Positions 1 through 64,000 of a DNA stretch of 64,000 bases are shown one piece after another; positions within the stretch are counted from its first letter, which is position 1; the number at the start of each line of letters is the position of its first letter. The DNA is from an uncultured virus (IMG/VR IMGVR_UViG_3300029305_006210) (Duplodnaviria > Heunggongvirae > Uroviricota > Caudoviricetes). A program made the translations under genes and the position numbers. The notes under the pieces were generated by a model. That model ran no database searches, was not told the DNA's origin, and saw only the letters and a list, made by a program, of their open reading frames with translations. Location: positions 1-64,000 of IMG/VR virus record IMGVR_UViG_3300029305_006210. The stretch is one strand, 5' to 3'.

Positions 1-2
1 AA

Positions 3-125
3 GGCACAGTTAAGGTTATAAAGAAATTCCTGAAGAAAAAAGGATATTATAGTGGATCTATTGATGGTATTTGCGGATCAGGTACTGTTAAGGGTTGGCA
101 AAAATATGTTAATAGCAAGCTTTAA
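3..125 (+). CDS. C-terminal end of a peptidoglycan-binding-domain protein, probably endolysin (partial)
   Basis: Own translation GTVKVIKKFLKKKGYYSGSIDGICGSGTVKGWQKYVNSKL*, matching the PG_binding_1 pattern (GYY.G.IDG..G..T....Q). Confidence 0.7.
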   Translation, partial: GTVKVIKKFLKKKGYYSGSIDGICGSGTVKGWQKYVNSKL

Positions 126-127
126 TC

Positions 128-156
128 TTGCCTAATTTTGTCAAATATGCTATAAT
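128..156 (+). promoter_or_regulatory. sigmaA-type promoter
   Basis: TTGCCT-17 bp-TATAAT. Confidence 0.55.
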
Positions 157-201
157 ACATAGGCAAAGTAGTATCGGTTCGTGCCGGTGTTTTCAATGTA
201 T

Positions 202-233
202 TAACCCGTCTTCTATGACGGGTTGAATTTTTT
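202..233 (+). terminator. intrinsic terminator
   Basis: AACCCGTC-ttctat-GACGGGTT, followed after 3 nt by a T-run. Confidence 0.55.
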
Positions 234-245
234 ATTATAAAATAT

Positions 246-276
246 AAAGCCCGCCTTTTATTGAGACGGGCTTTTA
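246..276 (-). terminator. terminator for the minus-strand ORF 277-543
   Basis: AAAGCCCG...CGGGCTTT inverted repeat directly after the stop codon. Confidence 0.55.
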
Positions 277-543
277 TTAATTATGCAAAGAATTCATATA
301 GATGCAAAATAATGTTGTTGAACTTATGTTGTGTTTCGACACAATCATTGCAATATCGTCAACGAGTAGTTTAAATACTTGATCAATAGATATATTGTAT
401 TTCTTTAGTAGTATATCTAATTCTTCTATAATCATTTTGATACTTATGTCTGAAAGCTCTTTAAACTCTTTATTTATTTGAGTATCACTTGTTTCGGTAT
501 TAGTTATTATTCTGGCTAAAATACATTGTATTGAATCAAACAT
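277..543 (-). CDS. hypothetical protein (moron-like)
   Basis: 88 aa ORF with AAGGTG upstream, followed by a terminator. Confidence 0.45.
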   Translation of the reverse strand: MFDSIQCILARIITNTETSDTQINKEFKELSDISIKMIIEELDILLKKYNISIDQVFKLLVDDIAMIVSKHNISSTTLFCIYMNSLHN

Positions 544-597
544 AGTTACACCTTATTTATTTCAATAAGCATCAATATTAAAAATAACACACCTACC

Positions 598-1095
598 CTA
601 CTTCTTCTCCCTAATGTTCTTGTCGATAGCAGATGCTGCACCGATAACAGCGCCAGTTGGACCAGCAATGATACCACCTGCAACTGCACGGCCTACTACG
701 GATGCAGATTTAGGTTTGCTGTCACGGAGATCAAGACCTGGGCCTGTATAACCACCTCTTTCAAAAAAATCATGCATCTTTTGTTTATATTTTTCAAATA
801 ATTTTTTGTCGAGTTTATCATTTTCTGGGATATCAACATAAGTTTCCCAAAAGAATTGATATATCGTTGGAGTAAAATCAAATAAAGTAACTGGTTCTCC
901 TTCTTTTTGAGGCCATTCATTTATTTTATGATTTGTATTTATCATTTGTGCGTTTTTATATTTTTTAGTAAAAGGGATACATTTAGGATCGCACTCGAGA
1001 CAATGCTTAGTATCTGAAGAATTACTATAATACGTTTTTAAATTTCCACATTGTGGACAGTAGCATATTTTATACATAATATCACCTCCATACAT
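598..1095 (-). CDS. Zn-ribbon protein with C-terminal glycine-zipper/membrane segment (moron-like)
   Basis: CPQC and CLEC motifs; VVGRAVAGGIIAGPTGAVIGAA; real start probably the second Met after GGAGGTG. Confidence 0.6.
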   Translation of the reverse strand: MYGGDIMYKICYCPQCGNLKTYYSNSSDTKHCLECDPKCIPFTKKYKNAQMINTNHKINEWPQKEGEPVTLFDFTPTIYQFFWETYVDIPENDKLDKKLFEKYKQKMHDFFERGGYTGPGLDLRDSKPKSASVVGRAVAGGIIAGPTGAVIGAASAIDKNIREKK

Positions 1096-1178
1096 CCATA
1101 TTTTACCAAAATAATGTAAGATTAAATAAAACTACTTAGGGTTTAAAATACCCTTAATAGTTACAAAACAACTAAATT

Positions 1179-4100
1179 ATGGTCAGTAATAATTGGCTGA
1201 TTACCAATTATGAAAGTAACAGAATGATATTTAAATCCATTGAAAGAATGGATGCGGATGGTAATATTACTAATGCTGTTTCATGGGGTATTGGTGGATT
1301 TGGACAAGCTAAAAAAGACAAACAAGAATTTCAAGATGCGTTAAACGAACAAGCTCATAAACGAGATAAGCAAGCTATTGCAGACTTTAATCATATGGTT
1401 AAAGTGCAAAACAAGAGTGTTAGTGAAGCTATTGCAAATTTAGGTGGGGCATCTGAAGCTGTAAAGCAATACTGTCAAGATGCTGGTGCAGCAGGTGCTG
1501 ATGTTGATAAGTTCACTGAAAAACAAAAAGCTCAGCAAGAAGCTCTTGAAAAATCCAAGAAAGGCTTCAAAGGACTATCTGCTGCAACTAAAGCTATGGG
1601 CGCTAATATCCTGCTTGATCTTGGTGTTGCTGCTGCCATTGCTGCTATCTCTGCTGGCTGGAACAAACTCAATAACGAATTTAAAATCACACCTGCCAAA
1701 AAGATCGAAGCCATGGAAACTACAGTCAACGACTACAATGCTGCCATGGAAGAAAGTCAGAACGGCATTAAAACTATTCAGTCTCTTGAATCTGAATTTA
1801 CTAGACTTTCTCAGGGTGTTGATGATAGCGGTCGTAATATCAGTCTAAGTGCTGAGGAATATGAACGATATAACGAGATAGTTAAAGAGTTGGTGGGTAT
1901 AAGTCCTGAGTTAGTTCAGGGTTATACTGCTGAAGGAAATGCGATTGTAGATCGTAATACTGCTATCAAGGATGGGATTCAAGCTCAGAAGGATTATGCG
2001 GATGCGGCTAAAAATGCTTATACTGCTTCTATTAATGATATTGTCAAAGGTTCTAAAGAAAACATGAAGACTTCCACATCAGAAATGCGTGGTAGTCTTA
2101 GCGATTTTAGAGGATTAGATAGTATTACTTCTGATGTTGGATATAGTTCGAGATTAATAAATAAAGCATTAGGATATCAAGCAGATTTAACGACTGCTTC
2201 TGCTGAAACTCTAAATGATATTTATACTCATCGTGCTGAAATTATAAAATTAGCTAAAGAAGATGGCGTTGAAGAAGATAAAATTGCTGAAATGGAGGCT
2301 TATCTTAGTCAAATCGGTTCTGCATATTCTGAATTCGAATCATCTATCCAGCCAATTTTAGATGTACTTAATGCATCTATTGCTGAAAATGCAAAAGTTC
2401 TTCCTGAATCTATGAGGGATAATTTACAAGCTGGGCTTAAAGAAATTGCAACTTTAGATATAGATGGCACAGAAATGAAAGCTAAAGCAATTCAACTCGT
2501 TGATACATTAGATACAATTTATAAATCTAATGAAGGTGGATATGCTGACGCTTTAAAAGAAGCCAAAGAGGCTCAAGAAGACTTTATGGATTCTGATAGG
2601 TCTAAAGATGATGTTATTGAATACGATAAAGTTGTTCAGGATCATATAGACACCATAACCGACTTAGCTAAAGAATACCAAAAAGCTGGTGACGATATTA
2701 CCGCTGCGGCATTGTTTGAAGAAGCTTCTAAAATGGCGGACTTTGCAACAGAGAATGTTCTTACTCTTGCTGAAGCATTTAATCCTTTAGCATCTGCGAT
2801 GGAAGAGGCTCAAGGTGCAAAAGAGAAATTTGATAATGCTATGTCAGCTAATCCTGATTATGATACAGCTATCAATAGTTTTGGCGAAATTTTTGATGAA
2901 ATTCTAGATGGCGATGATAATAAAGGTAATGGAAGTAAGGCATTTTGGCAAGGCGCAGAACAAATTCTCGGTTCAAAAACAATTCGTGAACTTGGCGGCG
3001 ATTTCGATAAGGTTAATGCTCGCTTAAAAGAACTTAAATCTGGTGCAAAAGATAGTGCTTCTGCAACTGGTAAGTTCTTTAATATGCTTTTAAATAATGC
3101 AGATGAAATTGCAGAATTAGATTTAGGTAAAGTTTGGCAAACATCAAATGGTGAAATTAAGTTTGATATTGATTCAAGCAATTGGGCTGAAGTTGCTGAT
3201 ATATTAGGCGTATCATATGAGTATTTAATTGCTATGCTTGATATGTCTAGAAAATGGGCAGAAATTGATTTATCTGATGATAATGCTGTAAAAACAGCCA
3301 TTAGCGAAATGGAAACAACCCATAAAACTGCTGATGGAGAAATGTATCAGCTTTATAGCAATATTCAATCTGAGGCTGTTGCCGCTGGATTAAGTATAGA
3401 AGAACTTGATGGGAAAATTAAGGATCTTACTTCAGAAGGTGTCCATGTAATCGATTTAGAGGTTGATGCTCCTGAAGATATTGCTGGCGCTCTTAGTGGA
3501 ATGAGCAGTCAGCTCGCAACAGAGAAAGACGGAAAATATAAAATTAATATTGAGAAAACCGTTGCTCAGTTGTTGGATATGGGAGCTAGTGAAGCTCAAA
3601 TTGAAAAAACCATAAGTAAATGGGAAAAAGACGAAGATAAAAAATTTGAGTTACAAACAAAGAAACCTGATGATACTGAGTGGTCTGAATGGATTGGCAA
3701 TATTAAAACAGAATGGCAAGCCGGTCTAGAAGATACTGATGATCCTTTCACAAAACTTTCAGACTCTGCAGATAAATTTGCTTCTTCAATTGAAAGATTA
3801 ATAGCAGCATTAGGTTTTATGCCTGATATTGATATAGAAAGTAATCTTGACGATGTAAAAGAAGATATTGAAGATTTTGCTTTTAATTATGGCAATTTAT
3901 CTGAGCTTGAAAAAGAAAAAGCTGTTGAAGGAATTAGCAATGAAATTGAAGAAGCCAAAGAACAACTTGATACTCTTAAAGCTTTAAGAGATGATCCTAA
4001 TAATAAACTTACAAAAGATCAAAAAAATCAACTTGAATTAGATATAACTAATGCTGAAAAGAATATTAAATTATATTCAAAGCTATTAGAAGATGTCAAA

Positions 4101-7100
4101 GACGATGGCGTTATTAATAATAGTATTAATTGCACAGTTAAAGGATATGATGAACTTTTAACTGCGAATGAAGCTATAGAGGAAAATTCCGAAGAACCTG
4201 TTGAAAAAACGGTTGAATATACTGCAGTTTTACAAGAAGAATATGATAAAATTGAAAACTGGGGATTAAGTGAATATGCTGAAGAAATAAAGAATGGTAC
4301 TATTCAATCTGTTTTCGGAAATGTTGATATGGATAAGCGACCTATTATTGAATGGTCGGATAAATTAAAGAAAACATATCAAGATGAACTTGCAAGTTGG
4401 GTTGATAGTGACGGCAATGTATATGATCCTATAGTTGGACAAATTGATACTGTTTTGGGCGGTTCAGGTGGATTTAATATAGGTGACGAAGTTGTAGAAA
4501 TTGCTTACACTCCTATTATGGAGGTTGATGGCGAAGCAAAATATCTTGGTAAAAATACTTTGGATAATTACATACAAAGTATTATAGATGAGGCTAACAA
4601 AGATGGGCAATGGTCACTTGATGAAATTTTAAAACTCGATGCTAAGGGTTTAAAAGTTGATAAAATTAATAGTGCTGGTGAGGTTGTAGGTAAAGAGTTT
4701 GTTAAAGGCGTAATTGCCGCTGTTGGTGATGAAGGCGCAATTTCTGCACGAGACGTTGGCGAATTAATGCATTTTGCTGGTGATTATGGTGCTATTGGAT
4801 TAGCTTCAAATGTTGAAAATCTTTCCAAAGAAATTGAAGTAGTATATGATGATTCAAAATCATTAGACGATGTTGTTAATAATATACGTTTAATCGAAAA
4901 TGAACAAATACAAAAAGAAGTTCTTTTAAAAACTGTAACTGATGGCACATATAATGAAATCTTTAAAGGTTTATCTTATAATGATCAGAACATTGTCTTA
5001 AATGCAATTGTACAAGGCGATGGCAATTTTAATCAGCTTAGAAGAATTATCGAGAGAATCGATAATGAAGATATTAGAGCTCAAATTGTTGCAGAATTAA
5101 CTAATGCTGGAGCATTTAATGAATTTTTAAATAATATTAATCTTCTTACCAATGAAGAGAAAAAAGTTGTAGTTGATGCTCTTGTCAAAGGAAAAGGCGA
5201 CGCTGAAGAATTAAATGAAATATTATCTAACTTATCAGAAAGAGATAGAATCAAACTTACTGATTTAATAGAATCTACTGGTATAAAACTTACAGCTGAT
5301 ACTTCAGGTGTTGAAGAAGGCGTAGATATAGTCGAACAAAAAATAGGTCTTCTCCCTCCTTCTCATAATACTGTATTTGACGCTGATCCTTCTAAGGCAT
5401 TATTCGCTTCTAATCAAGTTAATTTAGCAATTAATGATATTGACAAAGATCCATTTATAACTATTGGTGGAGGACTTTCGCCTAATCTTCAAAGTGCGTT
5501 AAATCGTATGAAGTCTTTGTTAAGCCAATCGAAAGCTGCTGGTTGGGTTCCTGCTGCAGAAGGCACATCTAATCGCCGTGTCTACCCTTCTATGGCTAGT
5601 GGTGGTAAAGTTGGACCAAATGGAAATGGTGGATTAACTCTTACCGGCGAATTAGGAACTGAACTTGTATGGCTTCCGGATCAAAATGAATCATTCTTAG
5701 TTGGTCAGTTTGGTCCTGAAATGGTTAATCTCCCTGCCAACGCCGTTGTTTGGCCTGCTGATGAAACTCGTCGTATTATTGGAGATACTATTCCGCATAG
5801 TCGCATGAGATTTGGCTCTTCTGCTGAAGGGCATATGACATTCGGTTCTATGTCTACCGGTGGCTTTAACTCTTCTAGTTACGGTGGATCCAGTTCAAAA
5901 TCTTCTTCAAAGAGTAAATCTTCCTCTTCTTCTTCCGACTCAGCTTATGAGAAAGCTAAAAAAGAGCTGGAACATCAGCTTGAAATGGGCTATATCACAG
6001 AAAGTGAATATTATACTAAACTCAAGAAGCTCTATGATAAATATAAGAAAGATCTTAAGAAGAATGTTGATGATCAGCGTGCAGCTCTTGAAGATTTACG
6101 TAGTGCTTGGATTGATGCTTATGAGGCTGCTGTTGATTCTTTAGATCATCAGCTTGAAATGGGTAAAATTTCAGAAGCTGACTATCTGAAACAGCTTAAA
6201 GCTCTTGGTGATAAATACTTTAAAAATCGTAAAGGTTATGATAAGGAGTGGAAAGATCACCTCGAAGATCGCAAAGATGCTGCTAATGATGCTTATGATG
6301 CTGAAGTTGAAGCGCTCGAAGATTCACTTGATCGTGGTTTAATTAGTATCCAGAATTACTATGCTGCCGTTACTAAGTTGCAGAATAAATATCTGACTGG
6401 TAAGGAAATGGTCGATGATCTCAAAGATGCCCAAGATGACATGTATGATAATCTCATGGATGGTCTTGATAAGATTTGGGAAGATGCTGAACAGCAGATA
6501 GAAGATAATGATTTATTTGGCACTTGGGTTGAAGGCGGCCCTACTGCCATCGAAATCATGGAAGATGCATTTGACGAAATTGAAAAATTAAGTCATGATT
6601 ATTTTGCAACAGAAACTGAACGTCTTGAATATCTTAAGGATAAAGAGCGCGAACTTGCAGAGGCTCGTAAGGATTATTATGAGGAGCGACAAGACCAATT
6701 AGATACGATTCTTGATTTAATTGAAGATATGCTTCGTCAAGAAGCTGAAGATTATATCGATTCTTTAGAAAAGCAAAAGGATGCGTATCAGGATATTATA
6801 GATGCCAAAAAGAAGTCCTTACAGCTTACTGAACGTGAACTGGATTATCAGGATGAAATGAATGATTCTGCGCAAGAAATCAGTAAGCTTCAAGCTCGAA
6901 TTGCAGTTCTCAGTCGTGATGATAGTAGAGCTGCAGCTGCAGAACGAGCAGAATTAGAAGCTCAGCTTGCAGAGGCTTTAAAAGATCAGAATCGAGCACA
7001 GCGCGACGAAACTTTGAATAGAACTGAAGATAGTCTTGATAAACAAGCTGAATTATTTACATCACTTATTGATAAGCAGATTGAAGTTGTTCAAAATTGG

Positions 7101-7790
7101 TTAGATAATAAATCAGCTGTTCTTGAAGTAGTTATGGATACTGTTGAACAACGCGAGACTAACAATCTTCTGAATCGCCTTATTGCTTATAATGGTGAAC
7201 ATGGCGACGCAATGATGTCTACTATTGAAACCGCAATGAAAGATCTTGATGGTTTAATTGCGGAATATGGTAATGATGTTGAAAGTATCGTTGAGATTCT
7301 TCAGAAAGGTATTAATGTTCATGTTACTGGTGGTATTATCGGTGTAGATCAAACTGATTATGCTGAAACTCAGACGGAAACTAAAAATAAACCGATAACG
7401 CATCATGATGGCCTTGCAACTGGATTTACTGGTAATGGCGCAGATCAGAAACAGCATGAAGTATATCGTTTACTTACTGATGATGAATTAGTATTTAATC
7501 GTGAAGATCAGTTGCGTATTGCAAGCCAGCTTCAGGTTCTTGATACTGTGAAAAAATCATTTTCTAATTTAGCTAAAGGCACTATTGCGCAGCCGTCGCA
7601 AACTAACCAGACTATTGAGTTAGTTATTAATGCCCCTATTACAATCCAAGGTAATGCAACTACCGATGTGGTAGAAAAGATCGAAAAGGCTATAGATAGC
7701 AGCGCAGACAAAGCATTATCTAAACTTAACGAAGCGCTTAGGATTAATGGTGTTCATAGTAGAGCATCATCAAATTTACGAAAAAATTAA
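1179..7790 (+). CDS. tail tape measure protein
   Basis: 2203 aa, helical and Ala/Glu-rich, TMP-like C-terminal motifs (GELGTELV, HHDG), upstream of Dit/Tal genes; start codon uncertain. Confidence 0.85.
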   Translation: MVSNNWLITNYESNRMIFKSIERMDADGNITNAVSWGIGGFGQAKKDKQEFQDALNEQAHKRDKQAIADFNHMVKVQNKSVSEAIANLGGASEAVKQYCQDAGAAGADVDKFTEKQKAQQEALEKSKKGFKGLSAATKAMGANILLDLGVAAAIAAISAGWNKLNNEFKITPAKKIEAMETTVNDYNAAMEESQNGIKTIQSLESEFTRLSQGVDDSGRNISLSAEEYERYNEIVKELVGISPELVQGYTAEGNAIVDRNTAIKDGIQAQKDYADAAKNAYTASINDIVKGSKENMKTSTSEMRGSLSDFRGLDSITSDVGYSSRLINKALGYQADLTTASAETLNDIYTHRAEIIKLAKEDGVEEDKIAEMEAYLSQIGSAYSEFESSIQPILDVLNASIAENAKVLPESMRDNLQAGLKEIATLDIDGTEMKAKAIQLVDTLDTIYKSNEGGYADALKEAKEAQEDFMDSDRSKDDVIEYDKVVQDHIDTITDLAKEYQKAGDDITAAALFEEASKMADFATENVLTLAEAFNPLASAMEEAQGAKEKFDNAMSANPDYDTAINSFGEIFDEILDGDDNKGNGSKAFWQGAEQILGSKTIRELGGDFDKVNARLKELKSGAKDSASATGKFFNMLLNNADEIAELDLGKVWQTSNGEIKFDIDSSNWAEVADILGVSYEYLIAMLDMSRKWAEIDLSDDNAVKTAISEMETTHKTADGEMYQLYSNIQSEAVAAGLSIEELDGKIKDLTSEGVHVIDLEVDAPEDIAGALSGMSSQLATEKDGKYKINIEKTVAQLLDMGASEAQIEKTISKWEKDEDKKFELQTKKPDDTEWSEWIGNIKTEWQAGLEDTDDPFTKLSDSADKFASSIERLIAALGFMPDIDIESNLDDVKEDIEDFAFNYGNLSELEKEKAVEGISNEIEEAKEQLDTLKALRDDPNNKLTKDQKNQLELDITNAEKNIKLYSKLLEDVKDDGVINNSINCTVKGYDELLTANEAIEENSEEPVEKTVEYTAVLQEEYDKIENWGLSEYAEEIKNGTIQSVFGNVDMDKRPIIEWSDKLKKTYQDELASWVDSDGNVYDPIVGQIDTVLGGSGGFNIGDEVVEIAYTPIMEVDGEAKYLGKNTLDNYIQSIIDEANKDGQWSLDEILKLDAKGLKVDKINSAGEVVGKEFVKGVIAAVGDEGAISARDVGELMHFAGDYGAIGLASNVENLSKEIEVVYDDSKSLDDVVNNIRLIENEQIQKEVLLKTVTDGTYNEIFKGLSYNDQNIVLNAIVQGDGNFNQLRRIIERIDNEDIRAQIVAELTNAGAFNEFLNNINLLTNEEKKVVVDALVKGKGDAEELNEILSNLSERDRIKLTDLIESTGIKLTADTSGVEEGVDIVEQKIGLLPPSHNTVFDADPSKALFASNQVNLAINDIDKDPFITIGGGLSPNLQSALNRMKSLLSQSKAAGWVPAAEGTSNRRVYPSMASGGKVGPNGNGGLTLTGELGTELVWLPDQNESFLVGQFGPEMVNLPANAVVWPADETRRIIGDTIPHSRMRFGSSAEGHMTFGSMSTGGFNSSSYGGSSSKSSSKSKSSSSSSDSAYEKAKKELEHQLEMGYITESEYYTKLKKLYDKYKKDLKKNVDDQRAALEDLRSAWIDAYEAAVDSLDHQLEMGKISEADYLKQLKALGDKYFKNRKGYDKEWKDHLEDRKDAANDAYDAEVEALEDSLDRGLISIQNYYAAVTKLQNKYLTGKEMVDDLKDAQDDMYDNLMDGLDKIWEDAEQQIEDNDLFGTWVEGGPTAIEIMEDAFDEIEKLSHDYFATETERLEYLKDKERELAEARKDYYEERQDQLDTILDLIEDMLRQEAEDYIDSLEKQKDAYQDIIDAKKKSLQLTERELDYQDEMNDSAQEISKLQARIAVLSRDDSRAAAAERAELEAQLAEALKDQNRAQRDETLNRTEDSLDKQAELFTSLIDKQIEVVQNWLDNKSAVLEVVMDTVEQRETNNLLNRLIAYNGEHGDAMMSTIETAMKDLDGLIAEYGNDVESIVEILQKGINVHVTGGIIGVDQTDYAETQTETKNKPITHHDGLATGFTGNGADQKQHEVYRLLTDDELVFNREDQLRIASQLQVLDTVKKSFSNLAKGTIAQPSQTNQTIELVINAPITIQGNATTDVVEKIEKAIDSSADKALSKLNEALRINGVHSRASSNLRKN

Positions 7791-7799
7791 TTATTTCTT

Positions 7800-7830
7800 G
7801 TGGACGTCTTATATGGGCGTCCACTTTTAT
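7800..7830 (+). terminator. hairpin/terminator after tape measure
   Basis: GTGGACGTC-ttatatg-GGCGTCCAC followed by TTTTATT. Confidence 0.5.
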
Positions 7831-7859
7831 TTATATTAAAAGGAGGAAGCTATTTAGAT

Positions 7860-10004
7860 ATGTATAAATCAACTGGATTTATCTTTGATGGTGTATCGAG
7901 TGAAACGTATGGCCTTATGATCTATTTTCTAGATGACCAAACTGAACGTGAAATTTCTCTTGGTACAGATGTTGAAGTAATTGAAGATAGGCTGCCGAAG
8001 CGAATTAATCCTATTCATTATGGTGTGGATATAAATAAATCAATGAGCTTCCCTCTCACTTTTGGCAGCACTGAATATTTAGAAGACTATGATGTAGATG
8101 CCATACTTTCATGGCTGACCGGACATCAACAATATAAATGGTTAGAATTTCTTGATGGTGATCATTATGTTAGATATAAATGTCATTTGAATAATATGAC
8201 ATCTATATACATTAATGGTCTTCCTGTTGCATTCTCATGCGATGTAGAATGCGATGGACAGTTCGCTTATGAATATCCGCGTGAATACTCGTATGATATT
8301 AGTGAAACAGAAACTTATATTGAATTTTTTAATAAAAGTTCATACAATGGATATCTTTATCCACAATTAAAGTTAGAGTTTGCAGATGATTGCAGCTCTT
8401 TTTCTATTATTAATGAAAGTGATAACAATCGTGAATTTAAAATTGATTGTTTTGATAGAGTCGTAACAAATACTTCGGCTAATGAATATAGATATGAAAG
8501 TACTATTGCAGAGGAAGCGTTAGATGTGGATGTCAATACTGAATTAATTTCATGGCAAGTAAAAGAAATAACAGCTACTGATATTTATTCTGAAATTATT
8601 AAAGGTGAAATTGATGAAGTTGAAATTTGGATAGCTTTACCACAAAACAGTAACAAAGCTTTATATTCTGAAGATAAAGGTGAATCATGGCATGAAGCCT
8701 CCCCTGCCCTACCTCATGTTGGAAATTGGACAGGATGTTTTGGTGAAAGTGGTTTTGTAGCAATTTGCACTGATAACGATCAGGCTATTGCAACTTATTC
8801 CCAAACAGGAAAAGGTTGGACATCTACAATAATTGAACTTCCAATATCTCAAAAATGGCAAAAGGTAGTTTTTGTAGAAACTGATGGTTTTATGCAGAAT
8901 CAATATATTGCTATGGGTGGCTCAGATTCGTCCATTATTGCTACATCTGCTACGGGTTGGGCTTGGCAAATAATTTCCCTTCCAGTTGCTCAAGAATGGC
9001 GATCTGCTGTTGCAGGAAATAATAAAATATTATTAGTTGGTGGCAACTCAAATATTGCTGTCATGTCTACCGATTGTATACATTGGGAAGAAATAACTTT
9101 GCCTAAAAATGCAGCTTGGAGCGCTGGTGCATATGGCCCAAATGGCTTTGTAATAGTAGCCGATACTTTATATGGTAGTGGTAGTAAAGAACCGATTGCT
9201 CTCAGATCTATTGATGGCTATTTCTGGGATGTTATAGATTTTCCAATTGGCAGTTGGTCTGATATGACTTTTGGCAATAGTATGTATATGGCTGTTGGTG
9301 AAAGGCAATTTATTTATTCTTTTGATGGGGAAATTTGGACTAGTAATACCCTTCCTGCAAATTCAAATCACATAATTTTTCAAGGCGATTATTTTATATG
9401 CCCTATTGCATTAAATAAATATTTAATATCTGATTCTGCAGCGACTATAGCTGGAGAATTTGAAATCATAGTGCCAGCTGATTCTGCTTTTACAGTTAGT
9501 GATGTATATGTATCCGCTGTTATTGGAAATACCATTTCTGATACATCTTATATTTCTAATGGCACTAAACTTTTAGCTACAAATACAGATAGTGGTGAAA
9601 TAACAGGTGGTGAATTTGTAGCGATTACTACAGATTTAAGATATGGGCAAGATATATCAGGTATTATGATGTCTGCAACTTTTGACAAAGATACTAAAAC
9701 AGTAACAGTTAAATATACTGCAGATTCAAATCATACTTCCGCTATAAATGCCCCATTATCTGTTATTGTTGAATATAAAACTTCTTCAACAACAGATCTT
9801 GGATATGATGGCTTAGTAGTTAATTTTGATAATTCAAATCAAATAATTACAACAAATAAAGAAACTCTTAATATGTACGAGTACTTTAATAAACGGTTTT
9901 TAAGACTTGTTAAAGGTCTTAATAAATTAAAAATTAAAACAGACGGTGGTAATTGTAAAGCAATTATCATTTGTGAATTTCTAAGAAAGGTTGGTGGACG
10001 ATAA
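7860..10004 (+). CDS. distal tail protein (Dit) with inserted beta-propeller-like domain
   Basis: N-terminal FIFDGVSSETYGL and C-terminal FLRLVKGLNKLKI Dit-like motifs flank Trp-containing S.DG..W repeats; GGAGG upstream of ATG at 7860. Confidence 0.75.
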   Translation: MYKSTGFIFDGVSSETYGLMIYFLDDQTEREISLGTDVEVIEDRLPKRINPIHYGVDINKSMSFPLTFGSTEYLEDYDVDAILSWLTGHQQYKWLEFLDGDHYVRYKCHLNNMTSIYINGLPVAFSCDVECDGQFAYEYPREYSYDISETETYIEFFNKSSYNGYLYPQLKLEFADDCSSFSIINESDNNREFKIDCFDRVVTNTSANEYRYESTIAEEALDVDVNTELISWQVKEITATDIYSEIIKGEIDEVEIWIALPQNSNKALYSEDKGESWHEASPALPHVGNWTGCFGESGFVAICTDNDQAIATYSQTGKGWTSTIIELPISQKWQKVVFVETDGFMQNQYIAMGGSDSSIIATSATGWAWQIISLPVAQEWRSAVAGNNKILLVGGNSNIAVMSTDCIHWEEITLPKNAAWSAGAYGPNGFVIVADTLYGSGSKEPIALRSIDGYFWDVIDFPIGSWSDMTFGNSMYMAVGERQFIYSFDGEIWTSNTLPANSNHIIFQGDYFICPIALNKYLISDSAATIAGEFEIIVPADSAFTVSDVYVSAVIGNTISDTSYISNGTKLLATNTDSGEITGGEFVAITTDLRYGQDISGIMMSATFDKDTKTVTVKYTADSNHTSAINAPLSVIVEYKTSSTTDLGYDGLVVNFDNSNQIITTNKETLNMYEYFNKRFLRLVKGLNKLKIKTDGGNCKAIIICEFLRKVGGR

Positions 10005-10007
10005 TAT

Positions 10008-13000
10008 ATGATTGTGGATTTTAAATCTATTAGTCATGATTTTTATGGCAAAATTGAACAACCTGTGTTAATGTTGAAAACTCCTGATGGTAGAGCTATA
10101 ACTACAATTAGTAATTATTATGGATTAGACACCATCTTTCGTTTTAATGATGTTTCCGAAGTAACATTTTCGGTTCCTGCGTTTTATGAAGGAATTCCTA
10201 ATAATGGATATGAGGAAATACATGGATTAAGACTTGTAGAAGTTGAACCTTTTGGAGATTTTATTTTAGTTAATCCTGAAATTTCTAATGAAGGTGGTAA
10301 AAAAGAGATTAAAGTATGTAAGGCGTATTCTCTTGAGTACGCCTTTAATAAAAAGAAAATTGATATTGCAGCCGGAACATATAATTTTTATAATCCAATC
10401 GATAATACTGATACTATTATGCAGATAATAGTTGATTTGATGCCTGATTGGAGTATTGGGGAAATAGATAGAAAACTTATAGGACGTTGGAGAACTTTCG
10501 ACAATATAGATGACAATTTATATTCTTTTATGATGAATACTCTTCAAGAGTCATTTAATTGTTTATTTCTTTTTGATACATTTAATAAAAAAATAAATGT
10601 AATGGAAGCAAACAGATCAACTTATAAATTACCAATTTATCTTTCTTATAATAATTTAATTAAAAATGTTAAAATTACTGAACTTTCCGATGAAATTGTT
10701 ACAGCTCTTTCTGGATATGGTTCAGGAGACGATGTTGATATACGTACTGTAAATCCTAATGGAACAAATACAATTTATAATTTAGATTATTTTATTTCTA
10801 ATGGAGATCTTCCAGATGCTTTAGCTGCAAAATGGGTTACATATGATGATTCTTTGGAAGTATATCGTCAAATATTTTCTAATTTATCAGTTTTAGAGAC
10901 TCAGAAAATAAATGAACGCGAATTAGCAAATGCAAAACGTATTGTACTTGAAACTGAATATGATAATTTAAATACTACATATCTTACAGCTCAAACAAAT
11001 AAAGATGTTAATGCGGATTATGATTATGAAATTGCAGTTTTAAGAAGTTCTCTTTTAGCAAAAGAAGTTGAGCTCAATATCCAAATTAAGCATATCGAAA
11101 TGCTTGATACTGATATTGCAGAAATTGAAAAGAAGATAACAGAGATTACAAATGTTTGTAAAATTGAATCTTATTTTACAAAAGAAGAGATAAAAATTCT
11201 TAGCCAATATTTTATACATGATTCTATAGTAGATGATACATTTGTTATTCCTGAATATAGTTCTGCTATTTTAGAAAGCACATCGAATGTTATAACAGAA
11301 GATAATTTTGGAAGAATTAAAATAGTCGGTGCAGAAACATATGCAAGTAATATTGCAGAAGTTTTTACAACCGATGAGAACGGAGTTTATCAAGCTTATA
11401 CTATAGACCCGGAAAATGGCGAATCTATTTATAATACTAATAATGCAGATCTTTTCCATGAAATTGATTTGAATCCTGAAATTGCACAAACAGTGGCAGA
11501 TCAGCTCAATGACAATGAAAAACGAAAAATGTATGAATTTAGAGGCGGTATATTTGATTTTGCATATGTTGTATATGATGAAATTGAGGGGATTAAAACA
11601 CCTAAAAATGTAAATCTTAAAGGTGATATTGTAAATGTAGATTTTGTTTATAATATTGATAATATGTTAAATTGGGAGAATGATAGCTCTCCTGATATTA
11701 CAAAATTAGGACATTATACTCTCTCAGCAACCCTTAGAAATGCCGAATATGATGGCGTATCATACCCTAATATGAATTTTTTAATACAAGGTATGATTAG
11801 AAATAACATTCCTCAGATAGATGATCATTTTATTAGTTTTGAAATTAGCAACGCAGTATTTTACATAACCGCTTCAAATACTGTATATCAAAAGCAAACA
11901 ATTATACAAGAACTTTATGATTATATAAATGATAGTTTAAAAAAGCTGTCTACTCCATCTTATGAATTCTCGGTTGAATCCGGGAATTTTGTTTTTGCAA
12001 AAGAATTTGAACCTTTTAAAAATCAGCTAGAACTTGGTTGTACAATCAATCTTGCACTTGATGATAATGAAGATAATATAATTCAACCTATTCTTATTGA
12101 GATTGGTTTAAATTATGATAATGAATCTAGTTTTACTATTACATTTAGTAATAAATATCGCTCTTCTGGTAGCGAATTTCAACTCGCCGATATAATTACC
12201 AATATGAGCCATAAAACGCAGTCTGTGGCGCGAAATAAAGGTAATTATCAAGCATATAAAGATAGCAAGGCTGGAAGTCAAGTATCAAATCTTACAACTT
12301 CTGCAATTGACGTAGTTAAAAATAAAGTCATTAATTCTTCTAATCAAGCTATTGAATGGAATAGCTCTGGTATGTTTTTTAGAAAGAAACTTTCAGATGG
12401 TTCTTTTGATGGACGTCAAATTGGGATTATTAATGAAGATATAGCATTTACAAAAGATGGTTGGAAAACAGTGGATATTGCTATTGGAGCATATAATGAT
12501 CCTGATAATGAAATTGAAGGATATGGTATTATCGCGCCTAATATTATTGGCACTCTTATCGCCGGTGAAAATCTTATTATTGAAAATGAAAATAAACAAT
12601 TTAAATTTGATAAAACTGGTGCATGGCTATATAATTCTTCTCTTGCATTTGTACAGGATTCTATGCCTGAGAAAAATTATCCAGGCGGAAAGCTTTTAAT
12701 TGATCCTAATTATGGTATTGCTGCAGGTAATGATAAACTATTTACTTTAAATGGTACTGAAATAACACCATCATTTTGGGATAAAGAAAATGATGAAATT
12801 ATTTGGGATGAAAATGAGCTTGTTGAAACTGCCGATGGATCTATGTATTATGTACCGCTTAATACTCAGTTTTACTTTGATATACATACTGGCAACGCTT
12901 ATTTCTCAGGTACTATTAATGGTAAAAATATTATTGCAGAAACCATTAATGGCCTTGCAATAATGCCAGGAACTATTAGTGGCGATGCGCTTGTAGATGG

Positions 13001-13511
13001 TTCAATTGATTTAGGTAAACTTTCAGGCGATACTATTCCTACAAGTTTTATTAAGGGTCTTACTAATAAAAACTTTAAAGATGGAAAAATTGTTGCCGAT
13101 GAAATAGATGCAAAAAATATTAAAAATGCATATGAAAGTAACGGCACGCTTTGGTCTGGTAAGAGTTTGATGGGTAAAGATGCAAATGGTGATATTCTTG
13201 AAATTGATTTTATCAATTCAATTAAAAATCAATTTAGTGGTGCTATATTTGCATTTAGCTATGAGTATGGTGAAGATAGCGATTGTTATTGGACATATAC
13301 TTTTGTTCCTAAATATCATATTTTGCATCATGAGGGAGAAGGTGTTAGTTTTGAAATGACTACTCCATCAGGTTCAGATGCAGGTCATAAATATTTATAT
13401 ATAAGCAATAATAAAATGATTGGTCATGATAATAATGATGTTATTGTACAAGGTGAAAATGAAATTTATAAAAATGACAGATGGTATTTACGTTATGTCA
13501 TAGGAGTTTAA
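10008..13511 (+). CDS. baseplate hub / Tal-like tail protein
   Basis: Follows Dit; IVTALSGYG and AFTKDGWKT...AIG motifs typical of Firmicute phage tail spike/hub proteins. Confidence 0.7.
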   Translation: MIVDFKSISHDFYGKIEQPVLMLKTPDGRAITTISNYYGLDTIFRFNDVSEVTFSVPAFYEGIPNNGYEEIHGLRLVEVEPFGDFILVNPEISNEGGKKEIKVCKAYSLEYAFNKKKIDIAAGTYNFYNPIDNTDTIMQIIVDLMPDWSIGEIDRKLIGRWRTFDNIDDNLYSFMMNTLQESFNCLFLFDTFNKKINVMEANRSTYKLPIYLSYNNLIKNVKITELSDEIVTALSGYGSGDDVDIRTVNPNGTNTIYNLDYFISNGDLPDALAAKWVTYDDSLEVYRQIFSNLSVLETQKINERELANAKRIVLETEYDNLNTTYLTAQTNKDVNADYDYEIAVLRSSLLAKEVELNIQIKHIEMLDTDIAEIEKKITEITNVCKIESYFTKEEIKILSQYFIHDSIVDDTFVIPEYSSAILESTSNVITEDNFGRIKIVGAETYASNIAEVFTTDENGVYQAYTIDPENGESIYNTNNADLFHEIDLNPEIAQTVADQLNDNEKRKMYEFRGGIFDFAYVVYDEIEGIKTPKNVNLKGDIVNVDFVYNIDNMLNWENDSSPDITKLGHYTLSATLRNAEYDGVSYPNMNFLIQGMIRNNIPQIDDHFISFEISNAVFYITASNTVYQKQTIIQELYDYINDSLKKLSTPSYEFSVESGNFVFAKEFEPFKNQLELGCTINLALDDNEDNIIQPILIEIGLNYDNESSFTITFSNKYRSSGSEFQLADIITNMSHKTQSVARNKGNYQAYKDSKAGSQVSNLTTSAIDVVKNKVINSSNQAIEWNSSGMFFRKKLSDGSFDGRQIGIINEDIAFTKDGWKTVDIAIGAYNDPDNEIEGYGIIAPNIIGTLIAGENLIIENENKQFKFDKTGAWLYNSSLAFVQDSMPEKNYPGGKLLIDPNYGIAAGNDKLFTLNGTEITPSFWDKENDEIIWDENELVETADGSMYYVPLNTQFYFDIHTGNAYFSGTINGKNIIAETINGLAIMPGTISGDALVDGSIDLGKLSGDTIPTSFIKGLTNKNFKDGKIVADEIDAKNIKNAYESNGTLWSGKSLMGKDANGDILEIDFINSIKNQFSGAIFAFSYEYGEDSDCYWTYTFVPKYHILHHEGEGVSFEMTTPSGSDAGHKYLYISNNKMIGHDNNDVIVQGENEIYKNDRWYLRYVIGV

Positions 13512-13522
13512 AGGAGAATTAA

Positions 13523-13723
13523 ATGAATACAAAAATTACTAATGAACAAATTAAAGAAGCTATTTCTAATGTTGAAATTTATCTCGGTAAAATGTCTGTT
13601 TCCGGAGATAATGTATTTGTTTTAGCAGAATGTAGAAGTGCTTTACGTCAAATTATTACTCTTATTCCTAAAGATTTTGAAGAAGATATTGAAGAAGATG
13701 TTTCATCAGAATTAGTTGAATAA
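13523..13723 (+). CDS. small hypothetical tail-module protein
   Basis: AAGGAG RBS, lies in the tail operon. Confidence 0.6.
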   Translation: MNTKITNEQIKEAISNVEIYLGKMSVSGDNVFVLAECRSALRQIITLIPKDFEEDIEEDVSSELVE

Positions 13724-13743
13724 TATATAGAAAGGAGAAACAT

Positions 13744-14112
13744 ATGTCTTTATGCAATCCTCCGTTTAAATTATCAGATATTACTTTTATAGGTGGCGAT
13801 TATCAAGAAATATTATTTCATATTCATGATAATGATAGAGGTGGCCGTATGGATATAGAAAATCTACAGTTGATTTTCTCTGTTGTTGATTATCAAAATA
13901 GATATGGCACACCAATAATTTCAAAGCCATGTGAGATATCTACAAATGATCCTACTGCATTTTCGGCTATATTATTGCCAGAAGAAACAAAAGATCTTGC
14001 TGATAAATATATTTATCAAATAACAATTAAAGCACCTAATGATAAACAAAAAAATTTTCAGGGGGTAATGACTATAGATAAAAATATTAACCCTGATATG
14101 ATTGTGTATTAA
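13744..14112 (+). CDS. BppU-like baseplate protein
   Basis: L.PEETKDL..KY.YQI pattern, AGGAG RBS, position. Confidence 0.5.
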   Translation: MSLCNPPFKLSDITFIGGDYQEILFHIHDNDRGGRMDIENLQLIFSVVDYQNRYGTPIISKPCEISTNDPTAFSAILLPEETKDLADKYIYQITIKAPNDKQKNFQGVMTIDKNINPDMIVY

Positions 14113-14576
14113 TGATAGGTGGTGAAAAATTGCTAACTACATATTTTTTAAATTGTATTGCACAAGAAATTTTTGGTCATCCAGAGACTTCAAAAATTCC
14201 ATATGATTATTATATTGCGTTATCATCAACTGAGCCAAAGTTAGATGGTAGTGGCGTTACAGAACCATCTATAGATACAGGATATCAACGTGTTCGTATA
14301 GATAATTCACATTTATTTTTTGGTGAAATTAATAATGATAGAGTTTTAAATCATGATAAAGCTTATTTCCCAGAATCAATTAAGCCTTGGTATGATATTT
14401 CTTATTATGCGATTTTTGATATGCCTACCGATGGTAATTTACTTATGTTTGGTAAATTAGATTCTATAATGAATGTTCCGATAAAAACCATTGTATCTAT
14501 TCCTATTGAGACTTTAGGGATATCTGTAAATAATAGTGTAGGTGGTGATATTAATGAGTATCAATATAAATATTAA
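14112..14576 (+). CDS. tail fibre-associated protein
   Basis: YIALS...GYQRV...AIFD..T.GNLL.FG.L pattern common in phage tail proteins. Confidence 0.6.
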   Translation: MIGGEKLLTTYFLNCIAQEIFGHPETSKIPYDYYIALSSTEPKLDGSGVTEPSIDTGYQRVRIDNSHLFFGEINNDRVLNHDKAYFPESIKPWYDISYYAIFDMPTDGNLLMFGKLDSIMNVPIKTIVSIPIETLGISVNNSVGGDINEYQYKY

Positions 14577-14865
14577 TCAATCGCATAATGTTATTACCAT
14601 TGATGTCCCCTATTCTACTTGTCAAAATATTGATATTGACTATGGATCATCTTATAATGATTTAACATTATCGGTATCTGATTTCCCAGTTTTTATTAAA
14701 ACTCAATTTCTTTTAAATGAAATCTTTGTAAATAATGAAATTTGTTTTAATATGGTTTCTCAGAGGCTTGTAAAAAATACTGACCCATTTCTAATTAAAG
14801 GTATTGATACAATGACTCTTGATAATTTAGATATAGATCAAGATATTATATTTTATAGCGTATAG
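14542..14865 (+). CDS. hypothetical tail-module protein
   Basis: ORF coupled within the operon. Confidence 0.45.
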   Translation: MVILMSINININQSHNVITIDVPYSTCQNIDIDYGSSYNDLTLSVSDFPVFIKTQFLLNEIFVNNEICFNMVSQRLVKNTDPFLIKGIDTMTLDNLDIDQDIIFYSV

Positions 14866-14878
14866 TGAGCAATTAATT

Positions 14879-15388
14879 TTGCTCACTATTTATTTTTTTT
14901 TGAAAGGAGTCTACATGGCAGAAATTAATAAAACTGTTAATTACGGTTTCAATATATTTGGCGACGATCAGACTTCCCTCACTTTTAAAGAATTTCGTAA
15001 ATTATTAGCTGGTACGGGTAATACTGAGGCTGAGTTTTCTAATATGCAAAAGATTGATGCTGTACTAAAACAGTATGCTACTGCTATTAATGATAATTTA
15101 TTATCCTCTAAAAATTATACGGAAGAACAGATTGCCGCATTTAAGTTAATTAATGATGAATTAATCAAATCAAATGAAGATGGAAATTTAATTATAGGCG
15201 GAGAAAAAGGTAAACCTATTGAATTTAGGGATGGCTCAACAGTTTCATATTTAGGTAATGGAGTATTTACCGTTAATGGCGTAGAAGTTGATTATGTAAG
15301 AATTGTTGATTATATATTAAAATTTAATCCTACAAATGGACATCTCCAAATTTCTTATAAACCCAAAAATACTGGAGGTGTTATTTAA
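14879..15388 (+). CDS. hypothetical tail protein (likely start MAEINK)
   Basis: AAGGAG before the internal ATG; SNMQKID motif. Confidence 0.5.
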   Translation: MLTIYFFLKGVYMAEINKTVNYGFNIFGDDQTSLTFKEFRKLLAGTGNTEAEFSNMQKIDAVLKQYATAINDNLLSSKNYTEEQIAAFKLINDELIKSNEDGNLIIGGEKGKPIEFRDGSTVSYLGNGVFTVNGVEVDYVRIVDYILKFNPTNGHLQISYKPKNTGGVI

Positions 15389-17466
15389 TGGCTAGTGGAA
15401 GTTTTACTAAACAAGTTGGAAATAGAAAAAATACTGAAAATGAATATATAAAAGTCTGGTGGGAAAGTACGCCGGATGCTGCAAATAATAAATCAAAAGT
15501 TCGTGCTTACGCTAAAATGTATCGACCATGGTATATAGCAGTGGATTATGACCAAGAAATTCAAATGTGGATCGATGGTACAAAATATACTGCAAGCAGA
15601 TATGGTTGGCGTGGTTCCGGATGGACTGAAGCATATATAGATAAAACTAAAACTGTTACTCATAACAGCGATGGAACGAAAAGTGTTTATATAAGAGTTA
15701 AAACCCAGGTAAAAGCTTGGTTACGTGAGTGGGTTGGCTGGGTTGATACTGGAGAGCAACTTTGTAAGTTAGATAATTTAGCACGAAAGTCATCTTTTAC
15801 TATTAATAAAACTTCCGCCACTATTGGCGATAGTATATCTGTTACATTAAACAGGAGTTCCTCTAGTGTTAGACATGCTATTAGCATTAAAGTTGGTAGT
15901 ATAACAAAAACAATTTTGAGTAAGTCAAGTGATAATGGTAGTACTGGAACATATTCATATACTTTATCCGCAGCTGATTTATTACCTGCTATGTCTAGCA
16001 AATCTGTTACTGCTAAAATAACTGTAACAACATATAATGGTAGCACAAGTTTAGGTAGTAATGAAAAGACGTTCACATTAAAAATTAGAGATACTGATAA
16101 ACCAATTATTAATAGCTTTGATATATCTGTAGTTCCTGTTTCGCCAAATACAATTAAAGATATTTTTGTTCTTGGCAAATCAAAAGCACAGATAACTATT
16201 AATGCTACTCCGACAGATTCTACCGGCGGTAAAATTGTAAGTTATAGAGTTGCTATCGGAAATGCTAATGGACAATTAGGATCTTTTGCAGCTTATAAAA
16301 ACAATGTTATTACAACTCCAATTTTTAATGTTGCCGGCCAAGGTAAGATAGGAGTATATGCTATTGATGCAAGAGGCTCAGAATCTGCTATCATAGAAAA
16401 AGAAATAGAAATATATCCTTATCAAAATCCATCTATTCTTTCATTCGCTATTGATAGATGTACGGAAGATGGAACCCCAGATAAATCTGGTATGTACATT
16501 AATTTTTCTTCTACATATATGTTTTATTCTTGTAATTATAAAAATTCAGCTGTGGTCACTCTAATGAAAAGGGCTGTAACTGACAGTAATGATTATCAAC
16601 TTGTAGATAGTTGGCAATTAACTGCAGATAATGCGGTATATAGTAAAGGATCAATATCAAATATTTATGCTGGATATTCTATTGATAGCTCTTATGATTT
16701 TAAATTAATTATTTCAGACTCTTTTGGAATGTTAAGTGAGGCGTTTTCAGAAATTGGAACTGAAGAAATGTTAGTTGATTTAGCTCCTGATGGAGTTGGT
16801 ATTGGTAAAATTGTAGAACGTGAAAGAGCATTTGAAGTTGGATGGGATTCATATTTAGAAAATGTAATTCTAAATAATGGCGCCGGAATATATGCAACTA
16901 AATCTGATAATACTACAGAATGTATTTTAAAATTAGATTCAAATGATGATGTGAATATTAATAATATTGGTAAGGATATTAGATTATATACTGGTAGAGA
17001 AATAACTAATAGTTCAGGTTATACATATTATGATGGTGGAGCTTTATATATTAATAATGAACCGTTTGCACCGAAACAGTATTTATGGAGTGGAACATGG
17101 GAAAAAGGAAGTACTCAGTTTATTCATAACGCAAACAGATATAGAATGTTTTTACTTTCAATAGCAGATACTACTGAAAATCATGGAACTATTATTCCTG
17201 CTATAAAAAATACTGTTGTAAATAAAGATGGTATTACTGTAACAATGATTCGAGGTATAGGTGGATATGTAGCTCATAGCACAAATAGCTCAAGTGATAA
17301 AGTTATTACTGATTATACTTATCAATTTAACGCAGAAGTAGTCGCAACATCAGATCTTGGTGAAACGTGGAATTTTATTGATTGTACATGGATTTATCAT
17401 GGAAATGAAATTGGACATGGCGAAAGAAAACATCTTAACATTGTTAAGGTTGAAGGATTAATATAA
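15388..17466 (+). CDS. minor tail / receptor-binding protein (DUF859-like)
   Basis: V.HNSDGTKS, RC..DGT....G.Y and GVGIGK motifs seen in siphophage minor structural proteins. Confidence 0.65.
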   Translation: MASGSFTKQVGNRKNTENEYIKVWWESTPDAANNKSKVRAYAKMYRPWYIAVDYDQEIQMWIDGTKYTASRYGWRGSGWTEAYIDKTKTVTHNSDGTKSVYIRVKTQVKAWLREWVGWVDTGEQLCKLDNLARKSSFTINKTSATIGDSISVTLNRSSSSVRHAISIKVGSITKTILSKSSDNGSTGTYSYTLSAADLLPAMSSKSVTAKITVTTYNGSTSLGSNEKTFTLKIRDTDKPIINSFDISVVPVSPNTIKDIFVLGKSKAQITINATPTDSTGGKIVSYRVAIGNANGQLGSFAAYKNNVITTPIFNVAGQGKIGVYAIDARGSESAIIEKEIEIYPYQNPSILSFAIDRCTEDGTPDKSGMYINFSSTYMFYSCNYKNSAVVTLMKRAVTDSNDYQLVDSWQLTADNAVYSKGSISNIYAGYSIDSSYDFKLIISDSFGMLSEAFSEIGTEEMLVDLAPDGVGIGKIVERERAFEVGWDSYLENVILNNGAGIYATKSDNTTECILKLDSNDDVNINNIGKDIRLYTGREITNSSGYTYYDGGALYINNEPFAPKQYLWSGTWEKGSTQFIHNANRYRMFLLSIADTTENHGTIIPAIKNTVVNKDGITVTMIRGIGGYVAHSTNSSSDKVITDYTYQFNAEVVATSDLGETWNFIDCTWIYHGNEIGHGERKHLNIVKVEGLI

Positions 17467-17467
17467 T

Positions 17468-17509
17468 AAAATAGGGAGTACCAAAACAAATCGGTACTCC
17501 CTATTTTTT
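17468..17509. terminator. bidirectional intrinsic terminator
   Basis: AAAATAGGGAGTACC...GGTACTCCCTATTTT between convergent tail and integrase units. Confidence 0.85.
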
Positions 17510-17519
17510 ACGTTTTTAT

Positions 17520-17812
17520 TCAGCGTATGGTAACATATCATTAGCTTTCTCTACACCATTTACTACGCCAATTTTACGCCAATTTTGTGATAATTTACGA
17601 TAATTTACATCAAGTTATGATAGTTTGTTAAATATTTACATATGCTGTAATCGTTTAAATTACAGTGTTTTCAAGGGTTTTAGGATTTAGGAATCTTACC
17701 TATGTCCCACTACTATAGCGGGACAGTCGTGTTCTGATTAGTTATTAAAATCGTTGAAATTTCAATATTTGTGAGAGTATAGGGTTTAGCTTTAAAACGG
17801 TTTACGCCAATT
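17520..17812. other. putative attP region
   Basis: Non-coding region downstream of the integrase; TACGCCAATTTT occurs in tandem at ~17564-17586 and again at ~17803-17814, resembling arm-type sites. Confidence 0.6.
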
Positions 17813-18958
17813 TTACACCATATCGATATTCTCTATCAATTTAGCCTTTTGGCCATCTGTAACATGAGTATATATATCCATAGTAGTCTTTACTGATGAA
17901 TGTCCCAGTATTTCTTGTGTAACTTTGGCAGATATATCTCTTTCAAAACATCTAGTTGCAAAAGAGTGTCTTAGTGAATGTGCAGATATTCTTTTTATTC
18001 TTTGATCTTCAAGTTCCATTTTTCTTAGAACAGTTTTTAATGCGGCATTATAACAGCTTGTATTTAACCACCTATTTCTATTTGTTGTAAATAGAAAGTC
18101 TTTTGCTAAAGTTCCTGGGTATTTTTCATTTAGCATTTTCTTTATTTCTATTTGTTGTTTTAATGCTTTCATACAACTTGAATTCATAGGAATTATTCTT
18201 TTGCTGGAAGGGGTTTTTGTATTTCCAATTAAAAACTTACCCTTGCCATCAAAACATTTAAATTGTAGTGTTTTATTGATATTTATAGTCTTCTTATTGA
18301 AATCTATATCATCATATGTTAATGCGAATAATTCTCCTGGCCTCATACCAGTATTTAATTGAACTAGAAATGCATTATGGTAAAAACTGTTTTTAGATAT
18401 TTCTATAAAATTAAGTTGTTCTTCTTTTGTAAAAGCTGTTCTTCTTTCAAAATCTTTTTCATGTTTCATTATTTTCACTCCTCTGGTTGGGTTCGTTTTA
18501 GCATAATTATTTGCTATCGCTTTATTGTACATGTCTGATAAAATTCTTTTTACTTTATCTTGAGTGCTCCAAGCATAATTATTATCAGCTAGTTTATTAA
18601 TTAGATTACTAACATCTATTTGAGTTAGTGATGTTAATTTTGTCGTCCCAAAATCAGGCGATATAAATGATTTATAATGATCCGTATATATTGATTTAGT
18701 AGTTTCTCTTGTGTCATGTTTCAATATTGTGATCCATATTTCAAACCATTTATCTAAACATAAATCAGATTTTATTCCTAAATTTAAAACTTTATCTTCG
18801 TATTCAGCTTTTCTTAGCTTATCTTTCAGATTAACCAATTTTTTATCATATATTGATTTTCTCTTGCCAAATCTATTAGTGTATCTCGCACAATATACAC
18901 CGTCTTTTCTTTGTGATATTCCTTGCCCTAACTCCTTTCCTTTTAAATCTTTTCCCAT
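17813..18958 (-). CDS. int: tyrosine integrase with N-terminal arm-binding domain
   Basis: GISQRKDG N-terminus; TGMR, KT, HSLRH, LGH and terminal Y catalytic motifs. Confidence 0.95.
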   Translation of the reverse strand: MGKDLKGKELGQGISQRKDGVYCARYTNRFGKRKSIYDKKLVNLKDKLRKAEYEDKVLNLGIKSDLCLDKWFEIWITILKHDTRETTKSIYTDHYKSFISPDFGTTKLTSLTQIDVSNLINKLADNNYAWSTQDKVKRILSDMYNKAIANNYAKTNPTRGVKIMKHEKDFERRTAFTKEEQLNFIEISKNSFYHNAFLVQLNTGMRPGELFALTYDDIDFNKKTININKTLQFKCFDGKGKFLIGNTKTPSSKRIIPMNSSCMKALKQQIEIKKMLNEKYPGTLAKDFLFTTNRNRWLNTSCYNAALKTVLRKMELEDQRIKRISAHSLRHSFATRCFERDISAKVTQEILGHSSVKTTMDIYTHVTDGQKAKLIENIDMV

Positions 18959-19032
18959 TAATTATGCCTCCTCTTTATTGAAGAGAAAGCTATGATATGT
19001 AAATATATTATAACATAACTTCATGTAAATTA

Positions 19033-19209
19033 TCATTCCTTCGTTTTATTCAAAAGCCATTTATCTAATTCTTTTTTATGAGCATAGAGTCTGTTACCTA
19101 TTCTTATACAGAATGGGCAAGAAGGCGAGAGTAACAATTCCCTCGCCTTAGTTTGCCCGATTTTCAGATAAGCACAAAACTCTTTTAATGTTAATAATGC
19201 GCTATCTAT
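19033..19209 (-). CDS. xis: excisionase-like HTH protein (58 aa, ATA start; missing from the ORF track)
   Basis: IDSALLTLKEFCAYLKIGQTKARELL...IRIGNRLYAHKKELDKWL; AAGGAG 6 nt before ATA; adjacent to int. Confidence 0.75.
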   Translation of the reverse strand: MDSALLTLKEFCAYLKIGQTKARELLLSPSCPFCIRIGNRLYAHKKELDKWLLNKTKE

Positions 19210-19574
19210 AATTTACTCCTTTTCTCTTTTTTTGAAGATGCAGCTATACTTTCGGGTACTTCTGGCATTGAATATAAAATACGTTCAAGTGTTTCTTTTT
19301 TTCCTACTATAGCTGCAATAGCTAATAAATTTTCTTCAAGTTTTTTATTTACTTTTTCAATGTGTTTAATATAACCATCAAGAGTTGTACATTTATTAAA
19401 ACGCTCTTCTCGCTCAGCTAAATTTTTAAATAGTGCAGCTATTGTAGAATAATATCCTATAGTAAATCCTTCTTCATTATCGGGATCCTCACCATTTTCT
19501 TTTAGTTCTACAAGCCTATAACATCTAGCGTCACTCTTAATAGCATATTTGTCATCCCATATTTTAATATTCAT
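19206..19574 (-). CDS. hypothetical phage protein
   Basis: 122 aa ORF in the operon. Confidence 0.6.
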   Translation of the reverse strand: MNIKIWDDKYAIKSDARCYRLVELKENGEDPDNEEGFTIGYYSTIAALFKNLAEREERFNKCTTLDGYIKHIEKVNKKLEENLLAIAAIVGKKETLERILYSMPEVPESIAASSKKEKRSKL

Positions 19575-19582
19575 ATATTAAC

Positions 19583-20113
19583 CTACTTACCGCTGGAACC
19601 AAGCTTGCCTGCACCACGTACAGAACCAGCCGCTTCTAATTCTTCTTTTGTAATAGATTCAACTTCAACTTCCGGAACTGGCAGTAAAAGCATTTGACAG
19701 ATTGCTTTGTTATATGGGTAAATTACATATTCATCATCATCAAAAAATAATGATGCCATATATTGTTTGAATTCATCTATATAATCAGTTTTTACTATAG
19801 CTATCGGATAATCGTTATGATTAGTAATTGGTACAAGCCATTCTCCGCGATATCCAGAGTCAATTATACCTGCTCGCTGACCCATTCCCTTAGTTCCAGT
19901 AGAGCCACGCTCTTTTAATACAGCTACATATTTCTTATCAAAAACTGATGCAATACCTGTTGGGATCATCTCTGTCTTATGAGGTTCGATAATCACCCAA
20001 TCTTCTGGGAAGCAGGCATATATATCATAGCCTGCATCCTCGTCATTTTTCTCTGGTAACATCGCATCTGCATTTAATAAACAAATTTGAATATTATTTT
20101 TTTCTACTCTCAT
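19583..20113 (-). CDS. dut: trimeric dUTPase
   Basis: AGYD, GIIDSGYRGE, ICQ and RGAGKLGSSG motifs. Confidence 0.95.
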   Translation of the reverse strand: MRVEKNNIQICLLNADAMLPEKNDEDAGYDIYACFPEDWVIIEPHKTEMIPTGIASVFDKKYVAVLKERGSTGTKGMGQRAGIIDSGYRGEWLVPITNHNDYPIAIVKTDYIDEFKQYMASLFFDDDEYVIYPYNKAICQMLLLPVPEVEVESITKEELEAAGSVRGAGKLGSSGK

Positions 20114-20127
20114 ATATTAATCCCCCC

Positions 20128-22461
20128 TTAATCACATTTGCTAAATCCGCAACTTTTACATATATTACAACCGCCTTCAAAGAATAATTCTTCGCCACAA
20201 TTTGGGCATGCTAAAACACTTCTACCATCTTTAGTTCTTTTTTCAAATGGTTCACTACATTCCGGACAGGAGTAATACTGAGCTGTGAAAGCTTGTCCCC
20301 CTAATTCAGCTTCATCTTCTATCTCGGTTAATCCTAAGTCTTCTTGCATTTCAAGCCACATATCCTTAAGAGCATAACCTACAGCAGTAGGACAACATGA
20401 ACCCTTGCTTGTATCTTTCTTAGTAGCGGCTCTTACCGCATAGCTTGGACAAACACCGCATGACTGAAGTTGATCAACAATAGTATCAATATCAACACCA
20501 GCTCTAGCGGAAGTTGATATCATACGTGATAATCCAACCATGAAGTTGTTGCAACCCCCGGTGCTACCCTTACTAAGATATGTTTCAAGTAAGTCTCCAG
20601 TAATTGGATCAAAGAAAGCAGTACAGTGTAAACTACCACAACCAGTAATAAGTTTACGCTTTTTGCCAATTACATCGTCGTCGGCAAATATAATATCACC
20701 ACGTTTAAGATTTGCTCCTCTTGAAGAATCTTGTACTGTTTCAGGCTGTTCGTCGTTTTCAGTTGTATCTGTAGTTAATACACCTGCTCTTCTGCATCCG
20801 TCACGATAAATCGTAATCCCTTTTAATCCAGCTTCCCAAGCAGCCATATAAATATCCATTACATCTTCTACAGTTGCACTATTCGGCAGATTTAAAGTTG
20901 AGCTTATACTTGCATCAATATATTTCTGCCATACAGACTGCATTTTAATTCGATTTATAGGATTTATATCTGCTGAACATACTACAAAGTCTGGAAGATC
21001 ATCATCAGAATCGATATTTAAGAAATCCATTAATTCATTTATTGTTTTAGGTCTTTCTATGTAATAAACATCTTTGCCATGTAAAGACTGCGTTTTTCTT
21101 TTCCAGCTTTTTGCAAAGTAAGGTTCAATGCCGCCAGAAAGTTGTGCCATTGTTGAAAGCGTTCCAGTTGGGGCAATTGTAAGTAATTGTGAATTTCTTA
21201 AACCATATTTCAATACACGTTCTTTCAATGTATCATCTGTTATTGCTTTGAAATATTTAGAATTTACAACCTCTTTATTATTACACTTTGGATATGCTCC
21301 ATATTCTTTTGCCAGATCACAAGATGTTTTTAATGATTGATAACTGAGCAAATGTGCAATACTATCGCAAAGTTCTAATGATTCTTCACTTCCATATTCA
21401 AAACCTAATTTAACAAGCATGTCCGCAATTCCAAGAATTCCAAGACCAATTTGTCTCCAATCAGATACTGTTTGTCTTTGAATTTCTAATGGATGTAATG
21501 GTAATCCTTCATCTAACACTTCATTTAAAGCTTTTACAGCAATTTCTACTGTATTGATGAATGTTTCCACATCAAAATAAGCATCTGGTGTATATGGGTG
21601 AATTACAAATTCTGATAAGTTGATTGAACCAAGTAAGCAAGACCCGCCTGCTGGTAATGGCTCTTCTGCGCATGGATTAACACCTGCGTATTCAAATTCA
21701 TTATTATTACTTAATAAATTCCAATTAGAAATTCTATCCCAGAACAACATTCCCGGTTCTGCCATATCCCAGTTCATCTTTGCAAGTTTTTCAAAAATAT
21801 CACGAGCATTAACAACCTTAGATATAACTTCGCCAGTCTCTTCTCTTACATATTGCAGTTCATATTCTGCATTATTTGTAACCGCAGACATAAACTCATC
21901 AGTTATTCTAATTGAAATATTCGCTTTAGTAATCTTGTCCAAATCAGATTTAACTTCGATAAATTCTTCCAAGTCTGGATGTGAACAATCAATTGATAAC
22001 ATCAAAGCTCCACGCCTTCCATTTTGCCCTATTAAGCCAGTTGTTAATGAAAAGAGATCCATAAATGATACTGCGCCACTAGTTTCTTTAGCTGTATTAT
22101 TTACTCTTGCGCCTCTTGGAGCTAAATTAGAAATATCTATTCCTACTCCGCCTCCATAACTAAATGTTCGCGCAAGCTTACCTGCTGTATCATAAATAGA
22201 TTCAATGCTATCTTCGGGAGCAGGGAGAACATAACAATTGCTATATGTAGTTTTAACACCATATTTGTATAATCCTCTATTTGCTAAAATACGGCCACCC
22301 AAGAAGAATCTTTTTCTAAAAATCTCTTCTTTTAAATCTTCATTTCCTCCACTTATTCGGTTTAACCATTCGCTGAAAGTTTCATTGTTGTACTGATATT
22401 TCCCCTGCCATATATCAATACCTAACTGATTATCTGAACCTAACCAATCTCTAACGTCCAA
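20128..22461 (-). CDS. nrdJ: class II (B12-dependent) ribonucleotide reductase with C-terminal TSCPD-like domain and Zn ribbons
   Basis: SNCYV, NPCAE, TIAPTGT, KGITIYRDG, EGGCNICKSCGFSKC; no beta subunit nearby. Confidence 0.9.
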   Translation of the reverse strand: MDVRDWLGSDNQLGIDIWQGKYQYNNETFSEWLNRISGGNEDLKEEIFRKRFFLGGRILANRGLYKYGVKTTYSNCYVLPAPEDSIESIYDTAGKLARTFSYGGGVGIDISNLAPRGARVNNTAKETSGAVSFMDLFSLTTGLIGQNGRRGALMLSIDCSHPDLEEFIEVKSDLDKITKANISIRITDEFMSAVTNNAEYELQYVREETGEVISKVVNARDIFEKLAKMNWDMAEPGMLFWDRISNWNLLSNNNEFEYAGVNPCAEEPLPAGGSCLLGSINLSEFVIHPYTPDAYFDVETFINTVEIAVKALNEVLDEGLPLHPLEIQRQTVSDWRQIGLGILGIADMLVKLGFEYGSEESLELCDSIAHLLSYQSLKTSCDLAKEYGAYPKCNNKEVVNSKYFKAITDDTLKERVLKYGLRNSQLLTIAPTGTLSTMAQLSGGIEPYFAKSWKRKTQSLHGKDVYYIERPKTINELMDFLNIDSDDDLPDFVVCSADINPINRIKMQSVWQKYIDASISSTLNLPNSATVEDVMDIYMAAWEAGLKGITIYRDGCRRAGVLTTDTTENDEQPETVQDSSRGANLKRGDIIFADDDVIGKKRKLITGCGSLHCTAFFDPITGDLLETYLSKGSTGGCNNFMVGLSRMISTSARAGVDIDTIVDQLQSCGVCPSYAVRAATKKDTSKGSCCPTAVGYALKDMWLEMQEDLGLTEIEDEAELGGQAFTAQYYSCPECSEPFEKRTKDGRSVLACPNCGEELFFEGGCNICKSCGFSKCD

Positions 22462-23029
22462 TACTACTCCTTTCTATTGGAAGCTTTTCTTTAATGAAAT
22501 TATAGATAAATGTCCAATTTGATAATCTGACAGCACTAATTAACTTTTCGTTAAAAGCTTTATTATGAGGTGCATCAAAGAGTACTTTTATGTAACTCGC
22601 ATCATAAAAATTAACTGGATTATCATCGACTAACAGATCTACATCCACCATCTGCTTCCTTTGTGTTACTATAATTTGTTCTTCTTTTATAAATGGAAAT
22701 AATTCAAAGAATTGAATTAACTTAGGTTTAAGAGTTTGATATGATGTGGCGGTAATAATTACTACATCATATCCATCATCAATAAGTTTTTTAAGATAAA
22801 ACTGACTTCCGGGCTTAGGTTTTAATGTTTCCCAAAAATCATTCTGTTCGAGAATATAAAAGAGCATTTCTCGTGTACCCTTTTTTATATACTGATCTAT
22901 TTGCCATGATTTAATATCTTCTGGCGTAACATCATCATCTACGATTTCATTATATCGTTTCAGCCATGCATCAACTAAAGACCATAAGACATCATCAAGG
23001 TCAATACCTATTACTGGTCTATCTCTCAT
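22451..23029 (-). CDS. 5'(3')-deoxyribonucleotidase (HAD)
   Basis: IDLDDVL, LVDDNP and FDAPHN motifs. Confidence 0.85.
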   Translation of the reverse strand: MRDRPVIGIDLDDVLWSLVDAWLKRYNEIVDDDVTPEDIKSWQIDQYIKKGTREMLFYILEQNDFWETLKPKPGSQFYLKKLIDDGYDVVIITATSYQTLKPKLIQFFELFPFIKEEQIIVTQRKQMVDVDLLVDDNPVNFYDASYIKVLFDAPHNKAFNEKLISAVRLSNWTFIYNFIKEKLPIERSSIGR

Positions 23030-23585
23030 ATGATACCGCCCCTAATTTTGAAAACACAACAAAGGTAGCTGAATCATAAACTCTTGTCGTAATCAAATCT
23101 ACATTATTAATATTGGCATTAATAGTTACCATAGCATTAGTATTAGCAAATACTTTTTTATCATGGTGTAGTCTTCTCAGTGCTGATAAAATAGAGTCGC
23201 CACGTTTTCTCATGCGCTTATATCGGACTTTTCTTTGAGCTAAAAGTTCAATTATAATAATCTTCTTTTTCCCTTTATAGTGCTTTTTAAAATATTCAAC
23301 ACCGGCTGGATCAATTATATATACATCGCATTCATCAACCTGCTTATTTGTAGCCCAATATTTATTACCATCAAACTCAGTAAAAGCACACATATCATCT
23401 TTCATTTGTTCGTATTCAGCTTCACTAACAAATATATGACTATCTTCACCATCATATCTCGGTGCTCTAGTTGAGTAAGAAATTACAGGTTTTAAATCAT
23501 ATTTTTTTAAAAGCGCATTTTGTATGGTTGTTTTACCCGTACCAGATTTACCAATGAGTAAAATTATATGATCTTTAATTTTCAA
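23019..23585 (-). CDS. gmk: guanylate kinase-like protein
   Basis: GKSGTGKT, STRAPR..E and H.FVS motifs. Confidence 0.8.
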   Translation of the reverse strand: MKIKDHIILLIGKSGTGKTTIQNALLKKYDLKPVISYSTRAPRYDGEDSHIFVSEAEYEQMKDDMCAFTEFDGNKYWATNKQVDECDVYIIDPAGVEYFKKHYKGKKKIIIIELLAQRKVRYKRMRKRGDSILSALRRLHHDKKVFANTNAMVTINANINNVDLITTRVYDSATFVVFSKLGAVSYER

Positions 23586-23751
23586 CCTCCTGTATTATGT
23601 AACCATTTTCATTCATTATTATTTCAAAGTCTTCCCAAAATTCGTGAAACCTTTGATCATCTAAACTATCTAAAAGTTCATGAGCAATCAACTCAACTGC
23701 AGCTATACCCTTAGGAGTAATCTTAATAATTGTGTTATCATCAAGTTTCAT
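23575..23751 (-). CDS. small hypothetical protein (58 aa, missing from the ORF track)
   Basis: MKLDDNTIIKITPKG...QEVEN* fills the gap and overlaps both neighbours. Confidence 0.5.
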   Translation of the reverse strand: MKLDDNTIIKITPKGIAAVELIAHELLDSLDDQRFHEFWEDFEIIMNENGYIIQEVEN

Positions 23752-24374
23752 TACATAACCCCCTTATACTTATAAAACCAGTCATTATAAATATCATATC
23801 TTTCTTGGATATTATCTGTCATAAGATAACCGGCATTATTACTATTAAGAGTTTTAAAGAATTCGCATGGCGCTCCCATTTTTTCAGGACAGCCACATCG
23901 ATATACACAGTTTGGAACTAATACATCCGCAATTTCTGGTTCAACATCATGAATAGTACATTTTAGATCTTCCATATATTCTCTTGTTTCCGGTGATGCT
24001 TGATAGCATAATCTTTTTCTTGCCGTATCAATAAGCGCTTGAATATTTGCATCGCCAGTAAATTTAACGAGAGCACTTTGAGGGAGTTCATCTCTATCAA
24101 TACCAGTTCTATCTGTTCTTTGTGTAGCTACAAAACATTCCCATTTATGACGCACCCAATGTGTTGCTACCCAACTCTTAATACTTGGCCAAATCCACTT
24201 AATTGACATCTCTCTAATAGGACTATGTTCAGCAATAAGTATATTCTTCTTAAATGCTACTGATGGCTCTTTATCAAGAGGTTCCTTGCTCACCGTGCTT
24301 CTGCAATCATTTAACACCTCTAACCATTCGCCTTTAACTTTGAGATTTTCTGTTAACTTTTTTATAAGTATCAC
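23751..24374 (-). CDS. thyX: FAD-dependent thymidylate synthase-like protein
   Basis: HSPIRE, HWVRH...TQRTDR, RLCYQA..E.R and VPNCVYR..CPE motifs. Confidence 0.75.
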   Translation of the reverse strand: MILIKKLTENLKVKGEWLEVLNDCRSTVSKEPLDKEPSVAFKKNILIAEHSPIREMSIKWIWPSIKSWVATHWVRHKWECFVATQRTDRTGIDRDELPQSALVKFTGDANIQALIDTARKRLCYQASPETREYMEDLKCTIHDVEPEIADVLVPNCVYRCGCPEKMGAPCEFFKTLNSNNAGYLMTDNIQERYDIYNDWFYKYKGVM

Positions 24375-24687
24375 TCCTTTCTATATTAAAAAAGACACTT
24401 GAATAAACTCCATTTGGATATTCATTTAATAATCTTTGTTTTGCTCGTTCTTTAGTTTTTGGTCCCCATATTGGGTCTATAGATAAATAAAATAACCACG
24501 ATTCCTCATCATTAAAATCTTTTCTAGACTTTATATTTTCATTCTTTATTTTATATAAAGAATTTTGAATTAAATACAATCCACGTATTTTAGATATCAT
24601 ACGTATACTTCAGCTAAACCTGTTATGTAACCAGTAATAAAAGCTGTTGTAATTGCTACTAAGATAGCAACAATAATGATGGCTCTT

Positions 24688-25080
24688 TTAAGCCTTAGTT
24701 TTTCTCTTCTTTTCATCTACCCCTCTTTCTCTTTTAAAAAGCCATATGACATGATTTGCCACTCTTATGATAATATTCTTGTCTTCATCTTTTAAACGGT
24801 GATATAAATCAAACCCTGTTGTCCCATCAAAATCATGAAAGACGTATCCATATTGTGTGGCTGTTTTTATATCTCCTTTATATTCGGATTGTCTTTGTGC
24901 TAAGAAGTAGGCTACTTTGTCATATTGATGATCTGTAAAAATCGAATCATCGTTTTCGTAATAAATATAACTATTTACAATAATCCATCGTTGTAAGAAG
25001 CTAAGATATTCTTCTTCTGACATGTCACTTGGAGGTTTTAATAAATGTTTAATACTAATCATATTTGACGTTGATTTCAT
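24688..25080 (-). CDS. stand-alone domain resembling NAD-dependent ligase subdomain Ia
   Basis: YIYYENDDSIFTDHQYD matches LigA YY...P.I.D.EYD; no adenylation domain follows. Confidence 0.55.
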   Translation of the reverse strand: MKSTSNMISIKHLLKPPSDMSEEEYLSFLQRWIIVNSYIYYENDDSIFTDHQYDKVAYFLAQRQSEYKGDIKTATQYGYVFHDFDGTTGFDLYHRLKDEDKNIIIRVANHVIWLFKRERGVDEKKRKTKA

Positions 25081-26002
25081 CTAATACATGTCCCATTCCA
25101 AGACCTTCTCTATTAGGCTGCCAAACTCCATTCTCATCATATTCTCCCCCTTGAATACAATATTTATATAATTTAGGATGAGTTTCTTTAAGACGTTGGA
25201 ATCTATTTGGCTCCTTTTCAAGATGAGCGCCAAAGCCACAAAATACACACCCGGTACGATCACACCCGGTAAGGTAATATCTTCCTTGTTCGTCTTGTTT
25301 GATCTCGCCATATACAGATGCATATGGTACATCAAATTCTTTCAAATATTGAAGAATATCTTGTTCAAGCCATATTGATAATGGCTTTGAAGATGGTGTT
25401 TTCTCTGTAAATGAATTACAACCATATTTAATATATTGAGATCTTCTTTGTCTGCTCTCTTCGGCCATTATGCCTATATATGGCTTACGACCTGATTCTT
25501 TACCATATTTTTTTATAGGACTTTTCTTCATGTGATAGCAGCATTTATCAGATATTTTGAAGTCAGTGTTTAAAAGGAATTTCCATTTCGATTTATCAAA
25601 CATAGATGTTTTCCCATTCTTTAATTTATCGGCTGTACCCATTAACTGTTTAAGACGCGAACACTCTTTACCATTTTTTAAAGCCACACGGCCATATTCT
25701 ATTGCAGAAGCCACATCTTTACTAATAATAGGATATCCATACATAGTTAATATCTGATCAAATCGTATCTTAGGTCTTACAATTACATCTGCTCTTTCTC
25801 TTGCGAAAGCTCTAACTTCAGGATATTCTAATCCCGTATCGGAAAATACGACCGGCACATCTGGATACATTTCTTTAACTAAATGCATTAATACAGTGCT
25901 ATCTTTTCCGCCACTAAATGATATATAAACTTGTCCATCCCAATACTCATACCACTCTTTAATTCTTTGTTTTGCTAATGTAATTTTGGCTTCAAGTGGC
26001 AA
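25055..26002 (-). CDS. PAPS reductase-family protein
   Basis: SFSGGKDS, DTGLEYPE, CC...KK.P and RTGCVFC motifs. Confidence 0.85.
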   Translation of the reverse strand: MPLEAKITLAKQRIKEWYEYWDGQVYISFSGGKDSTVLMHLVKEMYPDVPVVFSDTGLEYPEVRAFARERADVIVRPKIRFDQILTMYGYPIISKDVASAIEYGRVALKNGKECSRLKQLMGTADKLKNGKTSMFDKSKWKFLLNTDFKISDKCCYHMKKSPIKKYGKESGRKPYIGIMAEESRQRRSQYIKYGCNSFTEKTPSSKPLSIWLEQDILQYLKEFDVPYASVYGEIKQDEQGRYYLTGCDRTGCVFCGFGAHLEKEPNRFQRLKETHPKLYKYCIQGGEYDENGVWQPNREGLGMGHVLDEINVKYD

Positions 26003-26130
26003 CGATTGTTTTTGCTTTAAATATGATGAACGAAGTTGTTTTTCTTCTTTCTCTATTTTTTTACCCCTTATTTTTTCAAAAAACCAATGAGGCCGAAGTT
26101 TTACTCCAGCCTCAAATGTATTAAACTCGT

Positions 26131-26952
26131 TTATCTATTATCTACTATCGTACTCGCACCTTTAATTTCAACCCAACCATGCTTGATTCTGGCTTCCATT
26201 TCCATTTTCTTTAAGAGCTCGTCTGTAATAGATTCTGCAATAATTTTATTTGCCTTAGCTTCTGCTTCTGCTTTAACTTTTTTAGTTTCAGCTTCAATTT
26301 TCTGTTTTTCTAATTCCTGCTTAGCAGCTTCAATTTCCTGTGCTTTTTTACTTCTTTCATTGATAGCCTGCTTAATTGCCTTTTCCGGTTCAGCTCTTGG
26401 CAATGTCGCTGATTCAACAATTACACCATATGGCTTTAACTTTTCTTGTAAATGTTTTGTTAATTCAGTATTAACCTCGGACTTCTTATCCATATAAGCT
26501 TCAAGGACTGTATATTCTGAAGTAACTTCATTTACGTATGTACGAGCCTTACTCTTGATTCTTGAATTAACAATATCTTCACCAGAAAGACCTCTATACT
26601 TAGTTGCGATGGTTGGGATGTCTTCTGCATTGAAATGATATGACATTTCTAAATCAACATTTAAAACACCATCCTGGCATGTCGCATTAAACGCTTCATT
26701 TTCTTCAGAACCATCTCTTTCGTCTTTAGTCATTAATAATTGTTCTGTAGCTATTGAGTATTTAGTCACCTTTTTATGCGGCGCTATAAAATGCCAACCT
26801 TCACTTAATACTTCATCGGAAGTACCACCTCTGATTGAATATACAGATCCTACATGTCCTCGTGGAATCTTTTCAATAGATAAAATACCAATAATTAATG
26901 CTAATAGTAATAACGGAATAATGATATAAAATGCTTTCCCTTTTTTATTCAC
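26131..26952 (-). CDS. SPFH/prohibitin (band 7) membrane protein
   Basis: N-terminal TM helix, G.VG.V...EGWHF..P motif, coiled-coil C-terminus. Confidence 0.85.
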   Translation of the reverse strand: MNKKGKAFYIIIPLLLLALIIGILSIEKIPRGHVGSVYSIRGGTSDEVLSEGWHFIAPHKKVTKYSIATEQLLMTKDERDGSEENEAFNATCQDGVLNVDLEMSYHFNAEDIPTIATKYRGLSGEDIVNSRIKSKARTYVNEVTSEYTVLEAYMDKKSEVNTELTKHLQEKLKPYGVIVESATLPRAEPEKAIKQAINERSKKAQEIEAAKQELEKQKIEAETKKVKAEAEAKANKIIAESITDELLKKMEMEARIKHGWVEIKGASTIVDNR

Positions 26953-27119
26953 TATCGTCTTCTACCCTTTCCTCATCTAAATTCTCTATAAATGTGTCAA
27001 CAAAATCCGTGGCTTTATTATAAATTTTATCGCCGCTAAAATAACAAATGCCAGCCGCTATAACAGCTAAAGCTATAATTGTTAATAAACCTAATACAAT
27101 CATTTTTTACATCACTCCT

Positions 27120-28289
27120 TTACAAATCCCAATCTTCATCTCTTACTGCAAAAGCATCTCCTCTTTGAATAATATCTGGATAATTTTTAAGCGCTATTTG
27201 CATAGCATAATTGTCTATTTCATACGCATAGTATTTAATATTAGTGAACCCCATCTTATCTAAGCAATATCTTCCGGTTCCAATACCATCGTACATAGAT
27301 AAAACAATAATCTCTTCATCTCGTGGAATATCTTTTAATACACCATCTAGAATATGTATAATGACTTCAGCAGTCCAACCATTGCCAAGTCCTTTATATC
27401 GCTGTGTATTACTTACTCCTGCAGTATAATTATCCGGCAATGTTTGTAATCGCTCGCATTCTATTGGTGATAATTTTCTTATGATGTAATAACCATCTTG
27501 AAGTTTAATAGGATATTTTTGCTCCTTAATTTCAATAGCTCCATCTTTTACACAATAAACATTTTCACCACGAATATTAGATACTTTTTCTGCACAAATA
27601 TTATAAGGAACACCCTTATGTATATTAGCCGTTATACAACAAGCCTTATCTTTTTCATCAGGTTTTTGCAAATAAGTCCAACGATCACTATATTTGCCAT
27701 TAGTTCCACGTACCATATAATCTAATTCTCGTTCGCTTAGATGTTTTATCGGAGTGGCATACAATCCTGTTTTGCCACCCTGTCCACCACCACCAGCATT
27801 AATTGTGACTGATTTTCCTTCAGGTGAATATATTCGATGGGCTTGAGCAGTACTGCCAATATCTCCTATACGAATTATCCCACCATCATGATCGGTAGCA
27901 TTATCTCCAATAGTTTCAATACGATAGCCCTCTTCCATAAAAGGCTCATTACTTTCTAAAATATCTTTCAATAAGATGCCTCTATCTTCAGGTTGCTCTA
28001 CTTCCCAATTAAATACATAAAATCGTTGTCTATTCTGAGCTGAAACTAATGATGAATTTATATTCATTAAATCAGTTCCAAGCTCAGTGCAAATTTGAGA
28101 CTTTATAGCCTCTGATGCAGATTTATTATTTTCATATAAGAAATAATCTGGTTGAAATTTTTCTTTAGCTATTAAATAATTCTTAAATAACTCCCAACCT
28201 TGGCCTGCAGCTTCTATCTCTCGATTCTTTTTTTGAGCGATAGACCAATGAGTACAGGGTGATCCCCCTAATAACAGTTTTATTGTCAA
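27120..28289 (-). CDS. C5 cytosine DNA methyltransferase, circularly permuted
   Basis: Starts at motif IV (GGSPC), then ENN, QNRQR, ECERLQ, LGNGW; motifs I-III (LSMYDGIG, YEID, GD) lie at the C-terminus. Confidence 0.9.
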   Translation of the reverse strand: MTIKLLLGGSPCTHWSIAQKKNREIEAAGQGWELFKNYLIAKEKFQPDYFLYENNKSASEAIKSQICTELGTDLMNINSSLVSAQNRQRFYVFNWEVEQPEDRGILLKDILESNEPFMEEGYRIETIGDNATDHDGGIIRIGDIGSTAQAHRIYSPEGKSVTINAGGGGQGGKTGLYATPIKHLSERELDYMVRGTNGKYSDRWTYLQKPDEKDKACCITANIHKGVPYNICAEKVSNIRGENVYCVKDGAIEIKEQKYPIKLQDGYYIIRKLSPIECERLQTLPDNYTAGVSNTQRYKGLGNGWTAEVIIHILDGVLKDIPRDEEIIVLSMYDGIGTGRYCLDKMGFTNIKYYAYEIDNYAMQIALKNYPDIIQRGDAFAVRDEDWDL

Positions 28290-28426
28290 ATAAATTTAAA
28301 AGGAAATCCGGATTTATTGTGGCCACAACCTTATCTCCTTTCATTTTTATTTAAGATTTATATAAAATTTCAGATTGACAGACTATTAACTAAACTTTTT
28401 ATACTTCTAAGCTTTTAACATTTTAA

Positions 28427-28957
28427 TCATCTCAATCTTTCTCTTAACCAATACATAAATGTACTGTAAATCCATAATCCAGATTGATTCTTATCTGGCA
28501 TAAACATAATTTCCAACTCATATCGATGATTGAAAGTATGTAACGTTGCTAAATAAGATTTAGCTGCATATTCAGATCTATAATTTCCTTTCACTATATC
28601 GTCGTATGTATTTCCTTCAATAAGTAAATATTTTTTCCCAGGAAATGTAGCCATTTCTTCTTCAAACCTGGTGCGACTCTTAGTGAAATTGCCAGCAAGC
28701 TCGTCCACTGAATTTTTTCGCTCAATAATAATTTCACCGTCAAAATAAAGATCTCGATCAATATTCAAATCTGGATTTTTAGGAATGTAAAAACTATAAT
28801 CTCCATTGTTTAGCGCTTTGGATTTCCAAGTAATATTTTTTTTATCGAAGAAATCTGTAATATGATTATTTTTTTGTTCACGCGTATCTACTAAAACACC
28901 TATAGATTTCAATAGCACACCTTTTTCTTTGTCCGTATATTTATAATACTGAAGCAA
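28427..28957 (-). CDS. ERCC4-domain nuclease
   Basis: VDTREQ, GDYS and IERK motifs. Confidence 0.9.
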   Translation of the reverse strand: MLQYYKYTDKEKGVLLKSIGVLVDTREQKNNHITDFFDKKNITWKSKALNNGDYSFYIPKNPDLNIDRDLYFDGEIIIERKNSVDELAGNFTKSRTRFEEEMATFPGKKYLLIEGNTYDDIVKGNYRSEYAAKSYLATLHTFNHRYELEIMFMPDKNQSGLWIYSTFMYWLRERLR

Positions 28958-31900
28958 CTATTTCACCTCGCTCCATTGCTTTAATATGGTTTCATATTCA
29001 TCAATCTGTTCAAATCCACCACCAGCTTTTTTCTTCCATTTCCTTTCTTTGCTTGCCTCTACTGTTTTAATAACTTGTCCAATTTCTAGCGGATGTCCTT
29101 CAAATGTAGCACTCTTAACCTTGACTCTCTCAATTTCACCTGAGTTAAGTCTGTATAATGTTACTAAGCGATTTCGGAATTTGCTATTCACATCCATAAC
29201 ATAAGCAAAATCAGGAGTAAGTTTAGGAACGGTAATTCCGATATATCCTAAGTGCTCATTTTCATATTTAATTCTGTCACATATTGAGGTTTTAATATTT
29301 TGACTGTTATCAAGCTGCCTAATCATTTCCATTGTATCTTCAATCTTATACAACTTCTCAGTTTCTGTATGCTCACACATCATGAGTGCGGCAATTTCTT
29401 CAGTTGTTAATTCCTCTTTTTTTAGCTGTTTTCGAGAAGAATACTTATTGAAAAGATCAGTTTGATAAAGCAATTGATTTGGATTTCCAAATTCAGAAAA
29501 GAAATTTAATTTAATAAGAATTTCAAGTTGTCTAGAATCGACTGATGTTTCAGTATTAATAACATTAAGCAAATCATAAAAGTCAACAAATTCACGATCT
29601 CTTAATTCATATAACTGACGTGATATTTTTTTATTAAGATATTTAATAGACTTCATGCCTTTATATACCGATTTGGTTTCTTTACTATAAGCATATTCCG
29701 GCAATGAATATCTAAATTTAATTGATTCAATTTTTATCCCTTGTTGCTTTGCATATTCTGTAATTTTAAGAGTTTTATCTTCTTTATCTTCAAATATGTT
29801 AAGCGCAGTAGTGATAAATTCATATGGATAATGATATCTAAGATATCCACAAATATAACCTATCCAACTATAAGGATCAGAGTGGTTAAGTGAGAAAAGA
29901 TAATCGCTGGCATCTTCAATAACTTGTAGAAAATCAATAATAATTCGGTCAGCTTCTTCCTGATCAACACCATATTTATCTTTCATCGTTTTTATGAAGC
30001 CGGCTTTAATAAGAGGTATATCCTTTTCAGTTCCAGTCTTCTTAGCAAAATGACGACGAACAATATCAGCTTGACCCATTGTATAACCACAGAACATATG
30101 TAAAAATTGAATGATCTGTTCTTGGAAAACCATAAATCCTAAAGTCGAAGCCATCATTTCATTTAAAGCTTTATGACCGCAATCATTAAATTCACCTCTA
30201 GCCAGTTCTTCTCTATACGATGCTCCCGCCGGTCTAATTGCACCATTACCAATTGAAAGAAGATCCATATAAGAAAAGTCGCGATTTTGTGCTCTGATTT
30301 TCTTTACGACTTCATCTGATAACAGTTTTTTTAGATATGCTGCAGCAGATTCTGACTCCCATTGAAAAATACAAGTAGTATTATCACGAATACTTTTAAA
30401 CACTTCTTCTTCTAATGGTGTGTTATTTGGCGTTAATCGTTCAATGCCAATCATCTCGCAAGTCTTATTGATAAGACCAATATTATCTAACCCTAAAATA
30501 TCAAGTTTTACAAAATTTAAAGAATCAATCTCTTTCATATTAAGTTGTGATATAGGATATTTATTAGTAGATGTTGTAAATGTTCCAAACCAATCTTCAA
30601 CTGAATATGGTGCTACAACTACGCCTGCCGGATGGTTTCCTACTGAAACAATTACATCCTGAACAATATCAACATATTTAAATACTTCAGGATATTCTAT
30701 TCTTGCTTTATTTTCATCAACCTCAGCAACCCCAATAATCTCCTCGGCTATATGGATATATTCAGTTGGCTTCTCTTCTTTATACAGACCTCTACATATA
30801 TCACGTATTGCACCTTTTAATTTAATCGTATTAAACGTGATAATATCGCAACAATATAACCCTCTTTTCTTATAAAGATAATTCTTAACCACTTCTCTAT
30901 CTGGTGAATACCAATCGCTATCAACGTCTGCAAGAGAGATTCTTTCTTGGTTCATAAAACGTTGGAAGTTTAAATTGTGTTTAATACTATCAACTTCTGT
31001 TATACCAAACAGATATGCAATAATACTGCCCGAAACAGATCCTCTTGAATAACCTGGATAAATCCCCTTTTTTCGCATTGCTGCTTTGTAATCTTCCTCA
31101 AGAAGCATAAAGTCAATTGCTCCATTATGTTTATAGGTTGCAATTTCTTCTTTGATACGCTCTAAGTATTCTTGTTTATTTGGAAGTTTATCAATGCCTC
31201 GCCATTTAATACCCTCGACTATTTTTTTATGAAAAACTCTTTCAGAGTCATCATATAGCTTAGGATATTTAGTGCTGGTATCAATTGTGAATTCTTCAAC
31301 CATTGAAGCCATTACATTAGTATTTTCTATTGCTTGTAAATAAACTTCAGGCTCAAGAGATTCTTGTTTGCAAAACGCATCAACTAATTCATCATAAGTT
31401 TTAAAGGAAAGATCCCATGCATCTTCATTTGCGAAATGAACATTCTTTCCTCTTTGCAATACTTTTCTAGCTTCTAAATGCTCATCATTGAGTGCATGTG
31501 TATCTGTGCCTGCAATTAAAGGGATTTCAAATTGTTTGCTAAGTTCATACAATTCTTGATTGTATTTAATTTGTTCAGGCTCCATATGATGTTGAATTTC
31601 TAAGAAGCATCTATGTTTATTTTCAATCAGGAATTTAAGAAATTTATTTTTAATTCCAGTATGTCCATTATGTAATATTCCGCCCAAACAAGCTGTTGTT
31701 ATAATAATATTGTCACTTGTATTAACCAGCTCATCTATCGTAATTCTTGGATTATAATAGAAATGTCCATCTTCTCGATTAAATGATTTACTTGAAAGCA
31801 TATTAATCTCTTTAAAGCCTTCATAGTTTTTTGCTATTAAAACACAATGGTAATTATCTCTAACTTTTTCTGTTATTGAATTAGTAACATAAGCTTCTAT

Positions 31901-32107
31901 TGCATGAATATATTTCATACCAGCCTTTTCAATATCTTGCTTCTTATGCCACCATTCGAATACCGATCCATGTTCACTAAATGCAAGCGCGGTCATACCG
32001 CATTCTTTAGCTTTTGCAATATATTGTTTATACTTAGTTACACTATCAATATTAGTTACGCCAGAAGATAAATCTGAATGAAGATGAAATATTGTATAAT
32101 TCAACAT
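28958..32107 (-). CDS. dnaE: DNA polymerase III alpha subunit
   Basis: PHP domain (HLHS, EHG, TDTH), RGS..GS, ADVDSD, HPAG, KLDILGL. Confidence 0.95.
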   Translation of the reverse strand: MLNYTIFHLHSDLSSGVTNIDSVTKYKQYIAKAKECGMTALAFSEHGSVFEWWHKKQDIEKAGMKYIHAIEAYVTNSITEKVRDNYHCVLIAKNYEGFKEINMLSSKSFNREDGHFYYNPRITIDELVNTSDNIIITTACLGGILHNGHTGIKNKFLKFLIENKHRCFLEIQHHMEPEQIKYNQELYELSKQFEIPLIAGTDTHALNDEHLEARKVLQRGKNVHFANEDAWDLSFKTYDELVDAFCKQESLEPEVYLQAIENTNVMASMVEEFTIDTSTKYPKLYDDSERVFHKKIVEGIKWRGIDKLPNKQEYLERIKEEIATYKHNGAIDFMLLEEDYKAAMRKKGIYPGYSRGSVSGSIIAYLFGITEVDSIKHNLNFQRFMNQERISLADVDSDWYSPDREVVKNYLYKKRGLYCCDIITFNTIKLKGAIRDICRGLYKEEKPTEYIHIAEEIIGVAEVDENKARIEYPEVFKYVDIVQDVIVSVGNHPAGVVVAPYSVEDWFGTFTTSTNKYPISQLNMKEIDSLNFVKLDILGLDNIGLINKTCEMIGIERLTPNNTPLEEEVFKSIRDNTTCIFQWESESAAAYLKKLLSDEVVKKIRAQNRDFSYMDLLSIGNGAIRPAGASYREELARGEFNDCGHKALNEMMASTLGFMVFQEQIIQFLHMFCGYTMGQADIVRRHFAKKTGTEKDIPLIKAGFIKTMKDKYGVDQEEADRIIIDFLQVIEDASDYLFSLNHSDPYSWIGYICGYLRYHYPYEFITTALNIFEDKEDKTLKITEYAKQQGIKIESIKFRYSLPEYAYSKETKSVYKGMKSIKYLNKKISRQLYELRDREFVDFYDLLNVINTETSVDSRQLEILIKLNFFSEFGNPNQLLYQTDLFNKYSSRKQLKKEELTTEEIAALMMCEHTETEKLYKIEDTMEMIRQLDNSQNIKTSICDRIKYENEHLGYIGITVPKLTPDFAYVMDVNSKFRNRLVTLYRLNSGEIERVKVKSATFEGHPLEIGQVIKTVEASKERKWKKKAGGGFEQIDEYETILKQWSEVK

Positions 32108-33219
32108 TACAGAAAATCCTCCAAAGATCTTTGCTCTGCGAGTTTATCTTCATTAAATTTCAACAAATGTTTACATGTTTTCCTATGATTGCATAAAAAA
32201 TTACAGAAGAATGTATCTTCTTTTTTACCAAAACGTGTTTCTTTGTAAAAGTTTCTTGGTATCCATTTTCTATCCTGATCATCAATACTTTCAAATAATG
32301 AAATCATGTCATCGATATATTGCCTACATTCCTCGCGCACTTCATCAGTTAATTCATATTTTAGAATACAAGGCTTCATTACATAGCCTGACTTAATTTC
32401 ATCTGGTAAAACATCTAATGAATTTATTTGATGTGCTTGCATCATATACATTTCGATGTCAATTTCATCATAACCTGCATCAATCAAATCATCTCTTATG
32501 TATTTTTCTAATTCACTTACAATTTTTCTACGATTAACCGTTTTAGTAATCTCAGTTTTTTCTTTTGAATTAGATCTTTTTTTACCCATAAAGGTAATAT
32601 TCACATATTTTAAAAATATCCAAGCTAACTCATTAATCTCTATTCCCAATTGCTCCTTTGCCAGAGCATAAATTACGAGCTGTCTACCATGATGGATTAA
32701 ATCTTCACCTGTATACATCGATGATGTTTTCCAGTCTAAAATCGATTGGACTGTTCCATCTTCACTATCATATCTAACTAAATCCGCATAGCCTTGTATG
32801 TAATGATCGTCATCGATTTTATATAATATAAATTCTTCTGTTTTGAAATGCCCTTCAGGTTTTTCAAAATGTTCTACGAAGTGTGTCATATCTGCAATCC
32901 AATTCTGACGTATACTATCTCCGCCTTTAAAATCTTTAGGAAAATGCAAATCTAAAAGATCAAGCTGCTCCAAGTCTTTATTTAATGCTCGCTTTAAATC
33001 TTCTTTACTAGCCATATCGTTCATAATTTCTTCTAATTTATCATGAACACAAGTACCTAAAATTCCATATACACTATCAGCACCTTTTTCTTTTTGTATA
33101 TATGTCAGATATGCTTCATATGGGCAATTTTCTATCGTTGAAAGTTTTGAGAATGAATAGACTTTCTTTTTTGCATCATACAATGCTTTTAATTCTGATG
33201 GTGTCTCTCTCTGTCCTAT
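32107..33219 (-). CDS. PD-(D/E)XK RecB/Cas4-like exonuclease (probable ATA start)
   Basis: SFSKL...CP, G.ADL, DWKT, QL..Y and C-terminal Cys cluster; GGAGGTG precedes in-frame ATA at 33219. Confidence 0.85.
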   Translation of the reverse strand: MGQRETPSELKALYDAKKKVYSFSKLSTIENCPYEAYLTYIQKEKGADSVYGILGTCVHDKLEEIMNDMASKEDLKRALNKDLEQLDLLDLHFPKDFKGGDSIRQNWIADMTHFVEHFEKPEGHFKTEEFILYKIDDDHYIQGYADLVRYDSEDGTVQSILDWKTSSMYTGEDLIHHGRQLVIYALAKEQLGIEINELAWIFLKYVNITFMGKKRSNSKEKTEITKTVNRRKIVSELEKYIRDDLIDAGYDEIDIEMYMMQAHQINSLDVLPDEIKSGYVMKPCILKYELTDEVREECRQYIDDMISLFESIDDQDRKWIPRNFYKETRFGKKEDTFFCNFLCNHRKTCKHLLKFNEDKLAEQRSLEDFL

Positions 33220-33232
33220 CTTCTCACCTCCC

Positions 33233-34258
33233 TTAACTCAACCATTTAACTTTATTTGTCATAAGCTCTCTTAAAGCTTTAACCCCTAAATCTGTAGGAG
33301 ATGCTTTGCTTCCTTTTGGTAATATTTCATTATTTTCATCATAAATATATCCGACTCTATTTTTAAACAAAGGATTATGTATTTTTAATTTCTTTGCTGA
33401 CTCAATAATCATGTCTTCTTTCAGACCTTCATCAAAGCCTACAATTAAATTTTCAACCATTAATGCCTTTGCATATCGAGCCTGTGTATCTGAAATAGAA
33501 TTTTTACATGTAGCAAGACCAAAATTATATCCCATAGAATCCATTTGCATTACCGATTTTTCAGATTCTAATATTAGACATGTTCGTTTTTGCTGTATAG
33601 CTGCATAATTCATATGATAACCATACAGAGTCAAACTTCTTGGGCAAGGAATTATAGGAAGCCAGCGTAATTCATCTGGGCAATTTCGGCTATTTAATCT
33701 TCCCATAATTCCAACAAGCTCGCCATTCATATTCCATTGAGGAATTGTTATTCGCAAACTTTCTAAGTCATAACCTATTTGAAATTTCTTCTGAGTATTA
33801 TAGTTGATGCCATCTCTTAAAAACATTAAGTTATACTTGCCACTATAAGGGTCTAATATTGACTCATCATAAGTTATAATACTTAATTCTGGCTCACTAT
33901 TTTCTTTTAAAATATCTTTATAATATCCACCAAATGGTAATTTTATGGAAGTAGTAAATTGAGACTTCTCCAATTTTAAGGCCTGAGCAACCCATGAAAG
34001 CGCCTGTGGAAAGCTTAAATTCAACTTTTCCATGATTAAAGAGTAAATTGACCCTTTCTGGCCCGTAGAGAAGCAATTATAATACAGTGTATTTGTATCT
34101 ATTTTAACTGACGATGGATTTCTACCTTCTTCTCTAGCACATCGAACTTCATGCCTCATTTTATTGTAAGTAATCTCAGTAAGTTCTAAACTCTCCAATA
34201 AGGAGATGATAGCGTCCACGTTACCTGCTAAATGTTCATTTAATTTTATTACGTTTAT
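33233..34258 (-). CDS. DNA primase (probable ATA start)
   Basis: Zn-domain remnant, GIMGR, LYG, ESEKS and FDE Toprim-like motifs; next to the helicase; GGAGG precedes in-frame ATA at 34258. Confidence 0.8.
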   Translation of the reverse strand: MNVIKLNEHLAGNVDAIISLLESLELTEITYNKMRHEVRCAREEGRNPSSVKIDTNTLYYNCFSTGQKGSIYSLIMEKLNLSFPQALSWVAQALKLEKSQFTTSIKLPFGGYYKDILKENSEPELSIITYDESILDPYSGKYNLMFLRDGINYNTQKKFQIGYDLESLRITIPQWNMNGELVGIMGRLNSRNCPDELRWLPIIPCPRSLTLYGYHMNYAAIQQKRTCLILESEKSVMQMDSMGYNFGLATCKNSISDTQARYAKALMVENLIVGFDEGLKEDMIIESAKKLKIHNPLFKNRVGYIYDENNEILPKGSKASPTDLGVKALRELMTNKVKWLS

Positions 34259-34275
34259 CGCTATCCCTCCTTCCC

Positions 34276-35733
34276 TTATCTACCAAAGCCGTCAAAAGTA
34301 ATTTCTGTAAAACCGATTTCATACATTGTATTAAATGACATATTTCGTTCATATACAATTTGTGGTCCAATATCTCCAAATCTATTTTTAGGTGTAAATA
34401 AAATAATATAATCTTTATCAGGATCTAATTTCTTTTCTACACGTTCGTTTAAATATTTACCATTTTCATCTTTTTTTCTTTCATATACAAAAAGTTTTCC
34501 TTCTTTTTCTTCTCGTGTCATACTTCTGAACATTACTACTTGAGTAGCTGTTTCAGCAATCGCTCTTGACTTTCCAACACAAGATAAATCAAGAAATCTT
34601 CTTGACATTGATTCAGATGATAACTGAGCTGTCGCCACTATAGCGACATCTTCACGCTTAGCAAGCATAAAAAGCTCTTTGGCAACTTCACTGAATTCCG
34701 CCCATGCCCTGTCACTTGATTCTACGGCTGGCTTTAAAGTATCAAATATGAATAATCCATAATTTAACTTACTATATTTTTTAACGATTTTTTTAACCGT
34801 TCCTATTGAATAATCTGCGGTTTCTATGTAATTAATCTTACCTTTACATTGTTTTAACCACTCTATTCCCTCATACATAGCTTGTCTATCTTCTTCGGTG
34901 AAATCACCATTAATAAATTTCTGACGATTCATTTTTCTATATTTAATTTTATTAAATACTACTGAAGCCAAAATCATTTGTCTAAATTCAGACGCATCTT
35001 GCTCATTTGCAATTATGCAAACATTTTCACCTGATTCAATAGCCGGTAATATGTAAAATAAAATTGATGAAGTAGTTTTACCATTACCTATATGGGCTAG
35101 ATGTAATAAAAGATTTTTCTTATGAACTCCGGCTAAACGGTAATTTAACATACCATAGCCAATACGAAATCCTTTCATAACACCTTTATCCCATTCGTCA
35201 ATATAATGATCATAACCTTCTGAAAGGCTTTCAGCTTTTAATTTTTCTACTTTACCAACACATGTATTGTTCAGCTTGAAATCGTAGTAATTATAAACAT
35301 CTTCAGATGTCATCTGCTTAAATTTTTCTATATCTTTTAATACACTGAATCCGTCAAGATGTAGATTTATAAGCATATTGTTCTTGATTAATTCATCATG
35401 ATAAGACTCAAGATTATCTGGTTTAATCAATGATACAATTTCATTTATAGTTGCATGTCCGCCACGTTTTTCATATCCTTTTCTTAATACATCTTTATCT
35501 GAAAGGAATGTATGTAATGTAGCATTATCAAAGGTTTCATAGCCTAACTTCTTGAGTTGAAGCATAATGCCATAATAAAACATTCCATCTTCAGTTATAA
35601 TATCTTTACCATTTTCGACATTTTTATATTCTTCTATGGCAGATGGTTCTTGCCATAAAGAAAAAATATAATTACATTCAAGCTGCTCTCTGTTACCAAT
35701 TATTTCATGAGGAATACTTTTTAAATCTATCAT
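34276..35733 (-). CDS. DnaB-like replicative helicase
   Basis: GNGKT, ANEQ, IFDTL, AQLS and KNRFG motifs. Confidence 0.85.
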   Translation of the reverse strand: MIDLKSIPHEIIGNREQLECNYIFSLWQEPSAIEEYKNVENGKDIITEDGMFYYGIMLQLKKLGYETFDNATLHTFLSDKDVLRKGYEKRGGHATINEIVSLIKPDNLESYHDELIKNNMLINLHLDGFSVLKDIEKFKQMTSEDVYNYYDFKLNNTCVGKVEKLKAESLSEGYDHYIDEWDKGVMKGFRIGYGMLNYRLAGVHKKNLLLHLAHIGNGKTTSSILFYILPAIESGENVCIIANEQDASEFRQMILASVVFNKIKYRKMNRQKFINGDFTEEDRQAMYEGIEWLKQCKGKINYIETADYSIGTVKKIVKKYSKLNYGLFIFDTLKPAVESSDRAWAEFSEVAKELFMLAKREDVAIVATAQLSSESMSRRFLDLSCVGKSRAIAETATQVVMFRSMTREEKEGKLFVYERKKDENGKYLNERVEKKLDPDKDYIILFTPKNRFGDIGPQIVYERNMSFNTMYEIGFTEITFDGFGR

Positions 35734-36290
35734 AATAATTCTTCCTCACTTAAGAATTTTGAAATATCGGTATTCTTTTGATTTTGAGAAATGTTAGTTT
35801 CTGAATTTAACGCTTTAACAGTTAATGTTTCTTGCAATGTATCTTTTGAGATCTTTTCTCTTGTATATTGCTGTATCTTTTTCTTTGCATCAAATTCCTT
35901 TTTCACTTCATATGCATGTGATTTTATTATGGCAAAAATATATTTACATTTAGCATTAGAGTCCTTAAATTCTTTATTGCTTATAGCATATATAATATTT
36001 TCATAATATCTTTTTACAGTTTCTAAGATCACAGAATATGAATACCCTTGTAGTTTTTTTAAGTTATATGGCGTAAGTGAGCTATATTCTAAAGAAGGAT
36101 CATATCCGAGAAAATCTTCATCAATAATTGCTTTAACCTTATTGTATGCATCTACCTCGGCCCGATACTCTTTATAAATCTCTTCTGATTTAAAATACCC
36201 TTCAGTTTCACTACGGTAAAACTCATCCATATATCCTTGTTCGCCTGTTGCCTTACATTTTGTTAGCCTATGTGGTATTTTTCTTGCCAT
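35730..36290 (-). CDS. hypothetical replication protein (possible helicase loader)
   Basis: Directly upstream of the helicase; KYIFAII DnaD-like motif. Confidence 0.45.
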   Translation of the reverse strand: MARKIPHRLTKCKATGEQGYMDEFYRSETEGYFKSEEIYKEYRAEVDAYNKVKAIIDEDFLGYDPSLEYSSLTPYNLKKLQGYSYSVILETVKRYYENIIYAISNKEFKDSNAKCKYIFAIIKSHAYEVKKEFDAKKKIQQYTREKISKDTLQETLTVKALNSETNISQNQKNTDISKFLSEEELL

Positions 36291-36321
36291 ACGCCCCTTT
36301 CTATAGAAGGGAGGATTTCTC

Positions 36322-37419
36322 CTACCCTTCTATTAACTTAATAATGTCAATTAAAACTTCGATTGGCATGTTTTCATCTTTAATATTCTTACATCCGGTT
36401 GATAAAACTTTTGCCTTAAAAGCATCTTTTATTTTTTCATCCGCAGTTAAAAGCTTTGATGTTATTGTTTCTATATAGCTTTCACGTTTTGATTCAAGTT
36501 CTTCCATAGCTTTTGCTTCAGCTTCTTTTCTCTTAGCAATTTCTGCTTTCTTTAATGCAGCTTCAGCTTCACTCTTTTTCATGTCATCAAGAGACTGTCC
36601 TGGATTTTTTATTGAAGCCTTAACTGCTGATTCAAAAGCATCCATAAAAGCTTTTGGTGATAATTCAATCTTTTCTGGTAAACCACCAGTAAATCTACTG
36701 CCCGCATCTACTTCAGAAGTACCACGCAGATATACAGATCTTCTTTCATCAATTACCTTGCCATTAACGATATCTCTTTCAATAAGACCAACCATTACCA
36801 TTTGAGCTGCATCTGCAATTTTAGTGTAGATGTTACCCTGTAAATTGTTAGTAATTTGTTCATATTTTTCACCAGATTTAAGATCGGTTTTTTCCTTATT
36901 CTTTACATGGCATAGATAAAATACTGCAAGACCGGCATCTCTTAAGCGTTCTTCCTGTTCCCTAATAAGTTTAACAAGTCTCTCAACGCCTCTTGTAAAT
37001 CCTCCAAAAGCATCGTTTAGAGATTTACATATAACACCTTTTTCAATACGATGCTGTCTAAGAACTTCTTCCGTACCTACATCGACCATAGTGTCTAAAG
37101 TATCAAAACAGATACCTTTTAAGCCATACTCACTATTATTTTCAATAATATCATCTACAATCTGAACAAATCCTCTTAAATCAGTTTCTTCATCATATGG
37201 CGCGTTCCATTTTTTAGCAACTTCAACCTGAATACCATCTAAAGAATGATACCCTTCTTCATTACCAAACGAAACAAGCAGACCTTTATCATCGCTACCC
37301 CATACTTCTCTTACCAGATCGTACCAAAACGTTGTCTTACCAAACTTTCTTTCTGCAAGGAAAATATACGGCGGATAACTACATAAATCCGCCTTGACCT
37401 TATTAATTTTAAATCCCAA
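36322..37419 (-). CDS. AAA_24 / Sak4-like ATPase
   Basis: KFGKTT, FDTLD, AFGGF and H...K motifs. Confidence 0.75.
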   Translation of the reverse strand: MGFKINKVKADLCSYPPYIFLAERKFGKTTFWYDLVREVWGSDDKGLLVSFGNEEGYHSLDGIQVEVAKKWNAPYDEETDLRGFVQIVDDIIENNSEYGLKGICFDTLDTMVDVGTEEVLRQHRIEKGVICKSLNDAFGGFTRGVERLVKLIREQEERLRDAGLAVFYLCHVKNKEKTDLKSGEKYEQITNNLQGNIYTKIADAAQMVMVGLIERDIVNGKVIDERRSVYLRGTSEVDAGSRFTGGLPEKIELSPKAFMDAFESAVKASIKNPGQSLDDMKKSEAEAALKKAEIAKRKEAEAKAMEELESKRESYIETITSKLLTADEKIKDAFKAKVLSTGCKNIKDENMPIEVLIDIIKLIEG

Positions 37420-37443
37420 TTATTATCTAATCCCTTTCTATTA

Positions 37444-38502
37444 TTAACCAAGTAAATCTTCTAATGCTGAATCAATATCACTTACTGAAGAACTTTCTAC
37501 AGCTGCTTCAATATCCTTCATTGTTTCTTTTGCAACCGGCTGACTTGCTAATTCGTTTTCAACATCGGCTAATGAATAACCAGAATCAATTGGTCCATTT
37601 GCAAAATCTCCAAATAACTCATGTCTAATCAGTCTAATTTCATAAATATTTTCGCCAAATGCCTGTCTATTAAAATCATCAATAGTAGCCTGTCCATATG
37701 CAATCTGCTCTTTCTGAGCGTCAGTCAGCATACTTTCATCAAATTCTACAGTTTCAGCTCCACGAATAATCTTGCATCCCCAAGGAATATGAATCATTTC
37801 ACTATTTTTTACATTAACCTTAGATGCCATCATTTTCGCAAAGGCAATATTCTTTTCTTCGCCAGTTGCAATAGCTTTACTTACATCAAGAACAACTTTC
37901 TGAGGAAAGAATTTTTCTCCAAGATCTCTATTGATATACTGCTTCGTATATGCATTAAGAATGATTCTATGTGTTTTATCAAAATCTGTTGCATCAACAC
38001 AATCCTTGTTATAGAAAAGATCCATCTTAACTTCTAATGAATTTTTTACAGCAGTGCTTGCTCTTACAGTATCAACTTCATAATGATCATAATATTGTCC
38101 CTTATAAGGAGTCTTAGTAAATCTTCCGCTACATTCTACCTTACCTTCATATTCCGGAAGAACCTTAGCAAGATACTTTACGAAATCATACTGCGCTAAA
38201 AATTCTTTTTCTTCACCATCTAAATCAACTATGTACTTTCTGTATCTTGGCGCTTCTGCAACAACATCTTCATCAAATCTATTAGCCCAAGGAATTTCAT
38301 CTGAACCAATCTTGATTGTGTCATAAACACTGCCAAAACATTCTACAAAGCAAGAATTAAACTTACTTTCTTTTACGCCAAAGTTGATACTGGCCATATC
38401 AATGTTTTTATTCTTTCCTCCTTTCATTTCCTTAAAAAATCTTTCTGCATTTTTAGGGATAATTAAATCCCCTGTGAATGTAAATCTACTTGTGTACGCC
38501 AA
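37444..38502 (-). CDS. putative ssDNA-binding protein
   Basis: Position next to the Sak4-like gene, beta-rich, acidic tail; AAGGAG before TTG at 38502. Confidence 0.5.
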   Translation of the reverse strand: MAYTSRFTFTGDLIIPKNAERFFKEMKGGKNKNIDMASINFGVKESKFNSCFVECFGSVYDTIKIGSDEIPWANRFDEDVVAEAPRYRKYIVDLDGEEKEFLAQYDFVKYLAKVLPEYEGKVECSGRFTKTPYKGQYYDHYEVDTVRASTAVKNSLEVKMDLFYNKDCVDATDFDKTHRIILNAYTKQYINRDLGEKFFPQKVVLDVSKAIATGEEKNIAFAKMMASKVNVKNSEMIHIPWGCKIIRGAETVEFDESMLTDAQKEQIAYGQATIDDFNRQAFGENIYEIRLIRHELFGDFANGPIDSGYSLADVENELASQPVAKETMKDIEAAVESSSVSDIDSALEDLLG

Positions 38503-38757
38503 TAAATTTCTCCTTTCATAATTAAATTTAAACAATAAAATATCTATATGAACACTAAAAATGTGATCACAAAATTATCAACTTTATTAAACTCATTAAT
38601 ATAAAATGAAAATATAACGAAATGTTATTTAGAATTAGCGATTGCCCATACAGCACATCGCTCTTTTTTAGACATATACCAAGCACATTCTGAAGTACAG
38701 TACTTGTCAAGTATTGGACATAGACGTTTAACGTCATTTATTTGAGGTTTTACTGCT

Positions 38758-39273
38758 TTATTTTGCACTCTTTCCAACCTCTTTTACTTTTCTTTTTAAT
38801 TCTTCAAAAGAGATTGGAGTATAATTTGTTCTTTCTACACTTACGCAGCAACTTCTAATACTTACATCTTTATAAGTTGGATCATTATGAACATGGCCAT
38901 AAATATTGAAATACGGGCCCATACCAGGCATAAATTTAGGAGCATGACTTAAAATATAAAAATCATTCCAAAGAATTGGATATTTAATTATATCTTGAAA
39001 ACCAGCTTCTAAATAAATTGATTTACTAACCCTATCATGGTTTCCTAAAATAAGAATCTTGTTACCTTTTAAGGCTCGTCCCCATTTAATAATTTCGTCA
39101 CGATTTCCTAATGCAAAATCTCCACAAACAAAAACTTTATCATCTTTATTCACTACACTATTCCAGTTATCAATTAAAGCTTCATTCATTTCTTTTACAT
39201 TTACAAAAGGCCGATCACAATATTCAATAATTCGTTCATGACCAAAGTGCTGATCAGCTGTAAAATAAACCAT
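38758..39273 (-). CDS. metallophosphoesterase
   Basis: D.HFGH, GD, GNHD and GHVH motifs. Confidence 0.9.
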   Translation of the reverse strand: MVYFTADQHFGHERIIEYCDRPFVNVKEMNEALIDNWNSVVNKDDKVFVCGDFALGNRDEIIKWGRALKGNKILILGNHDRVSKSIYLEAGFQDIIKYPILWNDFYILSHAPKFMPGMGPYFNIYGHVHNDPTYKDVSIRSCCVSVERTNYTPISFEELKRKVKEVGKSAK

Positions 39274-39275
39274 TT

Positions 39276-39629
39276 CTACTCCTTTATATAATCTCTCTGT
39301 TTTATTATTTGATATAACTCATCTGTAATAGCTATATCATCTTCGTTTAATTCCATATCTTTTATGTATTGATCACATGCAGAAAAACAATCATACATGT
39401 CACCCACTTTAATGCCACCATATTCGTCTTCAGCGAATAAAATAATATGTGACTGGCAAGGTGTTGCTCCAACTTTAAGCATCGATCCTATTGGAAGGGC
39501 AGATCTAGGGAACACCCATGAATAAATAGATGGGTGTTCCTTTTTTAATTGTTCTGCAATCTTCCCATTAGATAAGTATATAATTATTGGAGCATCTGAT
39601 TTCATGATATCTCCACTAATTATCTTCAT
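39276..39629 (-). CDS. degenerate macrodomain-like protein
   Basis: MKIISGDIM....II and IAEQLKKEHP resemble macro domains, but the glycine-rich loops are absent. Confidence 0.35.
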   Translation of the reverse strand: MKIISGDIMKSDAPIIIYLSNGKIAEQLKKEHPSIYSWVFPRSALPIGSMLKVGATPCQSHIILFAEDEYGGIKVGDMYDCFSACDQYIKDMELNEDDIAITDELYQIIKQRDYIKE

Positions 39630-40015
39630 TAGTCTATTTCTTCTTTGCTAAATTCTAATATAATTTCTTCATTTGGAAATTCATAAATTTTTTGTAAATT
39701 ATTAAATCCAAATTCATCATCTTCGTATGGAACCATTATCTCTAAATTTTTAGTTTCATCTTGACAATAAATATCTATGTAAGTTATATCTTTACGCTCC
39801 ATAAGACATTCAAATACTTTAGATTTAAATTTAAAATCCTTATTAAATATAACCACTATAGAGTCATAACTTTCCTCAAAATTTGAGGAGTATAAATCTA
39901 AATTCTTAATATATTTAGCATCTACATAAAATGTTTCAAAATTTTCACATGTAAATTTTATACCTTGAAAATAAGTTTCCGGTATTTTTTCTTGTAACGA
40001 AGTATTTAAATTCAT
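39629..40015 (-). CDS. hypothetical protein
   Basis: 128 aa ORF. Confidence 0.5.
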   Translation of the reverse strand: MNLNTSLQEKIPETYFQGIKFTCENFETFYVDAKYIKNLDLYSSNFEESYDSIVVIFNKDFKFKSKVFECLMERKDITYIDIYCQDETKNLEIMVPYEDDEFGFNNLQKIYEFPNEEIILEFSKEEID

Positions 40016-40264
40016 TGATCTTCCTATCTATATTCTAAAACAATAACCATTGAATTATATATGGATATAACCCTATGCTTCTCCATATAAGATTAAGCTT
40101 TTTATATCTAACTAAATAATTAATATCCAGAAAAGTAAATCAATAACAATACACATTATCTTACTTGTTTAATAATATATAACATAGTAACTTAATCATT
40201 AATAAACAATATCATCTCCTAGCTTATTCTTCATTTTTTTTAGTTGATATAGGGATAAGATTAG

Positions 40265-40777
40265 TTAAATATCAATTTCAAACGTCTCGGTCTGATTTAC
40301 ATAATCAATTCCCATCTGAAGTTTGATAATTCTTTGTACAATATCATCATAATCACTTTTAGGTAGTGAAACATCATAATTAGCACAAACATATTCTACT
40401 AAATTACTTGAATCACCATATCTATTTTGATGTCTTGATTGAGGCAATCGTTTTCTCATATTATCAAGGCGGTCTTTCTCCTTATTTAATTGCGCCATTT
40501 GTATTAGTGCCATATCTACAGTTATATCTGTATCAGGAAGTTTTGTAGTGCAATTAAAAAAGTTGATTGCATGTTTGATTTTATAAATTTTTTCATCAAT
40601 TTCCTGGATCTGTATTCTTGTTTTAACATAGTCATAATCTGGTTTCTCTTCTACATATCCAGCAACTTTGATATATGTTGATGCTTCATTTTCACATTTT
40701 AATATGTAATCTTTATCATCTTGTAATTTACGAACCATCTTATTAGCTGCTGCGGATGTGACTATTTCTTTTGCCAT
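40265..40777 (-). CDS. coiled-coil protein (DIP1984-like)
   Basis: AAANKMVRKL, IKHAINFFN..T and LQMGIDYVN..T.F motifs. Confidence 0.5.
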   Translation of the reverse strand: MAKEIVTSAAANKMVRKLQDDKDYILKCENEASTYIKVAGYVEEKPDYDYVKTRIQIQEIDEKIYKIKHAINFFNCTTKLPDTDITVDMALIQMAQLNKEKDRLDNMRKRLPQSRHQNRYGDSSNLVEYVCANYDVSLPKSDYDDIVQRIIKLQMGIDYVNQTETFEIDI

Positions 40778-40976
40778 TGTAGTTTCTCCTTCCCATTAAT
40801 GATCTTACAACTTTCTTTGCGTCTTTATCTCCGCTTGCAGCTTTGGCCCTCATAATATCACCAATACTAGCTGTGGAAATTTCATACGGTAATTGTGACT
40901 TTTTAATCTTTGTTTCTACTACATTCATTGTTTATATCACCCCTTTTATATTAATTTAACTATATTTTTGAAATCA

Positions 40977-40999
40977 AAAAGCTCCTTAACGGAGCTTTT
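40977..40999. terminator. intrinsic terminator
   Basis: AAAAGCTCC-ttaac-GGAGCTTTT. Confidence 0.65.
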
Positions 41000-41906
41000 A
41001 TAACGCTTTATACATTTTACGCAATTTATTTATTCTCATTGGTTCAATTATCATACTGTTATAACAATTAAAATACAATTCTTTCCAAGCAGTTGGAGTA
41101 AGTTTTTCATATGGGTAATGTAATTTAAAATCATATATTCTACCCATAAGATAAACATCATTAGTATTGAAAGCTAATTCTTTTTTCATCTTAGTTGAAA
41201 TCTTTTTAAGTATTTTAACTTTCATATAATGATCATTATAATCAAATCCATCATCTATATATCTATCACTCATTTTATTGCAAATTTGCTGCTTTTTTTT
41301 GTTACCTATATACGTTCTTTGAGTATATATTTTTGATAAAAGATCAATAAATTCTTTATGAATAGATATAATTTTATCTTCATTCATTATAGCCATATAA
41401 GATTTTGTTAATTTTATATTATCTAATTTGATCTGAAAAATCTCTTCTTGTGAAAAACCTTGAAATAGCAACATTAAGTATGCGGCTGATAATTCGTCAG
41501 TTGTAACTCCCATATCATTTTTCTGATTTAAATATTTATCTATCTGCATTTTCAAATCAGCAGGAGATGAAAATAAATATGTTTTACTATATCTTTCAAA
41601 AGTTTCTGCTATTAATTTTCTATCATTTTCAAAATATCTTACATCTTCATTGATTAGATTTTCTACCAATGCCCATCTCTTATATGTGTTTACTCTACCC
41701 ATTTTAGTCTTAAGAGAGTTTATACATGACACTGTAGTATTTTCCATTATATATTTAGCAATGATATCTAATGGCAAATTATATATATCCTCATCATGTT
41801 CTATTTCTAGGCTTTCCACTTGAGAAAATAGTGTGTGATAATTCTGTATTGCTGATTCTGATGATAAATTTTCTATAAATTGCTTTTTTACCACTTCATT
41901 ATACAT
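40998..41906 (-). CDS. recombinase-fold repressor-like protein (SPbeta YopR/MrpR-like)
   Basis: MYNE..K.QF start, E...D.DIYN, Y.RW and LLFQG motifs; lacks the R-H-R-Y catalytic set. Confidence 0.55.
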   Translation of the reverse strand: MYNEVVKKQFIENLSSESAIQNYHTLFSQVESLEIEHDEDIYNLPLDIIAKYIMENTTVSCINSLKTKMGRVNTYKRWALVENLINEDVRYFENDRKLIAETFERYSKTYLFSSPADLKMQIDKYLNQKNDMGVTTDELSAAYLMLLFQGFSQEEIFQIKLDNIKLTKSYMAIMNEDKIISIHKEFIDLLSKIYTQRTYIGNKKKQQICNKMSDRYIDDGFDYNDHYMKVKILKKISTKMKKELAFNTNDVYLMGRIYDFKLHYPYEKLTPTAWKELYFNCYNSMIIEPMRINKLRKMYKAL

Positions 41907-41945
41907 GTTTTCACCGCTTTCTTTACACATTACTAATCATATTAA

Positions 41946-41974
41946 ATTTTATATGTACAAAAAGCAGTTGTCAA
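41946..41974 (-). promoter_or_regulatory. sigmaA promoter for the MrpR-like gene
   Basis: TTGACA-17 bp-TAAAAT on the minus strand. Confidence 0.7.
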
Positions 41975-41979
41975 ACAAT

Positions 41980-42387
41980 TTATGAAACGGCTATTTTTTC
42001 GTGTATATCAGTTAAGCATTCTATACTTATAAACTGAATCATCGGTGAATTAATTATAGATGCTATTGAAATCTTTTCCATATATGCATGAGGCATAATT
42101 CCAATAAATCCTAAAATATCTGATTTAGATACTGGTCTAGCGCCTTCGCATTGAGCGATACTATCTTTTGATAAACCCGCTACGTTTGCAGGAATTTCTA
42201 CATGTGTAGGTAATTTAGCCTTTTTCTTTCTACTAGTTAATGGAACCACCTGAATTGTAGGGCTAAATCTATTCCCTTTATTATTTTGAATAATAACAGC
42301 CGGTCTTACACCATTTTGAATATGATCGCCATCACTGTACAAACGAACCCATATTACATCTCCAATCTTCAAATAATCTTTTTTCAT
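41980..42387 (-). CDS. PemK/MazF-family endoribonuclease
   Basis: GDVIWV, Q.GVRPAVIIQN..GNRFSPT..VVPLTS, LPTHV, GL.KDS motifs. Confidence 0.9.
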   Translation of the reverse strand: MKKDYLKIGDVIWVRLYSDGDHIQNGVRPAVIIQNNKGNRFSPTIQVVPLTSRKKKAKLPTHVEIPANVAGLSKDSIAQCEGARPVSKSDILGFIGIMPHAYMEKISIASIINSPMIQFISIECLTDIHEKIAVS

Positions 42388-42493
42388 CTTACAATCCCCT
42401 TTAATTATTAATTTAAAATTGATAATATCTTCCCTTTATTGATACTATTATAACATACAAAAGCTTAAAAAAAGAGGAAAAGTCTAAATTTTT

Positions 42494-42808
42494 TTATTTT
42501 TTTTTACAAACAAATATCTTATTTTTTGTGCCAGTAAACAAAGTTAGCTTATCTCTAGAATATTTTAATGGAGTTATATTATAATCTAAAGATGGATTTA
42601 TCATACAAACTGCACTTCCAGGATCATCTTTATTGCTTAATATAATAAAATTCGTAATTGGATCAATTTCAATCTTATCATAATTATAATTAACAAAAAA
42701 CAGTAATTCCCCTTTTTCATTACGTTTTTCTTCGCAATATGTTAGCATACTATATTTACTCAAATCATTAAGCAATTTACTTTTCATAACATCCTCCAAA
42801 GTATGCAT
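42494..42808 (-). CDS. hypothetical protein, probably SOS-induced
   Basis: ORF directly downstream of a LexA-box promoter. Confidence 0.5.
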   Translation of the reverse strand: MHTLEDVMKSKLLNDLSKYSMLTYCEEKRNEKGELLFFVNYNYDKIEIDPITNFIILSNKDDPGSAVCMINPSLDYNITPLKYSRDKLTLFTGTKNKIFVCKKK

Positions 42809-42856
42809 TGTTTTAACATATCCTTAATACGCTTGAACATAAGGGGTCTTGATAAA

Positions 42857-42885
42857 ATTATAGTACGAACATTTGTTCTTGTCAA
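42857..42885 (-). promoter_or_regulatory. consensus sigmaA promoter with a Gram-positive LexA (Cheo) box in its spacer
   Basis: TTGACA-17 bp-TATAAT; GAAC-ATTT-GTTC at 42867-42878. Confidence 0.85.
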
Positions 42886-44269
42886 TTGGTAATATATTCC
42901 TCTTATGATAACGCTTTTGCTATGTACTCTTTTTGCCACATTTCTAATTCACTATAAGATTTAAAATCGGGAATAGATGGATTGCTTATTCCAAAATCTT
43001 TTAATATTAATAATGCAACTTCTATATCTTCTTCTGTTGGTAAAGAAGACCTTGTTGCTTCTTTGATAAAGAAGTCTGATTCTTTATCAAACTTATTTAA
43101 TCTTCTATAAGCTGTATTCTTATTTGCTTTATTTATTTTTTTACAAGTATCACTACAATAAAACTCATTGCCATATTTTAATATATAGTTTCTACCACAT
43201 ATGGAACATTGTCTTACACACTCCCTCATAATCTAATCCCCCTTATCATACTTCTTTAACATTTCATTTGTTAAATTCACATGATGATTTCCATTATTTA
43301 AATATGAAAGCTTAATATACTCTGTAGTAATTTCATATATTTGTTTTTTAGTTAATTCTTCATAATGATTTTTTAAGTAAGGCAGAAGCGACTCCCGCCT
43401 TACTTGTTTAGGATCTACTTTGAACATTGTACTATTTTAACTTTGCCGCAGCCTCATAATACTTATCGGCAACTTCTCGTTCTCCTCTCATTGCCCAATA
43501 TTCTGCATTATCAAGATACTCCTGTTTTTGCCTCTTCTTTTCTGGTATTTGTATCACCGCACAATATATTGCTATTCCTATAAGTACTATCCCGGTAATC
43601 AAATCTGTCATACTATCCACCAATTCCTTTCTGTTGTTTTGTATTCATCTTTTATATACTTTCCCAAATCAAAGCCTCTACAATTACTTGGAACCTCATA
43701 TTTATATTTAGTTTCAGATTCCATTAGATATTTTGCAATAGCGGCTTCAGCCACTTGTCTAGCACAGAAATCATTCATTTTAGGATAATCAGCTTTTATA
43801 GCATCCATTACTAACCTTGGATTATATGCTGCATAAAGTTTTCCTCTGTTGTAGTCATATCGACTTTGAACCGTATATGAATACCCATTCTCCTGACTCT
43901 CTCTCGCCTGCTTATCCCAATCACTTTGCTGCTTGAATGCCATGCCAGTGCTTGTCCCAATTGCAGCAAGCCCTGTTAAAAATAAGATTGGTGCTAACAA
44001 ATTAATCCTCTCCTTTCGCAGCCTCCAAATAATCTACTGCTTCTTCAATTGCCACTTTACTACTTTCCAAATCGTCAATAGCTTCTTCGGCAGCATCATA
44101 TTTTTCAGAGCTCTGAAGATTTTCTGGCATATTATCCAGATATTCTTGTTCATCATCTTGAATTGTTCCAATTCGAGATACTAAATCATTTAAAACATTA
44201 ATAACTTCATGAATCTCTAATCTTCTTTTTTTGTTCAATAAACATCACGCTCCTTTATTTTATATGTTT

Positions 44270-44359
44270 ACTATAACCTTAAGATAGTAGCACCCAGATA
44301 CTAATCGAAGGAGGTAATAAAAAATCAGCATCTAAATGCTACTTTCTTAATCTTACAGT
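44270..44359 (-). ncRNA. long hairpin RNA with an anti-Shine-Dalgarno loop
   Basis: 37-position stem with 3 mismatches and 7 G-U pairs that work only on the minus strand; loop UUUUAUUACCUCCUUC. Confidence 0.65.
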
Positions 44360-44374
44360 TGTGTATATTTTATT

Positions 44375-44713
44375 TTAACTTTTACTTGGTTCCGGCAATG
44401 GTTGCCAAGCAACCACCTTATTTTCTCTAGTGCAATTTCTATCTAATGTATTTGTTACAAATCTTCCACCATTACAATCTAACATTGTAGCAAGTACATT
44501 TGACATCGGTTTCCCATCTATATACGGTTCCTGCTGACTTACTGGAATCCAACCATCAGCATTTTCAAACGCTTCATTCCAACATTTAATACATAAATAA
44601 TTACATCGATTTTCATTTAACCCTAAATGATGTGGACACATTTTATTCGCCACTAATGTGGCACTGAGTAAATGCACCATATCTTTTGTGGGAGGATTTA
44701 AAACTATTCTCAT
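44375..44713 (-). CDS. DUF551-like phage protein
   Basis: WIPVS..P and VVAWQPLPEP motifs. Confidence 0.6.
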   Translation of the reverse strand: MRIVLNPPTKDMVHLLSATLVANKMCPHHLGLNENRCNYLCIKCWNEAFENADGWIPVSQQEPYIDGKPMSNVLATMLDCNGGRFVTNTLDRNCTRENKVVAWQPLPEPSKS

Positions 44714-45850
44714 AATGTATTCCCCTCCTTATATAACTCAGGAAATTTCGGTATTTCTATCCAAGTTATAACTTCGCCGTCTTCCGTATAAGTTAATATA
44801 CTTCTAGTATTGTTGGGTAATTCATTGCCACATAATTTCCACTTCGGTTTCATATTATCTCCAACCTTTCTGTTTCATCTTCTTAATACACAGTTTTGCT
44901 TCATATGGTGTTATCCCTACCATGTAGCTAAAACCATCCTTTGTACATCCTTGCTGATATGATTGAATAATATGATTTCCATTTGCCTTATGACATAATG
45001 AAATTACATGAATATATCCATGTTTATTTATTTCTTTTTCATATTCAACTATGTATTTGTTATCTTCGGTTTTTATAAAACCTAAGTCTTTAAATTTTTC
45101 ATCTATCGTTTTAAACAATTTCATTGTTATGCTCCTTTTAACTCCTCTAACCTTGCCTCTGCTTCTTCTTTGGTTAGGAACCAAACATAACTACCAAAAG
45201 CATGTAAATGTTGTAAAATCCAATCTATAGAAGGTATAGTAAATTCAAATATTGTTCTTTCGAGATCACATTCATCTTCACAACCACAACAACTGTATGA
45301 ATCAGGATGATCTTCTCCATTGTGGCATGGTTTATACCACAGTTTATACACCGTATCTCCCACCTTGCACGGCAGTTCTATCAACCTGCCTTGTTCTTCA
45401 AGGTCTTCGTAGTGGGCGAGTTTATCAGCAATATTAAACCATAAAGTATGTGGATGAAATATATATTCTCCATCAACTACAATATCTCCATTTGACTTTC
45501 TTTCTGTTAATCTACTCATTCCGCCACCTCACTAATACCAGTCATCTCGACTTATGCTGTTCTGTGAAATCAAAGTTCTTCTGATTGCCTTTTGCTGTTT
45601 CTCACTTAATGTTTCAAAGTCAAGGTAAAAATCATCACACCCATTTTTCGGATGACAACTTTCACAATCCCAACTGTTTCTATATTTGCAATATTTGCAT
45701 ATACTCATTCCGCACCGCCTTTCAAAGCATCAGCTATCGTAAACAATATGCATTGTTCTTTTTCTCTGTCCCACCATGCACACGAAACGGATTTACATAT
45801 TGGAATAGGTCGACCATATTGAAAAGGGCAAAGATTAGTTTTATCAAATT

Positions 45851-46171
45851 TCATGCTTCACCGCCTTTCACGATCTCGATAGCATCATTTATCTGAACAA
45901 AGCTACTTACTCTTTTTACACCAGAGTTCATCATGACCTCTCCTGATTTTGCCGCATCCACCAACCGCTTCTCGATCTCGTTCATCGGCTTTCGTGTGTT
46001 CCATGCTTCGATGGCTTTTAATTTTGCATCTTCCATAGTTGCTGAACTAAATTCAAGCGTTCTTACACCGCACGTTTTACATCTTACATAGGCTTCGTGT
46101 TTAAAGAATGCAATTTTATGTAGTGCCGCTTCCCCACCGCAGAACGGACACGGCTTTAACCTATTACTCAT
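45851..46171 (-). CDS. Lar-family restriction alleviation-like protein
   Basis: LKPCPFCGG, C..CG and AIEAWN.R motifs. Confidence 0.7.
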   Translation of the reverse strand: MSNRLKPCPFCGGEAALHKIAFFKHEAYVRCKTCGVRTLEFSSATMEDAKLKAIEAWNTRKPMNEIEKRLVDAAKSGEVMMNSGVKRVSSFVQINDAIEIVKGGEA

Positions 46172-46444
46172 GCTACGCGCCTCCTTTTACAATCCTGATG
46201 GCATCATACAAAGACAAACTACAGTATGATGAATATTCGCCCTTGTCCATAGCAAACTGTGTTTCCGTTATACCTAATGTTTTTATTGACTCTTGTGTTA
46301 ACCGCTCCACAACACCGTCCACATCATAGCTTGTTGGCTCATCTTTTATGTTTTGAATAAGCACATCTATAGGTATTACTAAACCCTTTTCTTCTAAGCC
46401 ATCATATAATGACAACAAAGATTTTCTGCTAATTAAATCGTTAT

Positions 46445-46984
46445 TCATTTTGTACCTTTTAACCTTTTTAAAACATCATTAAAAATATTAATATAACCCT
46501 CAATGCACCCATCTTGATATTCAAATTCAATATCATTTTCCTCAAGCATTGATACAATTTGTTCTGTAATTATTGCACTTTCTTCTTCAGTTTGATTACG
46601 ACCAATTGGGTTATATGGTTTAACACGATTTAAAACATAATTAAAATTTTCATATGAATTGAAAACATTTAATATCGTTTGATTAAAAATATCTCCAAGA
46701 ATTGGACTACTATTATAAATAGAACTTAATAAAAGTGGTGAATCAGTGATAATTACATCTACTTGATCTGCACAGCGACTCATTTTATAATATTGCTTGC
46801 CAAATATATAAGCTTGATTGTTTAAGGCAGTGAAATTAGATTCCCATGTTTTATCTTTAGCAAATTCTGTAACAAGCTCAGCATTTATCCCATGCATTTT
46901 AAGCATTGAAAATATGTAAGCTGCACCGGTAGATTTGCCAGTTCCTGGACCACCAAAAAGATTTACTACTATCACTTTGTTCAT
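46445..46984 (-). CDS. AAA_28 / NadR-kinase-like P-loop protein
   Basis: GGPGTGKST, EFAK, ITDSPL and GRNQ motifs; no nucleotidyltransferase domain. Confidence 0.7.
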   Translation of the reverse strand: MNKVIVVNLFGGPGTGKSTGAAYIFSMLKMHGINAELVTEFAKDKTWESNFTALNNQAYIFGKQYYKMSRCADQVDVIITDSPLLLSSIYNSSPILGDIFNQTILNVFNSYENFNYVLNRVKPYNPIGRNQTEEESAIITEQIVSMLEENDIEFEYQDGCIEGYINIFNDVLKRLKGTK

Positions 46985-47347
46985 TAATAATCACCTCTCA
47001 CAATATCGATAGCTAGCTTTAATGCATTATTCCATACAACATCTGCAGGAAGACCATCATTACTTTTGCATTTTTCTAACCGTTCTGTAACTTTGTCTAT
47101 GTATTCATTTATTTCATCGGCACAAGCATTCCAGCCTTTTGCATATAATTCTTTATCAATAGATTGACGACTTTTATATTCGATTTTTTTAATTAATGAC
47201 ATAAATTGCCTCCAATATTTCATACTTTAAAAGTGCAATTGCCATTGTTATGATAACATCACACACTTTGTCAATTATTATTGTTATTAACGTCATAAAT
47301 TTCTCCAATAAAAAAAGCCTATCGGCTCCATCAAAGTATTATTTTAT

Positions 47348-47881
47348 TTAATCCCAAAGGTCAAAAAACCTTTCATTTAACATGACGAATGCCGCATCTT
47401 TGGCTTTTTCTTGATATACATTAAACATTTTTGAATGTTCTATATAACTATCCCAAGCTGCTACAGTTCTTTCATCGTCTATGCCATATTCTTCTCTTAA
47501 ATTTATCCAATTCTCACGAAGTTTATCATTTTCTTCATCAGAATCTAATGTAATATATCCAAATAATTTAGCTGTACTTTCAAGATAATCATGCCATTCT
47601 TTTACTGCAGCTTCTTCATCATCAGGATGTTGTTGTTGAAAATATATAGGATAACCTTGACCATTATTTTTTAAGAAAATTAATAAATTAGATATATGTT
47701 CAGATAGATAATAATGTAGATTCCATACATCAAGTGGTGTAAAACCATATTTGCCACGTCGGTACAAAGCTTTACCCATATGAACAAATCGCTTTATATG
47801 ACCTGGAATGTTCCACCATTTAACTCGTTTATATCTGCTTAAATCAAAAACAGAATTATTTAATTTTATATCCTTATACAC
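47348..47881 (-). CDS. conserved phage hypothetical protein
   Basis: D.WNL, GYP and terminal FFDLWD motifs. Confidence 0.55.
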   Translation of the reverse strand: MYKDIKLNNSVFDLSRYKRVKWWNIPGHIKRFVHMGKALYRRGKYGFTPLDVWNLHYYLSEHISNLLIFLKNNGQGYPIYFQQQHPDDEEAAVKEWHDYLESTAKLFGYITLDSDEENDKLRENWINLREEYGIDDERTVAAWDSYIEHSKMFNVYQEKAKDAAFVMLNERFFDLWD

Positions 47882-47883
47882 AT

Positions 47884-48126
47884 CTACCCCTCCAAGAAAT
47901 CTAAAAGAACACTTTCATCAATTTGTACATCGTCAATCAAGGCATATGTAATTATTCGATAGCTGTTAGTCGGATGGCTATTTTTAAGGATCACCATCCT
48001 TTCTCTTGCCTTGTCAATGCTTTTATAAGCACCATTCTTTGCAGAGAAAATTATATTTCCAGTATCTTCATTTAATATTGCATATAACTCTTTACAATTA
48101 TTTATATTTCGCAATACATGTCCCAT
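47884..48126 (-). CDS. small protein with C-terminal tag (outlier of the array)
   Basis: Ends QIDESVLLDFLEG. Confidence 0.6.
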   Translation of the reverse strand: MGHVLRNINNCKELYAILNEDTGNIIFSAKNGAYKSIDKARERMVILKNSHPTNSYRIITYALIDDVQIDESVLLDFLEG

Positions 48127-48128
48127 AA

Positions 48129-48614
48129 TTAAACCTCCATTTGCAGAATACGTTTAGCGGTTTTAATGTGCTTTTCCTCCAAACCTTTTCTTTCAGATGT
48201 TTGAAGTAAATGTGATGAACATGGGCGAATCCATTTTCCATCTATATCATCTATAACTACATATCCATCAACTTCCTCATGATCATCAAGATACGCTTTA
48301 ATTTCATCTCCTCGACGCCTCATAAATCTATCAAATATTGGAGTCTTTCCATATAACTCAATACCGAATTCTCCTAATTTATTACGAAGCTCAATAAAAT
48401 CTTTAGCAAATTCAGTTTTCTTCATACCAACATCAAGATGTTTCCAACCCATTCGCCAAGTTGAAGAAAGAACCACTTTTGCATCGGTTTGGTCAATAAG
48501 TTGTTTGAGAATTTTTATATTTTTTTCTTCAACAAATATTGATCCAGTAGATGTCAATTCTTTTGTATAATAAGTATTAAGAACGCCATCGATATCAAGA
48601 AAAATTATCTTCAT
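48129..48614 (-). CDS. HAD-family phosphatase (RNA-repair-type HAD)
   Basis: FLDIDGVLN, LSSTWR, RGDEI and VIDD motifs. Confidence 0.85.
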   Translation of the reverse strand: MKIIFLDIDGVLNTYYTKELTSTGSIFVEEKNIKILKQLIDQTDAKVVLSSTWRMGWKHLDVGMKKTEFAKDFIELRNKLGEFGIELYGKTPIFDRFMRRRGDEIKAYLDDHEEVDGYVVIDDIDGKWIRPCSSHLLQTSERKGLEEKHIKTAKRILQMEV

Positions 48615-49135
48615 AATTTAATCCTTTAATAAACTCTACTAATTTTTTATCAAAATTATCCTTATCAATAGTTGCAAGATTATCATTGTCAATATCTGAT
48701 TCAGGTAATCCCCATGCCATGTCTGTAAAAAATATATTCCAATCATCACTATTTACAGACGTTAACATATACCATAAATGAACTCCTGGGCGTAACGTAT
48801 AAGTTTCTGCCGTTTCACTAGGCTTATACATATCATCCATTAAACAACGATAAAAAGTTAATTCAAATTCCGAAAGAGTCAAAGCATATCGTTTGTAGTA
48901 ACCTTTATAATTTTCTTCAACTAATACTGCTTTCATATAACCACCTTTTTACCGCACGAATCTATATCAAACCAACAAGCATCACAATTATAATTACATT
49001 CAAAATCAACACATTCATCTTCAATAAATATCATTTCCTGTTCAGCTCGTTTGCCAAGCCAATTATCCATGGCATCGCCTAACTCATTTGTAATATCAAT
49101 ATAATCAAAATCTATATTATCCATATCACACCTTT

Positions 49136-49636
49136 TTATCTAGGTATTGATTCACACACAATAGGTTCACATACCATTGCGCATAATTCACAGGCAGCTT
49201 TTACCGCCTCTCTTGCTGATGCTCCCATATGTAATGCTCCACTTGCATAATCTTCTCCTGCACCAATTGCATAATAATCTTCAATTGGGAAAACTAACAT
49301 ACCCTCTATTGCAAAAGCTTTACCTTTATATGCGATTATATATGGATTCTTAAAACTGTTGTCACCGGTTAAATCATTCTTCCATCTTCTAAATTCAAGA
49401 ATATAATCTAACACGTTTTTTTCATCCATTTCTTCTATTGTATGTGTCTTCATATAATGAAAGAGTAAACTACTTTCTTCTGCGACTCCGCAACCTCCGA
49501 TAATCATATCGTTGTGTTTCATCATTTTAACAACTTTATTTTGTGCGTTATTAAGTTTAGTCCAACCCTGAACAACAATAGAATCAGAAGCCATTTCAAT
49601 TGTATTTTTATTTATTTTACAAACTACTACACTCAT
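49136..49636 (-). CDS. HslV / proteasome-beta-like Ntn hydrolase
   Basis: N-terminal (M)SVVV, ASDS, K, and AIGAG..YA.GAL..GAS..EAV.AA motifs. Confidence 0.7.
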   Translation of the reverse strand: MSVVVCKINKNTIEMASDSIVVQGWTKLNNAQNKVVKMMKHNDMIIGGCGVAEESSLLFHYMKTHTIEEMDEKNVLDYILEFRRWKNDLTGDNSFKNPYIIAYKGKAFAIEGMLVFPIEDYYAIGAGEDYASGALHMGASAREAVKAACELCAMVCEPIVCESIPR

Positions 49637-50132
49637 ATTTTTACCCCTTTTATTTATTATTTAGATATCCTAATAAATCAGGAAACATATTAGCTAATTC
49701 TTCTTTTGTAAATAACTTATCCTTTTCAATTCCATTATAAAGCCACCAACTAATATCGCTCCAAGCCATTTCACCAAGAGGAACTTTCTTATCTTCTTCC
49801 TGCATTCTAGTGAAAAAGTCAATATATTCTTGTCTTTCATCTTTCATATAATAGACCTCTATTCTATAAGATTCTTATTAATGCAACTTATATCCATAAC
49901 TTTCTTCCATTTCTGCTTCTTTGATAGATAACCAATTAGGCTTAAGTGTCCAAACGATATACTGACTCATTTCCCATATAATATTTAAATTAATACCAAG
50001 TATTTCTGACATATACTTATTGTATTCTTGACTTGAAAAATGATCAAAATCTTTTTCCTCTTCGATATAAATAATGGCATTTTCGATCAAATGTTCTGCA
50101 TTTGTCATATTACGCCTCCTATTTCGTATAAT

Positions 50133-51263
50133 TTACTTTCTATACCTAAATTTTGGCATTGGCAATAATTTAAATAGATTCTTCTTATGTAATTCATCTA
50201 TTCTTTCTTTTACTTCAGGATCATCACAAATACCTTCCCTAATGTATTTATCTAATACTTTATATGTAAAACCTAAATTGTCTTCATCAGTTTTCCCACT
50301 AAGACCATCTGCAGGTGTCTTTTCAATAAATTCTTTAGGAAGTCCAAGAGAATATCCTAATGTCTTAACCTCTTGTACGGTCAAATTTGATAATGGGCTA
50401 AAGTCGCCGGCCATATCGCCGTATCTTGTGGAATATCCAACCCAGTCTTCAGACAGGTTGCATGTATTGGCAACTCTGCCATTCATACTTTGAGAAACTC
50501 CATAAAGAACAGCCATCCTAAGTCTTGGCGGCAAATTAATAATCGTTTGTTCGCTAAGACGATCACAACAATCATCAATTTGAGTAATAGCATTATCAAA
50601 CATTCGACTAATATCTATCGTACAATAATTAATTCCTAAGTGATTACATAAATTGTAGGAAACATCGATGTCGCTTTGTTTACCGTTAGGCATCAGTACG
50701 CCAAAAACTCTTTCCTTGCCAAGAGCTTCAACACAGAGAGCCGCAACTACCGAACTGTCTTTGCCTCCAGAAATACCTACTATTGCATTGCATCCTTTAC
50801 CGTTTTCTTCAAACCAGTCTCTGATCCACTGAACACAATCGTTTTTAATTGGTTCAATTTCTTTAATATGTTCTTCGGCTTCAATCTCATCAATTAATTC
50901 GCATAGCATATCATATACAAGTGGTAAACCACCTCTATCATCAATATAGACATTAGCATAAGTCTTTCTACCTTTAACAGGTACTGAACTATCGCAATTA
51001 ATTCCTTCATATTTAATGTTATGTTCATTAAGATAAGCCTGAATTTTAGGATATTCGCTTTCTCCATTACCTGTTAATATAATTACTTCAGATCTACTTT
51101 CCCATCTATGAAGAAGTTCAATGATATTATTAAATGTCTTTCCTGTGCCATGGAAATCATATAACGTATCATCAAAATCCACACAAAATATTAATTTACC
51201 ATGCTGAAGATATTCATCTTTTAATCTTTTATAGCAATTTTTTACTTCTAAATACCAATCCAT
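50133..51263 (-). CDS. nadE: HAD domain fused to NH3-dependent NAD synthetase
   Basis: N-terminal VDFDDTL...YIDD; C-terminal GISGGKDS, RLRM, GYSTRYGD, P.DGL...DED.LG. Confidence 0.9.
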   Translation of the reverse strand: MDWYLEVKNCYKRLKDEYLQHGKLIFCVDFDDTLYDFHGTGKTFNNIIELLHRWESRSEVIILTGNGESEYPKIQAYLNEHNIKYEGINCDSSVPVKGRKTYANVYIDDRGGLPLVYDMLCELIDEIEAEEHIKEIEPIKNDCVQWIRDWFEENGKGCNAIVGISGGKDSSVVAALCVEALGKERVFGVLMPNGKQSDIDVSYNLCNHLGINYCTIDISRMFDNAITQIDDCCDRLSEQTIINLPPRLRMAVLYGVSQSMNGRVANTCNLSEDWVGYSTRYGDMAGDFSPLSNLTVQEVKTLGYSLGLPKEFIEKTPADGLSGKTDEDNLGFTYKVLDKYIREGICDDPEVKERIDELHKKNLFKLLPMPKFRYRK

Positions 51264-52729
51264 TAGAATTCTCCTCTGTGTAAAATATCTCTAATTTCAG
51301 CTAATGTATAATTTTTTAATAATACTCCATCTTTAAATACTGGTTGCAGTAAATTTCCTTCTGGAATAGTAGAGCTAGTATATTCGTCTTTATACTTTAA
51401 CCCTCCGCTTTCTTTATACACATAGCATAATCCCTTCTGAGACTTCTTAAATCCGCCTTCTTTTGGATTTTTGAAAATAGGATATTCTTTACCATCTACT
51501 TCTGCATAACATGCTTTAATACAAGAACTAAATGTATCTCTAGTAAACGGCTTTAATTCCCCATCTTCTTCAATACAATGCATTGAGAAAGAACCTACTC
51601 CAAGTGCCACATTACTTGCAGCAAATCCATTTTGCATCAGAATTTCATATATTCGCTCTGCTCTTTGAACTGTAATTGAATCACCGTAAATAGCTTTTAC
51701 ATGTGGATCCAGTACTTTATAGCCTTTGCTATTTAAAGTGCCACCAAACTGTTCCCACAGCTTAAATACTGTCTGAGTTACTACTTCTACACAGTCACCA
51801 GAATCACCTCTCATAAGCATACATCCATTATGAGCCATGATTTCATCATGAATCTTAGGCAAAATATTATCAATTACGTTCCAGTAATCATAGCTATCAA
51901 GTACACATGAGAAACTTGTGTTAGGATATAATTCAGTCAATAACTTTCTCAGGAAAGTTTCTTCATCTCCATCTATTGCATAATTGCTACACATTACAAA
52001 ATGCTCACTACTTACAGCTCCAAATGCAACCTCTTCTTTTTCACAATCACAATTATACATTTTTTCAAGATACGGAATTACTGGCACTGTTGCAGTGTTT
52101 ACAAATGATAGACACCATCCGGATCCTGCTTTGAGTGCAGCATCAAGACCCATATCACCTCTAAAGTCGAAGCTACCCAAAGCTTTTCTTCTTGGAGTAT
52201 CTTCATCGCACGTCATATCATAATATTTATTTACAACATCACGATACGTCTTACCTACTGTTGCAGTGATCATTGGATACCAAAGCTCTGCACTAATTAA
52301 AGATTCAAGTGCTTGCGGCAACCAAGCAAAATCATCATGAGTATTTGTAATACCAAACATAGGTACCTTCATTGGAACCATTGTTCCTTCTGGAAGCGCT
52401 GTAATTTCAATTGGCAAATACCCAAGATGATGCAGTTTTATAATTTTTTCGATATCATATACACCTTCACCAAGCGTATTATCAAGAACTCTTTTATATT
52501 CAGCGATTACTTCATCTTCTGGCCTTTCAAAAAAATTATCTCTAAAGTGATCAATAAGATAAGTTTTGCAAAATGCTTGTAATCCAAACATTACAACTTT
52601 ATCCCATCTATTCACTCTACTCATTCGCGGCGTAAAGTAGGATACAGATTTTGTCATACCCGGATTAAGCATTTCTGCATGAACTGCTTTGTAAAAATCA
52701 CATAATAATAATGAATTCATTTCGTGCAT
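51263..52729 (-). CDS. NAMPT-family phosphoribosyltransferase (Namat/NadV-like)
   Basis: DFYK..H, F.FRG, SEH, DSYD, RGDSGD, IYGDSI, GVGS, TRDT, KKS.KG motifs. Confidence 0.9.
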   Translation of the reverse strand: MHEMNSLLLCDFYKAVHAEMLNPGMTKSVSYFTPRMSRVNRWDKVVMFGLQAFCKTYLIDHFRDNFFERPEDEVIAEYKRVLDNTLGEGVYDIEKIIKLHHLGYLPIEITALPEGTMVPMKVPMFGITNTHDDFAWLPQALESLISAELWYPMITATVGKTYRDVVNKYYDMTCDEDTPRRKALGSFDFRGDMGLDAALKAGSGWCLSFVNTATVPVIPYLEKMYNCDCEKEEVAFGAVSSEHFVMCSNYAIDGDEETFLRKLLTELYPNTSFSCVLDSYDYWNVIDNILPKIHDEIMAHNGCMLMRGDSGDCVEVVTQTVFKLWEQFGGTLNSKGYKVLDPHVKAIYGDSITVQRAERIYEILMQNGFAASNVALGVGSFSMHCIEEDGELKPFTRDTFSSCIKACYAEVDGKEYPIFKNPKEGGFKKSQKGLCYVYKESGGLKYKDEYTSSTIPEGNLLQPVFKDGVLLKNYTLAEIRDILHRGEF

Positions 52730-53526
52730 TACAATACCTCCTCTATACGCATTGTATTAATCTTTTCATGTGATGAATGAAAAAGACTATCTGTGGTCCA
52801 AACACTTTTTATAAGATCTCCTTTTAATAGCTCACCTTGATGAATTGTATCTTCGCAATGAGTTACATATAGATGAACATCTTTTGCCCCAAGCTCTTTA
52901 AGCTTTTTTGCTGCAAAATAAAAAGTTCCTCCACGGGAACAAATATCATCTATTATAAGAATGTTTTTATTTTTTATTAACTCAGCATCTCCGGCAATAT
53001 TCAGCCCAAGAATTTTTCCTGTATCCCATTGCCTTTCCTTTACCCCAAAAGCATATGGTAATTTTGCCATACCACTATAACGTTTCATTGCACCTTCATC
53101 TGGAAAAAATAATGAATCTACATAAACTTGATCTAATACTTTGTTTATAAATAGCTCTGGAGTTTTCACACATATATTATCAATTAACGCCTCGCTTACA
53201 GAAGAATGTGGATCTAATACTGATACATAATCAAAATTGAGGCTATTAATAATATTTGCAAAAAATTTTAAAGTGAAAACTTCATCATCATGTTTTACTC
53301 TATCCATGCGAGCGTTTGGAATGTACGGCATTTTCAATTGGATATTTGAACAACGAAGTTTATCTAAATGTTTCTTTACGTAGATAAGCGTTATTAATTC
53401 TTCTTCACGTTCATATAACCATGTTATAGTAGCATCAGTTCTGAAAATCGTTGTTGGCATTTTTATATTTTGTGTACCATCGGGAAAACGATCTACGATT
53501 ACTTGTGCTCCATCTACTTTTATCAT
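52729..53526 (-). CDS. PRPP-synthetase-like protein (Adps-like)
   Basis: FPDG, PYIPNARMDR, DPHS, PDEGA.KR, IIDDICSRGGTF and VTH motifs. Confidence 0.9.
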   Translation of the reverse strand: MIKVDGAQVIVDRFPDGTQNIKMPTTIFRTDATITWLYEREEELITLIYVKKHLDKLRCSNIQLKMPYIPNARMDRVKHDDEVFTLKFFANIINSLNFDYVSVLDPHSSVSEALIDNICVKTPELFINKVLDQVYVDSLFFPDEGAMKRYSGMAKLPYAFGVKERQWDTGKILGLNIAGDAELIKNKNILIIDDICSRGGTFYFAAKKLKELGAKDVHLYVTHCEDTIHQGELLKGDLIKSVWTTDSLFHSSHEKINTMRIEEVL

Positions 53527-53530
53527 ATTT

Positions 53531-54136
53531 TTACCTCTTAATTTCTATCTGACACATTTCCATAGCCTTAAGTGCATTTTCATGACTATCCGGAGTAACG
53601 CCAGCGCAACATGTCGCATCAACGCTAATTTTTGCTTCCGGCATAAATGCTTTTAATAACATTGCATTAGATATAACGCAAATATCGGTACAAAGGCCAA
53701 CAAGTTCAATCTCTACTCCACTACCATCTTTATTATCAATTACTGCCTGTATCACCTTTGCAAGATCTACTGAGCCAAATGTAGGCTTATTAATTGTATT
53801 GTTTTCGCCAATATAAGGTACAATTTCTGGATCAATAATTATAGTTTTTTTATACATCCAAGTACTTCTAATTGCTTTCTGTATATACCATCCTTCATTT
53901 ACTTTTCCTGGCTCATAGATACAATGTGGCACCGGAAGATTTTTACCTTCCTGAATTTCCATATAATTAGGCCCATGTGTATCTTTTGTAAAAAGAATTA
54001 ATGTTTCTTCGTTTGCTGCTTCAATTTTCTTGATTACATTAGGCACAATTGCTTTAGCCTCTTCTGTTCCGAGAGCGCCGTCGATAAAATCATTCTGCAT
54101 ATCTACTACGATTAAAAATTTATTTAAATTATCCAT
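53531..54136 (-). CDS. pncA: nicotinamidase (isochorismatase family)
   Basis: VDMQNDF, DTH, HC, K.TF and GLCTDICV motifs. Confidence 0.85.
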   Translation of the reverse strand: MDNLNKFLIVVDMQNDFIDGALGTEEAKAIVPNVIKKIEAANEETLILFTKDTHGPNYMEIQEGKNLPVPHCIYEPGKVNEGWYIQKAIRSTWMYKKTIIIDPEIVPYIGENNTINKPTFGSVDLAKVIQAVIDNKDGSGVEIELVGLCTDICVISNAMLLKAFMPEAKISVDATCCAGVTPDSHENALKAMEMCQIEIKR

Positions 54137-54147
54137 TTTACATTCTC

Positions 54148-54783
54148 CTACAATTCCTTAAATTGTTTTAATAAATCAGCAAGGACAGGATCTTGCTTAG
54201 CATACATTTCATATATCTGTTCCTTTTGTAATTTAGCTACGCATTGATCCATTTCATCTTGAATCTTTTTTCTTTTTTCAGCTTTATTAATACGCTCATA
54301 ATACTCAGCTGTATCAATAACACCTTTGAGTTGTTTATGTGGCATAATAGTATTGCCGTCGGCATTTTCTATAGATATAATTCTTATAATATTTACAATT
54401 TTATTTGAATCAGTAATACCTAATAATCTGTCTTCATCGAATTCACCATCCAAATCATCATATAATGCAAAATTATATTCTTTGTCATAGTCTAAATATT
54501 TTACTGTTGCAATTTTATATCCAGGCTCTAGCATCATCTCTTCTTCCTCCTCATCTCTTATAGGTTCTAAATGTTCTTTATTGTAATAAAACCAGCCAAA
54601 TTGACTGGAGTTATTACGTATTCCATCAACTTCAACTGCCAATCTTTTATTTCCCATTACCTTTTTAATAACACCTGTTTTGCCCAATGTTTTTAAATAT
54701 GTATTACTATTAGTATAAGGAATAGATTTTATTCTTACTTTTACATTCATTTTATTTCTCCTACTTTGTATGCTTTTAATCAC
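54148..54783 (-). CDS. hypothetical protein with SH3/KOW-like N-terminus
   Basis: VRIK...GKTGVI...V pattern; helical C-terminus. Confidence 0.45.
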   Translation of the reverse strand: MIKSIQSRRNKMNVKVRIKSIPYTNSNTYLKTLGKTGVIKKVMGNKRLAVEVDGIRNNSSQFGWFYYNKEHLEPIRDEEEEEMMLEPGYKIATVKYLDYDKEYNFALYDDLDGEFDEDRLLGITDSNKIVNIIRIISIENADGNTIMPHKQLKGVIDTAEYYERINKAEKRKKIQDEMDQCVAKLQKEQIYEMYAKQDPVLADLLKQFKEL

Positions 54784-55531
54784 AACCCCGTATTCGAGGC
54801 CATAATATTACCTCTTTAAAACGCCCTCCAATCTGACGGAGAATGTATTTCCCAATCTGCAGGCATTTCACATAAACCACATTCATCATATTTATCTCTT
54901 AATGGGCAACTATTACAAGAATCTCTAAAACGATCACAAACATCTTTTATTACTTTTAATGCTTCAATAATTTCTTCAGTACTTCTAATATTGTTGTTAT
55001 TTGCTCTCATAATCTTTACCATCCTTTACAAATGCTCAATCTTTATTCTTTTTCTAATAAGCTTTTCTTCTTCAATTTCAAGTTGTTCGCGTTTGAATTT
55101 TTCAACTTTTTTCCAACGTTCATCTGAAATTTTATCAAGCCCCTGCTTCATTTCTTTTTCATTTTTAGCTTTAAACTCTTCTATATCCTTTTTAATATCA
55201 TTAATTACTTCTTGCTGCGCTTTATATGCACGCATTTTTTCTTCACATTTATCGAGTTTATATTTCCATATTTTATATTTAAAATAACTAATTAAACCAA
55301 AAGAAAAATTTGTTGTTTTATATATTACAATATGATTTCCTAAATACCATTTGTCCGGATTTATTTTTCTTAAGTTCAAAAATCTATTAAATGAAATATG
55401 ATTAGGATAATTATCATATTTTTGAAACCATTCCATAAAATATACAAAACTAAGAGCGATTATGGCAATAACGGTAACACCAGCTATAACCGATAGCCCA
55501 AACATAATGTCTTTCATAACAACCTCCTATA

Positions 55532-55801
55532 TTAAGTAAGAAAATTCATTAAATCGTCTTGACTAATTTTAATTTCAAATTCATCAGCCAATCCATCGAT
55601 CATATGTTCATACCAATGCCAGTCTCTATTATCTTCTTTCATCCTATAAACTCCACCATAACAATTATCACTACTAGCATTTATAATAGTCATCACTTGA
55701 TCGCCATACTTATCCATAAGTCCAGAAGAATTTCTACCAGCTGCATATCGCATACGTTCACGAGAAATTATTTTGACACGATCACCTACGTTAAATTTCA
55801 T
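55532..55801 (-). CDS. SH3/KOW-like small protein with C-terminal tag
   Basis: Likely start MKFNVGDRVKI; ends KISQDDLMNFLT. Confidence 0.7.
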   Translation of the reverse strand: MKFNVGDRVKIISRERMRYAAGRNSSGLMDKYGDQVMTIINASSDNCYGGVYRMKEDNRDWHWYEHMIDGLADEFEIKISQDDLMNFLT

Positions 55802-55916
55802 TTTTACACCTTTTCCTTTTATAGCCAAATTAAAAATCTTAATGAAATAAATAATGTTAACACAACATATGTTAATAAAAAAAATGGCTAAAACAGTTGA
55901 ATTAATGTTCGCCATT

Positions 55917-56492
55917 TTACGCCTCTATTAAAGCTAGCAATTCATTACCATAATTTGATCGGTATGAGCTAAATAATCTCTCAATTATTTCTCTTTTTAC
56001 ATCTTCTTTTGTTGTACAGCTCATAAATTTCATATCAGCTAAACACTCTTTTAAGGTTGAATATTTTTCAATAGCTTTAACTTTTCCACTATATTGACCT
56101 CTTAAATAATCAAGTGCCTGATCATAATCAGTATCTTTGCTAACAATATAAATAAATTCAGTATTTTTATCAGTTAAAGCCGTTGCTACATCACATATAA
56201 TTTTAAAATCTGTCGCATTAGATCCTACGTTTGAAACTATTTCACGTATAACAGCTTTATTATTCTTTAATTTATTATTCATTTTATTACTATTTAGCAT
56301 AGTTGCATGAGTAGAATCGGCATAAAAATTCACCTGAGTTGAATTATCTAAAATAATCTCATTACCGAGATCATCATAGCTTGTATTATCAAGATCTATA
56401 AATATGTATTTAGTTATTGCAGGCAGATCTGCAATAAATTCATCCTTTTTAATTTTTTCAAATACATTATAAATCTCTTCTCGAACATTCAT
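55917..56492 (-). CDS. PIN/NYN-domain protein
   Basis: FIDLDN, NATDF and VSKDTDY acidic motifs. Confidence 0.65.
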   Translation of the reverse strand: MNVREEIYNVFEKIKKDEFIADLPAITKYIFIDLDNTSYDDLGNEIILDNSTQVNFYADSTHATMLNSNKMNNKLKNNKAVIREIVSNVGSNATDFKIICDVATALTDKNTEFIYIVSKDTDYDQALDYLRGQYSGKVKAIEKYSTLKECLADMKFMSCTTKEDVKREIIERLFSSYRSNYGNELLALIEA

Positions 56493-57188
56493 TTATTTTA
56501 GCTCCTCTATATTTTTATACATGAATTTAATTTTATCTATATTTTTATCCGTATGATAATGTCCACAATACCATTTTTCATAATCCAGCTTTTCTTCCAA
56601 AGTTCCAAGCCATTCTTCAGTAGATTTATCTACTTTGGTTTGATCAATACCAGGTAAAAATACTTCTACAGGTTCATATTTTAATGGACAGGTATGAGTC
56701 AAGATGCCGTCGAATTTCCAATTGGCAAAATTACATGTCTGTTCCACATATGATTTAATTTCATCTGACGGCTGTTCATTATCCCACCAATTACCTCTAC
56801 CCATTAATCTATATTGTTTATCAACGCTATATGCTCCGCCAATGACAAGATATGCTTTACCATTTAATTTAAACACTTCTCCATCATCTGCAAAGAGTAT
56901 ATTAGGATAATCTTCTTCATACCATACTATTCCGCCATTAAAAACTTTTGTCTGATATGATGCAATTTCATAAGGTCTTTGTTCGTGATTTCCATGAATA
57001 CATAATAATGTAATTGGAATATCATCTTGAATCATACTTTTAATTTGTTTATCTTTATAATCCATAAAATAATTGATACCTGCATCTCCCAAGATAATCA
57101 TCACATCATCTTTTGTCGTTCCATTTTCATAACAAAATGTTTCGATCTCATGAAAATATCCATGCGTATCACCAGTTATATAAACCAT
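56493..57188 (-). CDS. metallophosphoesterase
   Basis: GDTHG, GD, GNHE, THT and GHYH motifs. Confidence 0.9.
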   Translation of the reverse strand: MVYITGDTHGYFHEIETFCYENGTTKDDVMIILGDAGINYFMDYKDKQIKSMIQDDIPITLLCIHGNHEQRPYEIASYQTKVFNGGIVWYEEDYPNILFADDGEVFKLNGKAYLVIGGAYSVDKQYRLMGRGNWWDNEQPSDEIKSYVEQTCNFANWKFDGILTHTCPLKYEPVEVFLPGIDQTKVDKSTEEWLGTLEEKLDYEKWYCGHYHTDKNIDKIKFMYKNIEELK

Positions 57189-57200
57189 TTTTTTTACTCC

Positions 57201-57494
57201 TTATACATCAAGAAATTCTAATAAATCGTCTTGACTAATATTTACCTCACCGTCCGTCCAATCAATTGTATCGTAGCCAAATATAAATCCAGGTTCTTTG
57301 CCAATATTATCAGCAGGCACTCCTACAAAACCCATACTATTAGGGCCACCTATTGCTCTAATATAGACATAAGAACCTCTGAGATTATAACATTTATCAT
57401 CCACTATGTACGTCGAATACATTTCACCAAGTTGTATGTCATCTCTAATACGAATTATATTTCCTTCCTTAAAATCAGGATGTTTAAATTTCAT
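57201..57494 (-). CDS. tagged small protein, SH3/KOW-like family
   Basis: FKEGNIIRIRDD; ends NISQDDLLEFLDV. Confidence 0.7.
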   Translation of the reverse strand: MKFKHPDFKEGNIIRIRDDIQLGEMYSTYIVDDKCYNLRGSYVYIRAIGGPNSMGFVGVPADNIGKEPGFIFGYDTIDWTDGEVNISQDDLLEFLDV

Positions 57495-57498
57495 ATTA

Positions 57499-57801
57499 TC
57501 ACACTCCTAAAAAATTGAATAAATCACATATATCTATGGCAAGATCAGGGCTTAAAATGTTATATTCTGATAAATCAAACATCTCTGTGGTCCAAAACCA
57601 ACCTCCTGCTTCTTTAACATAAAATTTCCCATTTAGACCTATCGCTGTTATAGTTACACGTTTTCCAGCAAACTTTACCATTTGAGGAGTCGCAAAATCA
57701 GCGGCAGTGTTATAATTTTCATATGTTTTTCCTTGCAAATCTGATCTTACTAACACTTTATCGCCCACTTCAGGCACAAGTAGACCTTTAATATATTTCA
57801 T
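57499..57801 (-). CDS. tagged small protein, SH3/KOW-like family
   Basis: VGDKVLVRSDL; ends AIDICDLFNFLGV. Confidence 0.7.
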   Translation of the reverse strand: MKYIKGLLVPEVGDKVLVRSDLQGKTYENYNTAADFATPQMVKFAGKRVTITAIGLNGKFYVKEAGGWFWTTEMFDLSEYNILSPDLAIDICDLFNFLGV

Positions 57802-57827
57802 TTTTTAATTACCTCTTTTTTTTATAT

Positions 57828-58020
57828 TCTCTAATCTAAATATTATTTGGATACCGAGAAGGCTGCTTAACGCGTGACGTCATCCGGAAGATTCCGGTGA
57901 GAAAGTTGTGTTATTTCGCATATGCGGATGGGCTCAGTGACCTGGAGACCTGCGTGCTCCTTCCTGGTTATTTATGAACAATTCGAAAACTCTGATTACA
58001 CCAAGAGCTGTTTTTTAAAA
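57828..58020. other. GC-rich palindrome-dense non-coding element 1
   Basis: No ORF in the track; shares TCTAATCTAAAT, GAAGGC, GACGT(C)ATCCGGA, GAGACC and CTCCTT in order with element 2. Confidence 0.55.
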
Positions 58021-58044
58021 AAACAATGCATTAGAAAATATTAA

Positions 58045-58446
58045 TTATATATTTAAAAAATTCATTAAACTGTTTTGATATATTACCATTTTAGGCACTT
58101 TTTCAAATTCAATATCTGTAAATAGATAGTCTGTAATCTCAGTCCCATTGTCTAAACTACTACTTCCATCGCAGTGAATATGCAGTATTCCATCACAATC
58201 TTCTGCACAATAAATAGAAACCCACTCATTAAATTCAAACTCAAATACTTCTCTTTCTTTAACCCTTTTTAAATCGTCTAAGAGCGTGGAATTTGAATAT
58301 ACTGTTATATCTAAAAAACTTTCTAAATATAACATTGTTTGCAGAAACTCTTCTCTTGTCTCACATATTATTCCAATGGCTTCTGGGTTTGTCCAATGTA
58401 ATAAAAATCTATTAATATCAAATTTAATTTTTTCTCCGACTGCCAT
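58045..58446 (-). CDS. tagged small protein
   Basis: IICETREE....M.YL; ends IYQNSLMNFLNI. Confidence 0.7.
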   Translation of the reverse strand: MAVGEKIKFDINRFLLHWTNPEAIGIICETREEFLQTMLYLESFLDITVYSNSTLLDDLKRVKEREVFEFEFNEWVSIYCAEDCDGILHIHCDGSSSLDNGTEITDYLFTDIEFEKVPKMVIYQNSLMNFLNI

Positions 58447-58473
58447 AACTAAAATCTCCTTATTGTTTAAATT

Positions 58474-58806
58474 TTATTGATCTAAGAAAGAAAATAAATC
58501 TTGAGAAGAGATATTTATTTCCATTACAGGTTCTAACATTTGATCATTAAACACCCACGTTTTTATACCTTTTAATCTATAAAATTTCTCATGGCCTTCT
58601 AATTGCATTACTTCAGTTTCCATGCCACGGAAACATTCCATTTCTTCGGCAAAATGAAGAGGTGAATCACCTTGGTATAAATAAAGATGATCATCAAAAT
58701 CGTAATCATCTTTTCCATTTGGAAATTTTGAATTATAATATAATCCACCTATCAAATCTTGTCTTATTCTAACTGTGTCACACACTTTAAAATTCTTACA
58801 ACTCAT
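58474..58806 (-). CDS. tagged small protein, SH3/KOW-like family
   Basis: FKVCDTVRIRQDL; ends NISSQDLFSFLDQ. Confidence 0.7.
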   Translation of the reverse strand: MSCKNFKVCDTVRIRQDLIGGLYYNSKFPNGKDDYDFDDHLYLYQGDSPLHFAEEMECFRGMETEVMQLEGHEKFYRLKGIKTWVFNDQMLEPVMEINISSQDLFSFLDQ

Positions 58807-58808
58807 AA

Positions 58809-59069
58809 TTACCCCTTTAAAAAATTTTGCAAATCTTCAAGTTTTATTTCTTGAGGCCAATAAATTTGTTCACCAAATGCTATTTCATAAGCTTTTAAAA
58901 TTTCTTCTTTTGTCATATCAAAAGTATCATCATCATAAGATTTTAGAGTTTCAAACGAAGTACCACGTCCGCATCTATGATCATTCCACTCTCTATCTAT
59001 CGGACACTGTGAACAAAAAATTGGCGAACAAAATTCATTTAATTTTTTACGATATTTAATTAGTTCCAT
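58809..59069 (-). CDS. tagged small Cys-rich protein
   Basis: KYRK.L..FC....C..C...RCGRGT; ends IKLEDLQNFLKG. Confidence 0.7.
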   Translation of the reverse strand: MELIKYRKKLNEFCSPIFCSQCPIDREWNDHRCGRGTSFETLKSYDDDTFDMTKEEILKAYEIAFGEQIYWPQEIKLEDLQNFLKG

Positions 59070-59070
59070 A

Positions 59071-59322
59071 TTAGTTTCCTAAAAATTCATTTAAGCTTTC
59101 TAAAGATATATTATCAATAATTATTGTTATATCTTTATTAAATACAGTTTTATATATCCTGATGATTTCTTCATCTGACATATCATATTGATCATTATTT
59201 TTTTTAAAAGTAAAATGCGTACCACGCCCACATCTATATTTAGCACCTTCTAAAATACAATTATCACACGTTCTTTTACTATCGCAGAAGCGCGAGAGTT
59301 CTTTCCTATATTTTGTTAACAT
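59071..59322 (-). CDS. tagged small Cys-rich protein, paralog of 58809-59069
   Basis: KYRKELSRFC...C..C...RCGRGT; ends NISLESLNEFLGN. Confidence 0.7.
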   Translation of the reverse strand: MLTKYRKELSRFCDSKRTCDNCILEGAKYRCGRGTHFTFKKNNDQYDMSDEEIIRIYKTVFNKDITIIIDNISLESLNEFLGN

Positions 59323-59330
59323 ATCTCCCC

Positions 59331-59651
59331 CTACATTAAAAAATCCATCAATTTTGATTTTGATGGAAAGATAGCAGAACTACATTCTGGAGTTAAGTTT
59401 AAAATATGTTTAATTTGATAGCCTTTTTGAATACATTCGTATCTAAGTCTTGTTTTCCTTTTCAGCAAATTATTATGACAAACTGATCCTAAGTAACATA
59501 TTTCAGGTTCTATAATAATTACACCACGATTTTTTTGTTGCTTACTAAATGAGATTTCAACATTGTAATTTTTTACAATCCATTCGCAGGCTATTTTAAA
59601 TTGTTCATATGTATCAAATAAAATTATTAATTTATTATGCTTTTTCTTCAT
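59331..59651 (-). CDS. tagged small protein
   Basis: Ends FPSKSKLMDFLM. Confidence 0.7.
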   Translation of the reverse strand: MKKKHNKLIILFDTYEQFKIACEWIVKNYNVEISFSKQQKNRGVIIIEPEICYLGSVCHNNLLKRKTRLRYECIQKGYQIKHILNLTPECSSAIFPSKSKLMDFLM

Positions 59652-60034
59652 ATTTCTAAAAAATCTTTTAAAGATATCTCAGATGGGAAAACGCCGTATA
59701 CTAATTCGCTACAAGTAATCGTTTTATGAGTTATAAATTTTCGTCCTTCATTAAATAAAGGATATGTAATATAATCATCTGGTGAATAATTTTGTGTTGC
59801 TCGTACATATTCTTTACATCTAATAAACATAGAACTACCTGCCTCGAAAAATAAAGCATACTCATCGTCTTCGGTCATTGCATATTCCATATGATCAGTC
59901 CAATCTGTATAACCTGAGGTATTTTCATTACCTGTACACCATTTTACTTCCGGATGATGGATTTCTAACCATTGTAATGCATCAAAAACTTCGCTTTTAT
60001 TATTACAAACAATAGCAGCATAATTAAAAGCCAT
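59648..60034 (-). CDS. tagged small protein, C...E...L..L...W..G family
   Basis: IVCNNKSEV..ALQWL...VKWCTG; ends FPSEISLKDFLEI. Confidence 0.7.
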   Translation of the reverse strand: MAFNYAAIVCNNKSEVFDALQWLEIHHPEVKWCTGNENTSGYTDWTDHMEYAMTEDDEYALFFEAGSSMFIRCKEYVRATQNYSPDDYITYPLFNEGRKFITHKTITCSELVYGVFPSEISLKDFLEI

Positions 60035-60038
60035 AACT

Positions 60039-60401
60039 TTACTCCTTTAAAAAATATAGTAAATCATCTTTTGAAATTGTATTTATAGGTAAAATATCCT
60101 TAGCATTAAAAATATGAGTTTTTCTCAGATTATTTACATGACATATATCACTAAAATATGATTGGCCGTGACATTTTTTTGATCTAAAAAATACAAAAGA
60201 CTTTTTTAATAAATTGCTCTGTTTTATACATAACACTATTTCATCGTCATGTGGTATTTCACAATTAAGTATGATTTCATGAAAAGTTGAAACTAATAGT
60301 TCATTTGATTTCCAACGTAACTTCGGGTAAACCCTTTCTAGATGACTAAGACATTGAAGAGCTTCATTAATTCCAAAGCATTTATATATTTCTTTTATCA
60401 T
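60039..60401 (-). CDS. tagged small protein, W..G family
   Basis: LERVYPKLRW; ends TISKDDLLYFLKE. Confidence 0.7.
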   Translation of the reverse strand: MIKEIYKCFGINEALQCLSHLERVYPKLRWKSNELLVSTFHEIILNCEIPHDDEIVLCIKQSNLLKKSFVFFRSKKCHGQSYFSDICHVNNLRKTHIFNAKDILPINTISKDDLLYFLKE

Positions 60402-60413
60402 AATAATGCCTTT

Positions 60414-60716
60414 CTATATTAAAAAATCCATCAAATCGGAATTTGACGGAAATTTCATTGTGGAGTTTATTATTTTTTGTATTGTAATTTCTGATTTAGG
60501 TGCTATTTTAGATGTTACTAAGTTAAATCGATCACACCAACACAGCTCATTATTATATACCATTAAATACATTGGAAATTTTAATACTTTTGGTCGATGT
60601 TTTGTAGGTTTTCCTAATCCTAATACCCAATGCAACTCTGGATATTTATATTCAAGATAGTTTAATGCCATATTAACTTCAGAATAACTATCACATTTTA
60701 TAAAATAATTTTTCAT
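60414..60716 (-). CDS. tagged small protein, W..G family
   Basis: LEYKYPELHWVLG; ends FPSNSDLMDFLI. Confidence 0.7.
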   Translation of the reverse strand: MKNYFIKCDSYSEVNMALNYLEYKYPELHWVLGLGKPTKHRPKVLKFPMYLMVYNNELCWCDRFNLVTSKIAPKSEITIQKIINSTMKFPSNSDLMDFLI

Positions 60717-61106
60717 TTAATCCTCCAAAAATTCAAGCAAATCCAACTTTGATGGATATTCTATAGGTTGATACTTATAAAATGGATAACGCGTTTCCTT
60801 ATAATCAATAGAAGATTTTGTATAAAAATTTATATAATATCGCGGAAATTTATATGTGAATTTAATAAATTTTCTTATTTGAAAAACATTTCTCCTATCA
60901 TTCCATTCCCAATCCTCACTGGTTAACCAATCGCTAGGTATTCCTTTACGTATTGATAATGCCTTCGCCCCTTTAATTCTCGGCATCCATTTGATTCTTG
61001 TTTGATGCTCTATATCTTTTAAAAGACTTGCAAATTCATTATAATTTTTAACCTCAATGACAAAGGGTGCTGGAAATTCCAGTTTAATTATTTTTTTAAT
61101 ATTCAT
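60717..61106 (-). CDS. tagged small protein, W..G family
   Basis: IEHQTRIKW; ends YPSKLDLLEFLED. Confidence 0.7.
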   Translation of the reverse strand: MNIKKIIKLEFPAPFVIEVKNYNEFASLLKDIEHQTRIKWMPRIKGAKALSIRKGIPSDWLTSEDWEWNDRRNVFQIRKFIKFTYKFPRYYINFYTKSSIDYKETRYPFYKYQPIEYPSKLDLLEFLED

Positions 61107-61438
61107 TATATATCACCTATAAATTTCAATAATTCTTCTTGCGAAGGAAATATACAATTTTCATCTTTACATTGATAAAATACAACATCTGACCATGGAA
61201 TTTCATCATAATATTTGGAACATCCCATACTACCAAAGCTAATACTAATGTATCCAGGGATAAATGCAGGAGTGTATCCAGTTGGTCTTTCTCCGGCATG
61301 CCATCTTATTTCAGTTTCTCTTTCTATAAAAGAAAGCACCTTATTTGCCTCTTGTAATGTTTGATAAAGGACTCGAATATCTTCGCGCTCATTTTTTATA
61401 TATGCGACTAAATCATCAAAACTAATTGTTTCTATCAT
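61106..61438 (-). CDS. tagged small protein, W..G family
   Basis: IERETEIRWHAG; ends FPSQEELLKFIGDI. Confidence 0.7.
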   Translation of the reverse strand: MIETISFDDLVAYIKNEREDIRVLYQTLQEANKVLSFIERETEIRWHAGERPTGYTPAFIPGYISISFGSMGCSKYYDEIPWSDVVFYQCKDENCIFPSQEELLKFIGDI

Positions 61439-61454
61439 TTTATGCTCCTTAATT

Positions 61455-61772
61455 TTAATTTAAAATATCCATCAACATAGACTCTGATGGATATTTATAT
61501 AAAAGGTCTGATGCATTAATAACTTTGAAATCCAAGTATCGTGTAGGAATATTGCCATTTATAAATAAATTATATTTTTCACTACTTTCATCTTTGGTAA
61601 GACTATTTCCTCTAAGATATAATATACCTTGTCCTTTAAATATAGCGCTAGGTTTATAATCTAATGAATCGCCAGTACACCATTTTATAAGTGGATAGTT
61701 ATTAGCCAGCCACTTTAAACATGGCTCACATTCTCCATTATCACACATAATAATAGTTTTATTTTCTATCAT
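61455..61772 (-). CDS. tagged small protein, W..G family
   Basis: LANNYPLIKWCTG; ends YPSESMLMDILN. Confidence 0.7.
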   Translation of the reverse strand: MIENKTIIMCDNGECEPCLKWLANNYPLIKWCTGDSLDYKPSAIFKGQGILYLRGNSLTKDESSEKYNLFINGNIPTRYLDFKVINASDLLYKYPSESMLMDILN

Positions 61773-61774
61773 AA

Positions 61775-62083
61775 TTAAGCCTCCAAAAATTTTGTTAACG
61801 ACGCTTCATCTGGTAGTGGTAATATAACTTCATTAAATACAGATTCAATTTCATCAAAACCTATATATACATCTATTATCATTGATAAATCACTCCTTTT
61901 TCGCACCCAACTTAATTGATTATTGTTAATGATAAATATTGCATCCCCTTGTATAACTAACGCTTCTGTTGGACGTCGTCCAGATGTCTTCCATCTAACC
62001 ATTGGTAAATTAGCTTCAATAACTTCTAAACACGCTCTTGATTGATTACTATTTTTGCAGCAAATTGCAATATTTTTATTCAT
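61775..62083 (-). CDS. tagged small protein, W..G family
   Basis: IEANLPMVRWKTSG; ends LPDEASLTKFLEA. Confidence 0.7.
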   Translation of the reverse strand: MNKNIAICCKNSNQSRACLEVIEANLPMVRWKTSGRRPTEALVIQGDAIFIINNNQLSWVRKRSDLSMIIDVYIGFDEIESVFNEVILPLPDEASLTKFLEA

Positions 62084-62088
62084 ATTTT

Positions 62089-62427
62089 TTACCTATTCAA
62101 AAATTCCACCAAACTACTTTCTGATGGCAAAATATTATAAGAAATATTATATTGTCTTTCTAAATCGCCAAATTCAATAATCTTGCAATCAGAATACATA
62201 TCAGCACAATAAACTTTATCATCAAATAATTTTCCATAAGTTAGGCGAAAATCTTTTATATAAAAGGCTACTCCTTTTTTAAAAATTTTAGATAAATAAC
62301 TTGAAACAGGATTTATCGGACTATTCCCTGATCGCCATCTTACAGTAGTTTCATTTTCAAGAAACTGTAGAAAAACATCTGATTCTTCTTGATTTCTACA
62401 TACGACTATCATATTGTTTATTATCAT
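62089..62427 (-). CDS. tagged small protein, W..G family
   Basis: LENETTVRWRSG; ends LPSESSLVEFLNR. Confidence 0.7.
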   Translation of the reverse strand: MIINNMIVVCRNQEESDVFLQFLENETTVRWRSGNSPINPVSSYLSKIFKKGVAFYIKDFRLTYGKLFDDKVYCADMYSDCKIIEFGDLERQYNISYNILPSESSLVEFLNR

Positions 62428-62459
62428 AAAATTTACCTATTTTACACCATATAACTATA

Positions 62460-62777
62460 TTAACTTTCTAAAAATTCCAATAGACTATTTTGTGAAATGA
62501 ATTTAAAATTCATTATTTTACAAAATTCATCGAAACTCAAATTAGTTTCAGGGTTAAGAAATTTTGCTACTTCATCTAAATAATCCCATGATAATCTATC
62601 ATCTTCTATAAAAAAGACAACCTGATGTGTTATGGGAAATGCTATTTTAAGAGTTGGTATCTTATGCCCTGTTTGCCATTTTACATCTGTAAATTCGTAA
62701 AGCAATTGTAAAAAAGTTTCAACTTCCACCTTTTCCATACATGTTACTGTTATATTATTTAATTTCATAACTTTCAC
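62460..62777 (-). CDS. tagged small protein, W..G family
   Basis: LYEFTDVKWQTG; ends FISQNSLLEFLES. Confidence 0.7.
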   Translation of the reverse strand: MKVMKLNNITVTCMEKVEVETFLQLLYEFTDVKWQTGHKIPTLKIAFPITHQVVFFIEDDRLSWDYLDEVAKFLNPETNLSFDEFCKIMNFKFISQNSLLEFLES

Positions 62778-63035
62778 CTATTTTAAGAAGTCCATCAAAT
62801 TTTCCTTTGATGGAAAAGTAGTATTTCCGAGGTCTAACATCTCAAAAGTATAATACCATGAATAAGTGTTTGTCTTTAGATATACCGACCTCTTTAAAAT
62901 TTCAAGCACTTCAAAACCTTGAAATTTCAACGGTTTCATTCCTTCCCAATAAGGCAAACCGTTATATTCTTGACCAATTACCAAATCTTGTCTCAAATAG
63001 ACGATATCTCCCACTTTTATGCCTGGATTTACCAT
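62778..63035 (-). CDS. tagged small protein, SH3/KOW-like family
   Basis: IKVGDIVYLRQDL; ends FPSKENLMDFLK. Confidence 0.7.
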   Translation of the reverse strand: MVNPGIKVGDIVYLRQDLVIGQEYNGLPYWEGMKPLKFQGFEVLEILKRSVYLKTNTYSWYYTFEMLDLGNTTFPSKENLMDFLK

Positions 63036-63036
63036 T

Positions 63037-63318
63037 TTAGTCCTCCAAGAATTCCATCAAAGACGCATTTGATGGAAAAGTATAATTATATGCAAATACA
63101 TCTTGATATTCAAAAGCTATTCTACGTTCGCTTATAGCTGTTACATACACACCATCATCATATACATAGTATGTATTTACATACTCCTCATATAATTCTG
63201 TTGGAGCTTGTATAAATAATCCTTGTTCTTTTACTAGACGTAAAAATGTTCTAACATCTTCAACTGTTCTAATATACACAGAAGATTTTCCGTCTACCCA
63301 AGATTCCCAATCAAACAT
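63037..63318 (-). CDS. tagged small protein
   Basis: Ends FPSNASLMEFLED. Confidence 0.7.
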   Translation of the reverse strand: MFDWESWVDGKSSVYIRTVEDVRTFLRLVKEQGLFIQAPTELYEEYVNTYYVYDDGVYVTAISERRIAFEYQDVFAYNYTFPSNASLMEFLED

Positions 63319-63320
63319 AA

Positions 63321-63623
63321 TTATTCTCCTAAAAATTGCTTCAAGCTGGACTCAGAAATTTTTGTAATAATAAGCAGATCTGCTGCTTTAATAGACTCCC
63401 AACCATACTGTACATGGAAGTCATCGGGGCCCATTAGTATACGTTTTCTATCCTCCCAGTTATATACAACAGCATATGGCTGTTTATTTATAACATCTTC
63501 CCAAAAGCTTGATTTTTGACCTATTCCTCTTTTTGCGCAACAATCTGCAAAATCTAATATTTCTTGTTCATTATCAAAATTTACACTTAATTTTTCATTT
63601 ATAAATCTGTCAATATCGTACAT
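63321..63623 (-). CDS. tagged small protein
   Basis: Ends KISESSLKQFLGE. Confidence 0.7.
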   Translation of the reverse strand: MYDIDRFINEKLSVNFDNEQEILDFADCCAKRGIGQKSSFWEDVINKQPYAVVYNWEDRKRILMGPDDFHVQYGWESIKAADLLIITKISESSLKQFLGE

Positions 63624-63643
63624 GATTTTTGAACTCCTATTTT

Positions 63644-63846
63644 TTCTAATCTAAATTATCATGAAGGCGACGTATCCGGATGGCATATATTACATTTTTG
63701 CAAGCGAAGTATTGATTACGTCTTGCGAGTTTAGCTATTTGTGGTTGTATAAGGTGTTGGAATTCCAACCTGATACTCATTTGCCCGAAAGTATCATCAC
63801 GAGCTGCGAGACCAGATCTTGATGATCCTCCATGTCACTCCTTGAC
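63644..63846. other. GC-rich palindrome-dense non-coding element 2
   Basis: Related to element 1; contains GTTGGAATTCCAAC, ATCCGGAT, TGATACT...AGTATCA and AGATCT. Confidence 0.55.
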
Positions 63847-63858
63847 AATATGAAAATT

Positions 63859-63999
63859 TTATTCTTTTAAAAAATCCATCAGATTTTGCTCTGACGGATA
63901 TTTCTCTTTTATTATTAAATCAGAAAATGGAATTATATCCCATCCATGTTTTAATAAAAAATTATTTTTCGCACATGTATCTATATAGTTATGTCCTGA
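63859..63999 (-). CDS. tagged small protein (partial, runs off the window)
   Basis: Own translation ...GWDIIPFSDLIIKEKYPSEQNLMDFLKE*. Confidence 0.7.
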   Translation of the reverse strand, partial: SGHNYIDTCAKNNFLLKHGWDIIPFSDLIIKEKYPSEQNLMDFLKE

Positions 64000-64000
64000 C

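What the first reader, a model, noticed from the sequence alone, without database searches (positions are those of the whole stretch)
57201..64000. Array of 20 consecutive small genes from unrelated families, all ending in one shared C-terminal tag
Seen: every minus-strand ORF from 57201 to the window edge (19 complete, 1 partial), plus outliers at 55532 and 47884, ends in [FYI]-[PI]-S-x-x-x-L-x-x-F-L followed by 1-3 residues. Examples: FPSKSKLMDFLM, YPSKLDLLEFLED, ISQDDLLEFLDV, YPSEQNLMDFLKE. The N-terminal bodies fall into at least three unrelated families (SH3/KOW-like, C...E...L..L...W..G, Cys-rich RCGRGT), so whole-gene paralogy does not explain the tag. Inference: a modular system of variable target-binding domains with a common amphipathic docking helix for one hub, such as a protease, sliding clamp or capsid-loading machinery. 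It could be an anti-defence or host-takeover adaptor library. I do not recognise it as a described system.
Basis: partly seen in the sequence, partly recalled or inferred. Interest (0 to 1): 0.92.

Follow-up and report, generated by a model that had tools for sequence, protein, structure and literature searches.

The report
Shared C-terminal tag on phage genes
A large uncultured phage carries a run of about two dozen small genes from several unrelated protein families that all end in the same short tail, which most likely sends them all to one still unknown partner.

Summary
Twenty-four minus-strand genes end in [FYx]-[PI]-S-x-x-[DS]-L-x-x-F-L plus 1-5 residues. Twenty lie at 57201-64000, two more follow beyond the window edge, and two are outliers at 47884 and 55532.

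The motif occurs only at C-termini. It shows synonymous-codon variation, so it is selected as protein. It sits on at least four body types: an alpha/beta family, a related "MYDIDRF" family, an SH3-like all-beta family and a Cys-rich pair. Profile comparison of two of these families aligns only the 13 tag columns.

Twenty-one tagged relatives exist in other metagenomic phages, apparently also in arrays.

The residues after FL often encode the next gene's Shine-Dalgarno. In 8 of 24 genes the tag DNA is also a perfect inverted repeat plus U-run, which looks like a terminator.

The partner is not identified. Leads are the T4 capsid-targeting sequence (the closest analogue), the sigma-A C-terminal helix, the HslU tail and a degron.

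I rate it a new variant of a known kind, with the mechanism unproven.

The parts
47884..48126 (-). outlier tagged gene, 80 aa, singleton body, tail QIDESVLLDFL-EG
   Evidence: 23.3 bits
55532..55915 (-). outlier tagged gene, 127 aa, SH3-like body (family B), tail KISQDDLMNFL-T
   Evidence: (phrog_37608/17705)
57201..57494 (-). tagged gene, 97 aa, family B, tail NISQDDLLEFL-DV
57499..57801 (-). tagged gene, 100 aa, family B (phrog_7488 E 2.6e-11 over residues 11-76 only), weak tail AIDICDLFNFL-GV
58045..58446 (-). tagged gene, 133 aa, family A (alpha/beta), I-type tail VIYQNSLMNFL-NI
58474..58806 (-). tagged gene, 110 aa, family B, tail NISSQDLFSFL-DQ
58809..59069 (-). tagged gene, 86 aa, Cys-rich family C (RCGRGT), weak tail EIKLEDLQNFL-KG
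59071..59322 (-). tagged gene, 83 aa, family C, tail NISLESLNEFL-GN
59331..59651 (-). tagged gene, 106 aa, family A, tail FPSKSKLMDFL-M
59648..60034 (-). tagged gene, 128 aa, family A, tail FPSEISLKDFL-EI
60039..60401 (-). tagged gene, 120 aa, family A, tail TISKDDLLYFL-KE
60414..60716 (-). tagged gene, 100 aa, family A, tail FPSNSDLMDFL-I
60717..61106 (-). tagged gene, 129 aa, family A, tail YPSKLDLLEFL-ED
61106..61438 (-). tagged gene, 110 aa, family A, tail FPSQEELLKFI-GDI
61455..61772 (-). tagged gene, 105 aa, family A, tail YPSESMLMDIL-N
61775..62083 (-). tagged gene, 102 aa, family A, tail LPDEASLTKFL-EA
62089..62427 (-). tagged gene, 112 aa, family A. This is the protein modelled: pLDDT 86, alpha/beta fold, tag = helix 103-110. 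Tail LPSESSLVEFL-NR
62460..62777 (-). tagged gene, 105 aa, family A, tail FISQNSLLEFL-ES
62778..63035 (-). tagged gene, 85 aa, family B body but P-type tail FPSKENLMDFL-K like its neighbours
63037..63318 (-). tagged gene, 93 aa, D-like body, tail FPSNASLMEFL-ED
63321..63623 (-). tagged gene, 100 aa, family D (MYDIDRF...), tail KISESSLKQFL-GE
63859..64000 (-). 3' part of tagged gene (complete at 63859-64149 of the contig, 96 aa, family D), tail YPSEQNLMDFL-KE. Two more tagged genes follow outside the window (contig 64393-64680 and 64673-65002)
59345..59366 (-). inverted repeat CCATCA-N10-TGATGG inside the tag codons, followed by a U-run. Hairpin of -9.4 kcal/mol
60428..60449 (-). same inverted repeat (CCGTCA-N10-TGATGG) plus U-run, -11.3 kcal/mol
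61469..61490 (-). same inverted repeat, stem extended to 13 pairs, -13.7 kcal/mol
62106..62127 (-). same inverted repeat with a G-U wobble (TGGTGG), -8.5 kcal/mol
62792..62813 (-). same inverted repeat, -11.2 kcal/mol
63054..63075 (-). same inverted repeat, -11.3 kcal/mol
63876..63897 (-). same inverted repeat, -14.4 kcal/mol, followed by U-run, stop codon and a 235-nt intergenic gap

Best explanation
The tail is a modular short linear motif selected at the protein level. It consists of a Pro/Ile-Ser hinge followed by an eight-residue amphipathic, mildly acidic helix (x-x-[DS]-L-[ML]-[DEN]-F-L) placed 1-5 residues from the C-terminus. It has been attached to at least four unrelated small-protein bodies. 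These genes sit in the long leftward (early / anti-defence) arm of a large clostridial-type siphophage.

Inferred: the tail is a common address label that brings all these proteins to one receptor site. The variable bodies would do different jobs there. The receptor is not identified.

My ranking of what the label does is inference only:
1. Targeting into the prohead, so that a varied anti-defence set is packaged and injected. T4 does this for its internal proteins with its capsid targeting sequence.
2. Delivery to, or recognition by, a protease, as a shared degron or timer.
3. Docking on a host hub that normally binds a similar helix, namely the sigma-A far C-terminus on the RNA polymerase beta-flap.

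Shown: the motif, its exclusively C-terminal position, selection at the amino-acid level, its presence on unrelated folds, and its recurrence in other phages. Not shown: any binding, any partner, any phenotype.
For: Position and excess. 24 genes carry the tag, with 0 internal copies, against 0.025 expected.

Protein-level selection. The invariant Leu(-3) uses five codons (TTA 10, TTG 10, CTA 2, CTT 1, CTG 1). Ser(-7) uses both TCN and AGY. Leu(+1) uses TTA, TTG and CTT.

Unrelated bodies.
- BLASTP without the tag gives separate clusters.
- hhalign of family A against family B aligns only 13 tag columns.
- AlphaFold gives an alpha/beta fold for A (pLDDT 86). For B it gives strands only, followed by the terminal helix (low confidence, pLDDT 50).
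- The B bodies hit phrog_7488/17705 only over the N-terminal ~65 profile positions.
- Two remote relatives of the family A N-domain lack the tag (P0052, P0057).

Modularity. Tag subtype (P-S or I-S) follows position in the array rather than body family. The only A member in the B/C zone (58045) has the I-type. The only B member in the A/D zone (62778) has the P-type.

Conservation elsewhere. A profile search over 1.84 billion representatives gave 60 hits. Of the 38 I fetched, 21 are non-self proteins of about 100 aa that keep L, F and L in 21 of 21 and P in 16 of 21. Equal contig lengths suggest they share contigs: at least 4 on a 118,542-bp contig, 3 on a 4,286-bp contig, and pairs on contigs of 955 to 19,910 bp.

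Context. The array lies among anti-restriction and NAD-salvage genes: ArdA-like, Lar-like, NAMPT, PRPP synthetase, nicotinamidase and NadE.

Precedent. [quoted passage not shown]
Against: - No partner was found by any test here.
- The tag helix of family A is modelled at pLDDT about 83. It may therefore be part of the domain rather than a free tail.
- Eight of 24 tags are also a conserved nucleic-acid hairpin plus U-run, and the residues after FL overlap the next gene's ribosome-binding site. Part of the conservation is therefore not about the protein.
- Families A and D may be distantly related. D members match the A profile over its last ~45 positions. The number of truly independent bodies is thus three or four, not more.
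- The capsid idea has no direct support. The genes sit in the early-looking arm, and their charges are mixed (pI 4.2-9.5).
- Co-location of the relatives is inferred from equal contig lengths only. I could not read those contigs.
Confidence: 0.5

Rival explanations
1. The conservation is mainly at the nucleic-acid level. The gene ends carry a hairpin plus U-run (a leaky terminator or attenuator, an RNA-stability element, or a palindromic protein-binding site) and the next gene's ribosome-binding site. The peptide is a by-product.
For: - Eight tags encode a perfect inverted repeat CCRTYA-N10-TGRTGG, which is found nowhere else in the contig (shuffles give 0.72).
- MFE is -7.8 to -14.4 kcal/mol, stronger than synonymous recodings. 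In 6 of the 8, at most 1.3% of recodings fold as well.
- In the 9-pair consensus stem only 3 of 72 cells are broken. Changes are wobble-compatible, and one is a double change.
- Leu(-3) ends in G in 8 of 8 hairpin tags against 3 of 16 others. Genome usage of G-ending Leu codons is 17%.
- Two of the hairpins precede 235- and 243-nt gaps.
- Shine-Dalgarno-like words lie in the post-FL codons in 10 of 24 genes. 19 of 24 genes are followed by the next start within 16 nt.
Against: - Sixteen of 24 tags have no structure beyond synonymous controls (z -0.95 to +1.26), yet they keep L..FL.
- Synonymous variation at the invariant residues is wide.
- The two outliers and the 21 relatives in other phages keep the peptide.
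- Eight terminators in a row inside one operon would be self-defeating.
- The shared codons could be descent or gene conversion rather than selection.
Confidence: 0.12
2. All tagged genes are one fast-evolving paralogous family. The C-terminal helix is simply its best-conserved structural element, packed in its own fold, and there is no shared partner.
For: - This is a tandem array with clear paralogy inside the groups.
- D members match the C-terminal ~45 positions of the A profile.
- The tag helix is modelled at pLDDT about 83 in family A.
Against: - Family B is SH3-like, all-beta, with its own PHROG relatives.
- Family C is a Cys-rich pair.
- hhalign of A against B aligns only the tag.
- Relatives of the A N-domain exist without the tag.
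Confidence: 0.1
3. The tail mimics the HslU C-terminal tail and docks the proteins on the phage's own HslV-like peptidase (window 49136-49636), activating it or feeding it targets.
For: - The phage encodes an HslV-family Ntn peptidase (phrog_1040 E 2.3e-24). Weak PDB matches are to BPH and HslV. M1-S2-V3 is invariant across 20 aligned relatives.
- No HslU was seen.
- The E. coli HslU octapeptide EDLSRFIL alone activates HslV, and its Phe is strictly conserved (PMC4106860, passages read). The tag core D-L-x-x-F-L is similar.
Against: - The HslV-like gene is 81-87% identical in four other IMG/VR phages, none of which (0 of 4) holds family A (positive control). The complete one (162 kb) has no tag at all, with a best score of 8.5. 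The peptidase therefore works without tags.
- In HslU the Phe is third from the end. Here it is third from the end in only 5 of 24 tags.
Confidence: 0.06
4. The tail mimics the far C-terminal helix (H5) of the host primary sigma factor. It docks on whatever binds that helix: the RNA polymerase beta-flap tip, or a MotA-like phage factor.
For: - Sigma-A of four Clostridia genomes ends in HPSRSKKLKDYL[DE] or a close variant. The tag reads [FY]PSxx[DS]Lx[DE]FL + 1-3 residues.
- I scanned one complete Clostridia genome for L-x-[DE]-[FY]-L-x-stop. Loci were available for the first 30 of the 61 DNA matches. Among those 30, only sigma-A lies at the end of a long gene. One other match ends a doubtful 154-codon frame.
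- H5 is 'a hydrophobic/acidic helix', normally embedded in the beta-flap hook, and is the site bound by T4 MotA (PMC2988021, passages read).
- No sigma domain was found in 123 kb of this phage, so it probably uses host sigma-A.
Against: - The Pro-Ser is one residue closer to the helix than in sigma-A.
- The sigma loop is basic (RSKK), whereas the tag is neutral or acidic.
- Tags always have F where these sigma-A proteins have Y.
- Twenty-four proteins competing for one site on polymerase makes little sense.
- The host is unknown.
- I recalled this resemblance and then checked it, so there is a look-elsewhere effect.
Confidence: 0.1
5. The tail is a shared degron. It marks all these early proteins for removal by one host or phage protease, giving them a common short lifetime.
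For: - A label that every member needs individually explains why so many unrelated proteins carry it (inference).
- The phage encodes two self-compartmentalising peptidases: ClpP-like (PF00574 E 9e-24) and HslV-like.
- The tail is exposed, terminal and hydrophobic.
Against: - There is no resemblance to the degrons I know (recalled, not tested).
- The terminal residues are not conserved.
- No experiment bears on this.
Confidence: 0.15

Closest known systems
Capsid targeting sequence (CTS) of the T-even phage internal proteins (IPI, IPII, IPIII and their variable relatives)
   Same: A varied set of small, otherwise unrelated phage proteins shares only a short terminal peptide. The known members counter host defence. 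The peptide is an address label, not part of the working domain (PMC3012670).
   Different: The CTS is N-terminal and, as I recall, is cut off by the prohead protease. The tag here is C-terminal, and no cleavage site is evident. I made no sequence comparison with the CTS. Virion content is unknown. This host and phage type are unrelated to T4.
Far C-terminal helix H5 of sigma-70 / sigma-A, bound by the beta-flap tip and by T4 MotA
   Same: It is a short hydrophobic/acidic helix at the very C-terminus, preceded by Pro-Ser, with the L-x-[D]-[FY]-L-[DE] pattern.
   Different: The spacing differs by one residue, and sigma has a basic loop where the tag is neutral or acidic. The tagged proteins have no sigma domain (no Pfam hit).
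HslU C-terminal tail that activates HslV
   Same: It has a D-L-x-x-F-[IL] core at a C-terminus, the peptide alone is active, and an HslV-like gene is present in this phage.
   Different: The register to the C-terminus differs in 19 of 24 tags. The HslV-like gene occurs in phages without tags.
Cargo-loading peptides of encapsulins, and C-terminal coat-binding helices of phage scaffolding proteins
   Same: In these cases a short C-terminal peptide on unrelated cargo docks on the inner face of an HK97-type shell.
   Different: There is no sequence likeness that I know of. The capsid protein of this phage could not even be confirmed by sequence.
Intrinsic (Rho-independent) terminators
   Same: Eight tags form a 9-13 bp hairpin followed by a U-run.
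   Different: The hairpins lie inside coding sequence, have weak stems (3-4 G-C pairs), are absent from 16 of 24 tags, and most are followed at once by the next gene.

Membership tests
T4-type CTS-bearing internal proteins | Diverse proteins share only a short terminal targeting peptide | tested here: met
T4-type CTS-bearing internal proteins | The peptide is N-terminal and removed by the prohead protease (recalled) | tested here: not met
   The tag is C-terminal in all 24 genes. Cleavage cannot be tested with these tools.
T4-type CTS-bearing internal proteins | The proteins are present inside virions and injected | not testable with these tools
   Needs virion proteomics.
HslU-type HslV-activating tail | Conserved Phe third from the free C-terminus in D-L-x-x-F-I-L | tested here: not met
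   F is third from the end in 5 of 24 tags. Otherwise it is fourth or further from the end. Motif taken from PMC4106860.
HslU-type HslV-activating tail | Co-occurrence with its HslV partner | tested here: inconclusive
   An HslV-like gene is present, but it is also present at 81-87% identity in 4 phages without family A. The one complete phage among them has no tags.
Sigma-70 family region 4 / H5 | Sigma70_r4 domain upstream of the tail | tested here: not met
   None of the 22 in-window tagged proteins hit any sigma family in Pfam-A. PF04545 and PF04542 give no match in either contig.
Sigma-70 family region 4 / H5 | Tail sequence HPSRSxxLxD[FY]L[DE] | tested here: inconclusive
   The pattern is similar, but with a one-residue indel and a different charge.
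Intrinsic terminator | G+C-containing hairpin followed by a U-run | tested here: inconclusive
   Met in 8 of 24 tags and absent in 16.
Diversity-generating retroelement targets (considered because a reverse transcriptase lies upstream) | Template repeat near the RT that matches a variable repeat at the 3' end of the target genes | tested here: not met
   blastn of the four intergenic gaps, including the one next to the RT, against the whole phage gave no copy of gene-end DNA. The inverted repeat occurs only in the tags. The RT scores best as retron type (RT_II-A, E 5.9e-48).
Integron gene cassettes (considered: promoterless unrelated genes, each with a 3' inverted repeat) | IntI-type integrase and attI at the head of the array, and attC sites after each cassette | tested here: not met
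   The gene at the head of the array is an RT, not an integrase. The repeat lies inside the coding sequence and in only 8 of 24 genes. attC boxes were not searched for.

The most novel reading that the evidence does not exclude
The array is a phage-borne arsenal of two dozen different effector domains that all use one portable C-terminal address helix. Either they are loaded into the capsid and injected ahead of the DNA as a ready-made anti-defence kit (a C-terminal, Firmicute-phage counterpart of the T4 CTS system), or they all plug into one host hub by copying the C-terminal helix of the housekeeping sigma factor. In either case the 11-residue tag would be a transferable handle for finding the hub and for tagging foreign cargo.
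Probability: 0.2. Interest if true: 0.85.

Novelty: new variant of a known kind. Interest (0 to 1): 0.66.

Why it matters
Short terminal address peptides shared by unrelated phage proteins are rare and useful. The T4 capsid targeting sequence led to the discovery of injected anti-restriction proteins, and it became a tool for packaging foreign proteins.

Here a different, C-terminal label marks 24 proteins of unknown function. They sit next to anti-restriction and NAD-salvage genes in an uncultured clostridial-type phage, and the label recurs in other uncultured phages. Finding its receptor would assign a common pathway to a whole block of phage 'dark matter' at once. It would also give a simple sequence rule for finding further members.

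The overlap of a peptide motif, an RNA hairpin and a ribosome-binding site in the same 45 bases is also a compact example of multi-layer coding.

Tried and rejected
- Complex prediction. I folded the HslV-like peptidase (3 copies, alignment A5) with tagged protein 62089-62427 (alignment A3). The verdict was 'no answer', score 0.01 against a mark of 0.32, and the controls were not run. This is neither for nor against binding.
- DNA similarity of the array to 50,697 GenBank phage records gave no match.
- Word-index protein searches with 63859-64149 and 57499-57801 found only themselves.
With P0031 and P0017 it found nothing in IMG/VR.
- Back-translated tag pattern (FPSxxxLMDFL):
  - IMG/VR gave only the near-identical sister contig plus 5 single chance hits.
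None had two C-terminal tags. The best single hit, L123, is not in a real ORF.
  - GTDB genomes gave 84 loci, with 0 hits at the end of an open frame longer than 50 codons.
- Clostridioides phage pCD1602_4, the closest cultured relative by polymerase (52% identity), has no tags. Neither does the 46.8 kb of the sister contig upstream of the window.
- Fold of family A. Foldseek against PDB gave no match with E <= 0.001. VIA-align gave a best Z of 3.7. BFVD gave only uncharacterised phage proteins and one DUF551 protein (E 5e-4 to 2e-3). The ESM Atlas gave only hypothetical viral clusters.
- Rfam found nothing in the array or its gaps apart from tRNAs further on.
- PADLOC found no hit for four tagged proteins.
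- The promoter scan found no excess over shuffles.
- An unbiased scan of a proxy host proteome was only partly done. One register of the motif was searched, and only the first 30 of 61 hits had loci.
- Literature. Two full-text searches for such arrays found nothing relevant. That covers only those word combinations in open-access papers.

Full report
**What the sequence is.** The window is the first 64 kb of a 76,872-bp viral contig (CheckV completeness 44%). A near-identical IMG/VR contig of 110,740 bp differs at 2 of 17,441 aligned bases and extends it by 46.8 kb on the other side. Together they give about 123.7 kb of one phage. That sequence holds:
- terminase, portal and virion proteins, and a long tail module;
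- two tyrosine integrases;
- a DnaE-type polymerase 52% identical to that of Clostridioides phage pCD1602_4;
- DnaB, primase, exonuclease, ribonucleotide reductase, and a MazF-like gene;
- a block of NAD-salvage genes: NAMPT, PRPP synthetase, nicotinamidase and NadE.

G+C is about 31%. From about 76 kb down to 18 kb, nearly all genes are on the minus strand.

Every minus-strand gene from 57201 to the window edge ends in the motif. The contig shows two more such genes beyond the edge, so with the outliers at 47884 and 55532 there are 24.
- The strict pattern fits 21 of 120 called genes. It never occurs internally in 24,090 residues, and 0.025 matches are expected from shuffles.
- A weight matrix scanned over all six frames finds the 24 sites at 17.7-32.1 bits, all 1-5 residues before a stop. 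Nothing else scores above 13.7.
- Leave-one-out scoring keeps 22 of 24 at 13.9 bits or more. The tails of 57499 and 58809 are weak.
- The invariant core is L(-3), F(0), L(+1). Position -8 is P or I (12 each), -7 is S in 18, -4 is D or S in 17, -2 is M or L in 16, and -1 is D, E or N in 19.

**It is selected as protein.** The invariant leucines and the serine use many synonymous codons, including the TCN/AGY switch. Twenty-one non-identical relatives from other metagenomic sources keep L, F and L in 21 of 21.

**The bodies are not one family.**
- BLASTP without the tail gives separate groups.
- With profiles, 11 genes form an alpha/beta family A. Five are a related 'MYDIDRF'/D-like group that matches only the last ~45 positions of the A profile. 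Five are an SH3-like family B with PHROG relatives that share only the N-terminal ~65 positions. Two are a Cys-rich pair, and one is a singleton.
- hhalign of A against B aligns 13 columns, which are the tag.
- AlphaFold models A confidently as beta-alpha-alpha-beta-beta-alpha-beta-alpha plus the tag helix 103-110 (pLDDT 86). For B it gives only strands plus the terminal helix, at low confidence (pLDDT 50).
- The A fold has no convincing solved relative. In BFVD it has only uncharacterised phage look-alikes.

**The tag behaves as a movable module.** The I-S subtype fills the low-coordinate end: all 8 tagged genes up to 59071. The P-S subtype dominates above that point (12 of 16). The one A-family gene among the B/C genes has the I-type. 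The one B-family gene among the A/D genes has the P-type. Subtype thus follows neighbours, not ancestry of the body. This suggests exchange or conversion at the gene ends (inference).

**Two nucleic-acid layers lie under the peptide.**
- First, 19 of 24 genes are followed by the next start within 16 nt. In 10 of 24 a Shine-Dalgarno-like word lies in the codons after FL (GAGG.., GGAG.., AAGGAG). This explains the E/G/K-rich last residues.
- Second, the eight tags of the form P-[SL]...L-[MV]-[DE] (Ser at -7 in seven, Leu in one) encode the perfect inverted repeat CCRTYA-N10-TGRTGG followed by a U-run. The repeat occurs nowhere else in the contig. The hairpins of -7.8 to -14.4 kcal/mol are stronger than synonymous recodings. 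Variation in the stem is pairing-compatible. The Leu codon ends in G in 8 of 8 hairpin tags, against 3 of 16 in the rest and 17% in the genome. Two of these hairpins precede 235- and 243-nt gaps, where they may be true terminators.
- The other 16 tags show no such structure. The hairpin is therefore an added layer, or a shared-descent trait of one tag subtype. It is not the cause of the motif.

**Distribution.** Nothing like the array is in GenBank phages, in pCD1602_4, in IMG/VR other than the sister contig, or in 185,579 GTDB species genomes for the commonest tag form. The exhaustive profile search did find tagged A and D members in Logan/ENA assemblies.

**What the tag might bind.** I found three resemblances and checked what I could.
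- HslU's HslV-activating tail EDLSRFIL, together with an HslV-like peptidase in the window. However, that peptidase is 81-87% identical in four other phages without family A, and the complete one among them has no tags.
- The far C-terminus of clostridial sigma-A, HPSRSKKLKDYL[DE]. This is the helix that the beta-flap hook and T4 MotA bind. The match is good from L to the end, but the Pro-Ser is offset by one residue and the charge differs. No sigma domain is in the phage.
- The T4 capsid targeting sequence, which is the only described case of many unrelated anti-defence proteins sharing just a terminal address peptide. This is a likeness in logic, not in sequence.

None of these amounts to evidence of binding. 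I therefore commit to the general mechanism of a common docking or address helix, at a confidence of about 0.5. I rank prohead targeting and protease recognition above the single-site hubs, because a label carried by 24 proteins fits a many-site or catalytic receptor better (inference).

**Verdict.** This is a real, statistically overwhelming, protein-level C-terminal tag on unrelated small phage proteins. It is overlaid by ribosome-binding-site and hairpin signals. It recurs in other uncultured phages. Its partner is unknown. It is a new variant of the terminal address-peptide theme.

Noticed in passing
contig 65483-70014 (L001 2483-7014), minus strand, just upstream of the array: A four-gene block: an unknown 464-aa protein (its nearest Atlas cluster with a family is Prok-E2_D, score 0.79, a lead only), a JAB-like 370-aa protein, a ThiF/E1-like 232-aa protein, and a retron-type reverse transcriptase of 435 aa. 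The RT has a ~110-residue N-terminal extension that contains a tag-like core, EIDLLDFLNDL. The tag core occurs outside C-termini only twice in the contig (here and inside the RNR large subunit), against 0.24 expected.
   Followed up: partly
contig 65262-65482 (L001 2262-2482), minus strand, just downstream of the RT: A strongly structured 221-nt non-coding stretch with two long hairpins. MFE is -70.6 kcal/mol, z = -8.1 against mononucleotide shuffles. It could be a retron-type non-coding RNA, but it lies on the unusual side of the RT. No Rfam match.
   Followed up: partly
window 57993-58003; contig 64337-64347 and 65427-65437; weaker copy near contig 70281-70327: A small conserved stem-loop in the intergenic gaps of the array. 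The stem varies with compensating changes (CTCT/AGAG, CCTT/AAGG, TTCT/AGAA) around a constant loop WGGTGTWATC. It may be a promoter-proximal regulatory or antitermination hairpin.
   Followed up: partly
sister contig G001: L007 5340-5795, L007 5852-7198, L008 1269-2282 (and L007 13198-14448): A second C-terminal motif, [ST][DE]E[DE]-I-x-x-L-F plus 1-2 residues. It ends three proteins of the virion-gene half, one of them an integrase-like protein, against 0.015 expected. A tail-fibre protein ends in the similar SITALFS.
   Followed up: partly
window 32107-33183 and 37444-38535, minus strand: The PD-(D/E)XK exonuclease ends in RSLEDFL, and an unannotated 363-aa replication-module protein ends in SALEDLLG. 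These are acidic/hydrophobic tails loosely like the tag (scores 3.8 and -1.2 bits).
   Followed up: no
window 50133-54136, minus strand: A full NAD-salvage set: NadE with an extra N-terminal domain, NAMPT, PRPP synthetase and an isochorismatase-type nicotinamidase. From memory, such sets let phages rebuild NAD+ against NAD-depleting defence systems.
   Followed up: no
window 49136-49636 (minus strand) and G001 L008 2307-4350: There are two phage-borne self-compartmentalising peptidases. The first is an HslV-like gene with invariant M-S-V N-terminus that is 81-87% identical in otherwise distant phages (polymerase only 27% identical in one), which suggests a mobile cassette. The second is a ClpP-like gene next to a beta-CASP/RNase J-like gene.
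   Followed up: partly
window 41980-42387, 45851-46171; contig 71495-72250: A MazF/PemK-like toxin gene, a Lar-like restriction-alleviation gene and a weak ArdA-like gene lie in the same arm. This is consistent with an anti-defence region.
   Followed up: no
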